Source: a virus (lineage: Duplodnaviria > Caudoviricetes). Taken from it: DNA of 60,349 bases. The notes under the pieces were generated by a model. The model had not been told where the DNA came from, did not search any database, and worked only from the letters and a program-made list of their open reading frames with translations. The stretch spans positions 1 to 60,349 of IMG/VR virus record IMGVR_UViG_3300037313_001400; one strand, given 5' to 3'. Made by a program: the position numbers and the translations under genes. How positions within the stretch are numbered: position 1 is the stretch's first letter; each line of letters opens with the position of its first letter. Shown here piece by piece: positions 1-60,349 of this stretch.

Positions 1-180
1 TGTGGTCAGATCTTGCCGGCGAGGCCGAAGTGCCCACCGCACCAGCCGAGGCTACTGCTGGGGGTGTGGAAGCACTTAAGTTGTACTGGGCGACCGTGTG
101 CTTGCCCGTACCGTCCAGGGTAGCGACCCCGTTAACAGCCCCCCTCTGGGTAACTGCCACATAGGTACCGGACAGATCCG
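1..180. repeat. Terminal overlap, copy 1 (circular assembly overlap)
   Basis: Identical to 60170-60349 except T77 vs G60246; lies inside a gene that reads through the junction. Confidence 0.95.
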
Positions 181-727
181 GGAGCTGAGCGACTGGAACC
201 TTGGTGCCCGCGTCGAGAGTCGCGACGCCCGAGGCCGCACCCTTTTCCGTGGAAGCGATGGCACCCAGGTCTGATGGTACGAGCGTGATCGAGACCCCGG
301 TCTTCCCATTGACCGTCTGGATGACTCCCGGGGGCCCCTGAGGCCCGACGACGGGCAGATAAGTGGGGGCTGCATCGCTGGGCGTGATGTCAGCCAGCTC
401 TATGGGGTTGGCCGAGGTATCGGTGTAGGGCAGAAGGATCTGGTAACTGCGAGGCTTCTGGTTGAGAATCCTCTCGTTGACCGTGTAGGTCCACCCAGTC
501 GGGTTCTGCCCAGCGGTGTCAGTACAGATGAGTTCGATGAGGAACTCACCGTTATTATCCAGAGTAGCTACCTCAGTACCCTGGACGATGACGTTCTCGT
601 TGGGGAAGATGATGGGACTGGGCGCCGGGGTGAATGTCACCGTGCCCTGTAGCGGGGTGGCCAGCACGTTCGGCTCAACGAACCGACCATGCAGCCTTAC
701 TGTCTTGAGACCTACTGGGTTGACCAT
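1..727 (-). CDS. Tail fibre / receptor-binding protein, 5' part (joins 60349-58794; about 700 aa in total)
   Basis: AGGAG RBS then ATG at 727 (MVNPVGLKTVRLHGRFVEP...GPQGPPG...GVATLDAGTKVP); 547+1556 = 2103 nt in frame across the junction; not in the ORF track. Confidence 0.8.
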   Translation of the reverse strand, partial: MVNPVGLKTVRLHGRFVEPNVLATPLQGTVTFTPAPSPIIFPNENVIVQGTEVATLDNNGEFLIELICTDTAGQNPTGWTYTVNERILNQKPRSYQILLPYTDTSANPIELADITPSDAAPTYLPVVGPQGPPGVIQTVNGKTGVSITLVPSDLGAIASTEKGAASGVATLDAGTKVPVAQLPDLSGTYVAVTQRGAVNGVATLDGTGKHTVAQYNLSASTPPAVASAGAVGTSASPARSDH

Positions 728-745
728 GGTAACTCCTTACAGATA

Positions 746-783
746 GGTGTGGAGCGAGCAGCACCCATTGCCCGCCCCACACC
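746..783 (-). terminator. Hairpin downstream of the endolysin
   Basis: GGTGTGGAGCGAGCA...TGCCCGCCCCACACC; the mismatches become G-U pairs in the minus-strand RNA. Confidence 0.55.
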
Positions 784-797
784 AGCCTCGATGGAGC

Positions 798-1913
798 TTA
801 GCTCCGTGGCACCATCAGCTTGTCCCAGGAGACCTTGCCCGGGATGCCATCAGCGGCACTTCCGTAGTAGCCCAGGCTCTTCTGCCAGGCCTTGTAGGAG
901 CTCACGTCCCCGCTGCCCCAGGTGTCGGCCCCGGTCGAGCTCTGGTACCGATTGCAGCCCACCTCGACCAGTCGGGCATGCATGGCGGCGATGATCGGGC
1001 TCTGTCGACCGGGCGTGAAGAAGTCCGACCCCGGGAAGGGCTCGAACTGGGTACCGATCAGGCGTCGGAGGCTGTCGGGCCCCGGCACCCCATCGGCGTC
1101 CGCGCCGGTCAGTCCCAGGCTCCGCTGGTACTCAGCATAGGCGCGGGTATCGGCATCGGTCCAGGTCGGGCCCGGTCCTACCGAGTAGTAACCGCCGAAG
1201 CCCTTATCGACCAGGGCCTGGCCCACCCGAGTCACCTGGTCGCCCACCGCACCGTAGCCATAGTTTAGGCCGTCGATGGTGACCATGTAGCGAGCCACCT
1301 CGGGCAGCGGCTTCGGGGCCGGCGTACTGGGGGCGTCGGTGAAATCCGGCCAGCTGCCGGGGTCCTGGTGGTCGTTCTCGGGCACCTGGCTGTGGCCATA
1401 CCAGCCGGCCTGGGACTCCCAGACGGACTCGCTGCGGTTGGAGTCGAAGCTGACCGGCTTGCCCATCGGCCAGACATCCGGTACCCCGAGAGACTTGATC
1501 CAGTCGTGCAGTCGATCCCAGCCAGCGCAGGGCGTGTCCGACAGCTTGGCGTAGACCACCCCGTCCTTGCGGCAGTAGGGGAAGAAGACCGCCTCGACCT
1601 GTATCACGACGGAGCCAGCTCGGTTCGTCCGGGTACCGCCCGGCCCGTCGACCACGGACTTCGATCGGGAGCTCGCCGGCAGCAGCTGAGCGATCCGACC
1701 GCTGAACGGGTCCCAGATGATGTGTGGGGCGGAACTCTTGCCCGAGCCGGTGAAGTAGTTCACCAGGTTGTCGAAGGGCACCCAGTCCACCGGCTTCGAC
1801 GCGGTCGCGTTGCGGTCCCAGGTGATGTGGGCGATCGCTTTGGCGGGACCACCATCGGTCGGTGCGTGGTCGTCGATGTCATGGATCTCAGCTCCCGGCA
1901 TCCAGTCACTCAT
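798..1913 (-). CDS. Endolysin: N-acetylmuramoyl-L-alanine amidase with two peptidoglycan-binding domains
   Basis: AIAHIT, GHSQVPENDHQDPG zinc-amidase motifs; two C-terminal YQ/WQ..LG....ADG(V/I)PG repeats. Confidence 0.9.
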   Translation of the reverse strand: MSDWMPGAEIHDIDDHAPTDGGPAKAIAHITWDRNATASKPVDWVPFDNLVNYFTGSGKSSAPHIIWDPFSGRIAQLLPASSRSKSVVDGPGGTRTNRAGSVVIQVEAVFFPYCRKDGVVYAKLSDTPCAGWDRLHDWIKSLGVPDVWPMGKPVSFDSNRSESVWESQAGWYGHSQVPENDHQDPGSWPDFTDAPSTPAPKPLPEVARYMVTIDGLNYGYGAVGDQVTRVGQALVDKGFGGYYSVGPGPTWTDADTRAYAEYQRSLGLTGADADGVPGPDSLRRLIGTQFEPFPGSDFFTPGRQSPIIAAMHARLVEVGCNRYQSSTGADTWGSGDVSSYKAWQKSLGYYGSAADGIPGKVSWDKLMVPRS

Positions 1914-2244
1914 CGAACAGATCCTCCTCTTCTTCGTAGCGCTTCTTGCGCAGAGTTTGGGCCTTCCACACCCTGCCGGTGTAGTAGGCGAAACAGAGTC
2001 CGATGACCACCATCAGGAATCCCTGGCAGTACCTCAGCCAGTCGACCGACTCGGAGAAGTCGAAGATGGTGAGCGTCAGCGTGATGGAGCAGGTCAGGGT
2101 AATGGTAACCCCGAAAGCCATCATCATGCGACCGTCAGTCGATCGGTACCACTTAGCTGTCATCACGTAGGAGATGATGAACAGCGCCCCCATGCCGGCG
2201 ACGAATGCCGAGGCTATGCCATTGGCTTCCTGTCCACCTGTCAT
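1906..2244 (-). CDS. Membrane protein (about 3 TM helices), holin candidate
   Basis: Three hydrophobic segments, charged C-terminus, next to the lysin. Confidence 0.65.
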   Translation of the reverse strand: MTGGQEANGIASAFVAGMGALFIISYVMTAKWYRSTDGRMMMAFGVTITLTCSITLTLTIFDFSESVDWLRYCQGFLMVVIGLCFAYYTGRVWKAQTLRKKRYEEEEDLFDE

Positions 2245-2471
2245 GTTCTTTCGTCCCCCAGTACTGCCCTGCGGATGGCCTCCGCAAAATGATTCTGCTG
2301 TCGTATCCGGGCTAGTCGTTCGACCCTGTCATTCACCTCGGGCCACTTGGCCTCAGTCTCCTGGAGTCGAATGCCAGCCTCAGTGCAAGCCGCCTTAGCT
2401 GCTGAGGTAGCCAGTTGCTGAGGGGACTTGTCCAGCCTTACCCTGCGCAGTATCCGTCCGGCGAGCGTCAT
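2241..2471 (-). CDS. Lysis-cassette-associated hypothetical protein
   Basis: Coupled 4-bp overlaps with both neighbours; ends in RQQNHFAEAIRRA. Confidence 0.65.
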   Translation of the reverse strand: MTLAGRILRRVRLDKSPQQLATSAAKAACTEAGIRLQETEAKWPEVNDRVERLARIRQQNHFAEAIRRAVLGDERT

Positions 2472-2755
2472 CTCGGCGCCTCCTGGCTGGATGCGGTGGG
2501 CAAACTGTTGAGCACATGTTCAGCAGTCTTGCCCACCTCCATCAGCGTTTCGTTCTGGGCGGCAAGTACATCCCCTCGCCTCTGTTCCCTCTCCAGAGCC
2601 CGCTGGTAGTACTGCACTTCGGCATCCTTGTCGCGGATACGATCCTCGTGAACATTACGGGGAATCAGATTACCCCGCAGGATCAGCAGGACTACCACGG
2701 CGAGAATGCCGGTCGCCCCTAGGGAACCTATGGGCAGGGTAGAGATCAGGTCCAC
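2468..2755 (-). CDS. Membrane protein (single TM plus coiled coil), lysis cassette
   Basis: GGAGG RBS; N-terminal TM helix. Confidence 0.7.
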   Translation of the reverse strand: MDLISTLPIGSLGATGILAVVVLLILRGNLIPRNVHEDRIRDKDAEVQYYQRALEREQRRGDVLAAQNETLMEVGKTAEHVLNSLPTASSQEAPR

Positions 2756-2787
2756 TTAATCCTCCATAGCCCCTGCCTGGGTTATGG

Positions 2788-2985
2788 CTATTCGTCGAAC
2801 GGGTCGGACTCGGTCGTCGCCTTAGCGAGTTCGTCTCGCAGAGCGGCCTCGGTGCGATTGGCCTGGGCCAGCTGATCCTGGAGCTGGTCCACCGCCACCT
2901 GAAGCAGCAGGTTCTCGTCCGTGAGGGCGTGAATGCGTTCCTTGTACTTCTCGTTGACCTTGGCGAGGTCGATCTGCAGCTGCAT
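2788..2985 (-). CDS. Small coiled-coil protein (tail-associated)
   Basis: Heptad pattern; RBS upstream. Confidence 0.6.
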   Translation of the reverse strand: MQLQIDLAKVNEKYKERIHALTDENLLLQVAVDQLQDQLAQANRTEAALRDELAKATTESDPFDE

Positions 2986-3057
2986 AGCCGCCCCTTCTAT
3001 CGATCGTTGGTTCGATCATATCAGCGACTCGGCTACCCCCCGACAGCCTCATTCCTG

Positions 3058-3591
3058 TTAGTGACTGGGCAGCCCCAGTGACTCCCTATGGAGAGCAACC
3101 ATGCGATCCATCTCCTCAAGCTGCTTGTCCGTGGGCTTATGGCTCAGCATCTCAGACAGCCAGGGGTGGTGGCCCCGGCTTGCCAGCAGACTCCGGGTCT
3201 TGGTCGCCGGCCAGTTCACCTGGGCGATGTTCGTCTTAGTGTGGACCAGTCGTTCCTTGTGGGCAGTCCAGGCATGGGCTCGGCTGGGCGCGTTGAACAG
3301 GCTTACCTCGTCGGACTGACGTCGTATACCATTGGCATTTCGGGCGAGGGTATTGTGATCTATCGGAGGCATGTGAGGTTCGTGGATCAGCAGATCCATG
3401 ATCTCGGCTCGACCAGCCTCGGTGGCGGCATCGAGACCATACTCTACTGCCCTCCAGCCCACCGACTCTTTGGGGAGAGCATGGAGATGAAGTCCTTCCA
3501 CACCCTCGAGCTGAAGTTGGATGAGCCAGATGGGTTGGGCATGGATGAAGCTCTCATCCACTGAAACGATGAGGTGTTGCTTAGCGGTCAT
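3058..3591 (-). CDS. Hypothetical protein downstream of the minor tail gene
   Basis: AGGAG RBS, 177 aa. Confidence 0.7.
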   Translation of the reverse strand: MTAKQHLIVSVDESFIHAQPIWLIQLQLEGVEGLHLHALPKESVGWRAVEYGLDAATEAGRAEIMDLLIHEPHMPPIDHNTLARNANGIRRQSDEVSLFNAPSRAHAWTAHKERLVHTKTNIAQVNWPATKTRSLLASRGHHPWLSEMLSHKPTDKQLEEMDRMVALHRESLGLPSH

Positions 3592-3600
3592 GGCCGTCTC

Positions 3601-6600
3601 CTAGCTAACGCGAATGGTCCACATGAACCAGGCCCCAGTGGCATTGGCATCGAAGCTCACCGTGTAACCGGTAGATGATGAGGCGGTAACCTGCCACCGC
3701 TTGAATACCCCAGTGGTGTCATATAGGGTACCCATGGGGCACATGGTAGTCGACATGGTTGCCCCATAGGTCAGACTCATGCCGCCATTGTTACTCAGTG
3801 CGATAGAGCCAGCCTGGATGCCATCGGTCGAACCCATGATGGTGTAGTTGGAGAAGCTACCTCGCATGAAGACCTGACCATTGGTTTGCTGCATCCAGTA
3901 CCAACTGGCCCCGCCATTCATTTGGGCCCAAGAGTTCGAGAACTGGAAGGCCCCGTGATCGCCGGCGACGTTGGTGGTACCGAAGAAACCGGTGTTATCG
4001 TCCATGTACAGTCGACCACCGCTCGGAACACCCCCGCCGAGGGTGGTGTATCGGCTGAGGGCGATTGAGTCCTTGGCTGCCACGATGCTGGAGTATCGCG
4101 GTACCGAGGTAGCCCCATCAGTTCCAGATCGGATCTCGAGGTTGGCATCGCTGGCCGTACCCCAAGCCTGGATGGAGGACTTATCGGTGCCAGTGGAGTT
4201 CCAAAGCTGAATCACCGCCGAGCCACTGTTGCCCGGATTGATGACCACCCGTTGGCCGGTGTTACCACTGGCGAATTCCCCGATGATGGAGATGTTACCA
4301 GTGGAGGCATCGGCGTAGAAGGTTCGAGTACCGCCACTGTTGTACGCACTGACCCCAGTGGAGTTCAGCTCAACTCGAGCCCCGGTGTCGGCTGTCTTGA
4401 TGCGAGCACCGACCACGATATCAGCCCCGAGAGTCCCAGTGGTAAGCTTACCTACCGAGAGACTCGCGATCTTGGCGTCATTGACCGCCAGGTTAGCGAT
4501 CTTGGCATTGGTGATGGCGGCGTCGGCGATCAACAAGGTATCGACTTGGCGTCGCACCTCGATGGCATCGATCCACACCGAGCCAGCAGTGAGGCTGTTA
4601 CTGCTCAGCACTATGTCCATCGTGACCGCGTTGGTCGGGGCAACCTGAGATAGGCCGCTAACCCGGGCATGCCACTGGTTGTCGTAGAGTGCCCCGTAAT
4701 TCCCCGTCAGGGCGAAGAAGGCACTGGGGTTCGGTGAGCCCGACCCATCGATCACGAAACCGGCAGAGTTCTTGAACTGGATTCCCAGTTCGACCCTTGA
4801 GAGCACTGCGGTATCGCTTGTGCATCGATAGTCAGCAGCGCCGAACACTCGCTCCCCAGGCTTGATGGGGAGTCCGGTTTGCAGCCCCAAGTATTCAGTC
4901 GAGCCCCCCGCATACGAGCTGGCCTTGATGGACCAACTGCCGATAGAGGCGGTGGTATTATCAAAACTGAAGTGAGTCCCGGTCATCGTCATGGCTCGAT
5001 TGGACCTCACACTGGCATTCTCGAGGTTGCCATCGTCGACCAGATTGCCCACGTCACTGAATCGTACGTTGGAGAGACCCACCTCGCCCGAGCCGATCTC
5101 TACATTCACGACAGGCGAGAGCACCACATGGCTAGTCGTCGTTTCATCCGAAGCCGGACCCTTGTTACCGGACGTGTCAACCGGTACCAGGCGAACCCAG
5201 TATTCGGTGTTGTAGCTGAGGCCTGTGGTGAGGGTCGTAGCAGTCTTGTTGGCACCGGGGAGATAGTCTCGCAGAGTAGCTGTTGTTGGTGTGAAGGTCC
5301 CATTCGGCCCGACATGAACTTCCACACCAGCGAGGTCAGAATCCATGGCGCCGGCGGTCGAGCTGAGGCCATCCCAGGTCACTCGAAGTGTACCCACGTT
5401 GCTGGTGACGACGGGGGCCGAGGTCTTCACTGGTGGTGTCGTATCGCCAGCTGTGGTGTGGGATACCAGGGCCGAATAGCCCGCCGAGCGACCATATCGG
5501 TTATGGGCCTCGACCTGGGCTACGATTACGGCACCGGGGTTGATGTCGTCGAAGCTCGCGAAGGTTACCCCCGCATCGACGAGCTTGACCCCTCGCCAGG
5601 CGTCAGCACTGTCGCTGAAGTAACGCCAGCGAGCAGTGTAGCCCTCGAAGTTGCTAAGGGCTGAGCCATCGGTATTGGAGGTTACTGCAGACCACGATAC
5701 CTGAATAGCCGAGCGAGCTCGACCATCGGTGATGTAGTAGCCACTGGAGACATTTACTCCAGTGGGTACCAATGGGGTTTTGCCATCGTCCTCGGGCTGA
5801 GAGGCCCCGGTCTCAGTGGTACCATTGTTCAGTGCGTCGATGCGCTTGTTCAGCTTGGCGATCTGTTCGTCGATCAGCTGGTTCAGCGTAACCGACCCCG
5901 TCACCGAACCATCGTTATCGATGCTGACGACCCACTGACGGATGCGGTATCGCTCAAGACCTCGGCCGACATCACTGAGAGCCCAGTCACCCAGGTCGAA
6001 GTCGATCGTCGGCTTGGGGTTGACCTCAGTCTCGAAGTGGAGACCGTGGGTAACCTCCAGTCGGGGCACGGTGGTTCCGCTGAGCAGGGCATCGCCGATG
6101 ATGCTCAGGATGCCAGTGGTCTCAACATTGTTCGCCGAGTGGCCGATTTCTCTACGTCCCCAAACGGAGACCGCAGTCGAGTCGACCCGCTCGACATAGT
6201 TGTTGTTTTTGCCGGCGACGAGTACGACGGTGCCCAGTTCCCGAGTGGATACCTTTCGGGGCGACTCCTTCATGTCTCGACCCCGGATAAACCTCAAGGG
6301 GTTAGGCCCAGTCGTCTTATCGGAACCCAGACCACCCGGATTGAAAGCCCTGAGCGTGCGGGCATCCATGGCCACCTCGACGAAGAGGTTGTCGACCAGA
6401 TTCTGCACAACATCGGTGTACTTGGTATTGGCATCCCAGCCAATGTCGATACTATTGGCCCAGGGTTGACCCGCCGAGTCGAGCGTGTCACTGAAGTCGT
6501 AGTTCAGCCAGCTGAGACTACCCCGGTTGTGAGCCTTGGTGATCAGGTCTCCGAGAATCTTGCCAGGCGTAGAAGCCTGGTAGTCCTGCCGAGCTGGTTC

Positions 6601-6948
6601 CGACGACGTCGGCCAGAGTGCCGGGTACACCACGGCCCGATCGAGCATGCCAAGCATGGTGCGGCATGTGAAGGTCCACACCGCCGAGTCAGCCTGATCA
6701 TCCGCATCGTTGCCCTCCATCTGTTCGATGATCGAGCGCAGCGAGGTGACCTCAGATCCGTTGACCATGACCGCGATCTCGAGGTCATCACCGAGGATAC
6801 CGAAGTTCGTGCCACTCTGCGGGTACTTGATCGAGATGGCCCCGACCGAGGAGAACACCGGCGAGATGTCGATACTCGCGAAGTCCGGCAGAAACATGCC
6901 CAGACTGCCATCGGGGTTGACTGCTCTGAGCGAGAAGTAGATAGACAT
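3601..6948 (-). CDS. Minor tail protein (Tal/baseplate hub with FN3-like and carbohydrate-binding-like domains)
   Basis: 1115 aa after Dit; FN3-like segments, IADAAITNAKIANL motif. Confidence 0.85.
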   Translation of the reverse strand: MSIYFSLRAVNPDGSLGMFLPDFASIDISPVFSSVGAISIKYPQSGTNFGILGDDLEIAVMVNGSEVTSLRSIIEQMEGNDADDQADSAVWTFTCRTMLGMLDRAVVYPALWPTSSEPARQDYQASTPGKILGDLITKAHNRGSLSWLNYDFSDTLDSAGQPWANSIDIGWDANTKYTDVVQNLVDNLFVEVAMDARTLRAFNPGGLGSDKTTGPNPLRFIRGRDMKESPRKVSTRELGTVVLVAGKNNNYVERVDSTAVSVWGRREIGHSANNVETTGILSIIGDALLSGTTVPRLEVTHGLHFETEVNPKPTIDFDLGDWALSDVGRGLERYRIRQWVVSIDNDGSVTGSVTLNQLIDEQIAKLNKRIDALNNGTTETGASQPEDDGKTPLVPTGVNVSSGYYITDGRARSAIQVSWSAVTSNTDGSALSNFEGYTARWRYFSDSADAWRGVKLVDAGVTFASFDDINPGAVIVAQVEAHNRYGRSAGYSALVSHTTAGDTTPPVKTSAPVVTSNVGTLRVTWDGLSSTAGAMDSDLAGVEVHVGPNGTFTPTTATLRDYLPGANKTATTLTTGLSYNTEYWVRLVPVDTSGNKGPASDETTTSHVVLSPVVNVEIGSGEVGLSNVRFSDVGNLVDDGNLENASVRSNRAMTMTGTHFSFDNTTASIGSWSIKASSYAGGSTEYLGLQTGLPIKPGERVFGAADYRCTSDTAVLSRVELGIQFKNSAGFVIDGSGSPNPSAFFALTGNYGALYDNQWHARVSGLSQVAPTNAVTMDIVLSSNSLTAGSVWIDAIEVRRQVDTLLIADAAITNAKIANLAVNDAKIASLSVGKLTTGTLGADIVVGARIKTADTGARVELNSTGVSAYNSGGTRTFYADASTGNISIIGEFASGNTGQRVVINPGNSGSAVIQLWNSTGTDKSSIQAWGTASDANLEIRSGTDGATSVPRYSSIVAAKDSIALSRYTTLGGGVPSGGRLYMDDNTGFFGTTNVAGDHGAFQFSNSWAQMNGGASWYWMQQTNGQVFMRGSFSNYTIMGSTDGIQAGSIALSNNGGMSLTYGATMSTTMCPMGTLYDTTGVFKRWQVTASSSTGYTVSFDANATGAWFMWTIRVS

Positions 6949-7817
6949 CAGCCCACCAGGTACTTACGTCGGCCGGTCAGGTTGAACTTCGTGGCCGAGG
7001 TTGTCGCCGAGCTGGTGATCTTAACCTCCGGCGAATGTCCGACCACCGCAGCCTGCAGGGTCAGCCATCGGGATCCGCCCGAGTGGCTGAAGAATGAGTA
7101 GTTAGGCACAAACCCCCCTACCCCGGTGAGCAGCCACTTACCGCAGTCAACTACCATGCCTTGTCCAGCGGGAATGGTACCACTGTATTGGAACCAGTTC
7201 GGGGTGAGCTGGGGTTGACCGTTGTACAGGGCCTCGACTCGGGGGTTGGTTACTGGGCCGGTGATGGTCCACACCGAATCCTCAAGCGGGGCCGACATGC
7301 CACTCAGCGCGGCGATCTCACCATTCTGGGTTGGCGGCAGATCGACCGAGGATACGATCGTGTCCTCCCAGAAGACCGATGGTACCCTCAGAGCCACTGA
7401 GAACTTACCGACCGGTATGTTGCCCGAGCCACTGATCACCGAGAAGTCGATCGCCTCGGTGACCTCGCACATCACTCGGCGGCTGCTGCCATCCGCCAGG
7501 GTGTGGACCAACTCGATAAGTCCATCCCCCGGTCGGAAGATGCGGGTGAGGGTGTCGATGTTGGCCATGAACTGAGCGCGACCAGTGGTCACCAGGCCAT
7601 CGTCATCACACCCCCTCACCCACATTGGCAGTACTATCTCACCCTCGTCATAGTACTTCTGTCGAGTGTAGAGAGTGCCATGCCTTCCGGGCACCGTGAT
7701 GTTTTCGGTTCGCAGCTTCGGCACCCTGAGACGACCGGTCAAGGACTCGATGTTCTTGGCCAGAGTGTTCAGGATGATGCCGTTGGCTGCGAGGGTTTCG
7801 GCAGTTGTGACTGTCAT
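6948..7817 (-). CDS. Distal tail protein (Dit-like)
   Basis: Directly after the tape measure; ENITVPGRHG motif. Confidence 0.8.
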   Translation of the reverse strand: MTVTTAETLAANGIILNTLAKNIESLTGRLRVPKLRTENITVPGRHGTLYTRQKYYDEGEIVLPMWVRGCDDDGLVTTGRAQFMANIDTLTRIFRPGDGLIELVHTLADGSSRRVMCEVTEAIDFSVISGSGNIPVGKFSVALRVPSVFWEDTIVSSVDLPPTQNGEIAALSGMSAPLEDSVWTITGPVTNPRVEALYNGQPQLTPNWFQYSGTIPAGQGMVVDCGKWLLTGVGGFVPNYSFFSHSGGSRWLTLQAAVVGHSPEVKITSSATTSATKFNLTGRRKYLVG

Positions 7818-10654
7818 TAGAAAGCCCCCATAGCGGTGAGAGTGCGCAGCTTCTTAGCAGCTGAATCGGATCCGCGTTCAGCGACCGGGTTGTAGTTATT
7901 GACCGTGATGACCGGCCCGCCCTGAGGCATCTCCTGGCCCGTCAGGGACGAACCCTCATTCGGGCCCGCGCCGGCGATCGAAGCGGCCATCGAGTAAGTG
8001 CCTGCCGGAAAGAGTGAATCGGCCGCCCTCTGAAGAATGGCAGCCTGCTGCTGCATAGCCTGAGTCATGCTGATGAGACGGTTGGCATTGACAAGGTTCG
8101 CGGTCTTCGCCGGGTTGGTCTCATTGATCTCGCCGGCAAGAGCTTGCATGGTTCGCACCTGCTCGCCCAGTCGAGCCGACTCCTCGCCTGTGACCTTGGT
8201 GATGGCCCACATAGCCCGCTCGATGTGGGAGGGCGAGTGGATGCCGAGACCATCCTTGAAGCCTTCCCAGAGGCCCTTGGCGAAGCCCTTGGCAGCATCC
8301 CAAGCCCAGCGCATCATATCCAGGAAGACCTTGCCGACATTGGTGACGATGTCCCACACCACCGATGGCAGCTTGCTGACCCACTCGATGAAACCGTTGT
8401 AAATGTTGATGCCGAAGTTCTTGGCCCAGACTACAACGTTGATCCCGGCATTTACCGCATTGTTGTAGAGGTTGGTGAGGATATCCCACACCCTGCCGGG
8501 CAGCAGCTTGAACCACTCGATGACGGCGTTGTAGACCTTGCCGCCCCACTCCCAGGTGCTACTCCAGAAGTTGTTGAAGGCATCGATGCCCCGGTGGTAC
8601 ATATCGGTCAGGAAGTCGGCCACCCGACCCGGCAACAGCCGGAACCATTCGACGGTGGCATTGTAGACATCGCCACCCCACTTCCAGAATGCATCCCAAG
8701 TATTGCCCAGCCATTCTACGGCCGAGTCATAGGCATTGCTCATCCAGTCCGATACGATGCCCGGGAACTCGGTGAAGAACCAGACGATGCCGTCCTTGAT
8801 AGCAACCCCGGCATCCCACATGGCCTTTGCCGCGTCGATGCCCCAGCGAACCAGTCGACCGAGGGCGAAGCCCAGGGCATAGCCGAGGTTCTCGGGCAGG
8901 TTGGCAAGGAACTGCATGAAGGAGTCCCAGGCCGAACTGATGGCATTGCCCACCGTGGTCGTGGCCTGGCTGAACCAGTTGCTGATCGTGGTGCCCAGGT
9001 TGGAGAGAGCATTGCCGATCTTACCCGGAGCCTCGGTGAAAAAGTTGACGATGGAGTTCCAGGCATCGGATACCCACTTGACACCCTTGTTGAATATGTC
9101 GGTGATGTCTCGCCAGAGCTGAGCGAAGAACTCCGGCAGACTCTTGAACCAGTCCACCGTAGCTTGGAAAGCTACCTTGAGACCTCGTCCGATGTCGTTC
9201 ATGATATTGCGAACTGTCTCGGACTTCTGGTAGAGCAGTATCAGGGCCGCTACCACCGCAGCTACTGCCAGAGCCACCCAGAACCAAGGGCTTGCCAGCA
9301 CAGCTGCGGTCATTTCCCAAGTAGCCACCGTCATGATGCGGATAATGCCGGCGGCGAGCTTCATCACATTGTACAGGTCACGGAAGACCTTGATGGCCTT
9401 GAAGATGGTACCACCCACGAGGGCAAAGACACCCAGGAATGTGAGAGTGGCACCAGAGATGGCTATGATCTTGAAGATCAGTGTCTGAGTCTCGGGCGAC
9501 AGGTCGGCGAAAGCCTGGACCAGCTTCGTGACCCACTGCACCATCTTACGCAGGTTTTCCTGAAACGGGGTACCGGCCTGGATCAGCAGGGTGTCAATGT
9601 TGCCCTTGAGCTTCTTGATATCCCCGGACAGGTTGTCCATGCGCTTGGCAGCAACATCTGCCGCCGTGGTCTTGCTGATCTCCGAGTTCATCTCGGCGAA
9701 ACCAGCGGCACCGGCCTTGGTCAGGATCTCAGCTGCAGCCAGAGCTCGGTTGTTGAAGATGGTTCGGAAGGCCATCAGCTGCTGTTCCTGAGTCAGGCCC
9801 TTGGTGTGGTCCTGCAGGATCTGGAAAACATCGGCGAGGGACTTAGCCGAACCGTCAGCATTGAAGAACTTGTTGGTGCCATCCTCGGTGATGATACCGA
9901 GTTCCTCAAGCTCAGCCTTGGCCTTCTTGGTACCACCAGCCAGAGATACCATGATCTGACGAAGGGAGGTACCAGCGGTCGAACCCTTGATACCCGCCTT
10001 GCCCAGGAGCGACAGAGCATCCACGGTGGAATCGAAAGAGATGCCCAGGGCATGAGCCACACCGCCGACGTACTTCAGAGATACGCCCAGGTCACTCACG
10101 TCAACGATAGATGCGTTGGCCGCACCAGCGAGCACGTCGGTTACATGGGCAGCATCTTGGGCAGCCAGGGAGTAAGTCTGGATCTGCGAGGTGACGATGT
10201 TGGTAGCCTCGGTCAGCTTGATGTCTGCAGCTGAGGCGAGGTTGACCATGGCATCGGCCATACCATCGGTGATGTCGGTGGCAGAGACACCCGCCTTACC
10301 CATCTCGACGAAGGCGTCGGCTATCTGACCGGCAGAGAACTGGGATGTACGACCCAGCTCGAGGGCCTTCTCCTTGACCTTGTCCATCTCGGCAGCAGTC
10401 GCATTGTTGACCGCGCCGAAGTAGTCCATCTTCTTCTCGAAGTCGGCAGCCTTGTCGATGGCCAGGGCAAAGGCTGCGGACAGGGCCCCGCCGGCGATCA
10501 GGGCCGTCTTACCAAAAGCCGAAAGACCCGAACTGGCGGTGGTCAGTGCCGTATTGCTGGTGGCAGCTGCGGTACGTACTGCGGCAAATCCGGCGATCGC
10601 CTGGGCTACGTCTAGCCGCACCTGGCCCGAGATAGTCCCAAGCGATCCAGCCAT
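7817..10654 (-). CDS. Tape measure protein
   Basis: 945 aa; TP901-type core (GIKGSTAGTSLR), Trp/Phe-periodic repeats. Confidence 0.95.
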   Translation of the reverse strand: MAGSLGTISGQVRLDVAQAIAGFAAVRTAAATSNTALTTASSGLSAFGKTALIAGGALSAAFALAIDKAADFEKKMDYFGAVNNATAAEMDKVKEKALELGRTSQFSAGQIADAFVEMGKAGVSATDITDGMADAMVNLASAADIKLTEATNIVTSQIQTYSLAAQDAAHVTDVLAGAANASIVDVSDLGVSLKYVGGVAHALGISFDSTVDALSLLGKAGIKGSTAGTSLRQIMVSLAGGTKKAKAELEELGIITEDGTNKFFNADGSAKSLADVFQILQDHTKGLTQEQQLMAFRTIFNNRALAAAEILTKAGAAGFAEMNSEISKTTAADVAAKRMDNLSGDIKKLKGNIDTLLIQAGTPFQENLRKMVQWVTKLVQAFADLSPETQTLIFKIIAISGATLTFLGVFALVGGTIFKAIKVFRDLYNVMKLAAGIIRIMTVATWEMTAAVLASPWFWVALAVAAVVAALILLYQKSETVRNIMNDIGRGLKVAFQATVDWFKSLPEFFAQLWRDITDIFNKGVKWVSDAWNSIVNFFTEAPGKIGNALSNLGTTISNWFSQATTTVGNAISSAWDSFMQFLANLPENLGYALGFALGRLVRWGIDAAKAMWDAGVAIKDGIVWFFTEFPGIVSDWMSNAYDSAVEWLGNTWDAFWKWGGDVYNATVEWFRLLPGRVADFLTDMYHRGIDAFNNFWSSTWEWGGKVYNAVIEWFKLLPGRVWDILTNLYNNAVNAGINVVVWAKNFGINIYNGFIEWVSKLPSVVWDIVTNVGKVFLDMMRWAWDAAKGFAKGLWEGFKDGLGIHSPSHIERAMWAITKVTGEESARLGEQVRTMQALAGEINETNPAKTANLVNANRLISMTQAMQQQAAILQRAADSLFPAGTYSMAASIAGAGPNEGSSLTGQEMPQGGPVITVNNYNPVAERGSDSAAKKLRTLTAMGAF

Positions 10655-10663
10655 CAGAGCCTC

Positions 10664-10950
10664 CTAGTTGAACATCGCGGCGGGATCAGCGTAAGCACCG
10701 CGAGTGGGCTTAGTTTTTTCGTCGTATAGGAAGCGCTCGAGAACCCGTTGCCTCTTAGCCTCGGCCTCGGATTCTGACTTCGCTTCCACACGACCGAGTT
10801 CAGCTTCGATCGATCGACCGAGGTAGCCCACCGCCTGGTCAAGGCAGTAGGCTACGTAGTCATCCTCAATGGCGAGGAGGTTACTCGGCCGGCAGTTCCA
10901 GGTCTTCGCGTCCACGTACAACCCCCAGCTTATCGGCGTGTTCGCGACGA
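10664..10950 (-). CDS. Tail assembly chaperone, frameshifted C-terminal extension
   Basis: Open +1 frame between the TAC and the tape measure (VANTPISWGLY...DPAAMFN), no obvious RBS of its own. Confidence 0.7.
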
Positions 10951-11381
10951 AACTGCTCGATGTCGGTGGTACCCCCGGTGACCACCTGGAAGATGAACAT
11001 CTTGTCCTCGTCGTCGACCTCGTCGACGTAGAGAAGTTCGGGGTCTCGCTCCACACCAGCCTGGGGCGGCAGGTGGATGGCCGGCTCGGCGACGACGAAG
11101 CACACCATCTTGTCGAAGAAGTTCATCATCTCGATGAGCTTGCCCTCGTCGGAGGCGAGCTCGGCCATCTCCTCATCGGTGGGGCCCTCAAAGCCCTTGC
11201 CCTTGTCCACCGCCTTCTGGGCGATGCTGAGGAGGCTGTTCGGCATCATGCCGGTCTTCATCAGTGTCTGCAGTCCCACCCGCTTCATGCGGATGACGTT
11301 GCCCGAGGGCAGCTCGACGATGTCGCCGAGGCTTTGCTTCTTCCAGGCTGCGATCGACGTGGGCTTGTTGCGCGCGGTCAT
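10881..11381 (-). CDS. Tail assembly chaperone
   Basis: AAAGGA RBS before MTARNKP; position between the major tail and tape measure genes. Confidence 0.8.
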   Translation of the reverse strand: MTARNKPTSIAAWKKQSLGDIVELPSGNVIRMKRVGLQTLMKTGMMPNSLLSIAQKAVDKGKGFEGPTDEEMAELASDEGKLIEMMNFFDKMVCFVVAEPAIHLPPQAGVERDPELLYVDEVDDEDKMFIFQVVTGGTTDIEQFRREHADKLGVVRGREDLELPAE

Positions 11382-11667
11382 GGCCGTCCTTTGTTTCGAT
11401 GGTTTTTTGTGCCCTGCCTCGGTGAGGTGCCGTACCCCACATTCACTTTTTGTATGTTGATTAAGAGGGGCAAATGCAGTGAGCTGCATGCCCTCTTAAC
11501 AACAACAAAAAAATGTAGGGGTGGCATCACCTCGGCAACATGATTTTTTAGACTTTTTAGACTTCGCCCTTTTCTGCCCGTAACATTCCAAATCGGACAT
11601 TAGGTGCGCAATCATGCCGTAACATTGTGTATCGCCCAATGCTCGGCTAGCTTGGTGTGGAGGGGTG

Positions 11668-12213
11668 TTACGGGCCGAGGGTGATGGCCGTGGTGGTCTC
11701 GTTCTGGATGAACTCGAAGAGCTTCGAGTTGTCGAGCCGGCCGTAGCCCTTGCCGCCCGCCTTGGTCAGGTAGAAGGCGCCGTTCTCGAACTTGCCGTCG
11801 AGGTCACCGTCAGCCTTGCAGCGGTAGACGATGGCGTGCATGTCGCCGCCGCTGTCGGAGATGGCCTGGCCCTCCACCTCGAAGTAGGGCCGGCCCTGGG
11901 TGGTGAGCTTGGTGTAGGTCTTCTTGGTGCTCGGCGTGGTACCGGTGGTCGTGACGGTGCCGCCGGCGATGATCGAGTAGGCCTCCAGCGAGATGCCGCC
12001 GCCCTCGAGTTCCCACTCCACCTTCGGCTCGTAGTCATGGGCCGCGACGATGATGTCGTCACCCATGAGCTCCTCGGCCTTCACCGTCTGCTTGAAGCTG
12101 AAGGTTCGGGAGGCGGGGAGGTCCACACCCGGGCTGACTCGGGCGCCCGAAGCGTCGAGGGCGAAGAGGACTACGTCACGCAGACCGAACGGCAGAGAGC
12201 TGCCCAGTGCCAT
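11668..12213 (-). CDS. Major tail (tube) protein
   Basis: LPFGLRDV start, EELMGDD, RPYFEVEGQAISDSGGD; highly biased codons. Confidence 0.85.
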   Translation of the reverse strand: MALGSSLPFGLRDVVLFALDASGARVSPGVDLPASRTFSFKQTVKAEELMGDDIIVAAHDYEPKVEWELEGGGISLEAYSIIAGGTVTTTGTTPSTKKTYTKLTTQGRPYFEVEGQAISDSGGDMHAIVYRCKADGDLDGKFENGAFYLTKAGGKGYGRLDNSKLFEFIQNETTTAITLGP

Positions 12214-12403
12214 GGTCGTTCCTTTCCTTGGGTGGCTCGGCGAACTTTGCCGTGCCCGTCATCTGTCCTGTGGTCAGGTCGAAGGTGTGGAGGATCACTA
12301 CCCCTCGCCTGGCTCCGCAGCTGCGGCGACCGCACTTAACTTCCAGGAGGTTGTCTTCCAGGAGCTTGGCGTGCATGGTTCCACCGCATCGGAGTTCATG
12401 CAT
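12176..12403 (-). CDS. Small Cys/His protein of the tail region
   Basis: ELRC...H...EVKCGRRSC...HTFDL. Confidence 0.55.
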   Translation of the reverse strand: MHELRCGGTMHAKLLEDNLLEVKCGRRSCGARRGVVILHTFDLTTGQMTGTAKFAEPPKERNDHGTGQLSAVRSA

Positions 12404-12523
12404 CGAAGCTCCCAATCGGTCCCAGAATGATGATGTATCGCCCCATGCCTAATTCATCCTGCTAGTGGGTGCCCATCGATCAGCACCCTCTCCAGGAATC
12501 GTTAGAGAGCGATTATGCGCCCG

Positions 12524-12760
12524 CTATTCGGCCGGCTCGTCAAAGCTGAACGGCAGCGGGGCATCCGTGGTCATGGTCGTGGTGACCTTCACGAACTCGT
12601 CGCTGAGGTGGTCGAGGATGGCCTGACCCTCGGCGTCGATGATGTCGGTCGGTGTCCATCGGGCGAAGATGATGTGCTCGCCGGGGTTGACTCCCCACTT
12701 CTGGAAGTCCTCCGGGAACAGCTCGCGGAAGTGGGAGAAGCCGATGTACTTGATGACCAT
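12524..12760 (-). CDS. Hypothetical virion-region protein
   Basis: GAGG RBS, phage-like codon bias. Confidence 0.65.
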   Translation of the reverse strand: MVIKYIGFSHFRELFPEDFQKWGVNPGEHIIFARWTPTDIIDAEGQAILDHLSDEFVKVTTTMTTDAPLPFSFDEPAE

Positions 12761-12762
12761 GG

Positions 12763-13161
12763 TTACCTCGCTTGGATGAGTTGGAACCGCATGTAGCGGA
12801 AGTAAGTCTGTAGTAGCTCATCCTGAAGATCCTGGCTGGTCTCCAGATAAACTACTTCGATCAGGTCTGCGGGCTTGGAGCCGTTGATCAGGGCATCCTT
12901 GATCAGAGGCATGAGCTCATCGATCGGGCCATAGTCACCCTGGTCCACATGAACATAGACCGAGAGGAACTGCCGATTGGGTCGAAAGCCCCCACTGCGA
13001 TAGTCGAACAGTCCCTCATCGGTGTTGTTACCGAAGTGGTGAACGAGGTATGGCTTGACCATCTGCGATGTGATAATAGACCCTTGTTGGAAAACACGAT
13101 CGGAGATGCCGGCAACGGTCTTCAGCTGGCTGTGAACGTAAGCTCGAGATGCGCTAGTCAT
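12763..13161 (-). CDS. Tail terminator
   Basis: Synteny; DRVFQ...KPYLV...RFQ pattern. Confidence 0.65.
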   Translation of the reverse strand: MTSASRAYVHSQLKTVAGISDRVFQQGSIITSQMVKPYLVHHFGNNTDEGLFDYRSGGFRPNRQFLSVYVHVDQGDYGPIDELMPLIKDALINGSKPADLIEVVYLETSQDLQDELLQTYFRYMRFQLIQAR

Positions 13162-13516
13162 CGGCGTAGTCCACCTCGGTCGATTCCTGAAGACCAGTAC
13201 CGATGCGAGCCGAGTAGATCTCAAGCGTCGGCATGATGATGGCGAACCGGCCGTTCTGGATAGTCTCGAGAGGCAGACCATAGTCGACCTGGTGGTATAG
13301 ATCCCACACGATGGTCTCGCCCTCCCACTCGACCGAGGTATCCAAACCCGATCGAGCTTGGCCGGTGCGGTCGTTCCAGGGGGCATTGGCCTTGGCATAT
13401 TCGAGGGCCTCCACGGCGACCTCGAGAACCTTATGCTCCAGGTGTTCGGGGATCCGAATAGCTGCGAGGGCCAGCCCAGCGTTGAAGCTGTTCTTGATCT
13501 CGATGCCGTCGCTCAT
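13154..13516 (-). CDS. HK97 gp10-like neck protein
   Basis: AKANAPWNDRTGQARSGL motif. Confidence 0.8.
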   Translation of the reverse strand: MSDGIEIKNSFNAGLALAAIRIPEHLEHKVLEVAVEALEYAKANAPWNDRTGQARSGLDTSVEWEGETIVWDLYHQVDYGLPLETIQNGRFAIIMPTLEIYSARIGTGLQESTEVDYADD

Positions 13517-13917
13517 ACCCAAGTCACCCCCGCCTCATCCAAAGCGATCAGCTGAGCGACCTTGCGATCGGTGTGGACCTCATCATCCGTATGGGGTTCC
13601 AGACCCTGTACTCGGTAGAAAGCCCCGTCGAGGATGAACTCATCCATACGTTGAATGTTGCTATTATAGTACCCTACAAGAACGTACGGCAGAAGGGGAA
13701 CTTCACCCACTGAGGTCGTTGTCGTGAGGTCGGTGAGTCGACGCTTGTAAGGTACGAGTCGGAAGGTCTGGGGGGGCTGCGCCACGTAATTGCCCTTGAC
13801 GTAGCCCCCCGTTGGGGTGGTCGAGAAGGTGGGCCGACGAAGAACAATGCTCCGACCGTCGGCCCTGATGAACTCCGCCATGACCCTACGCAGGGCGGCG
13901 GTCATGGTGGTGTCCAT
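13513..13917 (-). CDS. Head-to-tail stopper
   Basis: Synteny and beta-rich pattern. Confidence 0.65.
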   Translation of the reverse strand: MDTTMTAALRRVMAEFIRADGRSIVLRRPTFSTTPTGGYVKGNYVAQPPQTFRLVPYKRRLTDLTTTTSVGEVPLLPYVLVGYYNSNIQRMDEFILDGAFYRVQGLEPHTDDEVHTDRKVAQLIALDEAGVTWV

Positions 13918-14246
13918 TAGCGGTACCTCCTCCTGATCCTTCCCAAAGTGGTTCGACCCTCAGTAGCCCCCGAACGAGAGGACTCGAAGTGCTTCACCAT
14001 GGCCATGGCCTGGGGCTGCAGGTCAGACATGGCTCGCGAAGCATTGCCCTCGGTGACGTCGACCATGGAGGCCGCCGCAGCAGCCTTCCATCGCCAGACC
14101 TCGGCGGCAGCCCGTTCCGGATTGCCGGCAGCCCCATCGAGAGCGGACTGCAGTTGATCGTTGCTGAACTGAGGCTGACTTCCGTCAGTCGGCTCAGGAT
14201 CGTTGATGTAGAGCCTCAGCAACTCAAGGGTGGTGGGGACGGCCAT
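13917..14246 (-). CDS. Head-to-tail adaptor
   Basis: LRLYIND...FSNDQL...AAAEVW...VDVTEG. Confidence 0.75.
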   Translation of the reverse strand: MAVPTTLELLRLYINDPEPTDGSQPQFSNDQLQSALDGAAGNPERAAAEVWRWKAAAAASMVDVTEGNASRAMSDLQPQAMAMVKHFESSRSGATEGRTTLGRIRRRYR

Positions 14247-14572
14247 CAGGCCTCCTTGGCGTCATCCTCACGCAGACGAGCAACCAGCTCGTCCTTCTTA
14301 CCCTCGATGCTCAGCTCACGGGTGATGAGCTCGTTACGCAGCTCCTGGTTGGTCCAGGCCTCGTACTCGGGGATCTCGTCCTCCGATTCCTGCTCGACCT
14401 CCTCGTCCGAGGTCGGGGTGCCGTGCTTGGCGATCCAGTACTCCCGGATCCGCTGATCCTGCCAGATCGGGTTGTTGCTGGCGTACTCGCCGTCCTCACC
14501 CATCCGGAAGACCACGAGCTCGTCGACGATCTCATCCATCGGGTTCTTCTTCTTCACCATGTTGGCCTCCAT
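14246..14572 (-). CDS. SAP-domain protein
   Basis: YEAWTNQELRNELITRELSIEGKKDELVARL is a SAP-like motif. Confidence 0.7.
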   Translation of the reverse strand: MEANMVKKKNPMDEIVDELVVFRMGEDGEYASNNPIWQDQRIREYWIAKHGTPTSDEEVEQESEDEIPEYEAWTNQELRNELITRELSIEGKKDELVARLREDDAKEA

Positions 14573-14575
14573 TCG

Positions 14576-14610
14576 GGCCCGCCGGCATCACTCTTCCACA
14601 CCAGCGGGCC
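14576..14610 (-). terminator. Hairpin after the major capsid gene
   Basis: GGCCCGCCGG...CCAGCGGGCC. Confidence 0.45.
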
Positions 14611-14618
14611 AAGCTTCA

Positions 14619-15803
14619 TCAGACGTACTGGGTCGGCGTGGTGTAGGTCGCGTTGTTGGTGACCTGAACGAGGTAGCCGGAACCCCGCTGGCGGATGCCC
14701 GTACCGAAGCCCCGGGTGTAGAACGAGTCGACCAGGGGGTAGTCGGAGCGAGCGCCCGGGATGAGCTTCAGACCCCGCTGGGTACCGTTGATGTGCTCAC
14801 GGATGCCGACCGGGTTCTTGATGTTGTTGGAGCCACCGGAGGCGAGGAAGACGAGGTAACCCGGAACGAGGTAGCCGGGGCGCTCGATGATCTTCCAGGG
14901 GCCATAGGTGCCGATCTGGTACGGCAGCTCACCCTGCGGACGGTTGATGATACCGCCGTTCTGGGGCAGGTAGATACCACCACCGTAGTTCGAGCCCGGC
15001 ATGAAGTCGTACTTCGCGCCGTTCAGGACCCGGAAGCCACGGATGATCGAACCCTCCTGCGGGTTGACCATGAGGATCAGCTCGGTGCCGTTGAGGTTCG
15101 GCGTGTTGCCGTGCTTGTAGAAGTCGAGCTCGACGGCATCCAGCGTCGCCGAGGTCAGCGTCGCCGAGCTGGCCAGCGTCTGGGTGGTGGAGTAGTGGGT
15201 GTGGGTACCCACGAAGGTGTTACCCTCGTAGGGCGGCGGAACCTCACCGTCACCGTTGTAGAACTTGTAGACGGTGGAGGGCAGGTTCTTGTCCGCGATG
15301 CCCTGGAGGTTGAGCGGGTTGTACAGGGTCTTCATGACCTTGTTGAAGAGCAGACGGTTGTCCGCCTCCAGGGCCTCGTTCGCGAGCATGCGGATCTGCT
15401 CGCCGCCGGCCTCGGCGAGGAAGCGGTAGGTGAACCGCTGCGCCAGGTCGTAGAACTTGAAGTCGTAGCCCCGGTTGAACCACGAGTAGCCGCCGCCACC
15501 GCGAGGCTGGCCGAACTCCGAGGCCTCCTCGAAGTCGGTCGAGCCCGGCGTACCCACGTTCTCGACGGTGTCGGTGGTACGGTAGCTGAACTGGGAGATG
15601 AGGTCGTTTCGCTCACCGTTCCAGCGGGCCAGCGTCTCCTGGATCTCGCTGAAGATCTCGAAGAGGTCGGTGCCATCCGCCGCCTGGACGAGGATGTCGG
15701 CAGCCTGGCTGTAGCCGCCGAGGCCCTTGGCCCCCGGACCCTGATCGTAACCGATGATCGGCCCCGACGCCAGCAGTGCGGCGAGAGAAGAGGTCTTACG
15801 CAT
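14619..15803 (-). CDS. Major capsid protein
   Basis: 394 aa, strong codon bias, follows the scaffold and decoration genes; FEEASEFGQP motif. Confidence 0.85.
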   Translation of the reverse strand: MRKTSSLAALLASGPIIGYDQGPGAKGLGGYSQAADILVQAADGTDLFEIFSEIQETLARWNGERNDLISQFSYRTTDTVENVGTPGSTDFEEASEFGQPRGGGGYSWFNRGYDFKFYDLAQRFTYRFLAEAGGEQIRMLANEALEADNRLLFNKVMKTLYNPLNLQGIADKNLPSTVYKFYNGDGEVPPPYEGNTFVGTHTHYSTTQTLASSATLTSATLDAVELDFYKHGNTPNLNGTELILMVNPQEGSIIRGFRVLNGAKYDFMPGSNYGGGIYLPQNGGIINRPQGELPYQIGTYGPWKIIERPGYLVPGYLVFLASGGSNNIKNPVGIREHINGTQRGLKLIPGARSDYPLVDSFYTRGFGTGIRQRGSGYLVQVTNNATYTTPTQYV

Positions 15804-15835
15804 GGTGTGGAAGTCCTTCCTTGGTAGTGGTTCGA

Positions 15836-16285
15836 TCAGCCCTGGTACGGCGCGAACCGAACCACCAGGCGGTCGGCTTCGACGGTGTGACCGACCTTCC
15901 AGCTGTTGGTGCCAGCCGCCGGGGGGGTCGCCGTCAGCGAACCGTCGGCCGCCGCGAAGTAGGTCGTGCCGGCGACGAGGCCGGAGACACCGACGATCTC
16001 ACCGTGGGTCATGACGTCGACGACGTCGCCCGCCTTGCCACCCATCGGGACAGCGGCGTTGATCTGGCCCGGGATATTGGCCATGCCCGGGTACATGGGC
16101 ACCGACTTGCAGAGGATTCCCACACCCCCCGACTGACCAGCGGTACCGACGACCACCTTGCCGGTGGTGTTCAGAGAGACGGCCTTGGGGCCGAAGTTGC
16201 CCGCCGCGTCGAAGGTGAGGTCAGCGTTGAGAGGCGCTCGGAACCCACCGGCGATCGGCTCGTACTTGTCGTAACGGCCAGCCAT
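15836..16285 (-). CDS. Capsid decoration protein
   Basis: RYDKYEPIAGGFRA start, AGDVVDVMTHGEI; lies between scaffold and MCP. Confidence 0.7.
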   Translation of the reverse strand: MAGRYDKYEPIAGGFRAPLNADLTFDAAGNFGPKAVSLNTTGKVVVGTAGQSGGVGILCKSVPMYPGMANIPGQINAAVPMGGKAGDVVDVMTHGEIVGVSGLVAGTTYFAAADGSLTATPPAAGTNSWKVGHTVEADRLVVRFAPYQG

Positions 16286-16299
16286 GGTTGCTTACCTTT

Positions 16300-17010
16300 C
16301 TAGAGCCCGCGCAGGGCGGGGTACTTGCTGCTGAGTTCGGCGGCCCGGTCGCCGCCACTACCCTTGGAACCACCACTGAAGGTGGAGCCGCTCTTGCCGC
16401 CCGTCTGTCGCTGGTTGCCCGCGTTCTCGACGTAGTGCGGCTTGGCGGCCGCGAGTGCCTTGACTCGGCGAGCGAGTTCGTCGGTGTCGACCGTGACCTT
16501 GGTCGGGTCATCCGCATCCTGCTCGAAGGGCAGGTCACGGAGCACCTCCCGGCGGAGGGCGTCGGACGGGTCACGGAACTTGGCTGCGGTGGCGACCTTG
16601 AGGACCTCGGCTTCGATCGCCGTGTCACGGTAACCATCGGCCATCTTCTGGAGCTTGGCCGAGAGGTTGCCGTTGTCATCGGCGAGTCGCTGGATCTCGG
16701 TCTTCTCCTGGTCCTCCTGGGCCTTCTTGGCCTCACGGAACTCCCGGAGCTCCTTCTCCAGAGCCTTGCGCTGGTTGCGCTCATTGCTCAGGGCCGACTT
16801 GAGCCCGGAGACATCTTCCCCGGCCTTGGCGCCCTCACCGGTCGAGTTACCCTCGCCCTGGCCGCCCGTCGATCCCTGACCCTCCCCAGAGCTACCCTGG
16901 CCGGTGCTCTGGCCATCGCCCGAGCTGCCGGCCCCCTCACCCGATCCGCCTTCGTCGAAGCCGACGATGGGGGAGGTCAGGTTGAGCCACCACTGCTTGT
17001 TCACTCGCAT
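16300..17010 (-). CDS. Scaffolding protein
   Basis: Gly-rich N-terminus, coiled coil LKSALSNER, KPHY, ends KYPAL. Confidence 0.85.
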   Translation of the reverse strand: MRVNKQWWLNLTSPIVGFDEGGSGEGAGSSGDGQSTGQGSSGEGQGSTGGQGEGNSTGEGAKAGEDVSGLKSALSNERNQRKALEKELREFREAKKAQEDQEKTEIQRLADDNGNLSAKLQKMADGYRDTAIEAEVLKVATAAKFRDPSDALRREVLRDLPFEQDADDPTKVTVDTDELARRVKALAAAKPHYVENAGNQRQTGGKSGSTFSGGSKGSGGDRAAELSSKYPALRGL

Positions 17011-17043
17011 CTCGCGGTTCCTTCGGTAGGAGGGCCTCTCGCC

Positions 17044-18780
17044 CTACTTGGTTGACTTCACGGCCGTCGGCTTCCCGCCTCGGGCTTGCTTGGCAATGGA
17101 CTGATTAGCCTCGGTCCCCGAGGACTCATTCGGTCGATTGCGGTTGTTGCTCTGGTTAACCACGATCTTCTTAGCGGTTACCTGACCCGGCTGATTCGGG
17201 TTAGGGGGCACCGCCTTAGAACCATTCGCGGCATCCATAGCATTCTGCTGCAGGCCCGGCGGGGCCATGGCAGCCTTCTGCTCGGCTTCCTTCTGATTCT
17301 CGTCATCGATCTGAGACTCGATGTCGTCGGGGAAGGAATAGCCAAGTTCTTGCATCTCAGCACGATAGTACTTGCGCGAGATGACCCCCCGGTCGAGCAT
17401 GTTGTTCAGCTCGTTGATCCGGGCGGTACGGTCAGTCGGGAGCTTATCCCCGATCTTGACCTCGATCTTCTCGGTGAAGGTCTCACCCTCGTAGGCGGTC
17501 CACCAGTTCTTCCAGTCGAAGAAGAGCTGGGTAAGGCGGTCCACACCAGCCTTGTCTCGCTCATCGAGCTTGGCAAGGGTAGGCATGAACTTGATGGCGA
17601 GGGCGATACCCGACTGGGCGGTCTGAACATCCACCCGACCGAGGGCGACGTCGGACAACCCGCCGGCTTCGCGGATCTTCGACTCGAGGTACTCGGTGTG
17701 GTCCAGGTTGGGCGTTACCGAGGTGATACCCTCGACCTTACGGAAGTAAGATCCCGCAGGTACCTCGGCCACGAAACCTGGATAGACCTCCCAGTCGATA
17801 TCCTTGCCTGTGCTGTCGGTGGGCCGGCCGCCATCGGTAGCGTACAAGCCCAGTCCCAGCAGGCTCAGAGCGGTCGACTGGTCGGTGGTACCCTGGCTGA
17901 TGCCCTTCGAGATGAATTCGAAGCCCCTCAGCTCAGAGAAGCCGTAGGGTTCATCGTCCCAGGAGAGGTTATTGAACCAGTACACCGGGATGGTGTCGAT
18001 GGGCTCGGGCAGCGGCTCGGCCTCCAGAGTGGTCTTAACCAGCTTACGTTCACTGGCCTTCCACCACGACTGGTCCTGGGACCAGAGACATTCCCGCCGC
18101 CATACCTTGCGAGTACCCTGGTCACCGTCGAAGCCCCGGCCTATCTCATCGGCCTCCGCCTCGGGATCGGGCAACTCTGCCTCGTCATCGCCCTTGTACC
18201 AATACATCAGCTCACGGACGACCTCAACCCCCTTCGCAGCCTCCAACTCATCAGGGTGTGGAATGAGGTCGACGAGGTGCGCACGGATGATCCGAGTGCA
18301 GTCGTCCGGGTCGGTGTCCAGGATGACCTTGGCCGGATGCAGCGGTGTCAGCGAGATTCGCTTGCCAGCGGGCTTGCTGGGATCCGCCGTCATGTGAATG
18401 GCGTAGTCGCCCCGGGCCACCCCTCGGTGCTTGTTGGCGTGGAAACGGGAGTAGAACATCTCCCGATCCAGGAAAGCCTCGAGCACCTTGCCCATCTTAG
18501 AACCAGAGGCCTTCTCGGAAGTAACTGAGAGACCCTTGAGGTAGTAATGGGCGGTGGTGTCGACCAGGGTTCTCGGGTTGGGAACGAAGATCGGTGTCTC
18601 TTCGGCCATCACCCGGAGGGGGTACTGAAGCTGATCATTCCAGTACAACTGGTCGTACTTGGCGTAGGCCTGAGCCCTTTCCCGAGCCTCCGGGGGCAGG
18701 TAGGGGTAGAGGTCATCCACACCACCCAGACTGATCGGGTTCCAATATGGGCTGCGGTGGTTCGGAACTACGGGAGCCAT
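17044..18780 (-). CDS. Portal protein (SPP1-like)
   Basis: Follows TerL; AQSGIALAIKF motif. Confidence 0.9.
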   Translation of the reverse strand: MAPVVPNHRSPYWNPISLGGVDDLYPYLPPEARERAQAYAKYDQLYWNDQLQYPLRVMAEETPIFVPNPRTLVDTTAHYYLKGLSVTSEKASGSKMGKVLEAFLDREMFYSRFHANKHRGVARGDYAIHMTADPSKPAGKRISLTPLHPAKVILDTDPDDCTRIIRAHLVDLIPHPDELEAAKGVEVVRELMYWYKGDDEAELPDPEAEADEIGRGFDGDQGTRKVWRRECLWSQDQSWWKASERKLVKTTLEAEPLPEPIDTIPVYWFNNLSWDDEPYGFSELRGFEFISKGISQGTTDQSTALSLLGLGLYATDGGRPTDSTGKDIDWEVYPGFVAEVPAGSYFRKVEGITSVTPNLDHTEYLESKIREAGGLSDVALGRVDVQTAQSGIALAIKFMPTLAKLDERDKAGVDRLTQLFFDWKNWWTAYEGETFTEKIEVKIGDKLPTDRTARINELNNMLDRGVISRKYYRAEMQELGYSFPDDIESQIDDENQKEAEQKAAMAPPGLQQNAMDAANGSKAVPPNPNQPGQVTAKKIVVNQSNNRNRPNESSGTEANQSIAKQARGGKPTAVKSTK

Positions 18781-18783
18781 GGT

Positions 18784-20196
18784 TTACCTCCTTCCCCGAC
18801 TTCGGTTGGTACGGATACTGGATTTCCTTGCGCGGCGGGCATCGGAGCGAGGCTCCATGTAGCCCTTGAAGAATCGACCCAGTGCCTCGGGACCGTGGTT
18901 GTCTTTGTCCATCGGCAGTTCTGAGTCGTTCTTACTATCAGTCTTGCGTTCGGGCCATCGATAACCCTCGCGCATCTCCCAGATGAGCTTGGTGCAGCTG
19001 CGGTCGATGAACAACCAGGGCAACTTCTCGGGATGCCCATCCGGGAGGTGTGGGGGCTTCAGTTTGAGCGCTGATCGGATCAGAGAGAGCCTCGTCCTGA
19101 GTTCGCCACCCGTGTTGAGGTAGGTCGGCACATCGAGTGTGCGTCGAAGGATCTGAGCGTCATCCGGGGCAGCGGGATCGGGGTAAATGCCGATCAGCTT
19201 TCGGGTCAGCGGATGATCCTTCAGTTCTACCCGAGCGATATCCTCGGTATCACGGAGGTTGTATCGCTCTTCCCCGATGACGTATACTCGCCCCTCGGGG
19301 TCGACTTGGATCCATAGCCAGACCCAGTCGTTGGTGTAACCGAAGTCGACCGCAGCATACAGCGGCCAAGCTCGGTTGTATTCTAGGTCGGCGATGTGGT
19401 CATCGTCGTCCCATTCCTTCATGACTCGACCAATGTTGTCGACGAATTCAGCCCCGTACTGCCGGCGGAACTCGTCCTCGGTCAGGTCATCCCGAGCTTC
19501 GACGATCTCGGGGTCGTATCGCCCACCCGGGAAGACGACATCATTCGTCCAGGAGGGCATCTGAATGGACCACCACGACTTCTTCGTGGGGTCCTGGCCT
19601 CGGTTGAAGAGGGAGTACAGCAGAGAAGTCTCGGCTGCACCCTCGGGCACGCCAGAGGTGAAACTCCAGCCTCGCTTGTCAGAAAGCGCCGGGCGGACGT
19701 AGTCACCCCACATCTTGCGCTTGTGTCGACCGCCCTCAACGATGAGAACGAAGTCGAGTCCCTCACCAACCAGGCTTTCGGGGTGTCGGGCCGAGCGGCA
19801 CTGAAGATCGAAACCCCATTTGGTCTGGATGTGCATGTTACCACTGTCAACGTTATTGGAGAAACGGTTGGACAGCGATTCCACACCCAGCGCACGCAGC
19901 GAGTCGTAGATGACTCGGAACTCCTTCTCGCAGTCCGTGTACTCAGGACCGATGATCCAGCCGATCTGAGGCTGGCCGAGAAAGTTCTTGAGGAAGGCCA
20001 TGGTCTCGGCCTCCTTGGCCCCGCACAGGGTCTTGCCCCAGCGACGACCATTAACCAGCACCCGGTGACGGGTACCGTTGTAGTGAACCACCCGCTGACC
20101 AGCGTGCGGCATGTAGCCGGTTTCCTGGAAGTAGAGGTCCTTACGGAAGACCTTGCCCTGAGGCAGCACCAGGCCCGACTTAGTCCTAGTAGCCAT
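18784..20196 (-). CDS. terL: Terminase large subunit
   Basis: GRRWGKT Walker A, LVGEGLDFVLIVE, FRRQYGAEF, AVDFGYTN, DKDNHGPEAL. Confidence 0.95.
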   Translation of the reverse strand: MATRTKSGLVLPQGKVFRKDLYFQETGYMPHAGQRVVHYNGTRHRVLVNGRRWGKTLCGAKEAETMAFLKNFLGQPQIGWIIGPEYTDCEKEFRVIYDSLRALGVESLSNRFSNNVDSGNMHIQTKWGFDLQCRSARHPESLVGEGLDFVLIVEGGRHKRKMWGDYVRPALSDKRGWSFTSGVPEGAAETSLLYSLFNRGQDPTKKSWWSIQMPSWTNDVVFPGGRYDPEIVEARDDLTEDEFRRQYGAEFVDNIGRVMKEWDDDDHIADLEYNRAWPLYAAVDFGYTNDWVWLWIQVDPEGRVYVIGEERYNLRDTEDIARVELKDHPLTRKLIGIYPDPAAPDDAQILRRTLDVPTYLNTGGELRTRLSLIRSALKLKPPHLPDGHPEKLPWLFIDRSCTKLIWEMREGYRWPERKTDSKNDSELPMDKDNHGPEALGRFFKGYMEPRSDARRARKSSIRTNRSRGRR

Positions 20197-20515
20197 CTTC
20201 GATGTACTCCTCGGGCCAGCCCTCGACCTCGTACTGGGCTCGAGGGGGTTGACCAGTGTTGAGCAGCCAGTTCGGCGGTCGGTTGCTAGCTGGCTTAAGG
20301 CCCAGCATCTGCCGGCGATCCTCAGCACTCATCTCGGTCGTCTGAAGAGTATCGCTGATATCACCGACGAGGTAAGTGAGCCGAAGTTCCTCGCCGGCGG
20401 TGAGGGCATCGCTGCCCTTGGGCTGAATGGTGTTCTTGGAGTAGGTACCACCGAACTCCGACCCCTCACGCTGCGCGGGTGTGTAACGCGCATACTTATC
20501 TGCCCCGTAGGTCAT
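20186..20515 (-). CDS. Hypothetical protein
   Basis: AAGGAGG RBS. Confidence 0.7.
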   Translation of the reverse strand: MTYGADKYARYTPAQREGSEFGGTYSKNTIQPKGSDALTAGEELRLTYLVGDISDTLQTTEMSAEDRRQMLGLKPASNRPPNWLLNTGQPPRAQYEVEGWPEEYIEDGY

Positions 20516-20526
20516 GGTACCTCCTT

Positions 20527-20904
20527 TCAGAACCAGGTGGCGACTGGGCCGTCATCGGTCAGTGCCACTACGAACATCTTCACATCAGCATTGGGTCGCT
20601 CGGCGAGATCGCCGGCGGAAGGACCTACATGGCCCGAGGGGTGGGTGTGCCAGACCGCCACCTCGAACTCGTCGCCCCCGACCCCCTCCAGGGCCAACCT
20701 TATGTCATCGGGGTATATCACGTATTGCCCCGTGGTGTGGAGGGTTCGGTTGGGCAACTCAATCACGTAGGAGAGTCGGCCATTTCGCCATATCGGCGCA
20801 TCCAGGAGAAGTCCGCAAGCCTCGGCCGGTTCCCTCAGAGTACCGAGGTTGTAGATCTCATCCAGCGACGTTTCCAGTGCCTGGTGCAAAGCCAAGGTCT
20901 TCAT
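20527..20904 (-). CDS. JAB/MPN (JAMM) metalloprotease
   Basis: EACGLL...WHTHPSGHVGPSAGD is a complete JAMM motif. Confidence 0.85.
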   Translation of the reverse strand: MKTLALHQALETSLDEIYNLGTLREPAEACGLLLDAPIWRNGRLSYVIELPNRTLHTTGQYVIYPDDIRLALEGVGGDEFEVAVWHTHPSGHVGPSAGDLAERPNADVKMFVVALTDDGPVATWF

Positions 20905-21148
20905 CCGTAATCACCCCTTTGGCAAGGAGAAGAGCTCGAAGCTGAACATCGGCGGCCTGGGCAACAATGACCCTGGGGACTGCCGGCTGTTCCGGGCGAG
21001 GTGGCTCTGCTACGCGCAAGGAGCCATCGGAAGTCCAGGCATGTCTCACCAGGTTATCCAGTTCGGCCAGCCGATGTTCAGCTCGAGACCTGTTGCAATG
21101 GTAGCAGAGCTCGTCGCTACTCGCCACCACTGCCTCCCCAGTCGTCAT
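20858..21148 (-). CDS. Hypothetical protein
   Basis: CYHC...EH; LRALLLAKGVIT; start uncertain. Confidence 0.55.
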   Translation of the reverse strand: MTTGEAVVASSDELCYHCNRSRAEHRLAELDNLVRHAWTSDGSLRVAEPPRPEQPAVPRVIVAQAADVQLRALLLAKGVITDEDLGFAPGTGNVAG

Positions 21149-21803
21149 CGTCGTCCTCCACCTCGACGTCGATAACTCCTCGGGTGCCCATGTGTGCCAT
21201 GGTATAGCCAGGCGGCAGGGCCGCCATGTCGGGGTGCCGGTCGTCCATCACGGGGTTCACCATGACGGCCCCCAGAATGCCCTGGAGCTTCACCGAGACG
21301 TCGGTCTGGGTGGGCTGCACGGGCTTACCGATAACGTGCTCGATGAGCCACTTGGAAGCGTCCAGCTTCACAGCGGGCGATACAATGGGCTTGCCCTTGT
21401 CGTCGACATCCTCGCTGTGGAGCAGGTTGGCAACTACCCCCAGAGCCATGGTGGCGTTGAGGTTCATCGAGTCACGGATCAAGATCTTGAATCGCTCGGC
21501 GATGCGTTCGTGAACTGCCCGAGGCATGTGTCGCATCGGGGCACCACGGAAATCGCCGGCAGCATTCCTCGGACGTCCGCGAGCCAGTTCCTCGAGGTCC
21601 CACTCATCGATGGGCTTACCCGACCAAGCTTCGAAGGTCTCGTCGTCCAGCTTCTTGCCCTTGGAGATGGTCCGGCGGGCTCGAGAGCGAACCTGCTTGC
21701 CGGTCATCAGACGACCACGATCGTTGCGGGGCCGGGCATCTTCCTCGGGGCTCTTCTCGGCCTCACGGAAGTCGACCACCCTCGGCTTAGGCTGCTTGGG
21801 CAT
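21117..21803 (-). CDS. Probable terminase small subunit
   Basis: GAGGAGG RBS; WDLEELARGRPR, KLDASKWLIEHVIGKP; first gene of the late operon. Confidence 0.65.
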   Translation of the reverse strand: MPKQPKPRVVDFREAEKSPEEDARPRNDRGRLMTGKQVRSRARRTISKGKKLDDETFEAWSGKPIDEWDLEELARGRPRNAAGDFRGAPMRHMPRAVHERIAERFKILIRDSMNLNATMALGVVANLLHSEDVDDKGKPIVSPAVKLDASKWLIEHVIGKPVQPTQTDVSVKLQGILGAVMVNPVMDDRHPDMAALPPGYTMAHMGTRGVIDVEVEDDDDDWGGSGGE

Positions 21804-21970
21804 GTCCACCTCCTCGTTAGATGCCCTACACTGGCCCACCGAAGCGGATTCGATAGGGCGTGGGGTCGGCAGGGGGAACCGTTCCTATCGAACCCGCTCC
21901 GGCGGGATCATGTCCATTTAAGCATCCTACGGTCGATCATGTCAATCACCACGGCGGGCTGGTCGACCTG

Positions 21971-22474
21971 TTACGAGAATAGGGCAAAGCCATTCACACG
22001 GAGATCCGTGGTTTGACTTGATCCCCACACCGACAAGTTATTGAGGTGCTCCCACGGGTAGACTTCCTCGCTGTACCACATAGCTATCAGGTGGTGAGTT
22101 GTGAAAGCCCCATTGCGATCCTTAGCTGTAAGTAGGCGCTTCAGGATCGCATTTTCAGTGACGTGGACCTTCTTCGAAATCTCCATCTTAGTGTGACCGG
22201 TGGCTACTAGCTCGATGATCTCGATCTCAACTGGGCTCAACACGAAAGGTGCCCATAGGGGTATCGGTTCAATGATCTCGGCATCTAGAGCCTGATAGAC
22301 AAGGTGGGTCAGATTCCGGGCCCCGAATCGATTCTTGAGCCGCTCGATTCGACCACGAAAGGTATCTTTCTGAATGCCGAGGTAAGTCGAGATCTCGGTC
22401 CCGTCAAAGCCCAGGGCCAAAAGCTCTAGCATTACCTCGGCATCCTTGAAGCGGCGAAGGTCAGGCGACTGCAT
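21971..22474 (-). CDS. Tandem LuxR-type HTH transcription regulator
   Basis: Two repeats of L.L.A.G....EI...L.I....(F/I)...(I/L).......GA.....L. Confidence 0.8.
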   Translation of the reverse strand: MQSPDLRRFKDAEVMLELLALGFDGTEISTYLGIQKDTFRGRIERLKNRFGARNLTHLVYQALDAEIIEPIPLWAPFVLSPVEIEIIELVATGHTKMEISKKVHVTENAILKRLLTAKDRNGAFTTHHLIAMWYSEEVYPWEHLNNLSVWGSSQTTDLRVNGFALFS

Positions 22475-22757
22475 CCACGACCTTCGGTCGCCAGTTCACT
22501 TCGAGAAAACGCTCGTCGCTGCGCTGGTAGGTGTGGAGCTTCGCACTCGGCCCCATGCGCGGACTCTGGATGATCATGTTGTGGATCGCCGAGATGGTCG
22601 TGGGGTGTGGACTGACCACCCGGATGGTTCGACCTCGACGAGTGACGGTCAGGTTCTCACGGCCCAGAGAACGCTTGATGCCCTGGACGATCATCTCGGC
22701 ATCGTGCGAGGTTCCCTCGAGCGAGCCGATGTCAACTGCGTCGAGCACGAACATCAT
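22461..22757 (-). CDS. Hypothetical protein
   Basis: GAGGAG RBS before MMFVLD. Confidence 0.6.
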   Translation of the reverse strand: MMFVLDAVDIGSLEGTSHDAEMIVQGIKRSLGRENLTVTRRGRTIRVVSPHPTTISAIHNMIIQSPRMGPSAKLHTYQRSDERFLEVNWRPKVVDAVA

Positions 22758-22884
22758 TTCTCCTCTTGCGCTTGAGCTTGTGGTCGTCCCAAAAGGAGAG
22801 GGCCACCGCGCTGAGGCAAAACCCTCCCACACCGAGCGCGAGTATGCCGGCGACTATGGCGAGAAGCCACTGGGGCCAGCTCAC
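22732..22884 (-). CDS. Small membrane protein (50 aa)
   Basis: GTG overlapping the upstream stop; SWPQWLLAIVAGILALGVGGFCL; not in the ORF track. Confidence 0.5.
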   Translation of the reverse strand: MSWPQWLLAIVAGILALGVGGFCLSAVALSFWDDHKLKRKRRNDVRARRS

Positions 22885-23381
22885 TCGAACTCCCGGAGGT
22901 AATCGAGCCGGAGCTGCTTCAGCTCCTTCAGGTCCATGCGCTCGAGTGATTCAGCGCAGCGCGCTTCCTCCAGCTTCCTGATGCTCTCCGAGGGCCGACG
23001 GACGAGCTCCTCGATGTGATCGCGGGCCGGTGGTGCGATGCTGACTCGACCGGTCACCGACGGGGTGCCGAACATCTCGACCTCGAGCACATTGTCCCGA
23101 TTCACACCTCGGTTCAGCTTCAGGGCGAATCGCGTCAGGGCGTGGGCGAAGGAGGCCGACTTACCCAGCCCCCGCGTGTACTCACCGCACCGCAGGATGT
23201 AGAACTCGAGCTCGTGTGTCTGCAGCGGGATACGGTGGGGAGTCTGTTCGACGATCTCCCAGCCCTTGCGCCTGGCGTCTGGGTCATTGCTGTAGCGCAT
23301 GTGGAAGGTCTCGTCGAGGATCTTGCGTCGTCGCGCTCGGATCTCGTCAGGGGATTCGGACTGATCGCTCGTCTCGTTCAT
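22881..23381 (-). CDS. Hypothetical protein
   Basis: AAGGA RBS before MNETSDQ. Confidence 0.6.
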   Translation of the reverse strand: MNETSDQSESPDEIRARRRKILDETFHMRYSNDPDARRKGWEIVEQTPHRIPLQTHELEFYILRCGEYTRGLGKSASFAHALTRFALKLNRGVNRDNVLEVEMFGTPSVTGRVSIAPPARDHIEELVRRPSESIRKLEEARCAESLERMDLKELKQLRLDYLREFE

Positions 23382-23925
23382 CGTAGTCCTTCGTCTTGAC
23401 CAGTAGGTTGTACAGGTCAGCTGGGGTGACATCGCCGGGAATGCGGCCATCCTGGAAGAGGCGTATGCCGGCATCGTGGTAGCACTGATCCACCAACTGG
23501 GAGCAGATCATGTGCCCTGTGCTAGCAATATAGCGCTTCAGCCACCGGGGACGAAGGCGAAATCGTGCTAGGGCTAGACCAAAGTAGTCCAGGAACGAAT
23601 AGGGGACTCCCTTGTACCGGCCCACCGCCGAGAAGACGATGATCTGTCGCTCATTGTCGGTGAGGGGGCCATCGTAGTCAGGTCCCACACCATAGATCTC
23701 GAGGCCGGACGACCAGATGATGTTCTCAGGTCGGTAGTTGCTGATGTCGCCCTCGATGGCTCCGCCGGGCATGGCCTCTATGGTTCGACCCTCACCCAGG
23801 TAGATGCCGGCATGCTGTATACTCCGCCAGCCATCCCCGTTCAGCCACTGTCCGAACTTGATGAGGAGTCCCACTCGACCCTGGATGGGCACCAGGAAGA
23901 AATCCCCGGGGCGAGGCTCAGGCAT
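23347..23925 (-). CDS. Permuted NlpC/P60 papain-like amidase (YaeF/YiiX-like)
   Basis: PGD...HAGIYLG...IEA...GVPYSF...ICSQLV...VTPADL, with His before Cys. Confidence 0.85.
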   Translation of the reverse strand: MPEPRPGDFFLVPIQGRVGLLIKFGQWLNGDGWRSIQHAGIYLGEGRTIEAMPGGAIEGDISNYRPENIIWSSGLEIYGVGPDYDGPLTDNERQIIVFSAVGRYKGVPYSFLDYFGLALARFRLRPRWLKRYIASTGHMICSQLVDQCYHDAGIRLFQDGRIPGDVTPADLYNLLVKTKDYDERDERSVRIP

Positions 23926-24163
23926 GTGACTCCCTCACGCGAACGATGAGGTCGCCCCCGTCGCCGGCATCGATCAGCTCGACAGCCACCGGAGCCATCT
24001 GAAGCTGACCCCGCATCCCATCATGGGCCACCCGGTTGCAGTACATGCAGCGAAGGTCCGCACGACCCTCGTCGATCTCGAGACGCCAGCGCTGAACCCC
24101 GTCATAGTGACCGGGGCAGACTTCGATGGCTGGGGCATGGTAAAGGATGTCGGCTCTGCCCAT
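23918..24163 (-). CDS. Hypothetical protein (CxxC)
   Basis: Own promoter and AAGGAG RBS. Confidence 0.6.
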   Translation of the reverse strand: MGRADILYHAPAIEVCPGHYDGVQRWRLEIDEGRADLRCMYCNRVAHDGMRGQLQMAPVAVELIDAGDGGDLIVRVRESHA

Positions 24164-24254
24164 GGCCTTCTCCTTAGGTGTGGGGGTATCAAACTACCAC
24201 AAAGCCGTCGGGAGTCTCAAGGACTTCTTTCCCCGACGGCGTGGCGAGACAGAG

Positions 24255-24656
24255 TTAATGCTTAACGAACCCCCGAAGAAGGAATTGCTCGTAGCGGTCG
24301 GCCGCTCGGTCGATCCACTCGGGCCCCTCGGGGTTGTCATCGACCTCAGTGTACAGGTCGTAGGCCTTCATGGCCGTATCCAGTGCATAGAGCCGAGCCT
24401 GAAGCACGATGTGCCCGGGCAGATTGTCGATGTCAAACTCCTCGATAGGCATGGTAGCCTGAGTCGGGAAGCATGGCAGATCGGCGAAGTCCGGGTGCTC
24501 GTCGATCAACCCCTCAGCCTGGGTCGGCGACAGGAACTTGTGCTGGTGCTGGTCGGCGCATCGGTTGCAGCCCATAGGGTGGGTGTGGTCCCGACGGTGG
24601 TGCCCACATGTGGCGCACTTGAACTCGTTCTTCAACTGAGGAGCCCCCTTCTTCAT
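24255..24656 (-). CDS. Hypothetical Zn-finger protein
   Basis: CATCGH...H...CNRC. Confidence 0.6.
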   Translation of the reverse strand: MKKGAPQLKNEFKCATCGHHRRDHTHPMGCNRCADQHQHKFLSPTQAEGLIDEHPDFADLPCFPTQATMPIEEFDIDNLPGHIVLQARLYALDTAMKAYDLYTEVDDNPEGPEWIDRAADRYEQFLLRGFVKH

Positions 24657-24664
24657 GGGATCAC

Positions 24665-24898
24665 TTACCTTCGTCGGTAGATCTCGAAGCTGGAGTTATT
24701 CCTCTGCTTCGGGATAATGGAGGCGATGATGTCTCCGGGCCGCAGTTCATCCGCTGCTACCTCGATTACCGTGGCATCCCCGGGCACGAAGGCGTGATCC
24801 GTAGTCGCAAGATGGAAGTTGCGGTGAGCCCCGCACATGCGGCAGCTGTTACGCGCAACGAAGTCGATAGGCTCGACCTTGAACGTAATACCCATCAT
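24665..24898 (-). CDS. Hypothetical protein
   Basis: GGAGG RBS; CRMC. Confidence 0.55.
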   Translation of the reverse strand: MMGITFKVEPIDFVARNSCRMCGAHRNFHLATTDHAFVPGDATVIEVAADELRPGDIIASIIPKQRNNSSFEIYRRR

Positions 24899-24973
24899 GC
24901 TAGTCCCCCTCCTATGCGGTTGTGACCGCTTGGTGCGGCCATGCCCCCATAGTAGGCTCACGGTTACCGCCCG

Positions 24974-25207
24974 TCAATCGTTACCGGTATCACGCATATT
25001 CGTTACTGAGGGTGAACTGAACTTGTCCATGTCCTCAGGGGGATAGTTGACGTAGCGCCTACCATCCTCGAACTTCACGGTGAAGTAGCCGCCCGAAGTG
25101 ACCGCCACCACTTCCCCGGTAGCCCTTGGTGTGGGATCCGCCAACTCAAGACGTTGTCCCACACCGAACTGGGCTTCCTGGCAGCGATCTGAGTTGTCAG
25201 GTTGCAT
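24974..25207 (-). CDS. Small SH3-like protein (leaderless)
   Basis: TTGACC-18-TAGGGT directly before ATG; GEVVAV...FTVKFEDG. Confidence 0.6.
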   Translation of the reverse strand: MQPDNSDRCQEAQFGVGQRLELADPTPRATGEVVAVTSGGYFTVKFEDGRRYVNYPPEDMDKFSSPSVTNMRDTGND

Positions 25208-25348
25208 GATCGGGACCCTATCGGGTCGGGTTTTGGGGGGTCAATCACTGAGGGTAAAAATCTCATTCCAAAGGACTAGAAAATAGTACCCGGTCTAAAC
25301 CACACCGATGGACCGGCCCGTAGGCCGGCCACCGTTAAGCGCGGAGGA

Positions 25349-26257
25349 TCAGAGCTTGGTCACCGAGTCGAACCCGCCCGAGGTGGTCACCGCGATGTCA
25401 CCCTTATTGTCCTCCCAGGCAAATGAGTCCGCCTTCTTAAGGTACCGCCCCCGCACCCACTTGTCCAACCCGATCAGGTGAGCCTTGTGCGTGTTGGGGT
25501 TGTCCGGGCTCGGCGGCCAGAAGACCATGGGACTCTCCTTGGTGCCTTCGCCCAGGGGGTAGTCGCTGACCGGCTCCCAGTCGAGGGTACCCAACTTCTC
25601 GCCGTTCTTGTCACTCCAGCAGAAGTATTCACCCTCGACCCATCCAGTGGTCTGGGAGCTGCTGTTGTAGACGAAGGCCCGGATGGGTTCCACCAACCGA
25701 ACATTTCGATCATCCACCCGGGCTTTGAACATCTTGCCCGAGGCCGACAGCCAGTGGAACTGGTCATCGTAGTGGGGATGGGTTTCGATCTGACCGTGCG
25801 TCAGGGTCTCCCCGACGACGGCCCAGGCGTCTTTGTACTGTCGCTCGATCGATTCCTCATCGTCGAGCTCCTCGGGCTCCTCAGGCTCGTCCCAGCCCTC
25901 CTCAATCATCTCCTGCGCATATTGCAGCAGGCCCAGCGCGAGATGCCTTTCCCGCGGGCTCTCGATGGTCAGGCAGCAGGTGTCCATGACGTAGAGCTTG
26001 CCGTCCGTACCGAGGTAGTACAGGGCCGGCAGGCTGCCATTCGACAGCTCCCTCAGCGCACCCAAGGCGGTAACCGCCACGTCAGCGACCTGCTGGTACG
26101 CCTCCTTCGGATTGCCGGCGAGCTTGATGGTCTTCTGCAGGGCTTCCTGGATGGTGGTCTCGGGCTTCATGCTGAAAGCCTCCTTGAGTCGGTGTCCATA
26201 GATATTGATCTGGTCTGAGGTGAGATTCACCTGCCGGCGGGGGTATCTCAGGGCCAT
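25349..26257 (-). CDS. Hypothetical protein
   Basis: 302-aa ORF coupled to the upstream gene; start may be 26170. Confidence 0.7.
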   Translation of the reverse strand: MALRYPRRQVNLTSDQINIYGHRLKEAFSMKPETTIQEALQKTIKLAGNPKEAYQQVADVAVTALGALRELSNGSLPALYYLGTDGKLYVMDTCCLTIESPRERHLALGLLQYAQEMIEEGWDEPEEPEELDDEESIERQYKDAWAVVGETLTHGQIETHPHYDDQFHWLSASGKMFKARVDDRNVRLVEPIRAFVYNSSSQTTGWVEGEYFCWSDKNGEKLGTLDWEPVSDYPLGEGTKESPMVFWPPSPDNPNTHKAHLIGLDKWVRGRYLKKADSFAWEDNKGDIAVTTSGGFDSVTKL

Positions 26258-26571
26258 GACAGCATCACCTTGTGTGTCTTCGAGAAGTCCCCACTAGAGA
26301 TCAGCTGGTGACCCTCCTTGAGCTGGCAGCGGGTCTCCTCCACACCCTCGACCGCGTAGAAGTCACATTGCTTCTTGCGTCGGGCCTGGCGGTGACTGGT
26401 GTACCTGTGCTCGTCGTGGTAGTTGACCAGGGCAGCGAGGGGCTGCTCCAGCCCGAAGGGCTCGGACTGGTGACCGCAGCCATCGACGTCGTGATACACG
26501 AGACCCGCTGGTTTACCCTCGCGATCGAGCTTGATCCTGACGGTGAACTCGTTCTCCTGAGGCTGACCCAT
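26248..26571 (-). CDS. Hypothetical Cys/His protein
   Basis: GGAGG RBS; coupled to neighbours. Confidence 0.6.
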   Translation of the reverse strand: MGQPQENEFTVRIKLDREGKPAGLVYHDVDGCGHQSEPFGLEQPLAALVNYHDEHRYTSHRQARRKKQCDFYAVEGVEETRCQLKEGHQLISSGDFSKTHKVMLSWP

Positions 26572-26855
26572 CAGCTCCCCTCCTTCTGCTTGGGCACGTA
26601 CTTGAGCAGCCCGCCCTGAATACCGGCGACCTTGTAGAACAGCGAGCTGTAGTTCGACGACCAGAAGTCATTCCACCTGATCGTGTAGGTGATGTTGACA
26701 GTACGGTCACTGATGCTCACCTGGGTGATCTCGACCCTGTGGTAGTCGACCCCCTCAGAGTCGAACTGATAGGTCACCTGCCGCATCCAAGCCAGCCAGG
26801 CCCATATCGGCAGGGTACCCATCGGGTCGTCGGAGATCTCGATGGTGGCCGTCAT
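26571..26855 (-). CDS. Hypothetical protein
   Basis: AAAGGGG RBS before MTATIEIS. Confidence 0.6.
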   Translation of the reverse strand: MTATIEISDDPMGTLPIWAWLAWMRQVTYQFDSEGVDYHRVEITQVSISDRTVNITYTIRWNDFWSSNYSSLFYKVAGIQGGLLKYVPKQKEGS

Positions 26856-26962
26856 GTAATGCCCCCTTTCTGATGTAAGCATCATATCGGATCCAGTACC
26901 CACGCCAAGGTCCCCCCGCCAAATAGGTTCTCGGCCTTTGGTAGGGGGACCCATGTATGGTA

Positions 26963-27472
26963 TTAGAAGTTGTCCAGCCTCGGCCGGATCTGGGGCTCGA
27001 TGTACTGAGCGTGGAACTTGGACATGCGCGGGTCCACCCTGACGATGTACTCGCCATTGTAGAGTCGACCGAGCCGCTCAGGGGTGAAGCCCCCCCTACG
27101 CATCTGCAGCATCTCCTCCAGCCAGTCGTCCCAGGTCTCGGGATGGATGACCATCATGGGGAAGATGTTCCGGTCACTCTCGAGGCGCTCGAAGACGATT
27201 CGCGCACCCACCGACTCCGTTTTGTCCTGCTGGGCGAGAGATACGGCCTCATCCTCAGCCCCAGCGGCCACCAGCACAGCCCTGAGTACCTCGGCGATGT
27301 CCGGGCGCGGGTAGTTCAGGTTCTGCTGGGTGACCCAGACCATCACCCGGCGCCACAGGGCGAGAACGGCCTGGAGCCATTCCGGGGAGCCCTTAGGCAA
27401 CTTGTTGAGGGCGTCGACGTCGGCGCTGATGCTGTTGCTCATCCACACCGGCATGGAGCGGCGGTTCGCCAT
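26963..27472 (-). CDS. Hypothetical protein
   Basis: TGATG coupling to the upstream gene. Confidence 0.7.
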   Translation of the reverse strand: MANRRSMPVWMSNSISADVDALNKLPKGSPEWLQAVLALWRRVMVWVTQQNLNYPRPDIAEVLRAVLVAAGAEDEAVSLAQQDKTESVGARIVFERLESDRNIFPMMVIHPETWDDWLEEMLQMRRGGFTPERLGRLYNGEYIVRVDPRMSKFHAQYIEPQIRPRLDNF

Positions 27473-27852
27473 CAGTGGCCCTGGGGGTAGTCGTACGGCG
27501 GCTCGATGAACGGGTTGAGCCTCGGGTCGGTCGGTGCCGCCAGCGCGCGGCCCTCCGCCGTCACGGGGCCGATGAGGGGCCAGTTCGGGTTCGTCTCCTC
27601 GGCCAGGTTGTCGAACAGGAAGTGCCCGAGCTCGATCGGCACCTCGCTGATCTCGCGGATCGTCTTGGCGTCCAGCAGGAGGTTGTGCGACTGCTCGGTC
27701 GTCCGGGCGTCGAAGTGGATCATCGCCAGGGCAGCCCGAGCCACGGCGGTGAACCGACGGTACCTCTCGTCGACCCCCATCTTACGCGACATCTTGATCT
27801 CCTTCACCTCCCGAGCCATCTCCTTAAGGGAGGCGATAGTGCGATCAGCCAT
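27472..27852 (-). CDS. Hypothetical protein
   Basis: TTGACG-17-TAGCAT promoter, AAAGGAG RBS. Confidence 0.7.
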   Translation of the reverse strand: MADRTIASLKEMAREVKEIKMSRKMGVDERYRRFTAVARAALAMIHFDARTTEQSHNLLLDAKTIREISEVPIELGHFLFDNLAEETNPNWPLIGPVTAEGRALAAPTDPRLNPFIEPPYDYPQGH

Positions 27853-27902
27853 TCTACTGCTCCTTTCGTGTGGAGTAATGCTATCTGCTCTCTGACTGCC
27901 CG

Positions 27903-28142
27903 TCAACAATCGACGGAGGTGATCTTCGCCTTACGGGCGCGCAGCTGCAGCATGATCTCGTCGTCGAGCTCGTAGCCGTTCAGCAGCATGATCCGCCGGT
28001 CTCTCGAGCCCACGATCTCCTCGTAGAGGCGAGTCTGGCTCGTCATGACCACGAAGTCATTGCGGGTCAGGTTGTGCTTCTCGATGTACTGGAGTCCGTC
28101 CCGCACGGTCATCGCCATCAGGATCGTCTTACGGCCGCCCAT
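27903..28142 (-). CDS. Hypothetical protein, paralog of 28475-28714
   Basis: Aligns by eye over its full length with its paralog. Confidence 0.7.
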   Translation of the reverse strand: MGGRKTILMAMTVRDGLQYIEKHNLTRNDFVVMTSQTRLYEEIVGSRDRRIMLLNGYELDDEIMLQLRARKAKITSVDC

Positions 28143-28187
28143 GGTGTCGATCAGTTCTTTTCTCGTGTCGGACGGGAGGCGGGGTGC

Positions 28188-28442
28188 TCATGACTGCCCC
28201 TCGTGCTTTTCTACGACGTGAATGCGGAAGTCGTGCGCCATCTTGGCCATGGTCTTCAGGTCGCGCTTGCTCACCACGTCACCGCTGAAGGCGATGGTGC
28301 GAAGAGTCTCGTATTCCAGACGGGTCACCGCCTGAACCGGAGTGATCTCGGACGCGGTGAGCTTGATGTCGAGTTCGTCGATCAACTCCTGGAGGCCCAT
28401 GAGGGTTTTGAGGAAACTCTTCCTTGGACGATCTTTGTTCAT
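28188..28442 (-). CDS. Hypothetical protein (leaderless)
   Basis: TTGACC-17-TAGCAT, then 7 nt, then ATG. Confidence 0.65.
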   Translation of the reverse strand: MNKDRPRKSFLKTLMGLQELIDELDIKLTASEITPVQAVTRLEYETLRTIAFSGDVVSKRDLKTMAKMAHDFRIHVVEKHEGQS

Positions 28443-28474
28443 GCCGGCAATGCTATCAACTCCGTAATTGGCGG

Positions 28475-28714
28475 TCAATCGAGCCGGTATTCCACGTGAA
28501 TGAGCTTGGCCTGGGTGCATCGCAGGTCTTCTCGCTCGTACTTGTTGAGGCGGGGCTCGTTGAGGAGGATCACCGGACGATCCATGGTACCCCTAAGGTG
28601 GTATTGCAGGAGATCGAAGTTGGTGACGATCCAGAAGTCGTAGGGGTCGAGGTTGTAGGTCGCCAGGTAGGTCCGGGCCAGGTTTCGATTCTCTGCGACG
28701 AGGAGGGGCTTCAT
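28475..28714 (-). CDS. Hypothetical protein (leaderless), paralog of 27903-28142
   Basis: TTGACC-17-TAGGAT, then 7 nt, then ATG. Confidence 0.7.
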   Translation of the reverse strand: MKPLLVAENRNLARTYLATYNLDPYDFWIVTNFDLLQYHLRGTMDRPVILLNEPRLNKYEREDLRCTQAKLIHVEYRLD

Positions 28715-28839
28715 GCCGGCGATCCTATCGGATGGGAGATGGGAGGTCAACAGGCCCTTGATTTGGGGGTGGATATACGTGGTTAAATTTCTCGGGAAGA
28801 GGTCAGAGCGACCGCCAGCTATGGTCCGGACGCGGCCCA

Positions 28840-29385
28840 CGGATGAATCCCACGAAATCTCCCGGGGGGTTCATACCACCGGAGATCCATCCAAAACGGA
28901 CATTACCCACCAACTACGGATCTATCCAATTTTAACGGGATCTACCGGAAATAACAGAAGATCCATCCCATTATCAATTCGATTCGAATGGGAACAACAC
29001 AACAACAGAAACAATAGAATGACCCATGCATCATTCAATGGGATTCATCCTGATGAATAGGGAAAGGGGATCATTCATCAGGGATATATGCATGGAAATC
29101 ATCCCATTGAATAGGAATAAGGGGATATATGCAGGGGATATTACCATGGCAATATGCATCCCCAATAACCCCCCTATATACACCCCCGCCCCATATAAGG
29201 GGGATTATGCGCCGCCGGCGATATGCGCCCATCATGCATGCATCGGAGAAAGGTCTGGAGAGGGGCAGGATACCCCATAGGCTATGCCCCCCTGATATGA
29301 CCCCTTATATACGCCCCCGGCGATATAGGAGGGCAGGATACACAAACCTAGGAGCCCAATATAGGGCCCCCGGTTATAGGTGGGG
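28840..29385. other. AT-richer structured non-coding region (candidate genome end / packaging region)
   Basis: Nested inverted repeats, GT-free top strand, no credible ORF. Confidence 0.55.
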
Positions 29386-29386
29386 T

Positions 29387-29974
29387 TTAGTACTGCGGCA
29401 TTTCAACCCCGAGGTCCTTGAGCTTGCGGCGCGCGGTGGCGATCAGGGTCTTCTGCGCGCCCCCGTGAACCTTGGCGGACCAGTGGTCGTATCCGTTGAA
29501 CTTCATGGTCCAGAATCGGATCGCGGCGTCGCGGCAGATCATGATGCCGTCGTGGTAGATCGGGTTGCGAACCTCGTCGCCCTCATAGGTGGTGTGGAAT
29601 ACCTTCTCGGTGCGCGCCTCCTCGGGGCAGGAGCAGGTGTCCCAGTTGCATTCCTGAACCCCAACCCCGCGAAGAGCGGCGCCCATGATTTCCTCGACCT
29701 CGGCGGTGCCGTCGTAGTAGGAGTCAACGGCGGCCTTGAGGTCGGCGTCACCGGATTCGGAGGCGATGCGTCGCAGGGAGGCCATGATCTCCTCGATCTC
29801 AGCGTCACCCTGGTAGTAGGAGTCGATCGCCTCGCGCAGGGCGAACTTGAGGTCGCGGTTGGTGGGTTCAGCGATCACCGGGGCCTGAGCGGCGCGCGCC
29901 TTGCGGCACTTCGCGCGGTCGGCCTTGGTCGCGGGGTGGGTGCAGTCGGTGTGGGAGGTTCGCGTCGTCGTCAT
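29387..29974 (-). CDS. Early protein (leaderless) with SHxxCxHP..RAKCRK N-terminus and an internal repeat
   Basis: TTGACA-17-CATAAT, 6 nt, ATG; DSYY.G.AE.EEIM occurs twice. Confidence 0.75.
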   Translation of the reverse strand: MTTTRTSHTDCTHPATKADRAKCRKARAAQAPVIAEPTNRDLKFALREAIDSYYQGDAEIEEIMASLRRIASESGDADLKAAVDSYYDGTAEVEEIMGAALRGVGVQECNWDTCSCPEEARTEKVFHTTYEGDEVRNPIYHDGIMICRDAAIRFWTMKFNGYDHWSAKVHGGAQKTLIATARRKLKDLGVEMPQY

Positions 29975-30117
29975 GCCTTTATTATGCCACCTCGGCTCCA
30001 CGGTGTCAAGGAGGAAATCCCGGCCGTTTAAGGGGGTCCACACCGCGAGGCGTATGCTAGCATTCCTCAGCGGTCAACACACCGCAGAACCCCCCGTAGG
30101 GGGCCTGGGCGAGGGCA

Positions 30118-30300
30118 TTACCACCAGAGCGGCTGCGGGGACTGGGGGCGGAGGGACTCGTCGTACCCGCCCTGGGCCTCGAACCATTTGTCAAGGTCGA
30201 CGGGGTCGGCGGTCTCCAGGGCCTCGAACTCGTCGTGCGTCGGCGCGTAGGTCTTAACGAGGGAGACCCCCTTGATGCCCTTGCCGTCGGAGAATGCCAT
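30118..30300 (-). CDS. Small early protein
   Basis: GAAGGGACTGA leader motif. Confidence 0.65.
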   Translation of the reverse strand: MAFSDGKGIKGVSLVKTYAPTHDEFEALETADPVDLDKWFEAQGGYDESLRPQSPQPLWW

Positions 30301-30367
30301 GCTGATCAGTCCCTTCGATGTGGTGGGGGAGGGGGGCCAGAGTGACCCCCCTCAGGTCATGCGGTGG

Positions 30368-30640
30368 TCAGCGGGCGGCGATCCAGTCGCAGGCGGCCTG
30401 GAAACCCTGCTGGCAGTCGTCCTGCTTCGAGTCGGCGAAACCGTCGTTGAAGACCGCGACCCGGTCGACCTTCGGCGTGTCGCTGGTCGCCGCCTGGTAG
30501 AGACCGACCCCGGCGCCCATCAGGAAGGCGAGCATGAAGGGGGTCGCGATGACGATCAGCAGGTTGCGCAACCACTTCGGGAAGCGGCGGGGCGTCTGCA
30601 GGGTGGTGATGCGGGCGGCGGGGGTGATGCGGATGTTCAT
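30368..30640 (-). CDS. Early membrane protein
   Basis: TTGACA-17-TAAGGT promoter, GAAGGGACTGA leader, one TM helix. Confidence 0.7.
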   Translation of the reverse strand: MNIRITPAARITTLQTPRRFPKWLRNLLIVIATPFMLAFLMGAGVGLYQAATSDTPKVDRVAVFNDGFADSKQDDCQQGFQAACDWIAAR

Positions 30641-30681
30641 TGAGGTCAGTCCCTTCGGTGGTTGATGTTGATAGGTTAACC

Positions 30682-31002
30682 TTATACCCCGTCGGGCGGG
30701 GTGTCAAGGTCGATGTCGTTGATTTCCGCGACGCAGTCCCAGCAGAGGGGGTCGACGTCGATGGTGTCGGGCGCGGTGCAGGCGTTCTCTCCACACCTGC
30801 CGCAGATGGTGTCGCCGGGGATGGTGACCCCGAACTCGGTGCCCAGGGTGCGGATGATCGCCCTGGCGATCTCCTTGCGCGGGTCCAGACCGCCCGGGAG
30901 GGTCATCCCGATCATCTCGAGGGGCGGTTCGTCGACGGCGAATTCGGCATCGCCGACGGCGTTGATCACGGTGTGGAGAAAGAGGTGAAGGTTGTTGGTC
31001 AT
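30682..31002 (-). CDS. Early protein with two CxxC motifs (leaderless)
   Basis: TTGACA-17-TAGGGT, 6 nt, ATG. Confidence 0.7.
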   Translation of the reverse strand: MTNNLHLFLHTVINAVGDAEFAVDEPPLEMIGMTLPGGLDPRKEIARAIIRTLGTEFGVTIPGDTICGRCGENACTAPDTIDVDPLCWDCVAEINDIDLDTPPDGV

Positions 31003-31154
31003 GCCCTTACCCTATCTCTTCCTCGGGGTGGTGTCAAGGGGCAATCCTCGGCACTTTAAGGGGGTGTAGAGGCGATGACCCTGGCGTGGAATGCCAGCAT
31101 ACCCCGTCGCCCCATACACGGCGAGAGGGCGCTTGCGCGCCCCCTGCCACCCCG

Positions 31155-31352
31155 TCAGTCCTCCGGCATCAGATCGCGCTCGTGCAGATATTCGCCTGCC
31201 AACTTCGCGATGACCAGCGCCAGCACCCTTGCGTTGCCTCCCTCAGCATCCGCGCGACCTTTCAGATCGCCGCACATCGCCTCATCGATCATCTCGCACA
31301 GTTCGTGCGCCAGTTCTGCTTCACCCTTGATGATCTTCGCGTTCAGTGTCAT
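31155..31352 (-). CDS. Small early protein (leaderless)
   Basis: TTGACA-18-TACTAT, 6 nt, ATG. Confidence 0.7.
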   Translation of the reverse strand: MTLNAKIIKGEAELAHELCEMIDEAMCGDLKGRADAEGGNARVLALVIAKLAGEYLHERDLMPED

Positions 31353-31410
31353 GTATACATAGTATCGTCCCCCCAACCCCGTTGTCAAGGTCAGGGGGAC
31401 GATGTTTAGA

Positions 31411-31830
31411 TCAGACCTCGGCGTCGTCGTCCTCGAGCAGGGCGGCGATCTCCTCGTCGGTCGGGCCCTCGATGCCGTCGAGGTCCTCGTCCTCGTCGTT
31501 GATGTCCTCGTTACCGCCCTCGTCGGTCGGCGTGATGATCGCCTCGGCGGGCGCCGGCTTCTTGATCGCCTCCAGGGCGATCCGGCGCGCCTCCTTCGCC
31601 TCCTCCTGGGCGATCTCCCAGGCGGCGAACTTCTTCTTCATCGCCGCGACCTCGCGCTTGTTCATCTCCAGGGCGTAGCGCGACCCCTTGCCGACCACCG
31701 CCTTGCCCTCACCCAACTCGTCGCGCAGAAACTTCCGCAGCGTGCGGGTCGCGGCCTTCTTGTTCGTCTCGACGGCCTCCTCGCCCATGATGGCGACGGC
31801 GAGGGAGGAGGTGGTGTAGATCTCGGCCAT
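31411..31830 (-). CDS. Early DNA-binding-like protein with acidic tail
   Basis: RTLRKFLRD...VGKGSRY motif shared with 39998-40459. Confidence 0.75.
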   Translation of the reverse strand: MAEIYTTSSLAVAIMGEEAVETNKKAATRTLRKFLRDELGEGKAVVGKGSRYALEMNKREVAAMKKKFAAWEIAQEEAKEARRIALEAIKKPAPAEAIITPTDEGGNEDINDEDEDLDGIEGPTDEEIAALLEDDDAEV

Positions 31831-31953
31831 TTCGATCAGTCCCTTCGGTGTGGGGGTCATGCCCCCTCGTTGATGAGTTAATTCTTGCATCCTGCGGGGG
31901 GCGTTGTCAAGGCGCCCCCGTAATAACCTTAGGTATCAGTTTTGACAGCAAAA

Positions 31954-31971
31954 TGCCCCCTTTCGGGGGCA
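31954..31971 (-). terminator. Intrinsic terminator
   Basis: TGCCCCC-GAAA-GGGGGCA followed by TTTT on the minus strand. Confidence 0.75.
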
Positions 31972-31979
31972 CTGAGCGA

Positions 31980-32282
31980 TTAGCGTCGCGAAGGGTCAAT
32001 CCATCCCTTCGGGAGGATATGGGCGATTTGAGCGTTACGGGCGTTATAAAGCATTTCATCGCTTTCGATCACGATCGCGTCGCGAAGGGCGTTTTCCACC
32101 GCTTCGATCGCTTCATCACGCGATGAGAAGTGATATCCCGGCATGACCAGATTCGTGTCATCGATCATCGGGATGGCATGCACATTCATCCCTCGCTTAT
32201 TCGCGTGCCGGCAATTGCGATTCGCCCCCTTGCATCCCTCGATGATTTGAATGCGCGCGCTGTCATTGATGACGATGATCAT
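31980..32282 (-). CDS. Probable first early gene, hypothetical
   Basis: TTGACA promoter at 32336-32341, GAAGGGGA RBS, own terminator; atypical codons. Confidence 0.65.
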   Translation of the reverse strand: MIIVINDSARIQIIEGCKGANRNCRHANKRGMNVHAIPMIDDTNLVMPGYHFSSRDEAIEAVENALRDAIVIESDEMLYNARNAQIAHILPKGWIDPSRR

Positions 32283-32349
32283 GATGCGAATCCCCTTCGT
32301 GTTGATGCATCTAGTATCGCATCATCGCGCGACGATGTCAAACGGCGTT

Positions 32350-33630
32350 AACCGCGTCGTGCAGGCGATTTCCCACACCGAAGGAATGCTAGCATTCGAC
32401 GATGTCGCTGATCATGCGCGCATGACGTCGTGCAGAGCGTCAGTGACGGCGTTGCGCATCGCGATACACCGTCATAACTGATCATGAAAATCGGACATTT
32501 GCGGATATTTTACACTGTTCAAACCGTCCGTTTTGGCGGGAATGGGGGAGTTGATAGCATTGTCTTGTACGACCACGATGTCCGATTTGGACGGGACCAC
32601 TCGGTTTGGGAGATTCCTCCACACCCGAGAAGGTCATCCGAATCGTCCTGATTGCCGAGCGGGCAAAAGTTCCCGCGAATCTCCCAGCAGCTACGTGGCA
32701 ATATACAACAAACGATCTGGGATCTCGACTGCGGACCGAGAAAAGATTAATCCGTAGATCCGGGTATTAAAAGCAGGGTACTATACCACGGTCAGATTGT
32801 TTAGACTTTTAGACCCTCGCGATTCGGTCTAAACAACTAATACGGTGTACGGACCTATCCCAGTTTCATCCCCTCCGGCAAGCCTCGGTATAGCATATCT
32901 GCTGTCATCTCTATGAGATAATTGCCCGGTCCCACGTTATATCCCAGGAGATATCCCGTCTCCGGCATACATGGCAGCCTATAGCTGGGACGGGTCCACG
33001 GATATAACGCGGGACCGTACCCATCGACTTTGCCGGCATGGGCTGAAGCGGACCAAACTCTACGGAAGTGTACGGAAAACTCTGGGGAAAACTCCGTTGT
33101 TTCTGACAGTGCTCCTTGGAGTGTTCCACGTGTGCCCGGTTGTCCTCTGTAGAGCGTTGCCTATGTACCCGGCCGCGGAATAGTCCGGGGATAACTCCGT
33201 CCGTAGGCACCGTCAGATGTGTGCCGACCAGCCCCAATCAACCTCCCTAACCACGTACCAGAACTTCATCCCGGTCCCGCAGTTCCTCCCAAGAATGTTT
33301 ACCCAGCCCCGTATCACACCCCCGTACCGAGCATCACCCATCATCACTCCCGACCCCGTCTACCCAGCAGCCCAACAATTCACCCCGTTACAGACATCGG
33401 GCATCACCCAGAGCTATCCCGACCATACTCACTGGCCCTTCCGACCATACTTACTTCCCAAGTCATCATGAAAGCCCCCGTCATGTATCGCGCTGCATCG
33501 CGACTCATCGCATCGAATCAGCATGCTCTCTGACGACACATAAAGAAGGCCCTAATCGGGTGAGATATCAAGCGGAATAATTCTGACCCGCCCAATAAGC
33601 CCGCCCAATCAGGGCCCTCTCTGAGTCAAT
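32350..33630. other. 1.3-kb non-coding region (candidate genome end or origin)
   Basis: Motif clusters, long hairpin, C-skewed tract, no convincing ORF. Confidence 0.55.
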
Positions 33631-33633
33631 CAG

Positions 33634-33867
33634 CTAGCAATCGAGCCTGGCCCCACTGATAGCCCGGGCCATCATCTGGGCGACAGCCTCACCCATGGTC
33701 TCGCCCTTACCGCTCCAGTAAGTATGGTCCTCATATCGGCGACCACTCACCTTGTACTCCGTAGCCGGACCCAGGGCCTTACTCCACTTCAGGTCCTCGA
33801 GCTCCAGAGTACCCACCCTGCCATCCTCGTATCGGATCTGCAGCTGAGCCCGGATAGGCTGCTTCAT
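33634..33867 (-). CDS. Hypothetical protein
   Basis: ATGA coupling to the upstream gene (MKQPIRAQ). Confidence 0.6.
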   Translation of the reverse strand: MKQPIRAQLQIRYEDGRVGTLELEDLKWSKALGPATEYKVSGRRYEDHTYWSGKGETMGEAVAQMMARAISGARLDC

Positions 33868-34355
33868 TCCCCTACCACCTTTCCATCCTTCGGGCAGAAC
33901 CTCCACCCAGTCTGAAGGAACATCCCACACGAAGCGCATCGCGTCTCGGTGGCCCCGGTCTTGAATTCCCCGCCGGCAAGAGCCTGCATCGCATCCCGAC
34001 CGATGTTCCTCAGTCGCTTGTCCATGGCCTTCTTGAGCTCCAGGGCCATCTCATCCAGCACCACGAAGTTGCGCTTGTATCGCTTTCCATTCGTCTTGGC
34101 GCCTCGACCCCGGGCCTTGCCCAGAGCCCCCTGTTCCTGCTGGGCGGCAGCCACCTGAGAGCCACCTCCATCGGACTTCAGCGCCAGACTGAAGATCGTG
34201 GCATAGACCTCGAGGAAGCCCCGAGGCAGAAAGTACAGCACCTCCATCGACACCTGAGCATGCGGCACGCCCGCCGCAGCCCGGATCTCAGCGAGACGAG
34301 CTCGAACCTTGTCGTCGAGCAGGTCAGTTCCAGGTGCAGCGAGCGGCCGCGTCAT
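33864..34355 (-). CDS. Hypothetical protein with C-terminal Zn ribbon
   Basis: RCASCG...WRFCPKDG. Confidence 0.7.
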   Translation of the reverse strand: MTRPLAAPGTDLLDDKVRARLAEIRAAAGVPHAQVSMEVLYFLPRGFLEVYATIFSLALKSDGGGSQVAAAQQEQGALGKARGRGAKTNGKRYKRNFVVLDEMALELKKAMDKRLRNIGRDAMQALAGGEFKTGATETRCASCGMFLQTGWRFCPKDGKVVGE

Positions 34356-34361
34356 TCAGCT

Positions 34362-34625
34362 TCAGTCCTTCCGAGTGCTCAGGTAGTCCTGCGCAGCCTT
34401 GTCGAAGGGCTGCAGCTTGGTCCGTCCGGTGGTGATGTCTATGGTGTGGATGAGGGTCGTGGGCTCGGGGTCGGTGGGCCTCAGCAGGTACCAGGCCGTG
34501 CCGGCGATGATGATGGCCACCACCCACGAGACGTGGAGGAAGATCATCGCCCCTGCCCCAGCCGCGAGGGCCAGTATCTTTGTCGTCATGCCTAGTACCT
34601 TATACTCCGGCTGGCCCTCGGTCAA
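34362..34625 (-). CDS. Small membrane protein
   Basis: Two hydrophobic segments; start uncertain. Confidence 0.6.
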   Translation of the reverse strand: MTEGQPEYKVLGMTTKILALAAGAGAMIFLHVSWVVAIIIAGTAWYLLRPTDPEPTTLIHTIDITTGRTKLQPFDKAAQDYLSTRKD

Positions 34626-34630
34626 TAGCC

Positions 34631-35125
34631 CTAGTCACCCCCGTTCTCGTCTCGTGATTCCGGACGTGGGTTGGACCATCCGCCGAGTCGAGTCTTTTCC
34701 CTGAGCCACTCCCTTATCTCCCCGAAGACATCATCCCCGATCCTCCACACCATCGGGAGGCCCTCGCGACCATTCTCCTCATCGATCACGAAGCCCTTGG
34801 CCTTGTACTCCCTGAGTTCCCAGATGACCGCGTCCATGGGCCATCCCAGCTTGACTGCGATGTTCTTCGGTGTGATGGGCCCCATGACCATCACCAGCCA
34901 GAGGATGGGATGATCCTGCCTGAGTTCATCCATTTCACTGAGCCAGTAGTTGTCGTCCTCGTCGATCTCGAGACGCCATTCGTAGTAGCTCATATTCCAC
35001 ACCCTCATTTCCCCCTGTCGCGCAGGGTTCGGTTTTATGTTATGGCACGCGAGCCGCGAAGCGGTAGCGAGTGTGACGTAATGTAAGGGCGAAAACCCTA
35101 GTGGGAGTTCAGGTGATTCAACCAC
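34631..35125 (-). CDS. Winged-HTH-like protein
   Basis: GPITPKNIAVKLGWP...VIWELREYKAKGFV; start uncertain. Confidence 0.5.
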   Translation of the reverse strand: MVESPELPLGFSPLHYVTLATASRLACHNIKPNPARQGEMRVWNMSYYEWRLEIDEDDNYWLSEMDELRQDHPILWLVMVMGPITPKNIAVKLGWPMDAVIWELREYKAKGFVIDEENGREGLPMVWRIGDDVFGEIREWLREKTRLGGWSNPRPESRDENGGD

Positions 35126-35406
35126 CTCTTCCTCAAGTTCTTGTGCTCGGTGTGGACGAGGCGATAAGTCTTGCCCCAGAGCTTTACTGTGCCCGCATTG
35201 AGGGCCTTGTCGATCTCTCTATCGAGCCTGTTAGCCCAAGCGGGGAATCGGAACTCGAGTTGTTCGTGGGTGCAGTTGCCCTCGCGAATGAGGGCCCACA
35301 CGATGGGGTCGGTTCGATAGAGAGCTCGGACTAGCTCTTTGGTTTCGATGCGACGCTTGCGTTTGATGAGCTTCTGGAAGCCTGGATCTGCATAGGGGTT
35401 ACGCAT
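35098..35406 (-). CDS. Hypothetical basic protein
   Basis: 102-aa ORF with plausible RBS. Confidence 0.55.
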   Translation of the reverse strand: MRNPYADPGFQKLIKRKRRIETKELVRALYRTDPIVWALIREGNCTHEQLEFRFPAWANRLDREIDKALNAGTVKLWGKTYRLVHTEHKNLRKRWLNHLNSH

Positions 35407-35637
35407 TGCTTTTACACCCTTCGATTTTTTAGATTGTTAGTTATTAAGTTGCCATTTCTCTCAGCTTCGCTGAGAAATGATCGCGTCGCCCGCACGAGGG
35501 GATTCATGGGGGGCCACCACTGTGGGGGACATATCGGACGTCGCTTGAGTTGTTTAGACTTTTTTAGAGTCTAAAAAGCCTGTTCAGGGAAGGAGGGCCG
35601 GCTAGGAGATGTCGACCCTCCTTATGCGCGCGAGGGG

Positions 35638-37701
35638 TTACAGCAGTCGCCAGTGCTTGCCCTCTTGCACGATGAGCCCCTGAGTCTTAAGGTCCCTGAG
35701 CCTACGGTAGGTCGGGTGGTAGTCAGCCTTGAGGGCGGTGGCGATATCCTGGGTGGCCATGGCCCCGCCCTGTGACATGAAGTCGAGCAGCAGGGCCTTT
35801 GCGTCAGGCCCACGGTCTCGCTTGGGTGTGGAGGATCGTCGGCTGCGGCTGGTGGGCACCGGCTCGGGGGCCGGCTTATCCTTGGGCTCGAAGAAGGGCG
35901 TCCAGCCCTTGTTGTCGAGGCCGCCGATGGTGTAGGTATCACCGGGGGCTGACTTGGACTCGAATTCCATGCTCACGTAGCCGGGCTTGAGGCGGCTAAC
36001 GTAGAGACTGTCCTCGGACCAGGCATGGTTGGCGGTACCGCCCAGCATCTTCTGACCGCCTCGTCGGCTGTCAGCCTCGCCTCCGCCCTTGCCCATGTGG
36101 TGGATGAAGCGGAGGGCGGTGTCGTGCTTTCGCATGAGGAGCTTCATGGGCTTGTAGATCTGCGAGGTCATCTGCTGGCTTTTGTTCTCATCGACGTCGC
36201 CGGCAACGTTCATGAGGGTGTCGATGATGACCATGTGATAGGGTCGGCCGTCCATGCCCTCGGCGAGGGTCTCGTCCAGCCACTCCTGCCAGTCGCCCTG
36301 GCTAGCGATGAAGCCTGACTGCAGCACGATGTTGATGTCAGGGTCGAAGTCGTTGTGACTACCCGGCTCCCAGAGCACGGCCTGGTTGTTATCCATGAGC
36401 CTGAGTCGGTCCGTGGTCTTGCCGCGCCAGATCTTCTTGACTCGGCTATTGACCATGATGGCGGGGTCCTCCTCCTGGATGTAGAGGACCGGGCCGGGAC
36501 GAACTACCCTGAAGTAGTCGAGGAAGTCAGCTCCGGTGGCGATGCTGAGCCCGAGGTCGAGGCCCATCCAGGACTTGTAGCTCTTCGGCTGGCCGGCCAA
36601 GAAGCCCATACTGCCCCAGGTGGCGATGCCCTCGACGAGCCAGGTAGGCGGCTTCACGTCCTTAAGGAAGAGCGCAATGCGCATCGGCTTGGGCTTCGGT
36701 TCCGCCAGCTCCTCGAGAGCTTCCTCGGTCTCCGGTGAGCGTTGCCCGATGGCCTTCGTCGCTTCGGTGATGAGCCGCTTGATCTCATCGCCCCGACCCT
36801 CGAACTTGTTCCAGACCGTACCTCGAGCTACCGCCACGATCTCCTGAACGGTGCAACCCACGTCGGCGAGGCATCGGATCAGGTACCAGAGGTTGTCCCC
36901 CCGAGTCCCTTGGGGTCCTGCAGCATTGCGTGCGGCGAGCAATTCCCGAGCTCGCTGGTTCAGCTTTAGCTTGACTCGGTCGATGACCTTGTGTCGGTCC
37001 ACACCATCGATGTCGGATTCGATGATGGCCCCGAGAGCCTCGGCGGTGAGAGCCCCCTTGACCTCCGGCAGGCTCTTGAAGTCGTCCATTTCATAGAGAG
37101 GGCCTCGCTCCCAGAGCAACTTGCCGATCGGAGGCTTACCGTTCTTAGCGTTCTCCGGCTTGTGGTTCGGCCAGCCCGGGATACGCAGCAGCTGAGTGGT
37201 GTCCCAGCCCGACTTGTCGGCGTCGAGGTAGTACGTCAGTCGCTGATTTTCCTGACCCGACCAGCTCGCCCCCTGAAAATCCCCGAGCTCGGGGTTACCG
37301 AGCCAGAGCCCCTGGAATCGCCCGGGCGATGACTGCCAGGCAACGGTAGGCTTGAAGTCCTCATTGCCATTCAGGAGCCTGGGGTCGGCCTCATCGAGAT
37401 CCGCCCATAGGGCGTGCTCGTCCATCGCCAGTTCGATCTGACGATCGGGCCCCTCGAAGATGCTGGGGCACCAGTAGAGGTCATGCTGGGTGTGGGCCGC
37501 CATGTGCTCGAGGATGGCCGCCTTCTCCTCCGGCCACTTGAACGCCCTGTTCTCATGGTAACCCGCGCGCCTCAGTCCCACTCGAGCCTGCTCGGCTCGG
37601 TCGATGTGTGGAAAGAAGACATAGCCGTCCTGCTTACCCCACGCACGCGAGATAATACGAAGGGCCTTGCTGAGTTCGACCGAGGGCTTAGGTCCGGTCA
37701 C
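35638..37701 (-). CDS. Primase-helicase (RepB-like primase plus RecA/AAA_25-type helicase)
   Basis: LWADLD, SSPGRFQGLW, LLRIPGWPNHK; GQPKSYKS Walker A, VLYIQEED, IIDTL, IHHMGK. Confidence 0.9.
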   Translation of the reverse strand: MTGPKPSVELSKALRIISRAWGKQDGYVFFPHIDRAEQARVGLRRAGYHENRAFKWPEEKAAILEHMAAHTQHDLYWCPSIFEGPDRQIELAMDEHALWADLDEADPRLLNGNEDFKPTVAWQSSPGRFQGLWLGNPELGDFQGASWSGQENQRLTYYLDADKSGWDTTQLLRIPGWPNHKPENAKNGKPPIGKLLWERGPLYEMDDFKSLPEVKGALTAEALGAIIESDIDGVDRHKVIDRVKLKLNQRARELLAARNAAGPQGTRGDNLWYLIRCLADVGCTVQEIVAVARGTVWNKFEGRGDEIKRLITEATKAIGQRSPETEEALEELAEPKPKPMRIALFLKDVKPPTWLVEGIATWGSMGFLAGQPKSYKSWMGLDLGLSIATGADFLDYFRVVRPGPVLYIQEEDPAIMVNSRVKKIWRGKTTDRLRLMDNNQAVLWEPGSHNDFDPDINIVLQSGFIASQGDWQEWLDETLAEGMDGRPYHMVIIDTLMNVAGDVDENKSQQMTSQIYKPMKLLMRKHDTALRFIHHMGKGGGEADSRRGGQKMLGGTANHAWSEDSLYVSRLKPGYVSMEFESKSAPGDTYTIGGLDNKGWTPFFEPKDKPAPEPVPTSRSRRSSTPKRDRGPDAKALLLDFMSQGGAMATQDIATALKADYHPTYRRLRDLKTQGLIVQEGKHWRLL

Positions 37702-37949
37702 AGGGTACCGTCCTCGAAGGCGGCATAGAGCTTCTCCGTGATGCTGCGGATCGCCTGGACCTTGGGGTCATCGGGGTCAGGCCGGCGCTCCTTGCCCTTG
37801 GCGGCGAGGATCTCCTTGTTGAGGAAGTCCTTCACGTCAGCTCGGAGACTGGTCTTGCCCGCCTCCACGCCCTGCTTGTAGACCTTCGAGGCGAGGGCGT
37901 CCAACTCGTCGAAGTCCTGGGGCAAGTGCTCCCCAACGTCGATCGCCAT
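37698..37949 (-). CDS. Hypothetical protein
   Basis: GGAGGAAGG RBS before MAIDVGE. Confidence 0.65.
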   Translation of the reverse strand: MAIDVGEHLPQDFDELDALASKVYKQGVEAGKTSLRADVKDFLNKEILAAKGKERRPDPDDPKVQAIRSITEKLYAAFEDGTL

Positions 37950-38129
37950 TACTACACCTTCCTCCGTTGCTGATTGTTTAGATCGATGCACCCACAATAT
38001 CAGGTCTAATAAACTGAGGGGGGCTTAACAAGATCGACCATTCCAGTAGAAGCCCCGTTGCCTTGACCCGTCATTCGCCCTCGGCATACGATTGCTTCAT
38101 CGATTCACCGCCTTGACCGAGGAGCCCAG

Positions 38130-38723
38130 TTGATCACCCTTCCCGAGTTGTTGCGAGACTCGGAGTACCGGAAGTTCTTCATGACGGTACCCAAGACCAT
38201 ACTGACTCCCGGTCGTCAGCCCTGGCGCCTCTTCGTTCAGAAGCAGGCCGACGGGCCCTGGTCCAAGAGGGAGTTCGAAAAGTATGGTGACGCCTTCCGT
38301 GCCCTGGTCCCCTACCTCCGCGAGAAGGGGTGCCACGACGCCACCATCCAGTCGCGAGGTATCGCCTACGCACCTCCTCGGCGCATCGTTCGGGTCAAGA
38401 AGAACGGTAAGCCTCTCATCCAGGTCGGCAGCAACGGCAAGCGCGAGCAGAAGACCGTCCTCATCGAGTGGAAGCCGAAGCTCCCGACCGACGAGGAGCC
38501 CCATACCTGGTGCACCTACTGCCGTCGTCCTACGGTCTTCAGGTGGTTTCGCAGTCACCACGCTCTCCGAAGCTTTGGGCTCTCGGAGCTGGTCAACCCG
38601 GCCGACCGTCGCTGCACCATCTGTGGTACTCGAGAGGATTTCGTCCGATCGACTCTGGGCACTGCCCGCCCGGTTGGGTACGACCCTCGCACTGCCCTCA
38701 GCACCCGACGCTCCACCCGTTAG
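38130..38723 (+). CDS. Basic Zn-finger protein
   Basis: TTGACC-18-TACGAT promoter, GAGGAG RBS; WCTYCRRPT, RCTICG. Confidence 0.75.
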   Translation: MITLPELLRDSEYRKFFMTVPKTILTPGRQPWRLFVQKQADGPWSKREFEKYGDAFRALVPYLREKGCHDATIQSRGIAYAPPRRIVRVKKNGKPLIQVGSNGKREQKTVLIEWKPKLPTDEEPHTWCTYCRRPTVFRWFRSHHALRSFGLSELVNPADRRCTICGTREDFVRSTLGTARPVGYDPRTALSTRRSTR

Positions 38724-38731
38724 GAGTTCAC

Positions 38732-38941
38732 ATGGCCTCATCCACGAAGGTCCGTCAGCACAGGTGGGTGAAGTACTCGGTCGAACCGGTGGACGTCATC
38801 GTGGCTCCCGACGGCACCCCCTATTCCGTCGTACGGCCCGGGCAGCCCATCGGAGAGCAGGTTGGCTGCTACGTCTGTTCGGAGCCGCTCAACAGCAAGT
38901 CCGCGGCGATCGACTGCCTGGGCTTCGACACCAACAGCTGA
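38732..38941 (+). CDS. Small protein (CxxC)
   Basis: AGGAG RBS before MASSTKV. Confidence 0.65.
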   Translation: MASSTKVRQHRWVKYSVEPVDVIVAPDGTPYSVVRPGQPIGEQVGCYVCSEPLNSKSAAIDCLGFDTNS

Positions 38942-38954
38942 AGGAGCTGACCAA

Positions 38955-39458
38955 ATGACACTGCGAGCAATCGTCATCATGCCCGAGGGCACCTATGGGG
39001 CCGAACCGGGCAAGCCCTACCTGATCTCGGCCGACACCCACCTGGGGCTCGCCAGGGGGGTCGGTATTAACTACTGGGAGCGGGTCAACCCGCCCGCCGG
39101 CAGGGCTGCGGGATTCACCTGCCTCATGGATGACGACGCCATGACCAGGGGCCTCACTATCAACCCCATCGCCCAACGGGTCATGGCCTACCCGACCAGC
39201 TACAACATCAGGGGGCCGGTAGCCTTCCTCTCCGAGACTGACGACGGCGATGGTCCCCACTTCATCAGTCTGCAGTCCGGGCCCAAGGCCTGGATCCTGG
39301 GTGCCCTCGGTCTCTACCACGGTATGGAGCTCGAGGAACTGCCCAAGTTCAAGCTGAGGATTCTGCCCGAGGCGGAGCGAGAAGTGCCCCGGTTTCAGCT
39401 CACCCGGTTCAATGGTACCTGGGATGAGGTGAGGAAGCACCTGGGCGACAACCTCTAA
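38955..39458 (+). CDS. DUF3846-like protein
   Basis: CLMDDDAMTRGLTINPIA...IRGPVAF pattern; AAGGAG RBS. Confidence 0.6.
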   Translation: MTLRAIVIMPEGTYGAEPGKPYLISADTHLGLARGVGINYWERVNPPAGRAAGFTCLMDDDAMTRGLTINPIAQRVMAYPTSYNIRGPVAFLSETDDGDGPHFISLQSGPKAWILGALGLYHGMELEELPKFKLRILPEAEREVPRFQLTRFNGTWDEVRKHLGDNL

Positions 39459-39466
39459 CCATCGGC

Positions 39467-39494
39467 AGAGGGCCGGCCTTCGGGTCGGCTCTTT
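39467..39494 (+). terminator. Intrinsic terminator with UUCG loop
   Basis: AGAGGGCCGGCC-TTCG-GGTCGGCTCTTT. Confidence 0.75.
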
Positions 39495-39596
39495 GGTGTG
39501 GAAGGTGGGCTGCCGGCAAGCCCTTGACTCAGCATCAGGAGATGATAGGGTGGTACTACCAACTCACCCCCTCCACACCAAGGAGCTGATCCAACA

Positions 39597-39863
39597 ATGT
39601 TCTCCTCGCTGCTGCTCTGCGCCCACTGCGACATCATCTTCCTTCAGCCGAAGATGGTCATCTACCCCGGGGGTCACTCCGAGCTGGGCTGCCCGAACTG
39701 CCTGGCGCCGGAGCTCGACCACGACCCGCTGACCGACCAGACCATTAGCACCCTGTTCATCTCGATCATCGGGGACGCCTTCTCCGAGACCCGCCGCATG
39801 AACCTGCGCAACATCGCCGAGTCGCAGATGGGGCCCTACAACCCGCTGAGTCGACTCATCTAA
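39597..39863 (+). CDS. Zn-ribbon protein
   Basis: CAHC...CPNC; CCACACCAAGGAGCTGA leader. Confidence 0.7.
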   Translation: MFSSLLLCAHCDIIFLQPKMVIYPGGHSELGCPNCLAPELDHDPLTDQTISTLFISIIGDAFSETRRMNLRNIAESQMGPYNPLSRLI

Positions 39864-39997
39864 CGATCCAACCTTGCCAGAATGAGGCCCCCGCTATACT
39901 CGGCGGGGGTCTTGTCTGTCGCCTTGACCCAGTTGCCTGCCAGCCGGTAGCATGATCTAGCTTCGATGACGAGGCATACCTTTCATGACCGAGGAGG

Positions 39998-40459
39998 GTG
40001 ACCGTGGCAGACGAGTCGGAAAAGACTTTCTCCGCGAAGCAGGTCGCAAGGAAGATCGGAACGGACGCCAGGCAACTGCGTAAGTTCTTCAGGGACCCGG
40101 TCTCGGGTTACGATGCGGTGGGACAGGGAGCTCGATACGAGTTCACGGAAAAGGAGATCGCCGAGATCTCGGCTAAGTTCTGGGACTGGAGCTCCACCAA
40201 AACCCGACGCAACCGAGTTTCTACTAAAGCCGCCGTAGGGGGTGTTACCAATGCCGCAGTACCCGCTCCCCGCCGTGAACGCCTCATCGATCGCCCCGCC
40301 CCGAAGCTTCAGCTGTCGCCTCGGGATGTCGAGAGGCTGACCAGGGAAGGGCGGGATATGCTTCGCGCAGTAGGGCTTGATGAGAATACCCCGCCCGACT
40401 TCGAGCTCGACGGGTACACCCTACCCGATAGCGAGGATGATCTCGTAGAACTGGACTGA
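39998..40459 (+). CDS. HTH DNA-binding protein
   Basis: FSAKQVARKIGTDARQLRKFFRD; TTGACC-18-TAGCAT promoter. Confidence 0.8.
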   Translation: MTVADESEKTFSAKQVARKIGTDARQLRKFFRDPVSGYDAVGQGARYEFTEKEIAEISAKFWDWSSTKTRRNRVSTKAAVGGVTNAAVPAPRRERLIDRPAPKLQLSPRDVERLTREGRDMLRAVGLDENTPPDFELDGYTLPDSEDDLVELD

Positions 40460-40571
40460 CCACCGGGGCGGCTTCGGCCGCCTTAGTGGTGTGTGGGAAT
40501 GAATGCATTGACATCCAGTCAGGCAGCCCCTAGCATACTAGGCATTGCACCACCCTGACCGAGGAGCTGCA

Positions 40572-41063
40572 ATGGGACTGATTCCCATGGAAAACTTCAC
40601 CGCCCAGATGAAGATCTCGGGCACCTTCCACGAGGTCCGGAAGTACCTCACCCCGATCACTTACAAGGGTGACAAGATCCTCGCCCACGTCGGAGCCTGC
40701 AAGCAGTCGGGCTGCCGCTGGTCCTCCCAGTACTCGAACTGGGCCGGCCTCGCCGCCGGCATCTGGCAGCACCGCCAGGAGCACATCCTCGAGTACCGGG
40801 TCCGCAAGCTGCACCGACTCCTCAAGAGCAACAAGGAGCAGATCCACATCGCCCTCAGGCTCTGCGCCGACAACAACACCCACACCGAGGAGGGTTGGAC
40901 CATGGCGGTGACGCGCACCATGCGCGAGCTCGAGCCCCGGGGTACCTTCCAGGCCTCGGACTTCAAGCCCCAGCTCCTCACCTACTACACCATGGGCATG
41001 ATGGCCGTCCAGGCCGCCCAGCGGATCTACGATCTGCACTTCGCGGTAGCCCGCGCGGTCTGA
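40572..41063 (+). CDS. Hypothetical protein
   Basis: TTGACA-17-TAGCAT promoter, GAGGAG RBS. Confidence 0.7.
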   Translation: MGLIPMENFTAQMKISGTFHEVRKYLTPITYKGDKILAHVGACKQSGCRWSSQYSNWAGLAAGIWQHRQEHILEYRVRKLHRLLKSNKEQIHIALRLCADNNTHTEEGWTMAVTRTMRELEPRGTFQASDFKPQLLTYYTMGMMAVQAAQRIYDLHFAVARAV

Positions 41064-41114
41064 TCCTCACTGCCCCCCTTGACATCCAGCCGAGGGGGGC
41101 ATTACTATGTAAAC

Positions 41115-41327
41115 ATGACTTCATACCTCACCCCTGACCGAGCCCCCCAGGTCCGTGCCCGTCTCAGCCAGGCCGACTTCACCGACTTCCTCAAGGACCT
41201 GCGCAGCGGACCCACCACCGTGCCGGCCTGGCGAGACACCGAAGATCTCCTCAAGCGGACTCGGATCCGATACTCCAGCGCTGAGATCATTGATCGCACC
41301 GAGGAAGAAGTAGTCTTCGCGCTCTGA
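41115..41327 (+). CDS. Small protein (leaderless)
   Basis: TTGACA-18-TACTAT, 6 nt, ATG. Confidence 0.7.
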   Translation: MTSYLTPDRAPQVRARLSQADFTDFLKDLRSGPTTVPAWRDTEDLLKRTRIRYSSAEIIDRTEEEVVFAL

Positions 41328-41602
41328 TTCTTAGCCCTCAAGCCCTCGCACCCAGCGGGGGCCTTTAAGTGTGTCACCCCGCGATGCGATCGATGATGCG
41401 CGCATTATAGTGGCCTAGGACGCTTCTCAAGGGGGTACTGATCGATGAGGCATAGCGATCAGGTCGAATGATGCGCGCATTAAATGCCCCTCGATTACGG
41501 ATGCGATGGGAGATTGAGGCTTTGCCCCTTGACGACCTTGCCGGCAAGCCCCTATACTTAGCTTATCAACGCACCGCTACTCCACACCGAGGGGACTGAT
41601 TC

Positions 41603-41782
41603 ATGATGAAGATGCGCAAGGGGTGGTTCATCACCGACCGTACGGGCTTCGCCTGGAAGTGGGACTGCCCGAAGGCCGCCGCCGAGGCCAAGGCCATGGG
41701 TCTCAAGGTGACCCCGATCCGCATCCTCTCCTCGGGCGGCAGGTGGAACTGCACCGCCTGCGACCTCAACATGAAGCACTAG
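41603..41782 (+). CDS. Small protein, 59 aa (MMKMRKGWFITDRTG...CTACDLNMKH)
   Basis: TTGACG-18-TATACT promoter, CCACACCGAGGGGACTGA leader; not in the ORF track. Confidence 0.7.
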   Translation: MMKMRKGWFITDRTGFAWKWDCPKAAAEAKAMGLKVTPIRILSSGGRWNCTACDLNMKH

Positions 41783-41792
41783 GAGCTGAACC

Positions 41793-42203
41793 ATGGCAGA
41801 CATCGATCACTACATCGTCGCTAACGATGGCGGCCTCAAGATCATCTGGCGAAGGGCCGAGGAAGGGGGTCAGTGGAGGGCCTCGGTCTTCAGCCCCCTG
41901 GACGAGGAGGGGGGTTGGGGTACCCTCAAGGCCTGGGACTGCGCCTCTCTGCAGTCGGTCATGCGTCGCATGATCAAGTTCTACGACAACCGCGACCCCT
42001 ATGAGCACGTGGGTAAGAACTTCGTCTGGCGCCGGCGAGCCGATGGTCAGCTGACGGGCTGGAAGATCCTGAGGCGAGTGGGTCGGTGGGAGAATGGTGC
42101 CCCCCTCTACCTGGTCCGCCGCCGGGCTCAGTTCAACGAGATCATGGTGAGGTTCGACTACGACCTCTGCTCCCATGATCTGATGGTCAACATCGGCCAG
42201 TAA
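41793..42203 (+). CDS. Hypothetical protein
   Basis: AGGAG RBS. Confidence 0.7.
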   Translation: MADIDHYIVANDGGLKIIWRRAEEGGQWRASVFSPLDEEGGWGTLKAWDCASLQSVMRRMIKFYDNRDPYEHVGKNFVWRRRADGQLTGWKILRRVGRWENGAPLYLVRRRAQFNEIMVRFDYDLCSHDLMVNIGQ

Positions 42204-42256
42204 CATGCCGCCCGGCCCCTACCTCACATCGAGGCGGGGGCCAGGTGGTGTGTGCG

Positions 42257-42589
42257 TCAGGCCTTGGCGATGCCGCGAACCTCGTTCTTCTCAGCGTCGG
42301 CCTCGGTGGCATAAGGCCAGGTCATCCAGAGCCAGTCCTCGGCGAGCAGGTCAGTCTGGGATGCCACCCACGGCACGAAGTCACCCTGCGCGGTATGGAA
42401 CATCAGGTAGGGCAGGAACTTGCGTACGGTGCCGACCTCGAGCCCCGTTGCATCGGCGGTGTTCTGGTTGATCGGGATGCCTTCGGGGTAAGCCTTCTGC
42501 ATCACGACGTACATGCCCCGACCATTCCACCCCTCACGGGTGATTCGGTGGCCCTCGCGGGCCATGCGGAGAGCGTCGGAGAAGTCCAT
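42257..42589 (-). CDS. tad2: DUF2829 / Tad2-like anti-defence sponge protein
   Basis: MDFSDAL...G.RITREGWNGRGMY...PYL...VPWVASQTDLLAEDW signature. Confidence 0.85.
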   Translation of the reverse strand: MDFSDALRMAREGHRITREGWNGRGMYVVMQKAYPEGIPINQNTADATGLEVGTVRKFLPYLMFHTAQGDFVPWVASQTDLLAEDWLWMTWPYATEADAEKNEVRGIAKA

Positions 42590-42598
42590 TTCAGTCCC

Positions 42599-42913
42599 TC
42601 AGTTGGTGGGAATGCGCTTGCGAGTCAGCCATTCGTCGAGCTTCGCCACGGCTTCCTTGGGACCACAGACGACGAATACCTCGCCGCCGGCGGCCCTGAT
42701 CTCCTCATGGCGGAGCTTCTGTACCTCAGATACGTTGCTTCGTTTCCCCGGCATCTTGGTTTCGAAGCCCAGGAAGTACCCCTCCACACAGGCGATAATG
42801 TCGGGCAGCCCTGCGGGTGTCAACGGGCTACCGTGAACCTTCCAGGCGAAGACCTTCTTGCCTCGCAGGGCGTCGATGATGGACTTGCTTACCCTGGATT
42901 CTGCCTGCGTCAT
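42599..42913 (-). CDS. VRR-NUC nuclease / resolvase
   Basis: GLPDII...FETK...SEVQ...IRAAGG. Confidence 0.9.
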   Translation of the reverse strand: MTQAESRVSKSIIDALRGKKVFAWKVHGSPLTPAGLPDIIACVEGYFLGFETKMPGKRSNVSEVQKLRHEEIRAAGGEVFVVCGPKEAVAKLDEWLTRKRIPTN

Positions 42914-43074
42914 ACCGACCCCTTAGCTACGATAGTGGGCGATCCAGCCCCACCCTTACCTTTGACCGAGGAGAGTTGATAGAGGCTGGATCGCCCAAGT
43001 CTTGCGTTTAGATCATCTCATCCACCTAGCCGGTTGTCAAGGTCGACTAGTCAGTATGGATGAGATGGACGGGA

Positions 43075-43746
43075 CTAGAGATCCTCGAGGTCGAGTTCCT
43101 CGAGCTCGTCCTCGGTGACCGCCTCGACGGCCTTGCGTGTGGAGGACTTGGTGCGCTGCGCCGGCACGGCCTTCTTGGCGGCAGCCTTCTTCACCGGCGG
43201 GGCCGGCTCCTCTTCTTCCTCCTCGTCGTCCTCATCCTCGGTCTCGTCCGAGTCGACTTCGTCATCGGCCTCCTCGTCCTCTTCCTCGTCCTCCTCGGTC
43301 TCGTCGAGGCCATCGACGTCCTCGGTGTTTTCCTCGATCTCGCTGGCCGGGAAGGTGGCGGAGACGTTCGACTGGGGCTTGCCGTCGTACTCGTCGTCCT
43401 CCATGGTGACCCCGATGAGCTTGCCGACCAGGCGGTTCGGGTCCAGCTTGATCTTCTTCTTCGGGATGGGCATCCCGGCGGCCAGGCAGAGGTTCCGCAG
43501 CTTCCAGAGCTGGTTCTCGACCAGCTTGCAGTAGAAGGGGTACTTGCGGTCCGTGTACTGGTTGACCAGCTCGATCGTGAAGAGCCACTGCATCACGCCG
43601 TCGGACTTGCTGGGCCGGTCCTCGACCTTGGTGATCTTGGCGAGGTAGTCACCCGAGGGGACCCGCTTCTTGTTGAAGCTCTGGCCCCCCTCCTTGACGT
43701 TGGAGAAGTCGATGAGACGTTCGGCGGACCTGGTGCTGGTTGCCAC
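43075..43746 (-). CDS. ssDNA-binding-like protein (DUF669-like) with acidic tail
   Basis: VPSGDYLAKI...LWKLRNL...LVGKLIGV...EYDGK. Confidence 0.7.
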   Translation of the reverse strand: MATSTRSAERLIDFSNVKEGGQSFNKKRVPSGDYLAKITKVEDRPSKSDGVMQWLFTIELVNQYTDRKYPFYCKLVENQLWKLRNLCLAAGMPIPKKKIKLDPNRLVGKLIGVTMEDDEYDGKPQSNVSATFPASEIEENTEDVDGLDETEEDEEEDEEADDEVDSDETEDEDDEEEEEEPAPPVKKAAAKKAVPAQRTKSSTRKAVEAVTEDELEELDLEDL

Positions 43747-43842
43747 TGATTGTACCTTCCTCGGTCAGCCCCAGTGTGGGGCAATAGGCATATGCTATCG
43801 GCGGTGATCGCCGAGATCAACTTGCCTCGGCAAGTGACATTC

Positions 43843-44643
43843 TCAGCGAGCGGCAGCTGCTCGCTTCTTCGGGGTCACCTTACCGGTGGACATCAGCTCG
43901 AGCAGCTTGGGAATGCTGGGCGACTTGATGATGTCGGGCAGGGTGTAGTCCGCACGGTAGCCGGTGTCGTACTTCAGCGACTCGGCCACAAAGAGGCGGC
44001 GCTGAGCCACCTTCTTCTCGTTGACCTCGATCGGAACCACGTAGAGCCGACCGATGACGTCGACGAGGGAGTTGACGTAGCCCCGAACGCCCTTCGGCAG
44101 ATCGGGCACGAACTCGGTGTCGACCGTCTCGAGGTCCTCGTCCTCCTCCGAGTCCACACCCTCATTCATCCTTTCCTGCGAAGTGAAGAGGACGCCGTAG
44201 GGCAGGTTGTGGAAGTTGGTCAGCATGGTCTTCATGACCTCGCCGGCCTTGCCGTAGTCGCGCTGCTGTACGAGGCCCGGGATACGATCGATGGAGACCT
44301 GCTCCTGCAACCTCATGACGTACTTCAGCGCCATGTTGCTGAGCTTGGTCAGGCCGTCGACCACGATCCACTCGTACTCATGGTTCCCGGAACGGATGAA
44401 GTTCCAGGCGTCGTCGATGTCCTCCCACTTCTCGATGTGCCAGACGTGGGGGTTCGCTCGTTGCATGAGGTCAGTCCCATGCTCCGGGTCGAGGACCAGC
44501 GTCTTCTCGATGCCGGCACTAAGGCCGAAGGTCGTCTTGCCCTTCTTGTTGCGGGCATATACGTGAAGCTTCGGCAGCCTCTTGATGTCGGCGGGTCGCT
44601 TGATCCGCTGAGAGGCGATCTTGGAGTAGTCCTTCTCTGCCAC
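43843..44643 (-). CDS. AAA_24 / Sak4-like recombination ATPase
   Basis: YARNKKGKTT, LVLDPEHG, IVVDGLT, QRDYG. Confidence 0.85.
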   Translation of the reverse strand: MAEKDYSKIASQRIKRPADIKRLPKLHVYARNKKGKTTFGLSAGIEKTLVLDPEHGTDLMQRANPHVWHIEKWEDIDDAWNFIRSGNHEYEWIVVDGLTKLSNMALKYVMRLQEQVSIDRIPGLVQQRDYGKAGEVMKTMLTNFHNLPYGVLFTSQERMNEGVDSEEDEDLETVDTEFVPDLPKGVRGYVNSLVDVIGRLYVVPIEVNEKKVAQRRLFVAESLKYDTGYRADYTLPDIIKSPSIPKLLELMSTGKVTPKKRAAAAR

Positions 44644-44732
44644 TTGGTACCTTTCGATGCTTGTTGGGTTGACGCGTCAAGCGCCGATACATGTCAGGTA
44701 GGTAGAGCGATAGGCCCAGTCCCACCAGCAGA

Positions 44733-44891
44733 CTAGCGGTCGTTATCCCGCAGCTGCTCGGCATATCGGTTGACTCGCTGGGCGTGTCGCTTCGCCTTCC
44801 GGGCGTACCGGGTAGCCATAGCCGCGAAGACCATCGCTGCGGCACTGGTCACCCAGGTGACGATGATCAGGATAACCGTCAGCTCACTCAC
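44733..44891 (-). CDS. Small membrane protein
   Basis: One TM helix and a basic tail. Confidence 0.55.
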   Translation of the reverse strand: MSELTVILIIVTWVTSAAAMVFAAMATRYARKAKRHAQRVNRYAEQLRDNDR

Positions 44892-45045
44892 TCTTGGGCT
44901 CCTCGGGATGGTTGCAGCCGGCGTGTTCCCATGATCCACACCTAGCGCAGGGCTGCTGGTGCTCGAGGCGTTCGGCCTTATCGGCGGAGAGGTCCACCCT
45001 CTCCTTGCAGAAACGGCAGTTGAAGTAGTAGTAGGCCCTACTCAT
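44884..45045 (-). CDS. Small Zn-finger protein (53 aa)
   Basis: MSRAYYYFNCRFC...CARCG; not in the ORF track. Confidence 0.55.
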   Translation of the reverse strand: MSRAYYYFNCRFCKERVDLSADKAERLEHQQPCARCGSWEHAGCNHPEEPKSE

Positions 45046-46108
45046 CGGTACCCCCTCGCTGCTCGCCGGCGCGGTCCTGGTAGTAGTCCAGGGCGTCGCC
45101 GACCTTGAAGTTGTTCTTGCGCAGGAAGGTGGTGTTACCGCCCATCAGGTCCATGCTGCAGAGATCCTTGTAGCTGCAGAACCTGTCGCACTTGAACTGG
45201 CTTACGTTCCGCTCGACGAAGTCGGGGCGGTCGAAGGGGTAGGAGTGCAGTCGCTTGCTGGTGTGGTAGCCCGCCTGAGCGACGCGTCGCAGCATATCAG
45301 GCGACTTCTCCAAAACGTCCCTGCGAAAGAAGGGAGACGTCTGGGGCTCGCCCGGCTTGTACCTCATCGCCTTCAAGACTTCGGCGAACTGGATGTTCTC
45401 CCGGGTGATCTTGTACCCGTGCTCAGCCTTGAGTCGCTTGAGCTCTCGGGTATAGGTGAGGTAGTCCGTGTCGCCGAGCTTCTTAGAGAGCCTCGACCCA
45501 TCCTTGAGAAGGTAGGGAACCGAAGGGGCCTTGGTCTTCAGGTAGTTCCAGATGAACCCCTGTACCGGCATCTTCATCTTCAGCGCAGCCCAGAGATACA
45601 GAGCCGACTGGACGTCGAGAAGACGGAAGTTATGACCCGGCAGGTTGCCATGGGTCTTGTGGTCGACGATCCAGAGACCATGCTGGTTCTCGATCAGCGC
45701 GTCAACCTTACCTCGGTAGAGAACCCCATCGGGGAACTCGGCCTCGACGGTGAACTCGGTCTCCAGCACCTTCCAAGGGTCATCCTTGTAGTGCCAGATA
45801 TAGGCTTCCATGAGGGCCCGACACTCGCGGGGCAGATCACCGTAGTGATCCTTCTCCTCATCGAAGAGCTCATTGTACTTGGCGCAGAGAGACTGGTGCA
45901 TCGCCTCCCAGTCGCGGCCCGCGTGGTGCTCCTCGAGCAGGTAATGCATCCACGTACCGCGCTTCAGCGGTGTGGAAAGCATTCTTGGCTTGAGCCGATC
46001 GAAATACTTGTACTTCGCCTGCTGAGGACACTCCCTGAACGACTTGATCATCGAGTGGGTTGTGATGTGCTTTCCCACTGATTCGTCGAAATAGACAGCC
46101 ATAGGCAT
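45038..46108 (-). CDS. PD-(D/E)XK / Cas4-like exonuclease
   Basis: SFRECP, GTWMH, GKVDAL...IVDHKT, QSALY, C-terminal C..FCSYKDLC. Confidence 0.9.
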   Translation of the reverse strand: MPMAVYFDESVGKHITTHSMIKSFRECPQQAKYKYFDRLKPRMLSTPLKRGTWMHYLLEEHHAGRDWEAMHQSLCAKYNELFDEEKDHYGDLPRECRALMEAYIWHYKDDPWKVLETEFTVEAEFPDGVLYRGKVDALIENQHGLWIVDHKTHGNLPGHNFRLLDVQSALYLWAALKMKMPVQGFIWNYLKTKAPSVPYLLKDGSRLSKKLGDTDYLTYTRELKRLKAEHGYKITRENIQFAEVLKAMRYKPGEPQTSPFFRRDVLEKSPDMLRRVAQAGYHTSKRLHSYPFDRPDFVERNVSQFKCDRFCSYKDLCSMDLMGGNTTFLRKNNFKVGDALDYYQDRAGEQRGGTDE

Positions 46109-46166
46109 GTTCCTTGGTGTGAATTGATGTAGCCATCATATCGCACCTCGACATGCCCCGATAGGC

Positions 46167-46433
46167 CTACGCGGAATGCCGCATTCCCTCGTTGTGGAGT
46201 TCCTGGGAGGTGAGGTGGTAGTAGCCGCAGAACTCACACTTATAGGTGCGAATCGGCACGCTGTAAGCTCGTCGAGTTCGGGGCATGGACCGTACCCGAA
46301 GCAGAGCCAATTCAGCCTGCACCTTGTCGATGTATGGCTCCTTGTCAGTACGCTTGCACTTCTTGGGGACCGTTATTACTTCGCCGTTAACAACGACAAA
46401 CCGAGCGCGGGGCAGTCGGTATGGCCTGGTCAT
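46167..46433 (-). CDS. Zn-binding hypothetical protein
   Basis: RTYKCEFCGYYHLTS; own promoter TTGACT-17-TATTAT. Confidence 0.7.
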   Translation of the reverse strand: MTRPYRLPRARFVVVNGEVITVPKKCKRTDKEPYIDKVQAELALLRVRSMPRTRRAYSVPIRTYKCEFCGYYHLTSQELHNEGMRHSA

Positions 46434-46489
46434 GAGTACCTCCTTCCAGGGCATAATACCAACTCCCGCACTCGGAGTCAATATATGGG

Positions 46490-49057
46490 TTAAGCCGCCT
46501 GGTACGCCGGGTGGTTATCCTCCAGCCACTGCTGTAGACGATCCTGTTCGTAGATCACCGAAGAATCTTCGACCTCGTGAGCGTCACCCCAATGCTGTCC
46601 CAACTTCAGATCTGCCACGATCGGAATGGTGAGTACCGTACCGAACTTCTTGCGCAGGGGTGTGGGATCCTCCATGGTATTCTTGATGATGGGCAGGGCT
46701 CGAGCGAGGTGGTCATTCCTGACCTCAAAGTTCACGGCGTCGTGAACCAAGCCCAGGCAGTTGCCGGCGATACCCTGACGTCGGAACTCTTCGTTGATCA
46801 GGGTCATGCTGAGCAGCGCCATGTCAGAGGCGAAGCCCTGCACTGGTGAGTTGATTGCCTGTCGCTCTGCTTCGGCTTGGACCCCCTTATCGGGCGAGTA
46901 GATATCGGGCAGGTGCCTGATGCGCCCTAGCGGCGACTGGACTCGTCCATTGGCGTGCGCAAGGCGGCGCATTCGAGCGTGCCAGGGCAGCAGGTCGGGG
47001 AAGAGATCGAAGTATGCGGTACGGTAGTTCTTCGATTCCTGCTCAGTGAAGACCGCACCATAGTTGTTGAACGCGGTTTCGATGAACTTCTTCCAGCCCA
47101 TGCCGTAGAGGAAACCGAAGTTAACCGGCTTACCGACCTTCTTGCGAATCTCCTTGGTGATCTTGTGGGCCGGGAGCCCGGTGACCGCCATGGCTGTGGT
47201 GAGGTGGATATCCGCGCCCTGTTGGTAAAGGGCGATCATGTGGCGTTCCTTGGCGATGAACGCGGCGATCCTCAGCTCGATCTGGGAGTAGTCGGCCTCG
47301 ACGAAGGTCCAACCGGGCGGTGCGCCGAACATACCCCGGATGAATGGATCTCGAGGTACCTGCTGAAGGTTAACCCCTCGAAGATCGGTACGACCCGAGA
47401 CCTTCTCGGCATCGGCCTTACCAGAGCTGAGTCGACCCGTTACCGTGCCGCACAACTTGAAGTTGGTGTGGATGCGGTGGTTCTCATCGTACATCTTCTC
47501 GTAGGCATTGAAGAACGAGCTCAGGTTCTTCTGCCATCCAACCCGCTCGAGCATGAGGTCGATGGCGGGGTGGTGGTGATCGGCCTGCAGGTGGAGAAGA
47601 ACCGACTCAGCCATGCTGGGGTCACCCGGCGAGCCATCATCCTTTTCTTTGCCCCGTTCGAGCACTGGCAGGCCGAGGTGTTCGAAGAGGAACCAACGGG
47701 CGAAGAGACCGGCATTGTAGTTGATGTCGAGAGGTTTACCAGTCTTGTGGTGCTTGGGCCATTCTTCGGAATCACGATCGGGAAGAAACTCACCGAGCTG
47801 GTCCTCGATTCCTTTGAGTTTGGCTTCAGCCTGAGGTTTTCTCTCGGCATGACGCTTGACATCAAACCAGATGCCTCGTCGTTCGATGTGGACCAAGTCT
47901 CGACTTGCCGGCATCATGAGCTTGGTCAGCACCCGGGCGAGTCGGGGCTCTTGCTTGAGTTCCGCTACCTGTTGCCCCTTCACCTTGAGGGTGTAGAAGG
48001 TATCCAGGAAGTTATACTCAAGCACCTCATGGAGGGGGTCGTTGAGAAGGTTCTTAGTGTCACGGCCCCAAGGCGGTACGCCGAGTCGAGCCATGGCATT
48101 GGGCTTGAGACCCTTAGCCCCGTTCTCATTGATAAGATGCTGGGCGATCATGGTGTCAAAGGTCTGCTTCAGGTCCACACCAAAGTGAACCAGCCACCGG
48201 CAGTCGAACTTGCCATTCTGGGCGATGACCTTTGGGATGGATTCCAGTGCCTCCTTGAGGAACTTGAGCACCGACTTCCACTTGCGCTGCCAGACCGACT
48301 CCGGATGATACAGGGGCAAGGCGAAGCCGAAGACCTTCTGACTCGATTCGCCCGTATCGGGGTCAACCACCGTGACCAGGCAAGTACCCGCCACCGAGAT
48401 GATCTTAGCTCCGGGGTCGAACTCACCGAGAGGGTTGATTGTGGACTCGATGTCGATACTGATGGTGTGGCTCATGAAGAGGATTTTCTTCAGAGCCTTC
48501 AGTTTCTTCTCGGTGTCGATCGTGCTGTACTTCGGCACCCTGATCTCAGAGATCTTACCGTAGTAGGAATTCGAGAAGAGGCGCAGGTCAGCCATGTACC
48601 CCCCGAGCTGACCCGGGTTGCGTGAGACGGCCGCCGGAGACACCGTGGGGAATACCTCGTACTCGCCCTTGTCGATGGGCTTGCCCCGGTACTTCATGAT
48701 GCCAGACTTGCCGGCGGCAGACAGCAGGCCCTCATTACCCAGGGCGAGTACGTGGGTGGGCTTGATTACCTCGAGCTCTCGTTCGAGGTGTTGCCGGCAG
48801 GCCTTGATGTCCCCGTTGCTGGCGTTATCCTCAAAGTTACGGCACTTCAGTGCCGAGGTGAAGTAAACTTCTCGGGGGTCGATGTCCACTTCGCGAAGCT
48901 GCTGCTCGAGGAGTTTCTGGTACTTCTCCGAGTTCGGCATCTTGGAGATGACCATGACCTCAGCGTTGGTCGGACCGAAGCCCATCTCACAGACTTCGTC
49001 GGTGTTGCGCTGTAGCTTACACCCCATGCAGTCTCGGTCGGGCAGGAGGTTAGTCAT
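46490..49057 (-). CDS. polA: DNA polymerase family A with N-terminal family-4 UDG-like domain and 3'-5' exonuclease
   Basis: ADYSQIELR, KPVNFGFLYG, VHDA; exonuclease DIE/NGKFD/YNFLD; N-terminal CxxC...KC...AC. Confidence 0.95.
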   Translation of the reverse strand: MTNLLPDRDCMGCKLQRNTDEVCEMGFGPTNAEVMVISKMPNSEKYQKLLEQQLREVDIDPREVYFTSALKCRNFEDNASNGDIKACRQHLERELEVIKPTHVLALGNEGLLSAAGKSGIMKYRGKPIDKGEYEVFPTVSPAAVSRNPGQLGGYMADLRLFSNSYYGKISEIRVPKYSTIDTEKKLKALKKILFMSHTISIDIESTINPLGEFDPGAKIISVAGTCLVTVVDPDTGESSQKVFGFALPLYHPESVWQRKWKSVLKFLKEALESIPKVIAQNGKFDCRWLVHFGVDLKQTFDTMIAQHLINENGAKGLKPNAMARLGVPPWGRDTKNLLNDPLHEVLEYNFLDTFYTLKVKGQQVAELKQEPRLARVLTKLMMPASRDLVHIERRGIWFDVKRHAERKPQAEAKLKGIEDQLGEFLPDRDSEEWPKHHKTGKPLDINYNAGLFARWFLFEHLGLPVLERGKEKDDGSPGDPSMAESVLLHLQADHHHPAIDLMLERVGWQKNLSSFFNAYEKMYDENHRIHTNFKLCGTVTGRLSSGKADAEKVSGRTDLRGVNLQQVPRDPFIRGMFGAPPGWTFVEADYSQIELRIAAFIAKERHMIALYQQGADIHLTTAMAVTGLPAHKITKEIRKKVGKPVNFGFLYGMGWKKFIETAFNNYGAVFTEQESKNYRTAYFDLFPDLLPWHARMRRLAHANGRVQSPLGRIRHLPDIYSPDKGVQAEAERQAINSPVQGFASDMALLSMTLINEEFRRQGIAGNCLGLVHDAVNFEVRNDHLARALPIIKNTMEDPTPLRKKFGTVLTIPIVADLKLGQHWGDAHEVEDSSVIYEQDRLQQWLEDNHPAYQAA

Positions 49058-49550
49058 GGCTATACCTTACCACGACTAGCCCAGCCTGTTCGAGTAGCAG
49101 CAGACCGTCATTCTGGCGATGGGGCTCGTACCAAACCACGCGCTTGATCTCGGCGTTGATGATCAATCCGGCGCAGTTCAGGCAGGGCATCCTCGTGGTG
49201 TGGAGCTCGGCACCCTTGACTCCCACACCATACTTGGCGGCGTGCACCAGGGCGTTGGCCTCGGCGTGAACCGCGAGGGTGCAGGGTTGTCGGGTGATGC
49301 ACCAAGTGTCATGCTCGGTATCCCCCTCGACGAAGTCAACTAGGCCGACCCCTGGGGCCATGGTGCAGTTGCACCCATGGGCGCAGTGGGGCATGCCCGT
49401 GGGAGCCCCGTTGTAACCGCTGGCGAGTATGCGACCCTCGCGACTGAGTACGGTGCCGACCTGAGCTCGGCTGCAGGTGGATCGGAGAGCCCAGTTCTTG
49501 GCGCTCTGCATGAGGACCCAATCACGGGGCGGTCGATCGAGTTCGTTCAT
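49050..49550 (-). CDS. dCMP deaminase
   Basis: RSTC...GYNG, HAEANA, PCLNC. Confidence 0.93.
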   Translation of the reverse strand: MNELDRPPRDWVLMQSAKNWALRSTCSRAQVGTVLSREGRILASGYNGAPTGMPHCAHGCNCTMAPGVGLVDFVEGDTEHDTWCITRQPCTLAVHAEANALVHAAKYGVGVKGAELHTTRMPCLNCAGLIINAEIKRVVWYEPHRQNDGLLLLEQAGLVVVRYSHD

Positions 49551-50425
49551 CCCAGTGCCTCACGGAGTCGTACGGACTTTTCGATCGTGGCTTGTCGGCG
49601 AAGGTGATTGACCATGGCGCGATCACCCTCGAAGATGTGGAAAGAGCCGATGTGCATGGTGAGGTCGCCCATGGCCAGTTCTTCCACACCATGCTGAACG
49701 GTGGCGTAGAGGAAGGTCTCCCTCACCCAGTGACCGAGGCGAACCGCCATGTAGACATCGTCGCGGAAATGCCTCATGAAGTCGCATGCCCTCATGTGGT
49801 AAGTGAGGTGCAGTCGACCCGAGCGAATCATGAGATGGTACCCCAGCGTACAGGGCACCCTTTCTCCCTCAGGTGCCCCGGTGTCCTCGGGGAACCATAT
49901 CGGCAGATAGGCTTGCCGAGTGAGGGGATTGGCGATGAGCCGCTCGACCACATCGAGGGCATCACCGTAGTGAAACCTGATGCCCTTGCGACCGAGGTCA
50001 CGGGGGTCGGGACCGTCCCATGAGTCCCACCACTCGTCGGTGTTCTCGGCGTATTTCGGCCAGAACCGTTCGGGGTAGGTGTGGGAGAACTTACCCTCGC
50101 TGAGGTGGTCAGCATGGCCTTGCTGGGCGAATGGCCACCACTTGTGGGAAGGCGGCGGATTCAGTGGGATACCACTGACCCGTTCTTGAAAGTGGTCCTC
50201 AGCCCACGGCAGGTTCGGTCGGTACTCGCGCTGCGCCCCTTCGATCGATTCGGGCATCCGCATCACCAGCGAGCTCTCCCTGAGCTCCCAAGTGACCTTC
50301 GAGCGATCGCCCTTGATGTCGAGCCCCTGCCACTGGCCGACGTCGACCGGGAGGGCGGCCTCCGAGAAGTCCTCGAGAAGCCGCCCCACCATGTCGGCGA
50401 AGGTCATACCCTGGTAGACCCTCAC
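49547..50425 (-). CDS. Thymidylate-synthase-fold enzyme 1 (dCMP hydroxymethylase-like)
   Basis: TRQA, VPCTLGYH, MRACDFMRHFRDD, HIGSFHIF. Confidence 0.85.
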   Translation of the reverse strand: MRVYQGMTFADMVGRLLEDFSEAALPVDVGQWQGLDIKGDRSKVTWELRESSLVMRMPESIEGAQREYRPNLPWAEDHFQERVSGIPLNPPPSHKWWPFAQQGHADHLSEGKFSHTYPERFWPKYAENTDEWWDSWDGPDPRDLGRKGIRFHYGDALDVVERLIANPLTRQAYLPIWFPEDTGAPEGERVPCTLGYHLMIRSGRLHLTYHMRACDFMRHFRDDVYMAVRLGHWVRETFLYATVQHGVEELAMGDLTMHIGSFHIFEGDRAMVNHLRRQATIEKSVRLREALG

Positions 50426-50434
50426 ATTGTGCTC

Positions 50435-50665
50435 CTATGCGCCCGGGAGGCAGTAGATGCAGGTGCAGTCGATTCCATGAGCGTCGAACTGCTCGGGTTC
50501 ATCGTCGTATTCACCCGAGCAGTAGTCGCACTCGCAGTCGACGGGGTGCACCCCGCATCGACAGGGCTTGTCCTCCTCGCCCGGAGGCCAGGGCGCACTC
50601 GTCCAGGCATCGGGGTCTCGGGCGTTGAGTCGCTCCCCATGGGTCAGCGGTCGCAGCTCAGCCAT
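50435..50665 (-). CDS. Small Cys-rich acidic protein
   Basis: CRC, CECDYC, HGIDCTCIYC. Confidence 0.6.
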   Translation of the reverse strand: MAELRPLTHGERLNARDPDAWTSAPWPPGEEDKPCRCGVHPVDCECDYCSGEYDDEPEQFDAHGIDCTCIYCLPGA

Positions 50666-51089
50666 TGTCAGTCACCACCTTGATCTCGAGCTTCACGTCG
50701 TCGCTGCCCGTGAGGGCGTCACTCATGGTTTCCCACATCTGGTCCTGCTCGATCTCCAGCATCTCATCCACCGTGGGGTTGTCCCCGAAGCCCCAGTTCT
50801 TGAACGACTCGAGGTCGACCTCGTACTCGTAGGTCGCCGTGATGCGGAACTTGGGCGAGACCCGGAAGGCCTCAACTTCCCCCTGAGTGACCGGCCCCTC
50901 GGTGTAGGTGTCCAAGAAGCTTTGGATCCCGAGAGCGGCACCTTCCTGCCACCCCGGACGCCTCGGCAGCCAAAGGGCGAAGACCACGTACTTCTCGTCG
51001 TCCCTCACCCCGAAGCTGTCGACCTTGGCGAAGGTCTTCCCCTCGGGGTCGAAGTAGATGTGCCCGAGCTTCAGGTTGATCTTACTCAT
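50658..51089 (-). CDS. Hypothetical protein
   Basis: GAGGAGG RBS before MSKINLK. Confidence 0.65.
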   Translation of the reverse strand: MSKINLKLGHIYFDPEGKTFAKVDSFGVRDDEKYVVFALWLPRRPGWQEGAALGIQSFLDTYTEGPVTQGEVEAFRVSPKFRITATYEYEVDLESFKNWGFGDNPTVDEMLEIEQDQMWETMSDALTGSDDVKLEIKVVTDNG

Positions 51090-51306
51090 CGTCGTCCTCC
51101 TCGTCATCCGTCGGGTCCCAAGTAGCCAGGGGCCAGCGAGCGGTGGTTGCCCATACTCGGGTCGGGCATGGGTGAGTGTAGCCGCATTCCCCACAGTCGC
51201 TGTCGGAGAAACCCCCCTCATGCTTAGTGGGCACATGGGCTTCGGCGATCCTAGAGAGGCGGCTCATGGCCGTCTCCATTAGTTCATCCGACGGCTCACT
51301 CGTCAT
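51082..51306 (-). CDS. Small Cys/His protein
   Basis: H...CGECGYTHPCPT. Confidence 0.6.
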   Translation of the reverse strand: MTSEPSDELMETAMSRLSRIAEAHVPTKHEGGFSDSDCGECGYTHPCPTRVWATTARWPLATWDPTDDEEDDDE

Positions 51307-52330
51307 CGTCGTCGTCCTCCATGTCCTCGCCGGGGACGTAGTCGCCCCCGTACTTCTGCCCGAAAGGCATCTTAAGGCACGAGAAGTCGAGGTCCTGAAT
51401 CAAGGTGTTCGGGAGGGGAAGGTAGGCCTTGAAGTACTCCTTGTCCTGCCCCGCCTTCTCCCCCACCTTGTACTTCGAGTAACCCTCGAACTTCTGAGCG
51501 TGTTCGTAGCCGAAGACCTCGGTGTGCCATCGCCGACGGATTCGGCGGTAGGTGTTGTAGTTCATCTCCCCGTAGGTGATCCCGTCGCGGTCTTCCTTGC
51601 GAACCTTGGTGAGCCAGGTGCGTGTCATGGTCAGCGCCGGCGAGGAGTGCAGGAGCTCGAGCTCGTCGGGCTCCAGCTTCATCAGGGGCTTCGTCAGCAG
51701 TCGACGGTAGAGGTTCCTGGACTGGGGGTCCTCGTTGTTGAGCAGGTAGGCCATGCACTTGAAGTTGTGCCATTGGATCGCCTCGTTGGTCCACACGAAG
51801 CTGAAGTCCTCGGGCTGCAAGCCGAGCTCGTGACCGAGGTACTTGGCGCACATCCAGGCGACCGAGAGGTCGAGGGCCCCGATGTAGCCAAGGTAGCTGG
51901 TCCTCGAGTGCAGGTGGATCGTCGGGCGGGGCAGAGCCTTGTAGCTGATCGAGATCATACAGGAGCCCCAGCGTCGAGTCTCCTTGTTCTTGTGGCCCGT
52001 CGCGGCACCCCCCCGAGGCTTGACGATGTTGGTACGCATCAGGGCAATGCCCCGATCCTTGGTACCGATCTTCTCGGTGCAGAGCTGAATCCACTTGTTC
52101 AGCGACTCGGGGTCGATGTACTGGTTGACCATCATGGACCACCGCGACTTGGTCAGCCAGTGGCTCTTGAGGTCGAACTCCCAGGCCATCGACTTGGCGT
52201 AGCCCATGACGTCATGGATCTGTACGTCCACGTTGGAGATGACGTCGAGCTCCTCCTTCTTGGCGAAGATCAGCGAGGTCGTCATCATGGTGTGGAGATC
52301 AGTGAGGGTCTCAGCCTCATAGGTGCGCAT
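51296..52330 (-). CDS. Thymidylate-synthase-fold enzyme 2 (highly divergent)
   Basis: RRWGSCMISISY, LHSRTSYLGYIGALD, WTNEAIQWH map onto the TS PC, RSxD..N and HIY motifs. Confidence 0.6.
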   Translation of the reverse strand: MRTYEAETLTDLHTMMTTSLIFAKKEELDVISNVDVQIHDVMGYAKSMAWEFDLKSHWLTKSRWSMMVNQYIDPESLNKWIQLCTEKIGTKDRGIALMRTNIVKPRGGAATGHKNKETRRWGSCMISISYKALPRPTIHLHSRTSYLGYIGALDLSVAWMCAKYLGHELGLQPEDFSFVWTNEAIQWHNFKCMAYLLNNEDPQSRNLYRRLLTKPLMKLEPDELELLHSSPALTMTRTWLTKVRKEDRDGITYGEMNYNTYRRIRRRWHTEVFGYEHAQKFEGYSKYKVGEKAGQDKEYFKAYLPLPNTLIQDLDFSCLKMPFGQKYGGDYVPGEDMEDDDDDE

Positions 52331-52333
52331 GGG

Positions 52334-52483
52334 CTACCATATTTCCGTGAAGAAGTGAACCGTGCCGATGATGAGAACCGCGGCGAGGCAGGCGGCCAGA
52401 ACCAGCACTGCCGTCGCCGCGATTTCACCCACTGCGCCGGCGACCTCACGAACCTTGACAGCCCGAGAACGGTCGTCGGTCAT
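52334..52483 (-). CDS. Small membrane protein (49 aa)
   Basis: AAGGAG RBS, one TM helix; not in the ORF track. Confidence 0.55.
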   Translation of the reverse strand: MTDDRSRAVKVREVAGAVGEIAATAVLVLAACLAAVLIIGTVHFFTEIW

Positions 52484-52489
52484 GGTGTA

Positions 52490-52738
52490 TTACTCCTTGT
52501 GCTCAGTGATGCGGAGCCAGCTCAGCTCCTCCGTGTCCTGACCTCGGTTACCCCAGAGAGTCAGCTTCCACTTGTCCTCGCAGCTACCGCACTTCCACAC
52601 CGAGCCGATGACCGCGCGAGCTTCGGTGATGTCGCGCTGAGAGGGCACGGCGCAGTCGTGGATGATGGTAACCCACTGGCCCTCGTGCTTGCTGCCGGTG
52701 CTCTGTACCTTGCGGTATCGTCCGTCCTCGGTCGCCAT
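52490..52738 (-). CDS. Hypothetical protein
   Basis: HDC...GSVWKCGSC. Confidence 0.6.
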   Translation of the reverse strand: MATEDGRYRKVQSTGSKHEGQWVTIIHDCAVPSQRDITEARAVIGSVWKCGSCEDKWKLTLWGNRGQDTEELSWLRITEHKE

Positions 52739-52739
52739 G

Positions 52740-53228
52740 TCAGTAGCCGTTGTTCTGACGGTCGATGTTCTTCTTGTGCATCCGGAAGTAGGCCTCGTAG
52801 AGGTCCATCGGCGAGATACCGGCGGTGATGCACATCTCGAGGAAGAAGTGGAAGGAGTCCGCCATCTCCTCGACGAAGGCCTTGGTGTTGGTCTGCACCT
52901 CGGTGCGCTTCCAGGGCTTGAGCTTCAGCTCCTGCATCGCCTCGGCGAGCTCACGGCTCAGATATCCGTAGAGCTCGTGGAGCCTGGCCTGCACCTTGCG
53001 CGAGTTGAGGTCGCCCTCCTCCTCCTCGAAGATAACCGGCGATCCGTTCGAGTCCTCGATGTCGTGGAGCTTCGCCATGGTCTCGCGCTGGCCCTGGTAC
53101 ATCAGCTTCAGCAGGTCCCCCTTCATGTAGGGGAACGAGGCGAGCTGTCGGTCCTCGTCCGTGATGACCAGGGCGCCGTCCGCCTTGACGTCAGCGGGAG
53201 CCAGCGACTCGGAGATGGTGGTGGTCAA
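52740..53228 (-). CDS. All-alpha dNTP pyrophosphatase (dimeric dUTPase/MazG/dCTPase-like)
   Basis: ELAEAM...KPWK...EEMADSFHFF...KNIDRQNNGY. Confidence 0.85.
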   Translation of the reverse strand: MTTTISESLAPADVKADGALVITDEDRQLASFPYMKGDLLKLMYQGQRETMAKLHDIEDSNGSPVIFEEEEGDLNSRKVQARLHELYGYLSRELAEAMQELKLKPWKRTEVQTNTKAFVEEMADSFHFFLEMCITAGISPMDLYEAYFRMHKKNIDRQNNGY

Positions 53229-53769
53229 CGTAGTCCTCGTTTCGCTTGTTGAGTTCACGGCGCGTCCATTCCATGACGTCGTCGTATTTGGTGGTGCGGT
53301 AGTTGTAGATGCGCCCCACACCCCGGTCGAGGTCGAGTGCAGCCCGGGTGACGTAGCCCGCGTAGACCGCCGTAATCCGACCCCGTACGGCGCTATTGTC
53401 CGTGTGGGGGTCGTTGACGTTGTTTCGAACGTCATTCAGCGAGGGCAGGCAGTAGATGATGATGGGGTCGGCCGAGTAGAACCTGCTGGTCATCTCGGCA
53501 ACCCAGCCCGGGTCGCAGAAGTTGGGGTTCTGCCTCACCTTGGTGGCCGGTCCGTAGATCGGCTCAGAGATGATGCGATGACGGTCGAAGATCATCCGCT
53601 GGAAGCCGCGACTGACGTTCAGCTCGGTCCACTTGGCGAGATCGGTGAGCGGCGTCATGTCGGAGGCCACTACCTTGGGGGCGATGGGGATACCCAGATC
53701 CTTCGAGAGCTTCTTCGCGAGCGAGGTCTTCCCCGCCCCGTCGGGCCCTTCGAGCACGATCATGATCAC
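53191..53769 (-). CDS. dNMP (thymidylate-like) kinase
   Basis: LEGPDGAGKTS, FDRH...SEPIYG. Confidence 0.88.
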   Translation of the reverse strand: MIMIVLEGPDGAGKTSLAKKLSKDLGIPIAPKVVASDMTPLTDLAKWTELNVSRGFQRMIFDRHRIISEPIYGPATKVRQNPNFCDPGWVAEMTSRFYSADPIIIYCLPSLNDVRNNVNDPHTDNSAVRGRITAVYAGYVTRAALDLDRGVGRIYNYRTTKYDDVMEWTRRELNKRNEDYVDHHHLRVAGSR

Positions 53770-54021
53770 AACCCTTGCTGAATGCCTCGTCTATCAAACG
53801 GGCATCACGGTCGATTTGCTCCCCGTCGGGGTTGGCTCGATGACCCAGCCGTCGACCCTCGGGGCGTAACTCCTGCTCGACCTCAGACTCGCGGTGGCGT
53901 AGAATCTCGGCAGCTGTTCGATCAGAACCGCCGAATAACCACCGCATCGGCCCTCCTCGGTCGGGGCAGTAAGATCACCCTATAACTCCCCCTGCCCCAA
54001 GTCAATGCACTTGGCATTGAG

Positions 54022-55506
54022 TCATTCTCGCAATAGGCGCTCGGGCGAAGCCATGATCGCCCTGCCCACGTTCCCGTCCTGTTGCAGCGTCTCATAGAGG
54101 AGTTCATCCACTGTCCCCTTCGCGATGAGGTACATGTAGATGGTCGAACGGTTCGACAGGGCGATGCGATCCTCGAACTGAGTGAAGTTGACCCAGCTCG
54201 GAGTCATGGAGAACCAGATGCAGATCGACGCGCTACTGAGGTCGATACCCTCAGCGGCAGCCTGCGGTTGCGCGATGAAGCATGAGGGGCCGGGCTTCTC
54301 ACGGAATGCACGGACGCTCTCGTCGCGCTCTTGGCGAGGCACGCCGCCCCGAACTACATAAACGGGTACCTTCAATTCCCCGCACATCTTCTCGATCGCC
54401 GCGATGTCGCCGACGAAGTGAGCCCCGACCACTACCTTCTCATCGGCCTCGAAGAGGTCGGTAAGCAGGTCCCTCATGGCTTCGAGCTTCTCCTGACCCA
54501 CCCGAACCAATCGACCCTCGGGGTAGTCATCGGTGGGCTCAGTCTTGGCGATGCCCGAGGTGATCTGCCTCAGTCGCAGGGTCTGTACCAGGGCGATAGA
54601 TGCCGTGGTAATCTCCCCCGACTTGAGTCGAGCCACCATCTCCTGCGCCATCTGGTCGTAGTACGGGGCGGACTCAACCAGCTCGATCGGGATGATCTGT
54701 TCACGTCGGGGGGGCAGGTCGAAGCACTCCTCACGACTGATGGCGAACCCATCAGCGTGGATCTGGTTGTGGAGGTCAGCTTCGTTCTGGTTCCTGATCC
54801 ACCTCGAATAGCCGTGGCCAGTATCCCTCCACACCCCATAGGTCGACTTGAAGGTGCCGGCACTCATGTTGAATCGATCGGGGTTCAGGAACTTCCACTG
54901 CGAGTGGATGTCGAAGACGCGCTTGGCCTTGGTCACCACCGTACCCGTCATGATGACTCGGTAGGGCGCGACCTTGCCCAGCTTGTGAAGCATCCGGGAC
55001 TTGACCGCCGAGCCCGACTTGATACGATGGGACTCGTCCAGAGCGATCAGGTGGGGCTGCCATCGTTCGAGTGCCTTGTAGATGTCGAAACGGCCTCCGC
55101 GCCTCTTGGATCGGCGCTTGTTGCCGTACTCATCCTGCTCGATGATCGCCCCCGGTGTGGAGAGCGCATCGTAGTTGATGATGACGAAATCCAGTACACC
55201 CTTGCTGTAGCGGGGCAACTGGACCCCCCTCTTACGGGAAGCCTTGTCCCAGGCTGTGATGCGGTACTTGTGGGGGCAGTGTTCCGCGATCTGATCCTCC
55301 CACACCCCGATGACGCCGAGGGGGCAGAAGATCAGTACTCGGTCGATCTTGCCGGCAGAGTGCATCGCCCCGGCGTAGTCGATCAGGGTCTTGGTCTTGC
55401 CGGTACGAGGAGCCATGAGAAGAGCCCCCCCGAAACCGGTGGACAGCAGCTTCTTGATGGCCGCTACCTGATGCCTGAACGGTTTCGTCTTGAAGCGGTA
55501 CTTCAC
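54022..55506 (-). CDS. SNF2-family helicase
   Basis: PRTGKT, LDESH, MTGT, EGIDL, QFEDRI. Confidence 0.92.
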   Translation of the reverse strand: MKYRFKTKPFRHQVAAIKKLLSTGFGGALLMAPRTGKTKTLIDYAGAMHSAGKIDRVLIFCPLGVIGVWEDQIAEHCPHKYRITAWDKASRKRGVQLPRYSKGVLDFVIINYDALSTPGAIIEQDEYGNKRRSKRRGGRFDIYKALERWQPHLIALDESHRIKSGSAVKSRMLHKLGKVAPYRVIMTGTVVTKAKRVFDIHSQWKFLNPDRFNMSAGTFKSTYGVWRDTGHGYSRWIRNQNEADLHNQIHADGFAISREECFDLPPRREQIIPIELVESAPYYDQMAQEMVARLKSGEITTASIALVQTLRLRQITSGIAKTEPTDDYPEGRLVRVGQEKLEAMRDLLTDLFEADEKVVVGAHFVGDIAAIEKMCGELKVPVYVVRGGVPRQERDESVRAFREKPGPSCFIAQPQAAAEGIDLSSASICIWFSMTPSWVNFTQFEDRIALSNRSTIYMYLIAKGTVDELLYETLQQDGNVGRAIMASPERLLRE

Positions 55507-55595
55507 CTTTACTCCTTTCCTCGCACCCCACCATGTGCGCGCTGGGCGATAGCCGGTGTATCGCTTGAAGACCGTCGAGTCGGGTACGAAGGCCT

Positions 55596-55931
55596 CTAAA
55601 ATGGTGCTTCCGGACTCTGGTAGTATCGAGGCCCGTTGATCATGTTCTCGCCTCGAACTTGACGTCTGGCCCGGTTCCACTGGAAAAGCTCCTTAACCCC
55701 CATGCATGTGTTGCAGATCTCCTCACCCTCGGGCAGGGTCGAAAGGAGCTTCAGGGGAGTCCGACGGCTGGGGGCGGTGCACCACCATTCGATGGTGTAT
55801 CGGGTGATTCGAGGTTCCTCAGGCAACCAGAGGACAGTACTCTTGTGGGGGTTGATCTCGTGAACCCGAAACGCCTTCGGGTGTGTGCTCATGCCGTACT
55901 TCACGTTCAGCTTGAGTCGCTGAATAGCCAT
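55596..55931 (-). CDS. Hypothetical protein
   Basis: GGAGG RBS and own promoter. Confidence 0.65.
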   Translation of the reverse strand: MAIQRLKLNVKYGMSTHPKAFRVHEINPHKSTVLWLPEEPRITRYTIEWWCTAPSRRTPLKLLSTLPEGEEICNTCMGVKELFQWNRARRQVRGENMINGPRYYQSPEAPF

Positions 55932-55939
55932 ATTACACC

Positions 55940-55984
55940 TCCTCGGTAGGGCTAATATATATCTGCCCTACCGAGGAAGTCAAT
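55940..55984 (-). promoter_or_regulatory. Promoter TTGACT-18-TATATT inside a 13-bp perfect inverted repeat
   Basis: TCCTCGGTAGGGC-12 nt-GCCCTACCGAGGA. Confidence 0.65.
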
Positions 55985-56003
55985 GGCCGCTTAGCTTACT
56001 GGG

Positions 56004-56285
56004 CTAAGAACGAAAGCGATCCAGGATGTTCCGGCCCAGCGCATAGCGGAGTCGAATGCCCAGGTTGGTCTCGAGGTTCACGTAGTGATTACTGGGCAAT
56101 CCACACCCAAGGCAGACCGGCCTCCGAGTGACTTCATCCTTCTGCCAGTGAATGAACGTCTCGCGGTTCATCTCACATTCACAGAACTCGGTCGGGATGT
56201 CACCGACCCAGACAACCCGTCGGCCTGCTTTTGTGATGAAGCCCTGCACAGCCTCGTCGTTGATACGAAGCAGAACCCACTTCAC
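56004..56285 (-). CDS. Zn-finger protein, paralog of 56456-56836
   Basis: KWVLL...CEC...CLGCGLP. Confidence 0.65.
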   Translation of the reverse strand: MKWVLLRINDEAVQGFITKAGRRVVWVGDIPTEFCECEMNRETFIHWQKDEVTRRPVCLGCGLPSNHYVNLETNLGIRLRYALGRNILDRFRS

Positions 56286-56446
56286 GGGCGCAGCCCCTTG
56301 ACCATTTCGGCGAGTTCCTTGGCGTAGACCCGCTGCAGTCGCTTGGCCTGCCTCGGCGTGGGGTTATAGCCCCAGCCGATGATGCCCATCTCCTTGATCC
56401 CCCGCTGGCGGGCGTAGATCTTAGCGAGGGCGTAGGCTTTCATCAT
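56282..56446 (-). CDS. Small basic protein (54 aa)
   Basis: AAGGAG RBS; MMKAYALAKIY...TPRQAKRL; not in the ORF track. Confidence 0.6.
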   Translation of the reverse strand: MMKAYALAKIYARQRGIKEMGIIGWGYNPTPRQAKRLQRVYAKELAEMVKGLRP

Positions 56447-56455
56447 GGTCACTCC

Positions 56456-56836
56456 TTAGGCGTTGAACTGGCCGGTGTCCGTGGTGAGCTTACCCGTTTC
56501 GGGGTCGACCACCCACCTCACCGAGAGGTGTGCAGCCCTGAAGCTGGTGTGGACCCCATTAGTGTAGCGCTCGTCGAACTCACTCCACACCACCTGATGG
56601 CCGCCGGGGCGGGGCTTGTGGCACCTCGGGCAGAGCATCCATTTGTACTTGGCGCCCTGCACGTCGATGATGGAGCCCCCTATGTTCCTCACCGGCTCCG
56701 GGCATTCACAGGCGGATAGGGCCCGCGGGAATACTGCCGCAACCCGAACCCCCTTACTCACCATGGCTTGGAACTTCACGATGAGTTTGCCGGCGAGACT
56801 ATTGGAGTCGACCTCAAGCAGGATGTACTTGGCCAC
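56456..56836 (-). CDS. Zn-finger protein
   Basis: KYILL...CEC...CPRCHKP. Confidence 0.7.
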   Translation of the reverse strand: MAKYILLEVDSNSLAGKLIVKFQAMVSKGVRVAAVFPRALSACECPEPVRNIGGSIIDVQGAKYKWMLCPRCHKPRPGGHQVVWSEFDERYTNGVHTSFRAAHLSVRWVVDPETGKLTTDTGQFNA

Positions 56837-57057
56837 TAGTTCTTCCCCTGATAGATCATAGTCTCGGTGAGGGCCTCGGTATGGTGCATGACAGCCAGCC
56901 AGTGCTTACGGATATCCCGGGCATGTTCCCTGATCTCCCTCTTGCACTGCCTCAGGGTCTTGAACTCACCATGCAAGTTCCCAGCCTCAGAAGCGGGTCG
57001 GATGGTGGGGTATGGCGGGTCATCCCAGTCAACCCAAAAGTTTTGCTTGTTCATCAT
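56836..57057 (-). CDS. Hypothetical protein
   Basis: GGAGG RBS. Confidence 0.65.
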   Translation of the reverse strand: MMNKQNFWVDWDDPPYPTIRPASEAGNLHGEFKTLRQCKREIREHARDIRKHWLAVMHHTEALTETMIYQGKN

Positions 57058-57243
57058 TGTTCACCTCCATTCGATCGAATCTGATGTGGCAATGATATGC
57101 TCGCGTATATGGGTCGTCAAATGCCCTGATCCCTTCCCGTAACCGCCTGGCCACCTTGACTTGGGGGCACGGAAGGGGTAAATTTGCCTCATCGAAAAAC
57201 GCCCGACCCAATGGGCCTTACCCACTACTTAGGAGCACCCAAC

Positions 57244-57894
57244 ATGGCTGCCACCCGCCGCCCCACCAAGAAGACGACCGCTGCCAAGGCGAAGCCGGCA
57301 CCGGCCCCCGTCGAGGTCGAGGACGAGGAGCTGGAGCTGACCGAGGACGACGTCGAGGAGACCGACGACAACGAGGACCAGGCGGACGAGGTCGAGGACA
57401 GCGAGGACGACGAGCTCGAGGAGCTCGAGGAGGACGAGGTCGAGGAGACCAAGCCCACCACCAAGAAGGCCGCCTCCGCCCCGTCCTTCGGTATCCGCGA
57501 GCTCGTCGCCCTCATCAAGGCCGAGACCGGTGACGACACCACCCCGCGCGCCGTTCGCATTCTGATCCGCAAGCTGGCCCGCGACGAGTCCGGCCGGGTC
57601 AACCGCGAGATCAAGGCCGGCAACAAGGAGCGCTACAGCTGGACCGGCCCGAACGACGCCGAGGTCCGCGCGATCGTCGCGGCCTACAAGGGCGGCGAGC
57701 TCGAGGAGGAGAAGAAGGCGAAGCTCGAGGCCCTGAAGAAGCAGAAGGCCGCGAAGCTCGCCGCCGAGAAGGCCGACGGGGACAAGGCGCCGACCAAGAA
57801 GGTCGCGAAGAAGACCGCCGCGAAGAAGGCCAAGCCGGAGCCGGTCGAGGAGGTCGAGGACGACGAGGAGCTCGACTTCGACCCCGAGGACTAA
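57244..57894 (+). CDS. Acidic / Lys-Ala-rich nucleoid-like DNA-binding protein
   Basis: TTGACT-17-TAAATT promoter; D/E tract, central HTH-like core, KKTAAKKA tail; strong codon bias. Confidence 0.8.
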   Translation: MAATRRPTKKTTAAKAKPAPAPVEVEDEELELTEDDVEETDDNEDQADEVEDSEDDELEELEEDEVEETKPTTKKAASAPSFGIRELVALIKAETGDDTTPRAVRILIRKLARDESGRVNREIKAGNKERYSWTGPNDAEVRAIVAAYKGGELEEEKKAKLEALKKQKAAKLAAEKADGDKAPTKKVAKKTAAKKAKPEPVEEVEDDEELDFDPED

Positions 57895-58071
57895 TCAAAC
57901 CATACTGCTTGGGGGTTAACCGTTAAGCAGCGGTTGACTTAAACGACAGAAGCTATACAACAGCGCGCCCACCTCGAAGGCCCATCTATCGGTCACCCCC
58001 CCTGCCGATCTCGATGGGTCTTCTTGGTGTGTCGCTTTGACAACGTAGCCGACGTCAGATATACTGATGCC

Positions 58072-58332
58072 ATGATCTTGACCCAGAAACTCATCACCTA
58101 CCTAACCGCTATTCAGAGTAAGGTTCTGAAGGGCGAACCGATCAATGCTCCCGACTATTGCCCCGAGTGTGGCAATTCGGGATCGGCCGTAAAGCACAAC
58201 TCCGACCACCTCATCATCGAGGACTTCCGGGATGGGGCTCTCGTGGCTTTCGTACTGATCTGCTGCGAAGGTTACTGGACGGTAAACCCCGAGATCGCCG
58301 GATTGCCCCGGGGCAATTGGGCCCCCCTCTAA
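58072..58332 (+). CDS. Hypothetical Cys protein (leaderless)
   Basis: TTGACA-17-TATACT (58037-58065), 6 nt, ATG. Confidence 0.7.
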   Translation: MILTQKLITYLTAIQSKVLKGEPINAPDYCPECGNSGSAVKHNSDHLIIEDFRDGALVAFVLICCEGYWTVNPEIAGLPRGNWAPL

Positions 58333-58410
58333 CTCGACTCGCCCCTTCGGGGGCGCAGTCGTGTGTGGATATCATTTGACTGGTTCCTACGGATAGGATA
58401 GATTGACCTC

Positions 58411-58611
58411 ATGGATAAGACCGAGTTGGATCACATCATTAACTCCAGCATCAACCGAGCTCTGACCCCAGAAGAGCATACCCTGCTGTGGAGTCGGATC
58501 AAGGCCTTGCGGGACCTCGCTGATGAGTTGGAGAATGCAGAAGCTTACGGGGGCGAGTGGGACGCCAATCAGTCAACAGCGGACCGAATTCGTGAGATCC
58601 TGGGCAATTGA
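58411..58611 (+). CDS. Small protein (leaderless)
   Basis: TTGACT-17-TAGATT, 6 nt, ATG. Confidence 0.7.
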   Translation: MDKTELDHIINSSINRALTPEEHTLLWSRIKALRDLADELENAEAYGGEWDANQSTADRIREILGN

Positions 58612-58625
58612 ATATCCGTGCATTT

Positions 58626-58742
58626 CCCCAATCGATCGGCATATCAGTGCGCCTCATTCATCGCGCCCCTAGTGCCCGGGTGATTGTAGGCCTCTCCTAG
58701 CTATCTCCTGATATGCCCAATCAGCGATCGATTGAGTGGGGG
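58626..58742. terminator. Long imperfect hairpin between convergent transcripts
   Basis: CAATCGATCG/CGATCGATTG and GCATATCAG/CTGATATGC arms. Confidence 0.6.
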
Positions 58743-58793
58743 GTCGACACCAAGAAACCCCTCCACACCGAAGCGCAGAGGGGCGATCCTTGG

Positions 58794-60349
58794 TTAACCT
58801 ATCAGGGGTTCGATGCCGAGGGTTCGGACATAGATCGTGGCGGCACCACCTGCGGTATCGACCTTGTGCTGCCAAGTCACCGTGATGGTTTCGCCGATGT
58901 TGGAGCTAGTGATGATACGGTCGGTGCCGGCGGAGGCCTGTACGTAGCTCGAGGTAGCACCGCACATGATCGACCGGGCATCGACGGGGGCCACGATTGT
59001 ACCGCTGACACTGCCCACGATGTTCATGGCACTGAAGACGAAGTGGTTGGTGTTGATGTCCTGCCGTACCATACCGAAGACTCGGAGCTTACCCGAGGGA
59101 GGCACGACGGCAGTCACACTCATCGCGGGGGAACCGGCCGCATAGGAGGTTCCTGAGACACCCACCCCGGTACCCTCCTCGACATAACTCGAGGTCATAG
59201 CCGAGGCGGTCATGGTGGTACCGACCGTAAGACTAGTACCCACCGAGGCGCTGGTGCCGATGGTCAGCTTACCGTCAGTCTTGAGTTCACCGGCCGAGTT
59301 ACGATAGAGGGTGGTGTCCGTTGCCGTGCTACCACCCGGACCCCAGCTGTGCTTACCATCCGCTGTGATCTGCAGTCGATCCTGAGTATCTCCGGTGACC
59401 AGGTAGCTGGCGGCGGGGTTCGATGCCGCCGCCCGGGACAAACTGAGTCGGCCAGTCATGCCTAGGTTCGCAGAGCCAAGGCGAGACAGGGTCGTATCGA
59501 TCACCGCGTTACCCGGGCCCCAGTTAAGGCTACCGTCACTGTAGGCGGCAAAACGGGGCTGGGTGTCAGCCGTGACCTTGGTGGTGACCAGGGCCGTACC
59601 GGTGGCTGCGGTGTAATTGAATGCCACCGTAGAGGTCGGCGAGGTAGTCGAGAAGGTCGCCCCAGCGTTGAAGGCCGGGGTTGCACTGAAGGTCTTGACC
59701 CCGGTGAATGTGCTAGCCCCATCGACATACCCCTTGGTGGCAGCATCCGAGGAACTCACCGGCGTGGCGACTGAGGCAGTACCCGAGACAGCCAGGGTGC
59801 CCGAGACGGCCAATGCTCCCACACCCGAGCGGTAGAGCGTCGCATCGGTAGCGGCATTGCCCGGGCCCCACTTGACCTGACCGTCGGCGAAGATCGCGAT
59901 ACGGTTCTGGGTGTCGGCATTTACCCAGCCACCCATGAGCGGGGTGGTTGCCGACTTGGCTTCGAGCTTAACCACCTCGGAGGTGGCCGAAACCGTACCC
60001 TGTACGACCTTGACTGATACCTCATCGGTCGACGAGGTCACCATCGCCCGGGCACTCAGCGAGGTACCGCTGTTTACACCGAGCTTACCCCCGTTGAAGT
60101 AGGCGTCGGCGGTCCAGGTCTTCTTGCCGGCGGCGGTCTGGTCGGTGCTGAGGTCAACCCCAGCATGCGTGTGGTCAGATCTTGCCGGCGAGGCCGAAGT
60201 GCCCACCGCACCAGCCGAGGCTACTGCTGGGGGTGTGGAAGCACTGAAGTTGTACTGGGCGACCGTGTGCTTGCCCGTACCGTCCAGGGTAGCGACCCCG
60301 TTAACAGCCCCCCTCTGGGTAACTGCCACATAGGTACCGGACAGATCCG
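58794..60349 (-). CDS. Tail fibre / receptor-binding protein, 3' part
   Basis: Gly/Ala/Thr/Ser-rich, three DTQxR...DG...WGPG...DxTLxR repeats; continues the ORF that starts at 727. Confidence 0.8.
   Translation of the reverse strand, partial: DLSGTYVAVTQRGAVNGVATLDGTGKHTVAQYNFSASTPPAVASAGAVGTSASPARSDHTHAGVDLSTDQTAAGKKTWTADAYFNGGKLGVNSGTSLSARAMVTSSTDEVSVKVVQGTVSATSEVVKLEAKSATTPLMGGWVNADTQNRIAIFADGQVKWGPGNAATDATLYRSGVGALAVSGTLAVSGTASVATPVSSSDAATKGYVDGASTFTGVKTFSATPAFNAGATFSTTSPTSTVAFNYTAATGTALVTTKVTADTQPRFAAYSDGSLNWGPGNAVIDTTLSRLGSANLGMTGRLSLSRAAASNPAASYLVTGDTQDRLQITADGKHSWGPGGSTATDTTLYRNSAGELKTDGKLTIGTSASVGTSLTVGTTMTASAMTSSYVEEGTGVGVSGTSYAAGSPAMSVTAVVPPSGKLRVFGMVRQDINTNHFVFSAMNIVGSVSGTIVAPVDARSIMCGATSSYVQASAGTDRIITSSNIGETITVTWQHKVDTAGGAATIYVRTLGIEPLIG
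60170..60349. repeat. Terminal overlap, copy 2
   Basis: Direct repeat of 1-180 with one mismatch. Confidence 0.95.

Follow-up and report, generated by a model that had tools for sequence, protein, structure and literature searches.

Local loss of the word RGCY from a putative early gene cassette in a soil phage genome

The degenerate palindrome RGCY (the word set AGCT, AGCC/GGCT and GGCC) is purged from a single block, positions 29422–32688, of a 60-kb soil phage genome, the whole of which (60,349 nucleotides) is referred to here as the window. The purge is specific to this word, is confined to the block and recurs at the same syntenic place in related phages. Such a local loss is the footprint that would be expected if the first phage DNA to be exposed must escape a host nuclease.

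RGCY is depleted from one block of the genome

The block spans ~3.3 kb, or ~5% of the genome, and contains 17 RGCY sites where the genome density predicts ~77. Counted on the plus strand, these are 3 GGCT and 14 GGCC, with no AGCT and no AGCC. The avoidance is restricted to the block: outside it there are ~1,400 RGCY sites, AGCT occurs 322 times and no depletion is seen.

A first-pass annotation, made by eye, had reported that AGCT was absent from 29425–32688, with a single site (29421) in 28821–32688. Counting bears this out, with AGCT at 28817, 29421 and 32689 and none in 29422–32688. The resulting gap of 3268 bp has a Poisson-type probability of 8.6e-6, the lowest for any reverse-complement tetramer class with at least 30 occurrences, and is the most extreme tetramer gap in the 60 kb. 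By comparison, there are 8 AGCT sites in bases 1–1000, matching the annotated estimate of about eight, and 12 in 57001–58000. The nearest RGCY of any kind preceding 32689 is at 31825, in agreement with the reported absence of the word from 31829–32688. Since a second-order Markov model expects only 2.2 AGCT sites inside the block, AGCT alone is weak evidence and the signal is the broader RGCY purge. The annotation was thus right that AGCT is depleted but had defined the word too narrowly. An AluI- or SacI-type site alone, one of the options it gave, is inadequate because the purge of AGCC/GGCT is no weaker than that of AGCT.

The block resembles an early gene cassette

The features of the region are as follows.

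29422–32688, no strand: RGCY-poor block
32685–32696, minus strand: 12-mer ACGTAGCTGCTG, upstream edge of the block
32283–33633, no strand: gene-free, repeat-rich stretch of 1.35 kb; no called gene, direct and inverted repeats
32313–32341, minus strand: promoter-like TTGACA-17-GATACT, with TG, upstream of the first cassette gene
31980–32282, minus strand: first cassette gene, 100 aa, without a family match; RGCY 0 observed, 2.8 expected
31881–31910, minus strand: promoter-like TTGACA-18-AAGAAT, from the motif scan
31411–31860, minus strand: cassette gene, 149 aa, acidic C-terminal tail; RGCY 5 observed, 11.3 expected
31359–31388, minus strand: promoter-like TTGACA-16-GATACT (or TTGACA-18-TACTAT), from the motif scan
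31155–31352, minus strand: cassette gene, 65 aa, pI 4.6; RGCY 0 observed, 2.6 expected
30682–31002, minus strand: cassette gene, 106 aa, pI 4.1, CxxC...CxxC; RGCY 0 observed, 2.1 expected
30368–30640, minus strand: cassette gene, 90 aa, phrog_31224; RGCY 1 observed, 4.8 expected
30118–30300, minus strand: cassette gene, 60 aa, pI 4.3; RGCY 3 observed, 3.6 expected
29981–30009, minus strand: promoter-like TTGACA-17-CATAAT, from the motif scan
29387–29974, minus strand: last cassette gene, 195 aa, its 3′ end holding AGCT 29421; RGCY 5 observed, 9.4 expected
29350–29371, minus strand: terminator-like hairpin with a T-rich tail, directly 3′ of the last cassette gene

In transcription order the genes therefore contain 0, 5, 0, 0, 1, 3 and 5 RGCY sites, so that the annotated trend of depletion strengthening towards the first gene holds only in part.

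Four promoter-like sites on the coding strand have a perfect TTGACA (32341, 31910, 31388 and 30009), or up to six if looser ones are allowed; looser matches to TTGACA-N16-18-nAnnnT begin also at 31037 and 30707. Six of the 11 matches to this pattern in the genome lie inside the block, and a scan of 10.5 kb gave 9 promoter-like sites versus 3.2 ± 1.8 in shuffled sequences. Repeats in the gene-free stretch (for example AAATCGGACAT / ATGTCCGATTT at 32488–32498 and 32578–32588) are kept in relatives. The edge 12-mer ACGTAGCTGCTG is found at the same syntenic edge in four close relatives (once each, and three times in one genome); it was not found in Microbacterium phage Triscuit or in distant relatives. 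The promoter-like sites, the hairpin and the repeat-rich noncoding neighbour fit a cassette transcribed early by host RNA polymerase; early expression was also what the first-pass annotation had presumed.

No cassette protein gave an anti-restriction or otherwise informative family match in Pfam and PHROGs. The 149-aa protein is the clade's conserved early protein, with 152 metagenomic relatives that are all unnamed; relatives start at the ATG at 31830. A PDB profile search with this family gave no match below E 0.4.

The genome encodes a tape measure protein, indicating a siphovirus type. The closest cultured relative is Triscuit (MH047631, a singleton), with amino acid identities of 64% for TerL, 52% for the DNA polymerase and 50% for the primase, a collinear gene order and a nucleotide-metabolism cluster common to both. 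In Triscuit, a direct terminal repeat of 3,795 bp, made up of small genes, precedes ~25 further small genes and the terminase (PMC7302621), which places the repeat at about the position of the cassette. By analogy, the block may enter the cell first and may be a long terminal repeat that assembly has collapsed; the genome is known as a circular contig assembly with a 180-nt end overlap, and contigs show neither ends nor local depth. The analogy is one of position only, because RGCY is not scarce in the Triscuit repeat (14.0 vs 17.8 per kb) and no cassette gene has a homolog there.

The depletion survives codon-preserving controls

The seven minus-strand genes at 29387–32282 were subjected to 5000 within-gene synonymous permutations. 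They contain 14 RGCY sites, compared with an expected 36.2 ± 3.35, and none of the 5000 permutations had so few. [quoted passage not shown] The annotated claim of a synonymous, block-specific depletion therefore withstands a codon-preserving test.

With the same within-gene permutation, each member of the word set was depleted: AGCT (1 observed vs 4.29 expected, P 0.006), GGCT in the mRNA sense (0 vs 5.48, P 0.0002), AGCC in the mRNA sense (2 vs 5.81, P 0.004) and GGCC (11 vs 20.6, P 0.0004). The purge is unequal, being 5–10 fold for members with an outer A/T and only ~1.8 fold for GGCC. GTAC had been proposed as a further avoided word. Around the block it occurs only at 28587, 29390, 30163 and 32567, so the two sites originally listed (29390 and 30163) are correct; its depletion in the seven genes is not significant by within-gene permutation (2 vs 3.86, P 0.16), and is 2 vs 5.9 (P 0.03) with genome codon usage as the reference.

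In an unbiased scan of 22,021 degenerate 4-mer classes, RGCY was the most depleted, with a z of −6.9 (−7.2 once genome-wide context bias was corrected). Gene-wise RGCY z values averaged −0.09 over all 95 called genes, and the only deviating genes were the seven consecutive cassette genes (−0.7 to −3.6). All three codon phases were depleted (1 vs 5.6, 3 vs 8.2 and 10 vs 22.4). No RGCY occurs in 32342–32688, a stretch that lies upstream of the first predicted promoter and in which 8.2 are expected. Because this stretch is RGCY-free and both strand-specific members (GGCT and AGCC) are depleted, the effect is at the level of DNA.

In the coding part the purge is achieved by context-dependent synonymous codon choice together with avoidance of certain dipeptides. 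Cassette alanine codons following a codon that ends in G are GCG (17), GCC (10) or GCT (0); following a codon that ends in C, they are GCC (37), GCG (18) or GCT (5). Each of the 4 [E/K/Q]-Leu pairs in the gap avoids AGCT, whereas 188 of 257 such pairs elsewhere in the genome contain it. All four codon examples given originally for the block (GAA CTG twice and AAG TTG in 31155–31352, GAG TTG in 31411–31860) are correct.

The RGCY minimum recurs in related phages

We compared 12 related metagenomic phage genomes with GC contents of 44–62%. In 11 of these 12 clade genomes, the 2-kb window with the fewest RGCY sites lies at the same syntenic place, the primase–terminase interval with its promoter cluster. 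The test in relatives thus reproduces the location of the minimum but not, in most cases, its depth: three genomes show strong depletion, and in most of the rest it is weak or unspecific. The most extreme minima are 5 vs 47.5 (G000), 5 vs 52.5 (G003) and 4 vs 45.1 (G012), and within-gene permutation gave no significant depletion in G001 and G002. Among motifs of at most four words, in windows set by promoters alone, RGCY ranks 1 in G000, 7 in G012, 8 in G006, 18 in G007 and 31–98 in five others. In most relatives the early region has an unusual composition overall, with words other than RGCY leading, which counts against a nuclease as the cause.

Five orthologs of the 149-aa gene (52–71% amino acid identity to the window's protein) contain 0 (G003), 5 (G000) or 7–10 (G001, G002 and G005) RGCY sites; at conserved residues, G003 has GGT CCC where G000 has GGC CCG. 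The trait is therefore lineage-specific, as an arms race would predict.

The phage encodes a predicted nucleotide-modification pathway

Four genes belong to a nucleotide-modification set.

49547–50425, minus strand: thymidylate-synthase homolog, dCMP/CMP-hydroxymethylase type, with the invariant Cys, and with an Asp that aligns to the one in T4 dCMP hydroxymethylase
49050–49550: dCMP deaminase, neighbour of the thymidylate-synthase homolog
52740–53228: MazG-like NTP pyrophosphohydrolase, grouped with the thymidylate-synthase homolog
53191–53769: P-loop kinase-like protein, grouped with the thymidylate-synthase homolog

The homolog has Asp where thymidylate synthase has Asn, and its family matches to CMP 5-hydroxymethylase (E 4e-8) and T4 dCMP hydroxymethylase (E 6.8e-5) both rank ahead of thymidylate synthases. 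All 18 thymidylate-synthase homologs in the alignment have the Asp, and the gene set is conserved. These sequences suggest that the phage makes a 5-substituted deoxycytidine and that its DNA may be base-modified. The genome, many of whose genes are unannotated, yielded no recognisable DNA methyltransferase, glycosyltransferase or other modifier acting on DNA.

Possible causes of the purge

We judge it about an even chance that the leading or early DNA escapes an RGCY-specific nuclease in the manner of T5. The block would be the early, host-takeover-type cassette of this phage, a lytic siphovirus with actinobacteriophage relatives. Its seven small, mostly acidic proteins, which have no assigned function, would be expressed from several consensus-like promoters by host RNA polymerase as soon as the DNA has entered. 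Sequence exposed and needed before any phage protein is made could not carry host-nuclease targets, the logic seen with T5 and T7-like phages, and selection would strip RGCY from coding and noncoding parts of the block alike. The remaining genome, with its many RGCY sites, would be protected later by the cassette products, by delayed entry or by both.

The putative nuclease would have a specificity of the CviJI/AoxI type. The site of CviJI is RGCY, and AoxI comes from Arthrobacter; the purged word equals the recognition sequence of both, AoxI being modification-dependent. To our knowledge, a stronger purge of A/T-flanked sites than of GGCC corresponds to no documented property of either enzyme. 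This inequality is not predicted by a simple RGCY cutter and counts against evasion of a nuclease. The AoxI site is listed as RG(m5C)Y, with cleavage dependent on m5C (PMC3874153). In view of the apparent phage-made 5-substituted deoxycytidine, an AoxI-like cutter is a serious candidate, and the nuclease may be modification-dependent given the dCMP-hydroxymethylase-type homolog. The modification-dependent variant of the original proposal thereby gains indirect support from the homolog's Asp and the recorded AoxI site. If all cytosines are modified, the tolerated sites elsewhere would require a putative early inhibitor, which also counts against it.

There are precedents for such evasion. According to PMC10644984, the Tequintaviruses T5 and BF23 are restricted only via sites in the first-step-transfer repeat, which comprises a few kb of pre-early small genes with host promoters and is bordered by a long, repeat-rich noncoding region, an arrangement like that seen here. 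For T5, both a terminal repeat of ~10 kb and two-step injection are proven, whereas here both are putative; the sites absent from the T5 region are 6 bp or longer, whereas here a degenerate 4-mer expected ~80 times has visibly been recoded away by synonymous changes. The cassette showed no sequence homology to the T5 first-step-transfer region. According to PMC12455610, Autographiviridae evade a Type I system through absence of its motif from the leading region, and in Murciavirus, Mme2I sensitivity is decided by the motif in the first-injected, hypervariable early region and not by copies elsewhere. That case differs from ours in concerning a podovirus with transcription-coupled entry and a bipartite Type I motif in one or a few copies, rather than a siphovirus-type genome and a short palindromic word.

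In phages, selection against short palindromic restriction words through synonymous choices acts genome-wide, whereas here the avoidance covers only 5% of the genome and the rest is undepleted. The myovirus SPO1 has a host-takeover module in its terminal redundancy, with small early genes and many strong host-type promoters; it contains hmU, a pyrimidine being replaced by means of a thymidylate-synthase-like hydroxymethylase, a dCMP deaminase and an NTP pyrophosphatase. Judged by gene types alone, its early cluster and pyrimidine-replacement enzymes resemble those described here; we know of no local motif purge in SPO1.

A cause intrinsic to the phage is possible but unlikely. Modification in an RGCY context (of the C, or of the T of RGCT), by the phage's own machinery or in a hypermodification step, would hinder host RNA polymerase or a host factor on incoming virion DNA; genes read from the fully modified virion template would avoid RGCY, and later genes would use newly replicated, not-yet-modified DNA. 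RGCY is scarce at one syntenic place in 11 of 12 divergent genomes across the GC range, which could point to the phages themselves rather than to their varied hosts, and the modification genes are conserved. The minimum for AGCY/RGCT lies at the cassette in 6 of the 6 closest genomes and that for GGCC in only 3, so outer T:A sites are purged hardest. However, pool-level replacement of dC, of the dCMP-hydroxymethylase type, has no sequence context, and no DNA-level modifier was recognised. Moreover, 32342–32688, taken as untranscribed, is likewise RGCY-free, GGCC is itself depleted although it has no T, and the purge varies between ~10-fold and none in relatives sharing the modification genes.

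It is distinctly improbable that the block is a compositional island, produced by horizontal acquisition or strong codon adaptation, in which RGCY scarcity is an unselected by-product. The cassette does have a distinct codon usage relative to the rest of the genome (Arg CGC 70% vs 26%, Ser TCC 64% vs 21%, Ala GCT 6% vs 22%, Thr ACT 0 vs 14%), CGCG/GCGC is enriched 2–5 fold and AGC/GCT trimers occur at 0.44 times their level in the rest. Composition is also broadly shifted in relatives' early regions, in several of which RSYW, WSWR and CCA-type words are depleted more than RGCY, and gene content at the locus is hypervariable. Nevertheless, the deficit persists when each gene's own codon usage is permuted, extends to all three codon phases and to the block's noncoding DNA, and is greatest for RGCY among all words scanned. 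The sole traceable outside homolog, that of the 90-aa gene in Streptomyces phage Puginator, is unpurged (7 RGCY in 207 bp; 28.2 per kb in the Puginator genome), and the orthologs of the 149-aa gene differ in purge, so the state is kept or lost in place.

Avoidance at the RNA level, with early mRNAs avoiding a word, RGCU for instance, that a host endoribonuclease or toxin would cleave, would account for the near absence of mRNA-sense GGCU (0 vs 5.5) and AGCU (1 vs 4.3), but is highly improbable in view of the depletion of mRNA-sense AGCC and of GGCC, the equally word-free stretch upstream of the first predicted promoter and a word set that is exactly a degenerate palindrome, as recognition of duplex DNA predicts.

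RGCY sites are depleted in a 3.27-kb block

The first-pass annotation had proposed that the stretch 29425–32688 was purged of AGCT, and with it of GTAC and RGCY, and those of its coordinates that were checked proved correct. There are 322 AGCT sites genome-wide and none between 29421 and 32689, a gap of 3,268 bp that is the least probable among the tetramer classes with at least 30 occurrences (8.6e-6, Poisson approximation). AGCT alone was nevertheless rejected as the signal, since a second-order Markov model of the block (29422–32688) predicts only 2.2 AGCT sites and AGCC/GGCT is more depleted. RGCY as a whole (AGCT, AGCC/GGCT and GGCC) occurs 17 times in the 3.27-kb block against 1,433 times in 60.3 kb. 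In the plus strand of the block, the base after AGC is A in 13 cases, G in 16 and C or T in none, whereas outside the block C or T comes after 65% of AGC. The density of AGCC/GGCT is 1–3 per kb in the block, compared with 8–19 per kb in most other windows, and that of GGCC is roughly halved.

As a control, synonymous codons were shuffled 5,000 times within each of the seven small minus-strand genes of the cassette that occupies the block (29387–32282), keeping both the proteins and the codon usage.

Motif counts in the seven cassette genes and after synonymous codon shuffling (P, frequency of counts as low or lower)
Motif; observed; expected; P
RGCY; 14; 36.2 +/- 3.35; 0/5000
AGCT; 1; 4.3; 0.006
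GGCT; 0; 5.5; 0.0002
AGCC; 2; 5.8; 0.004
GGCC; 11; 20.6; 0.0004
GTAC; 2; 3.9 (3.86); 0.16

The RGCY depletion survived this codon-preserving test, with no shuffled set reaching the observed count, and the proposal of GTAC as a second purged word did not. None of eight further palindromic tetramers was depleted under the same control. RGCY was depleted in all three codon phases (1 versus 5.6, 3 versus 8.2 and 10 versus 22.4), with ratios near 1 when the test was applied to the remaining genome. After a G-ending codon, the cassette encodes alanine as GCG 17 times, GCC 10 times and GCT never; after a C-ending codon, it uses GCC 37 times, GCG 18 times and GCT five times, so that codon choice is context-dependent. 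The leucine codons that had been read as active avoidance followed the same course: [E/K/Q]-Leu pairs are scarce in the gap, and all four avoid AGCT, compared with 27% elsewhere.

Across 22,021 degenerate 4-mer classes, RGCY was the most depleted (z −6.9, or −7.2 when corrected for genome-wide context bias), AGCY and GGCY, taken singly, being less so. Ranked as plain tetramers by depletion, AGCC/GGCT, AGCT and GGCC came first, third and fourth of 120. At the level of single genes, deviation was confined to the seven of the cassette (z −0.7 to −3.6); averaged over the 95 called genes, z was −0.09. The 347 noncoding bp upstream of the first promoter-like site contain no RGCY, where 8.2 would be expected at genome density. 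The permutation, phase, 4-mer, per-gene and noncoding results therefore confirm the depletion, sharpen it to RGCY and place it at 29422–32688. The depleted word is RGCY itself and not a subset or superset, AGCT, AGCC/GGCT and GGCC each being depleted.

Organization of the block and its cassette

On the coding strand, four of the seven cassette genes are each preceded by a promoter-like site with a perfect TTGACA, and a terminator-like hairpin follows the last gene (pattern matches only in both cases). With a looser promoter pattern, six of the 11 matches in the genome fall within the block. Upstream of the cassette there is 1.35 kb without a called gene, packed with direct and inverted repeats. 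The 12-mer ACGTAGCTGCTG (32685–32696) stands at the exact upstream edge of the block; four close relatives have it at the syntenic edge, and it is absent from all other positions in the loci compared.

Two of the cassette genes are referred to individually:
29387–29974 (−), the last cassette gene, encoding a 195-aa protein
31411–31860 (−), encoding a 149-aa protein

Searches of Pfam, PHROGs and NCBIfam gave no informative family match for the seven cassette proteins, four of which are strongly acidic (pI 4.1–4.6). The 149-aa protein has 152 unnamed metagenomic relatives and is a core early protein of the clade. A PDB profile search with its family gave no match below E 0.4, and an Atlas search with the protein returned sub-threshold excisionase/HTH leads only. 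Its called start at 31860 is probably 10 codons too long, because four relatives begin at an ATG that matches 31830. For the 195-aa protein, no relative was found in IMG/VR or among GenBank phages. At the DNA level, a search for near matches to the block among GenBank phages found none, and a search for distant ones found only two short conserved stretches (44–91 nt).

The genome and its closest cultured relative

The 60,349 bases make up a complete virus record. Positions 1–180 and 60170–60349 are the same over 180 nt with one mismatch (T/G), and a 763-aa minus-strand frame spans the record junction (tail-fibre-like, with phrog_16641 on its part 58794–60329). The assembly is therefore circular with an arbitrary record start, and the true genome length is about 60,169 bp. 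The sole public run containing the sequence is a soil metagenome, in which it is present in contig form; no RNA run was listed among the public runs containing it. In the source run, a single contig covers 26000–35603, unjoined, at a flat depth of 13.4, one figure per contig that shows neither ends nor local depth.

Nearly all genes are carried by the minus strand. They include those for the tape measure protein, portal, large terminase and major capsid protein, and also DNA polymerase I, a primase/helicase and a helicase. The best matches of the polymerase, primase and terminase are to phages of Microbacterium, Curtobacterium, Streptomyces and Gordonia, the three closest having 48–64% amino acid identity. 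Scans of the whole genome for tRNAs and Rfam families found none.

Among cultured phages, the closest relative is Microbacterium phage Triscuit, whose genome is collinear with the window. Its direct terminal repeat, measured here at 3,795 bp, contains eight small genes; about 25 small genes and then the terminase come after it (PMC7302621). The block resembles this repeat in length (3.27 kb) and position. Given the synteny with Triscuit, the physical ends of the window phage should lie between the primase (35638) and 21803, an interval that includes the noncoding region and the cassette. The two regions differ in that the Triscuit repeat is not RGCY-poor (14.0 versus 17.8 per kb). Sequence comparison revealed no homology of the cassette genes or of the block boundary to this proven terminal repeat: the cassette proteins had no match in Triscuit by tblastn at E 1e-3, and the ACGTAGCTGCTG 12-mer was not found in the Triscuit loci. 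We infer that the block may be the first part of the genome to enter the cell.

The Triscuit repeat (1–3795) is itself low, relative to the rest of its own genome, in AACC/GGTT (9 versus 26.6) and GGTA/TACC (10 versus 28.1). It is possible that this repeat has a different local avoidance.

The RGCY minimum in related genomes

The comparison set consisted of 11 related IMG/VR genomes with capsid proteins 46–71% identical; the relatives G011, G013, G014 and G015 were found but lie outside it. In 11 of the 12 genomes (window included), the RGCY-poorest 2-kb window lies between the primase and the terminase, at a cluster of TTGACA promoter-like sites, the exception being G008. Extreme depletion was seen in the window (5 versus 47.5), G003 (5 versus 52.5) and G012 (4 versus 45.1), and a two- to three-fold depletion in the others.

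Runs of 5–7 genes were compared with an expectation that takes codon choice into account, calculated analytically from genome codon usage. The best run fell at the cassette, at P < 0.01, in six of the 12 genomes: the window (4.5e-8), G002, G005, G006, G007 and G012. The signal was weak in four genomes, and in two the best run lay elsewhere. In windows defined solely by the promoters, RGCY was depleted in all nine genomes tested (ratio 0.26–0.68), but was the leading specific word only in the phage studied here (rank 1 of 926). Its rank was 7 in G012, 8 in G006, 18 in G007 and 31–98 in the five other genomes, where other words were lower.

Orthologs of the 149-aa gene, whose products are 52–71% identical to the window's protein, contain 0 (G003), 8 (G005), 10 (G001) and 7 (G002, all GGCC) RGCY sites, compared with 5 in the window, and differ synonymously at conserved residues. 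Streptomyces phage Puginator, with a genome-wide density of 28 RGCY per kb, carries a homolog of a different cassette gene with 7 sites in 207 bp. From the relative and ortholog results, therefore, the purge recurs at this locus, varies in depth and is maintained in place.

The locus of G005 also carries an extra module of about 1 kb without any RGCY or GTAC (17450–18470 of the locus), comprising one small opposite-strand gene and AT-rich iteron-like repeats. It is preceded by two tandem copies of ACGTAGCTGCTG and flanked by inverted repeats with CGGACAT, and looks like an inserted or duplicated early-type unit.

Words of another kind were low as well. GCCA/TGGC is the second most depleted of the 120 tetramers in the cassette (12 versus 22.6), and CCA/TGG-type words (CCAS, SCCA, CCAR, KCCA) head the depletion lists in the early regions of G012, G001 and G007. 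These may represent a second avoided word.

Genes possibly linked to base modification, and possible clues to the host

Adjoining the DNA polymerase are genes for a dCMP deaminase, a divergent thymidylate-synthase homolog, a MazG-like NTP pyrophosphohydrolase and a P-loop kinase-like protein. The second of these is:
49547–50425 (−), thymidylate-synthase homolog

It matches Pfam Thymidylat_synt at E 2.8e-4, which does not pass the cut-off, and PHROG 160 at E 4e-29. A profile built from 18 homologs matched CMP 5-hydroxymethylase (5b6d, E 4e-8) and T4 dCMP hydroxymethylase (1b49, E 6.8e-5), both of which outrank the thymidylate synthases. Cys186 is invariant among the 18 homologs, in a nearly conserved V-P-C-T motif of which the Thr varies. 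In thymidylate synthase, an Asn specifies uracil, and this residue is replaced by Asp in the dCMP/CMP hydroxymethylase branch. At the aligned position, where thymidylate synthase has Asn, the window's homolog has Asp: its invariant D216-D217 aligns with the Asp of 'RND' in the T4 enzyme, the Asp of MilA, and the Asp of the Lactobacillus casei entries 1njc and 1njd, which score above wild-type thymidylate synthase and which we take to be its N229D mutants. On sequence, the homolog thus appears to combine both marks of the hydroxymethylase branch, the fold with its Cys and the Asp in place of Asn. The profile matches and the invariant Asp suggest that the phage DNA contains a 5-substituted cytosine.

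The 344-aa neighbour of this gene had no PDB match and no profile similarity to the thymidylate-synthase-like family; an Atlas search gave a resemblance to thymidylate synthase as a tentative lead. A motif search recognised no methyltransferase in the window, only a chance DPPY in a 73-aa ORF. In marine viral genomes, RGCY has been reported to be methylated more often than any other motif (PMC8919816), and AoxI is a modification-dependent enzyme with the site RG(m5C)Y (PMC3874153).

A scan of genome contigs with the 149-aa family gave no host clues. With the thymidylate-synthase-like family, all matches were to phage-like contigs lying in bins of unrelated taxa from metagenomes, and these provide no host evidence. 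One 64%-identical homolog (P0064) lies on a 58.7-kb contig labelled Streptomyces sp. by NCBI, a label that may be a host lead for the clade.

Possible causes of the depletion

As would be expected of restriction-site avoidance of the T5 first-step-transfer type, the word is rare in the region and frequent elsewhere, beyond what composition explains. The reading we favour, with evenly balanced confidence, follows the logic of T5 and T7: early-acting DNA is kept without the target word of a host nuclease. DNA that works before any phage protein exists would stay free of the putative target, and the cassette products or delayed entry would protect the remaining genome. We favour it because the purge is DNA-level, palindromic and motif-specific, and because it is confined to a promoter-dense early block with a lineage-specific depth. 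Two findings count against it: A/T-flanked RGCY members are purged far harder than GGCC, and the same word is low across a clade of 44–62% GC.

The recurrence of one word over such a range of GC could equally mean a cause intrinsic to the phage, namely a modification-linked constraint on the reading of incoming DNA, which we regard as unlikely but the strongest of the alternatives. A compositional or acquired island is less likely again: the permutation and phase tests, the noncoding DNA and the orthologs all weaken it. The depletion of AGCC, and that upstream of the first predicted promoter, make it highly improbable that an RNA cleavage word is being avoided.

Precedents for site avoidance in early or leading regions are described for T5-like phages (PMC10644984) and Autographiviridae (PMC12455610). 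Our literature search found local avoidance only for these two groups, and no account of phages avoiding RGCY. Where avoidance of a word is local and not genome-wide, it marks DNA exposed before phage counter-defences work; the cases so far are few, come from coliphages and marine phages, and involve long or rare sites. New here is a recoding-based and statistically overwhelming purge of a degenerate 4-mer from an early cassette of an uncultured actinophage-like virus: visible synonymous recoding has cleared 5% of the genome of a degenerate 4-base word for which about 80 occurrences were expected. Such a computational read-out would delimit the early or leading module of an uncultured phage and predicts RGCY specificity for a putative defence nuclease in the host. 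It also nominates seven small proteins as candidate inhibitors, one of them conserved in 152 metagenomic relatives. Other phages could be screened by a sliding codon-aware scan for words confined to promoter-dense regions.

More speculatively, and with considerable doubt, cytosine-replacing soil siphoviruses may counter RG(x5C)Y nucleases by means of a first-entering, purged terminal repeat that encodes inhibitors. The clade would replace cytosine with a 5-substituted form, and modification-dependent nucleases of the AoxI type in Actinobacteria, specific for RG(x5C)Y, would attack the modified DNA. A terminal repeat of a few kb, recoded without the target word, would enter first, and its small acidic proteins would disable the nuclease before the other ~1,400 sites enter. 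If so, actinophages would have a T5-like strategy as yet undescribed for them, the cassette would offer new inhibitors against Type IV/IIM restriction, and purge depth would be a sequence-only predictor of phages facing such a nuclease. Cytosine modification and Type IV pressure in Actinobacteria may be linked. Testable predictions concern the termini, the base modification, the host nuclease and the inhibitor candidates.

Other features of the genome

Three further genes have recognisable domains. The first two belong to the small genes that separate the cassette from the terminase, and the third is among the replication genes:
20527–20904 (−), prokaryotic JAB/MPN-domain protein
21971–22474 (−), LuxR/GerE-type HTH protein
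42257–42589 (−), Tad2-like (Thoeris anti-defence 2) domain protein, Pfam E 1.5e-23

The region 29000–33000 is enriched 2–5 fold in CGCG/GCGC (12–29 per kb versus about 5), and its codon usage strongly favours C-ending codons (Arg CGC 70%, Ser TCC 64%). The most over-represented tetramer there is GCGA/TCGC (69 versus 47).

Nowhere in the genome is RGCY denser than in the following gene (28 sites, 43 per kb), for which no family match was obtained:
57244–57894 (+), plus-strand gene

This gene lies within the sole 1-kb window with a strongly positive AT skew (+0.30).
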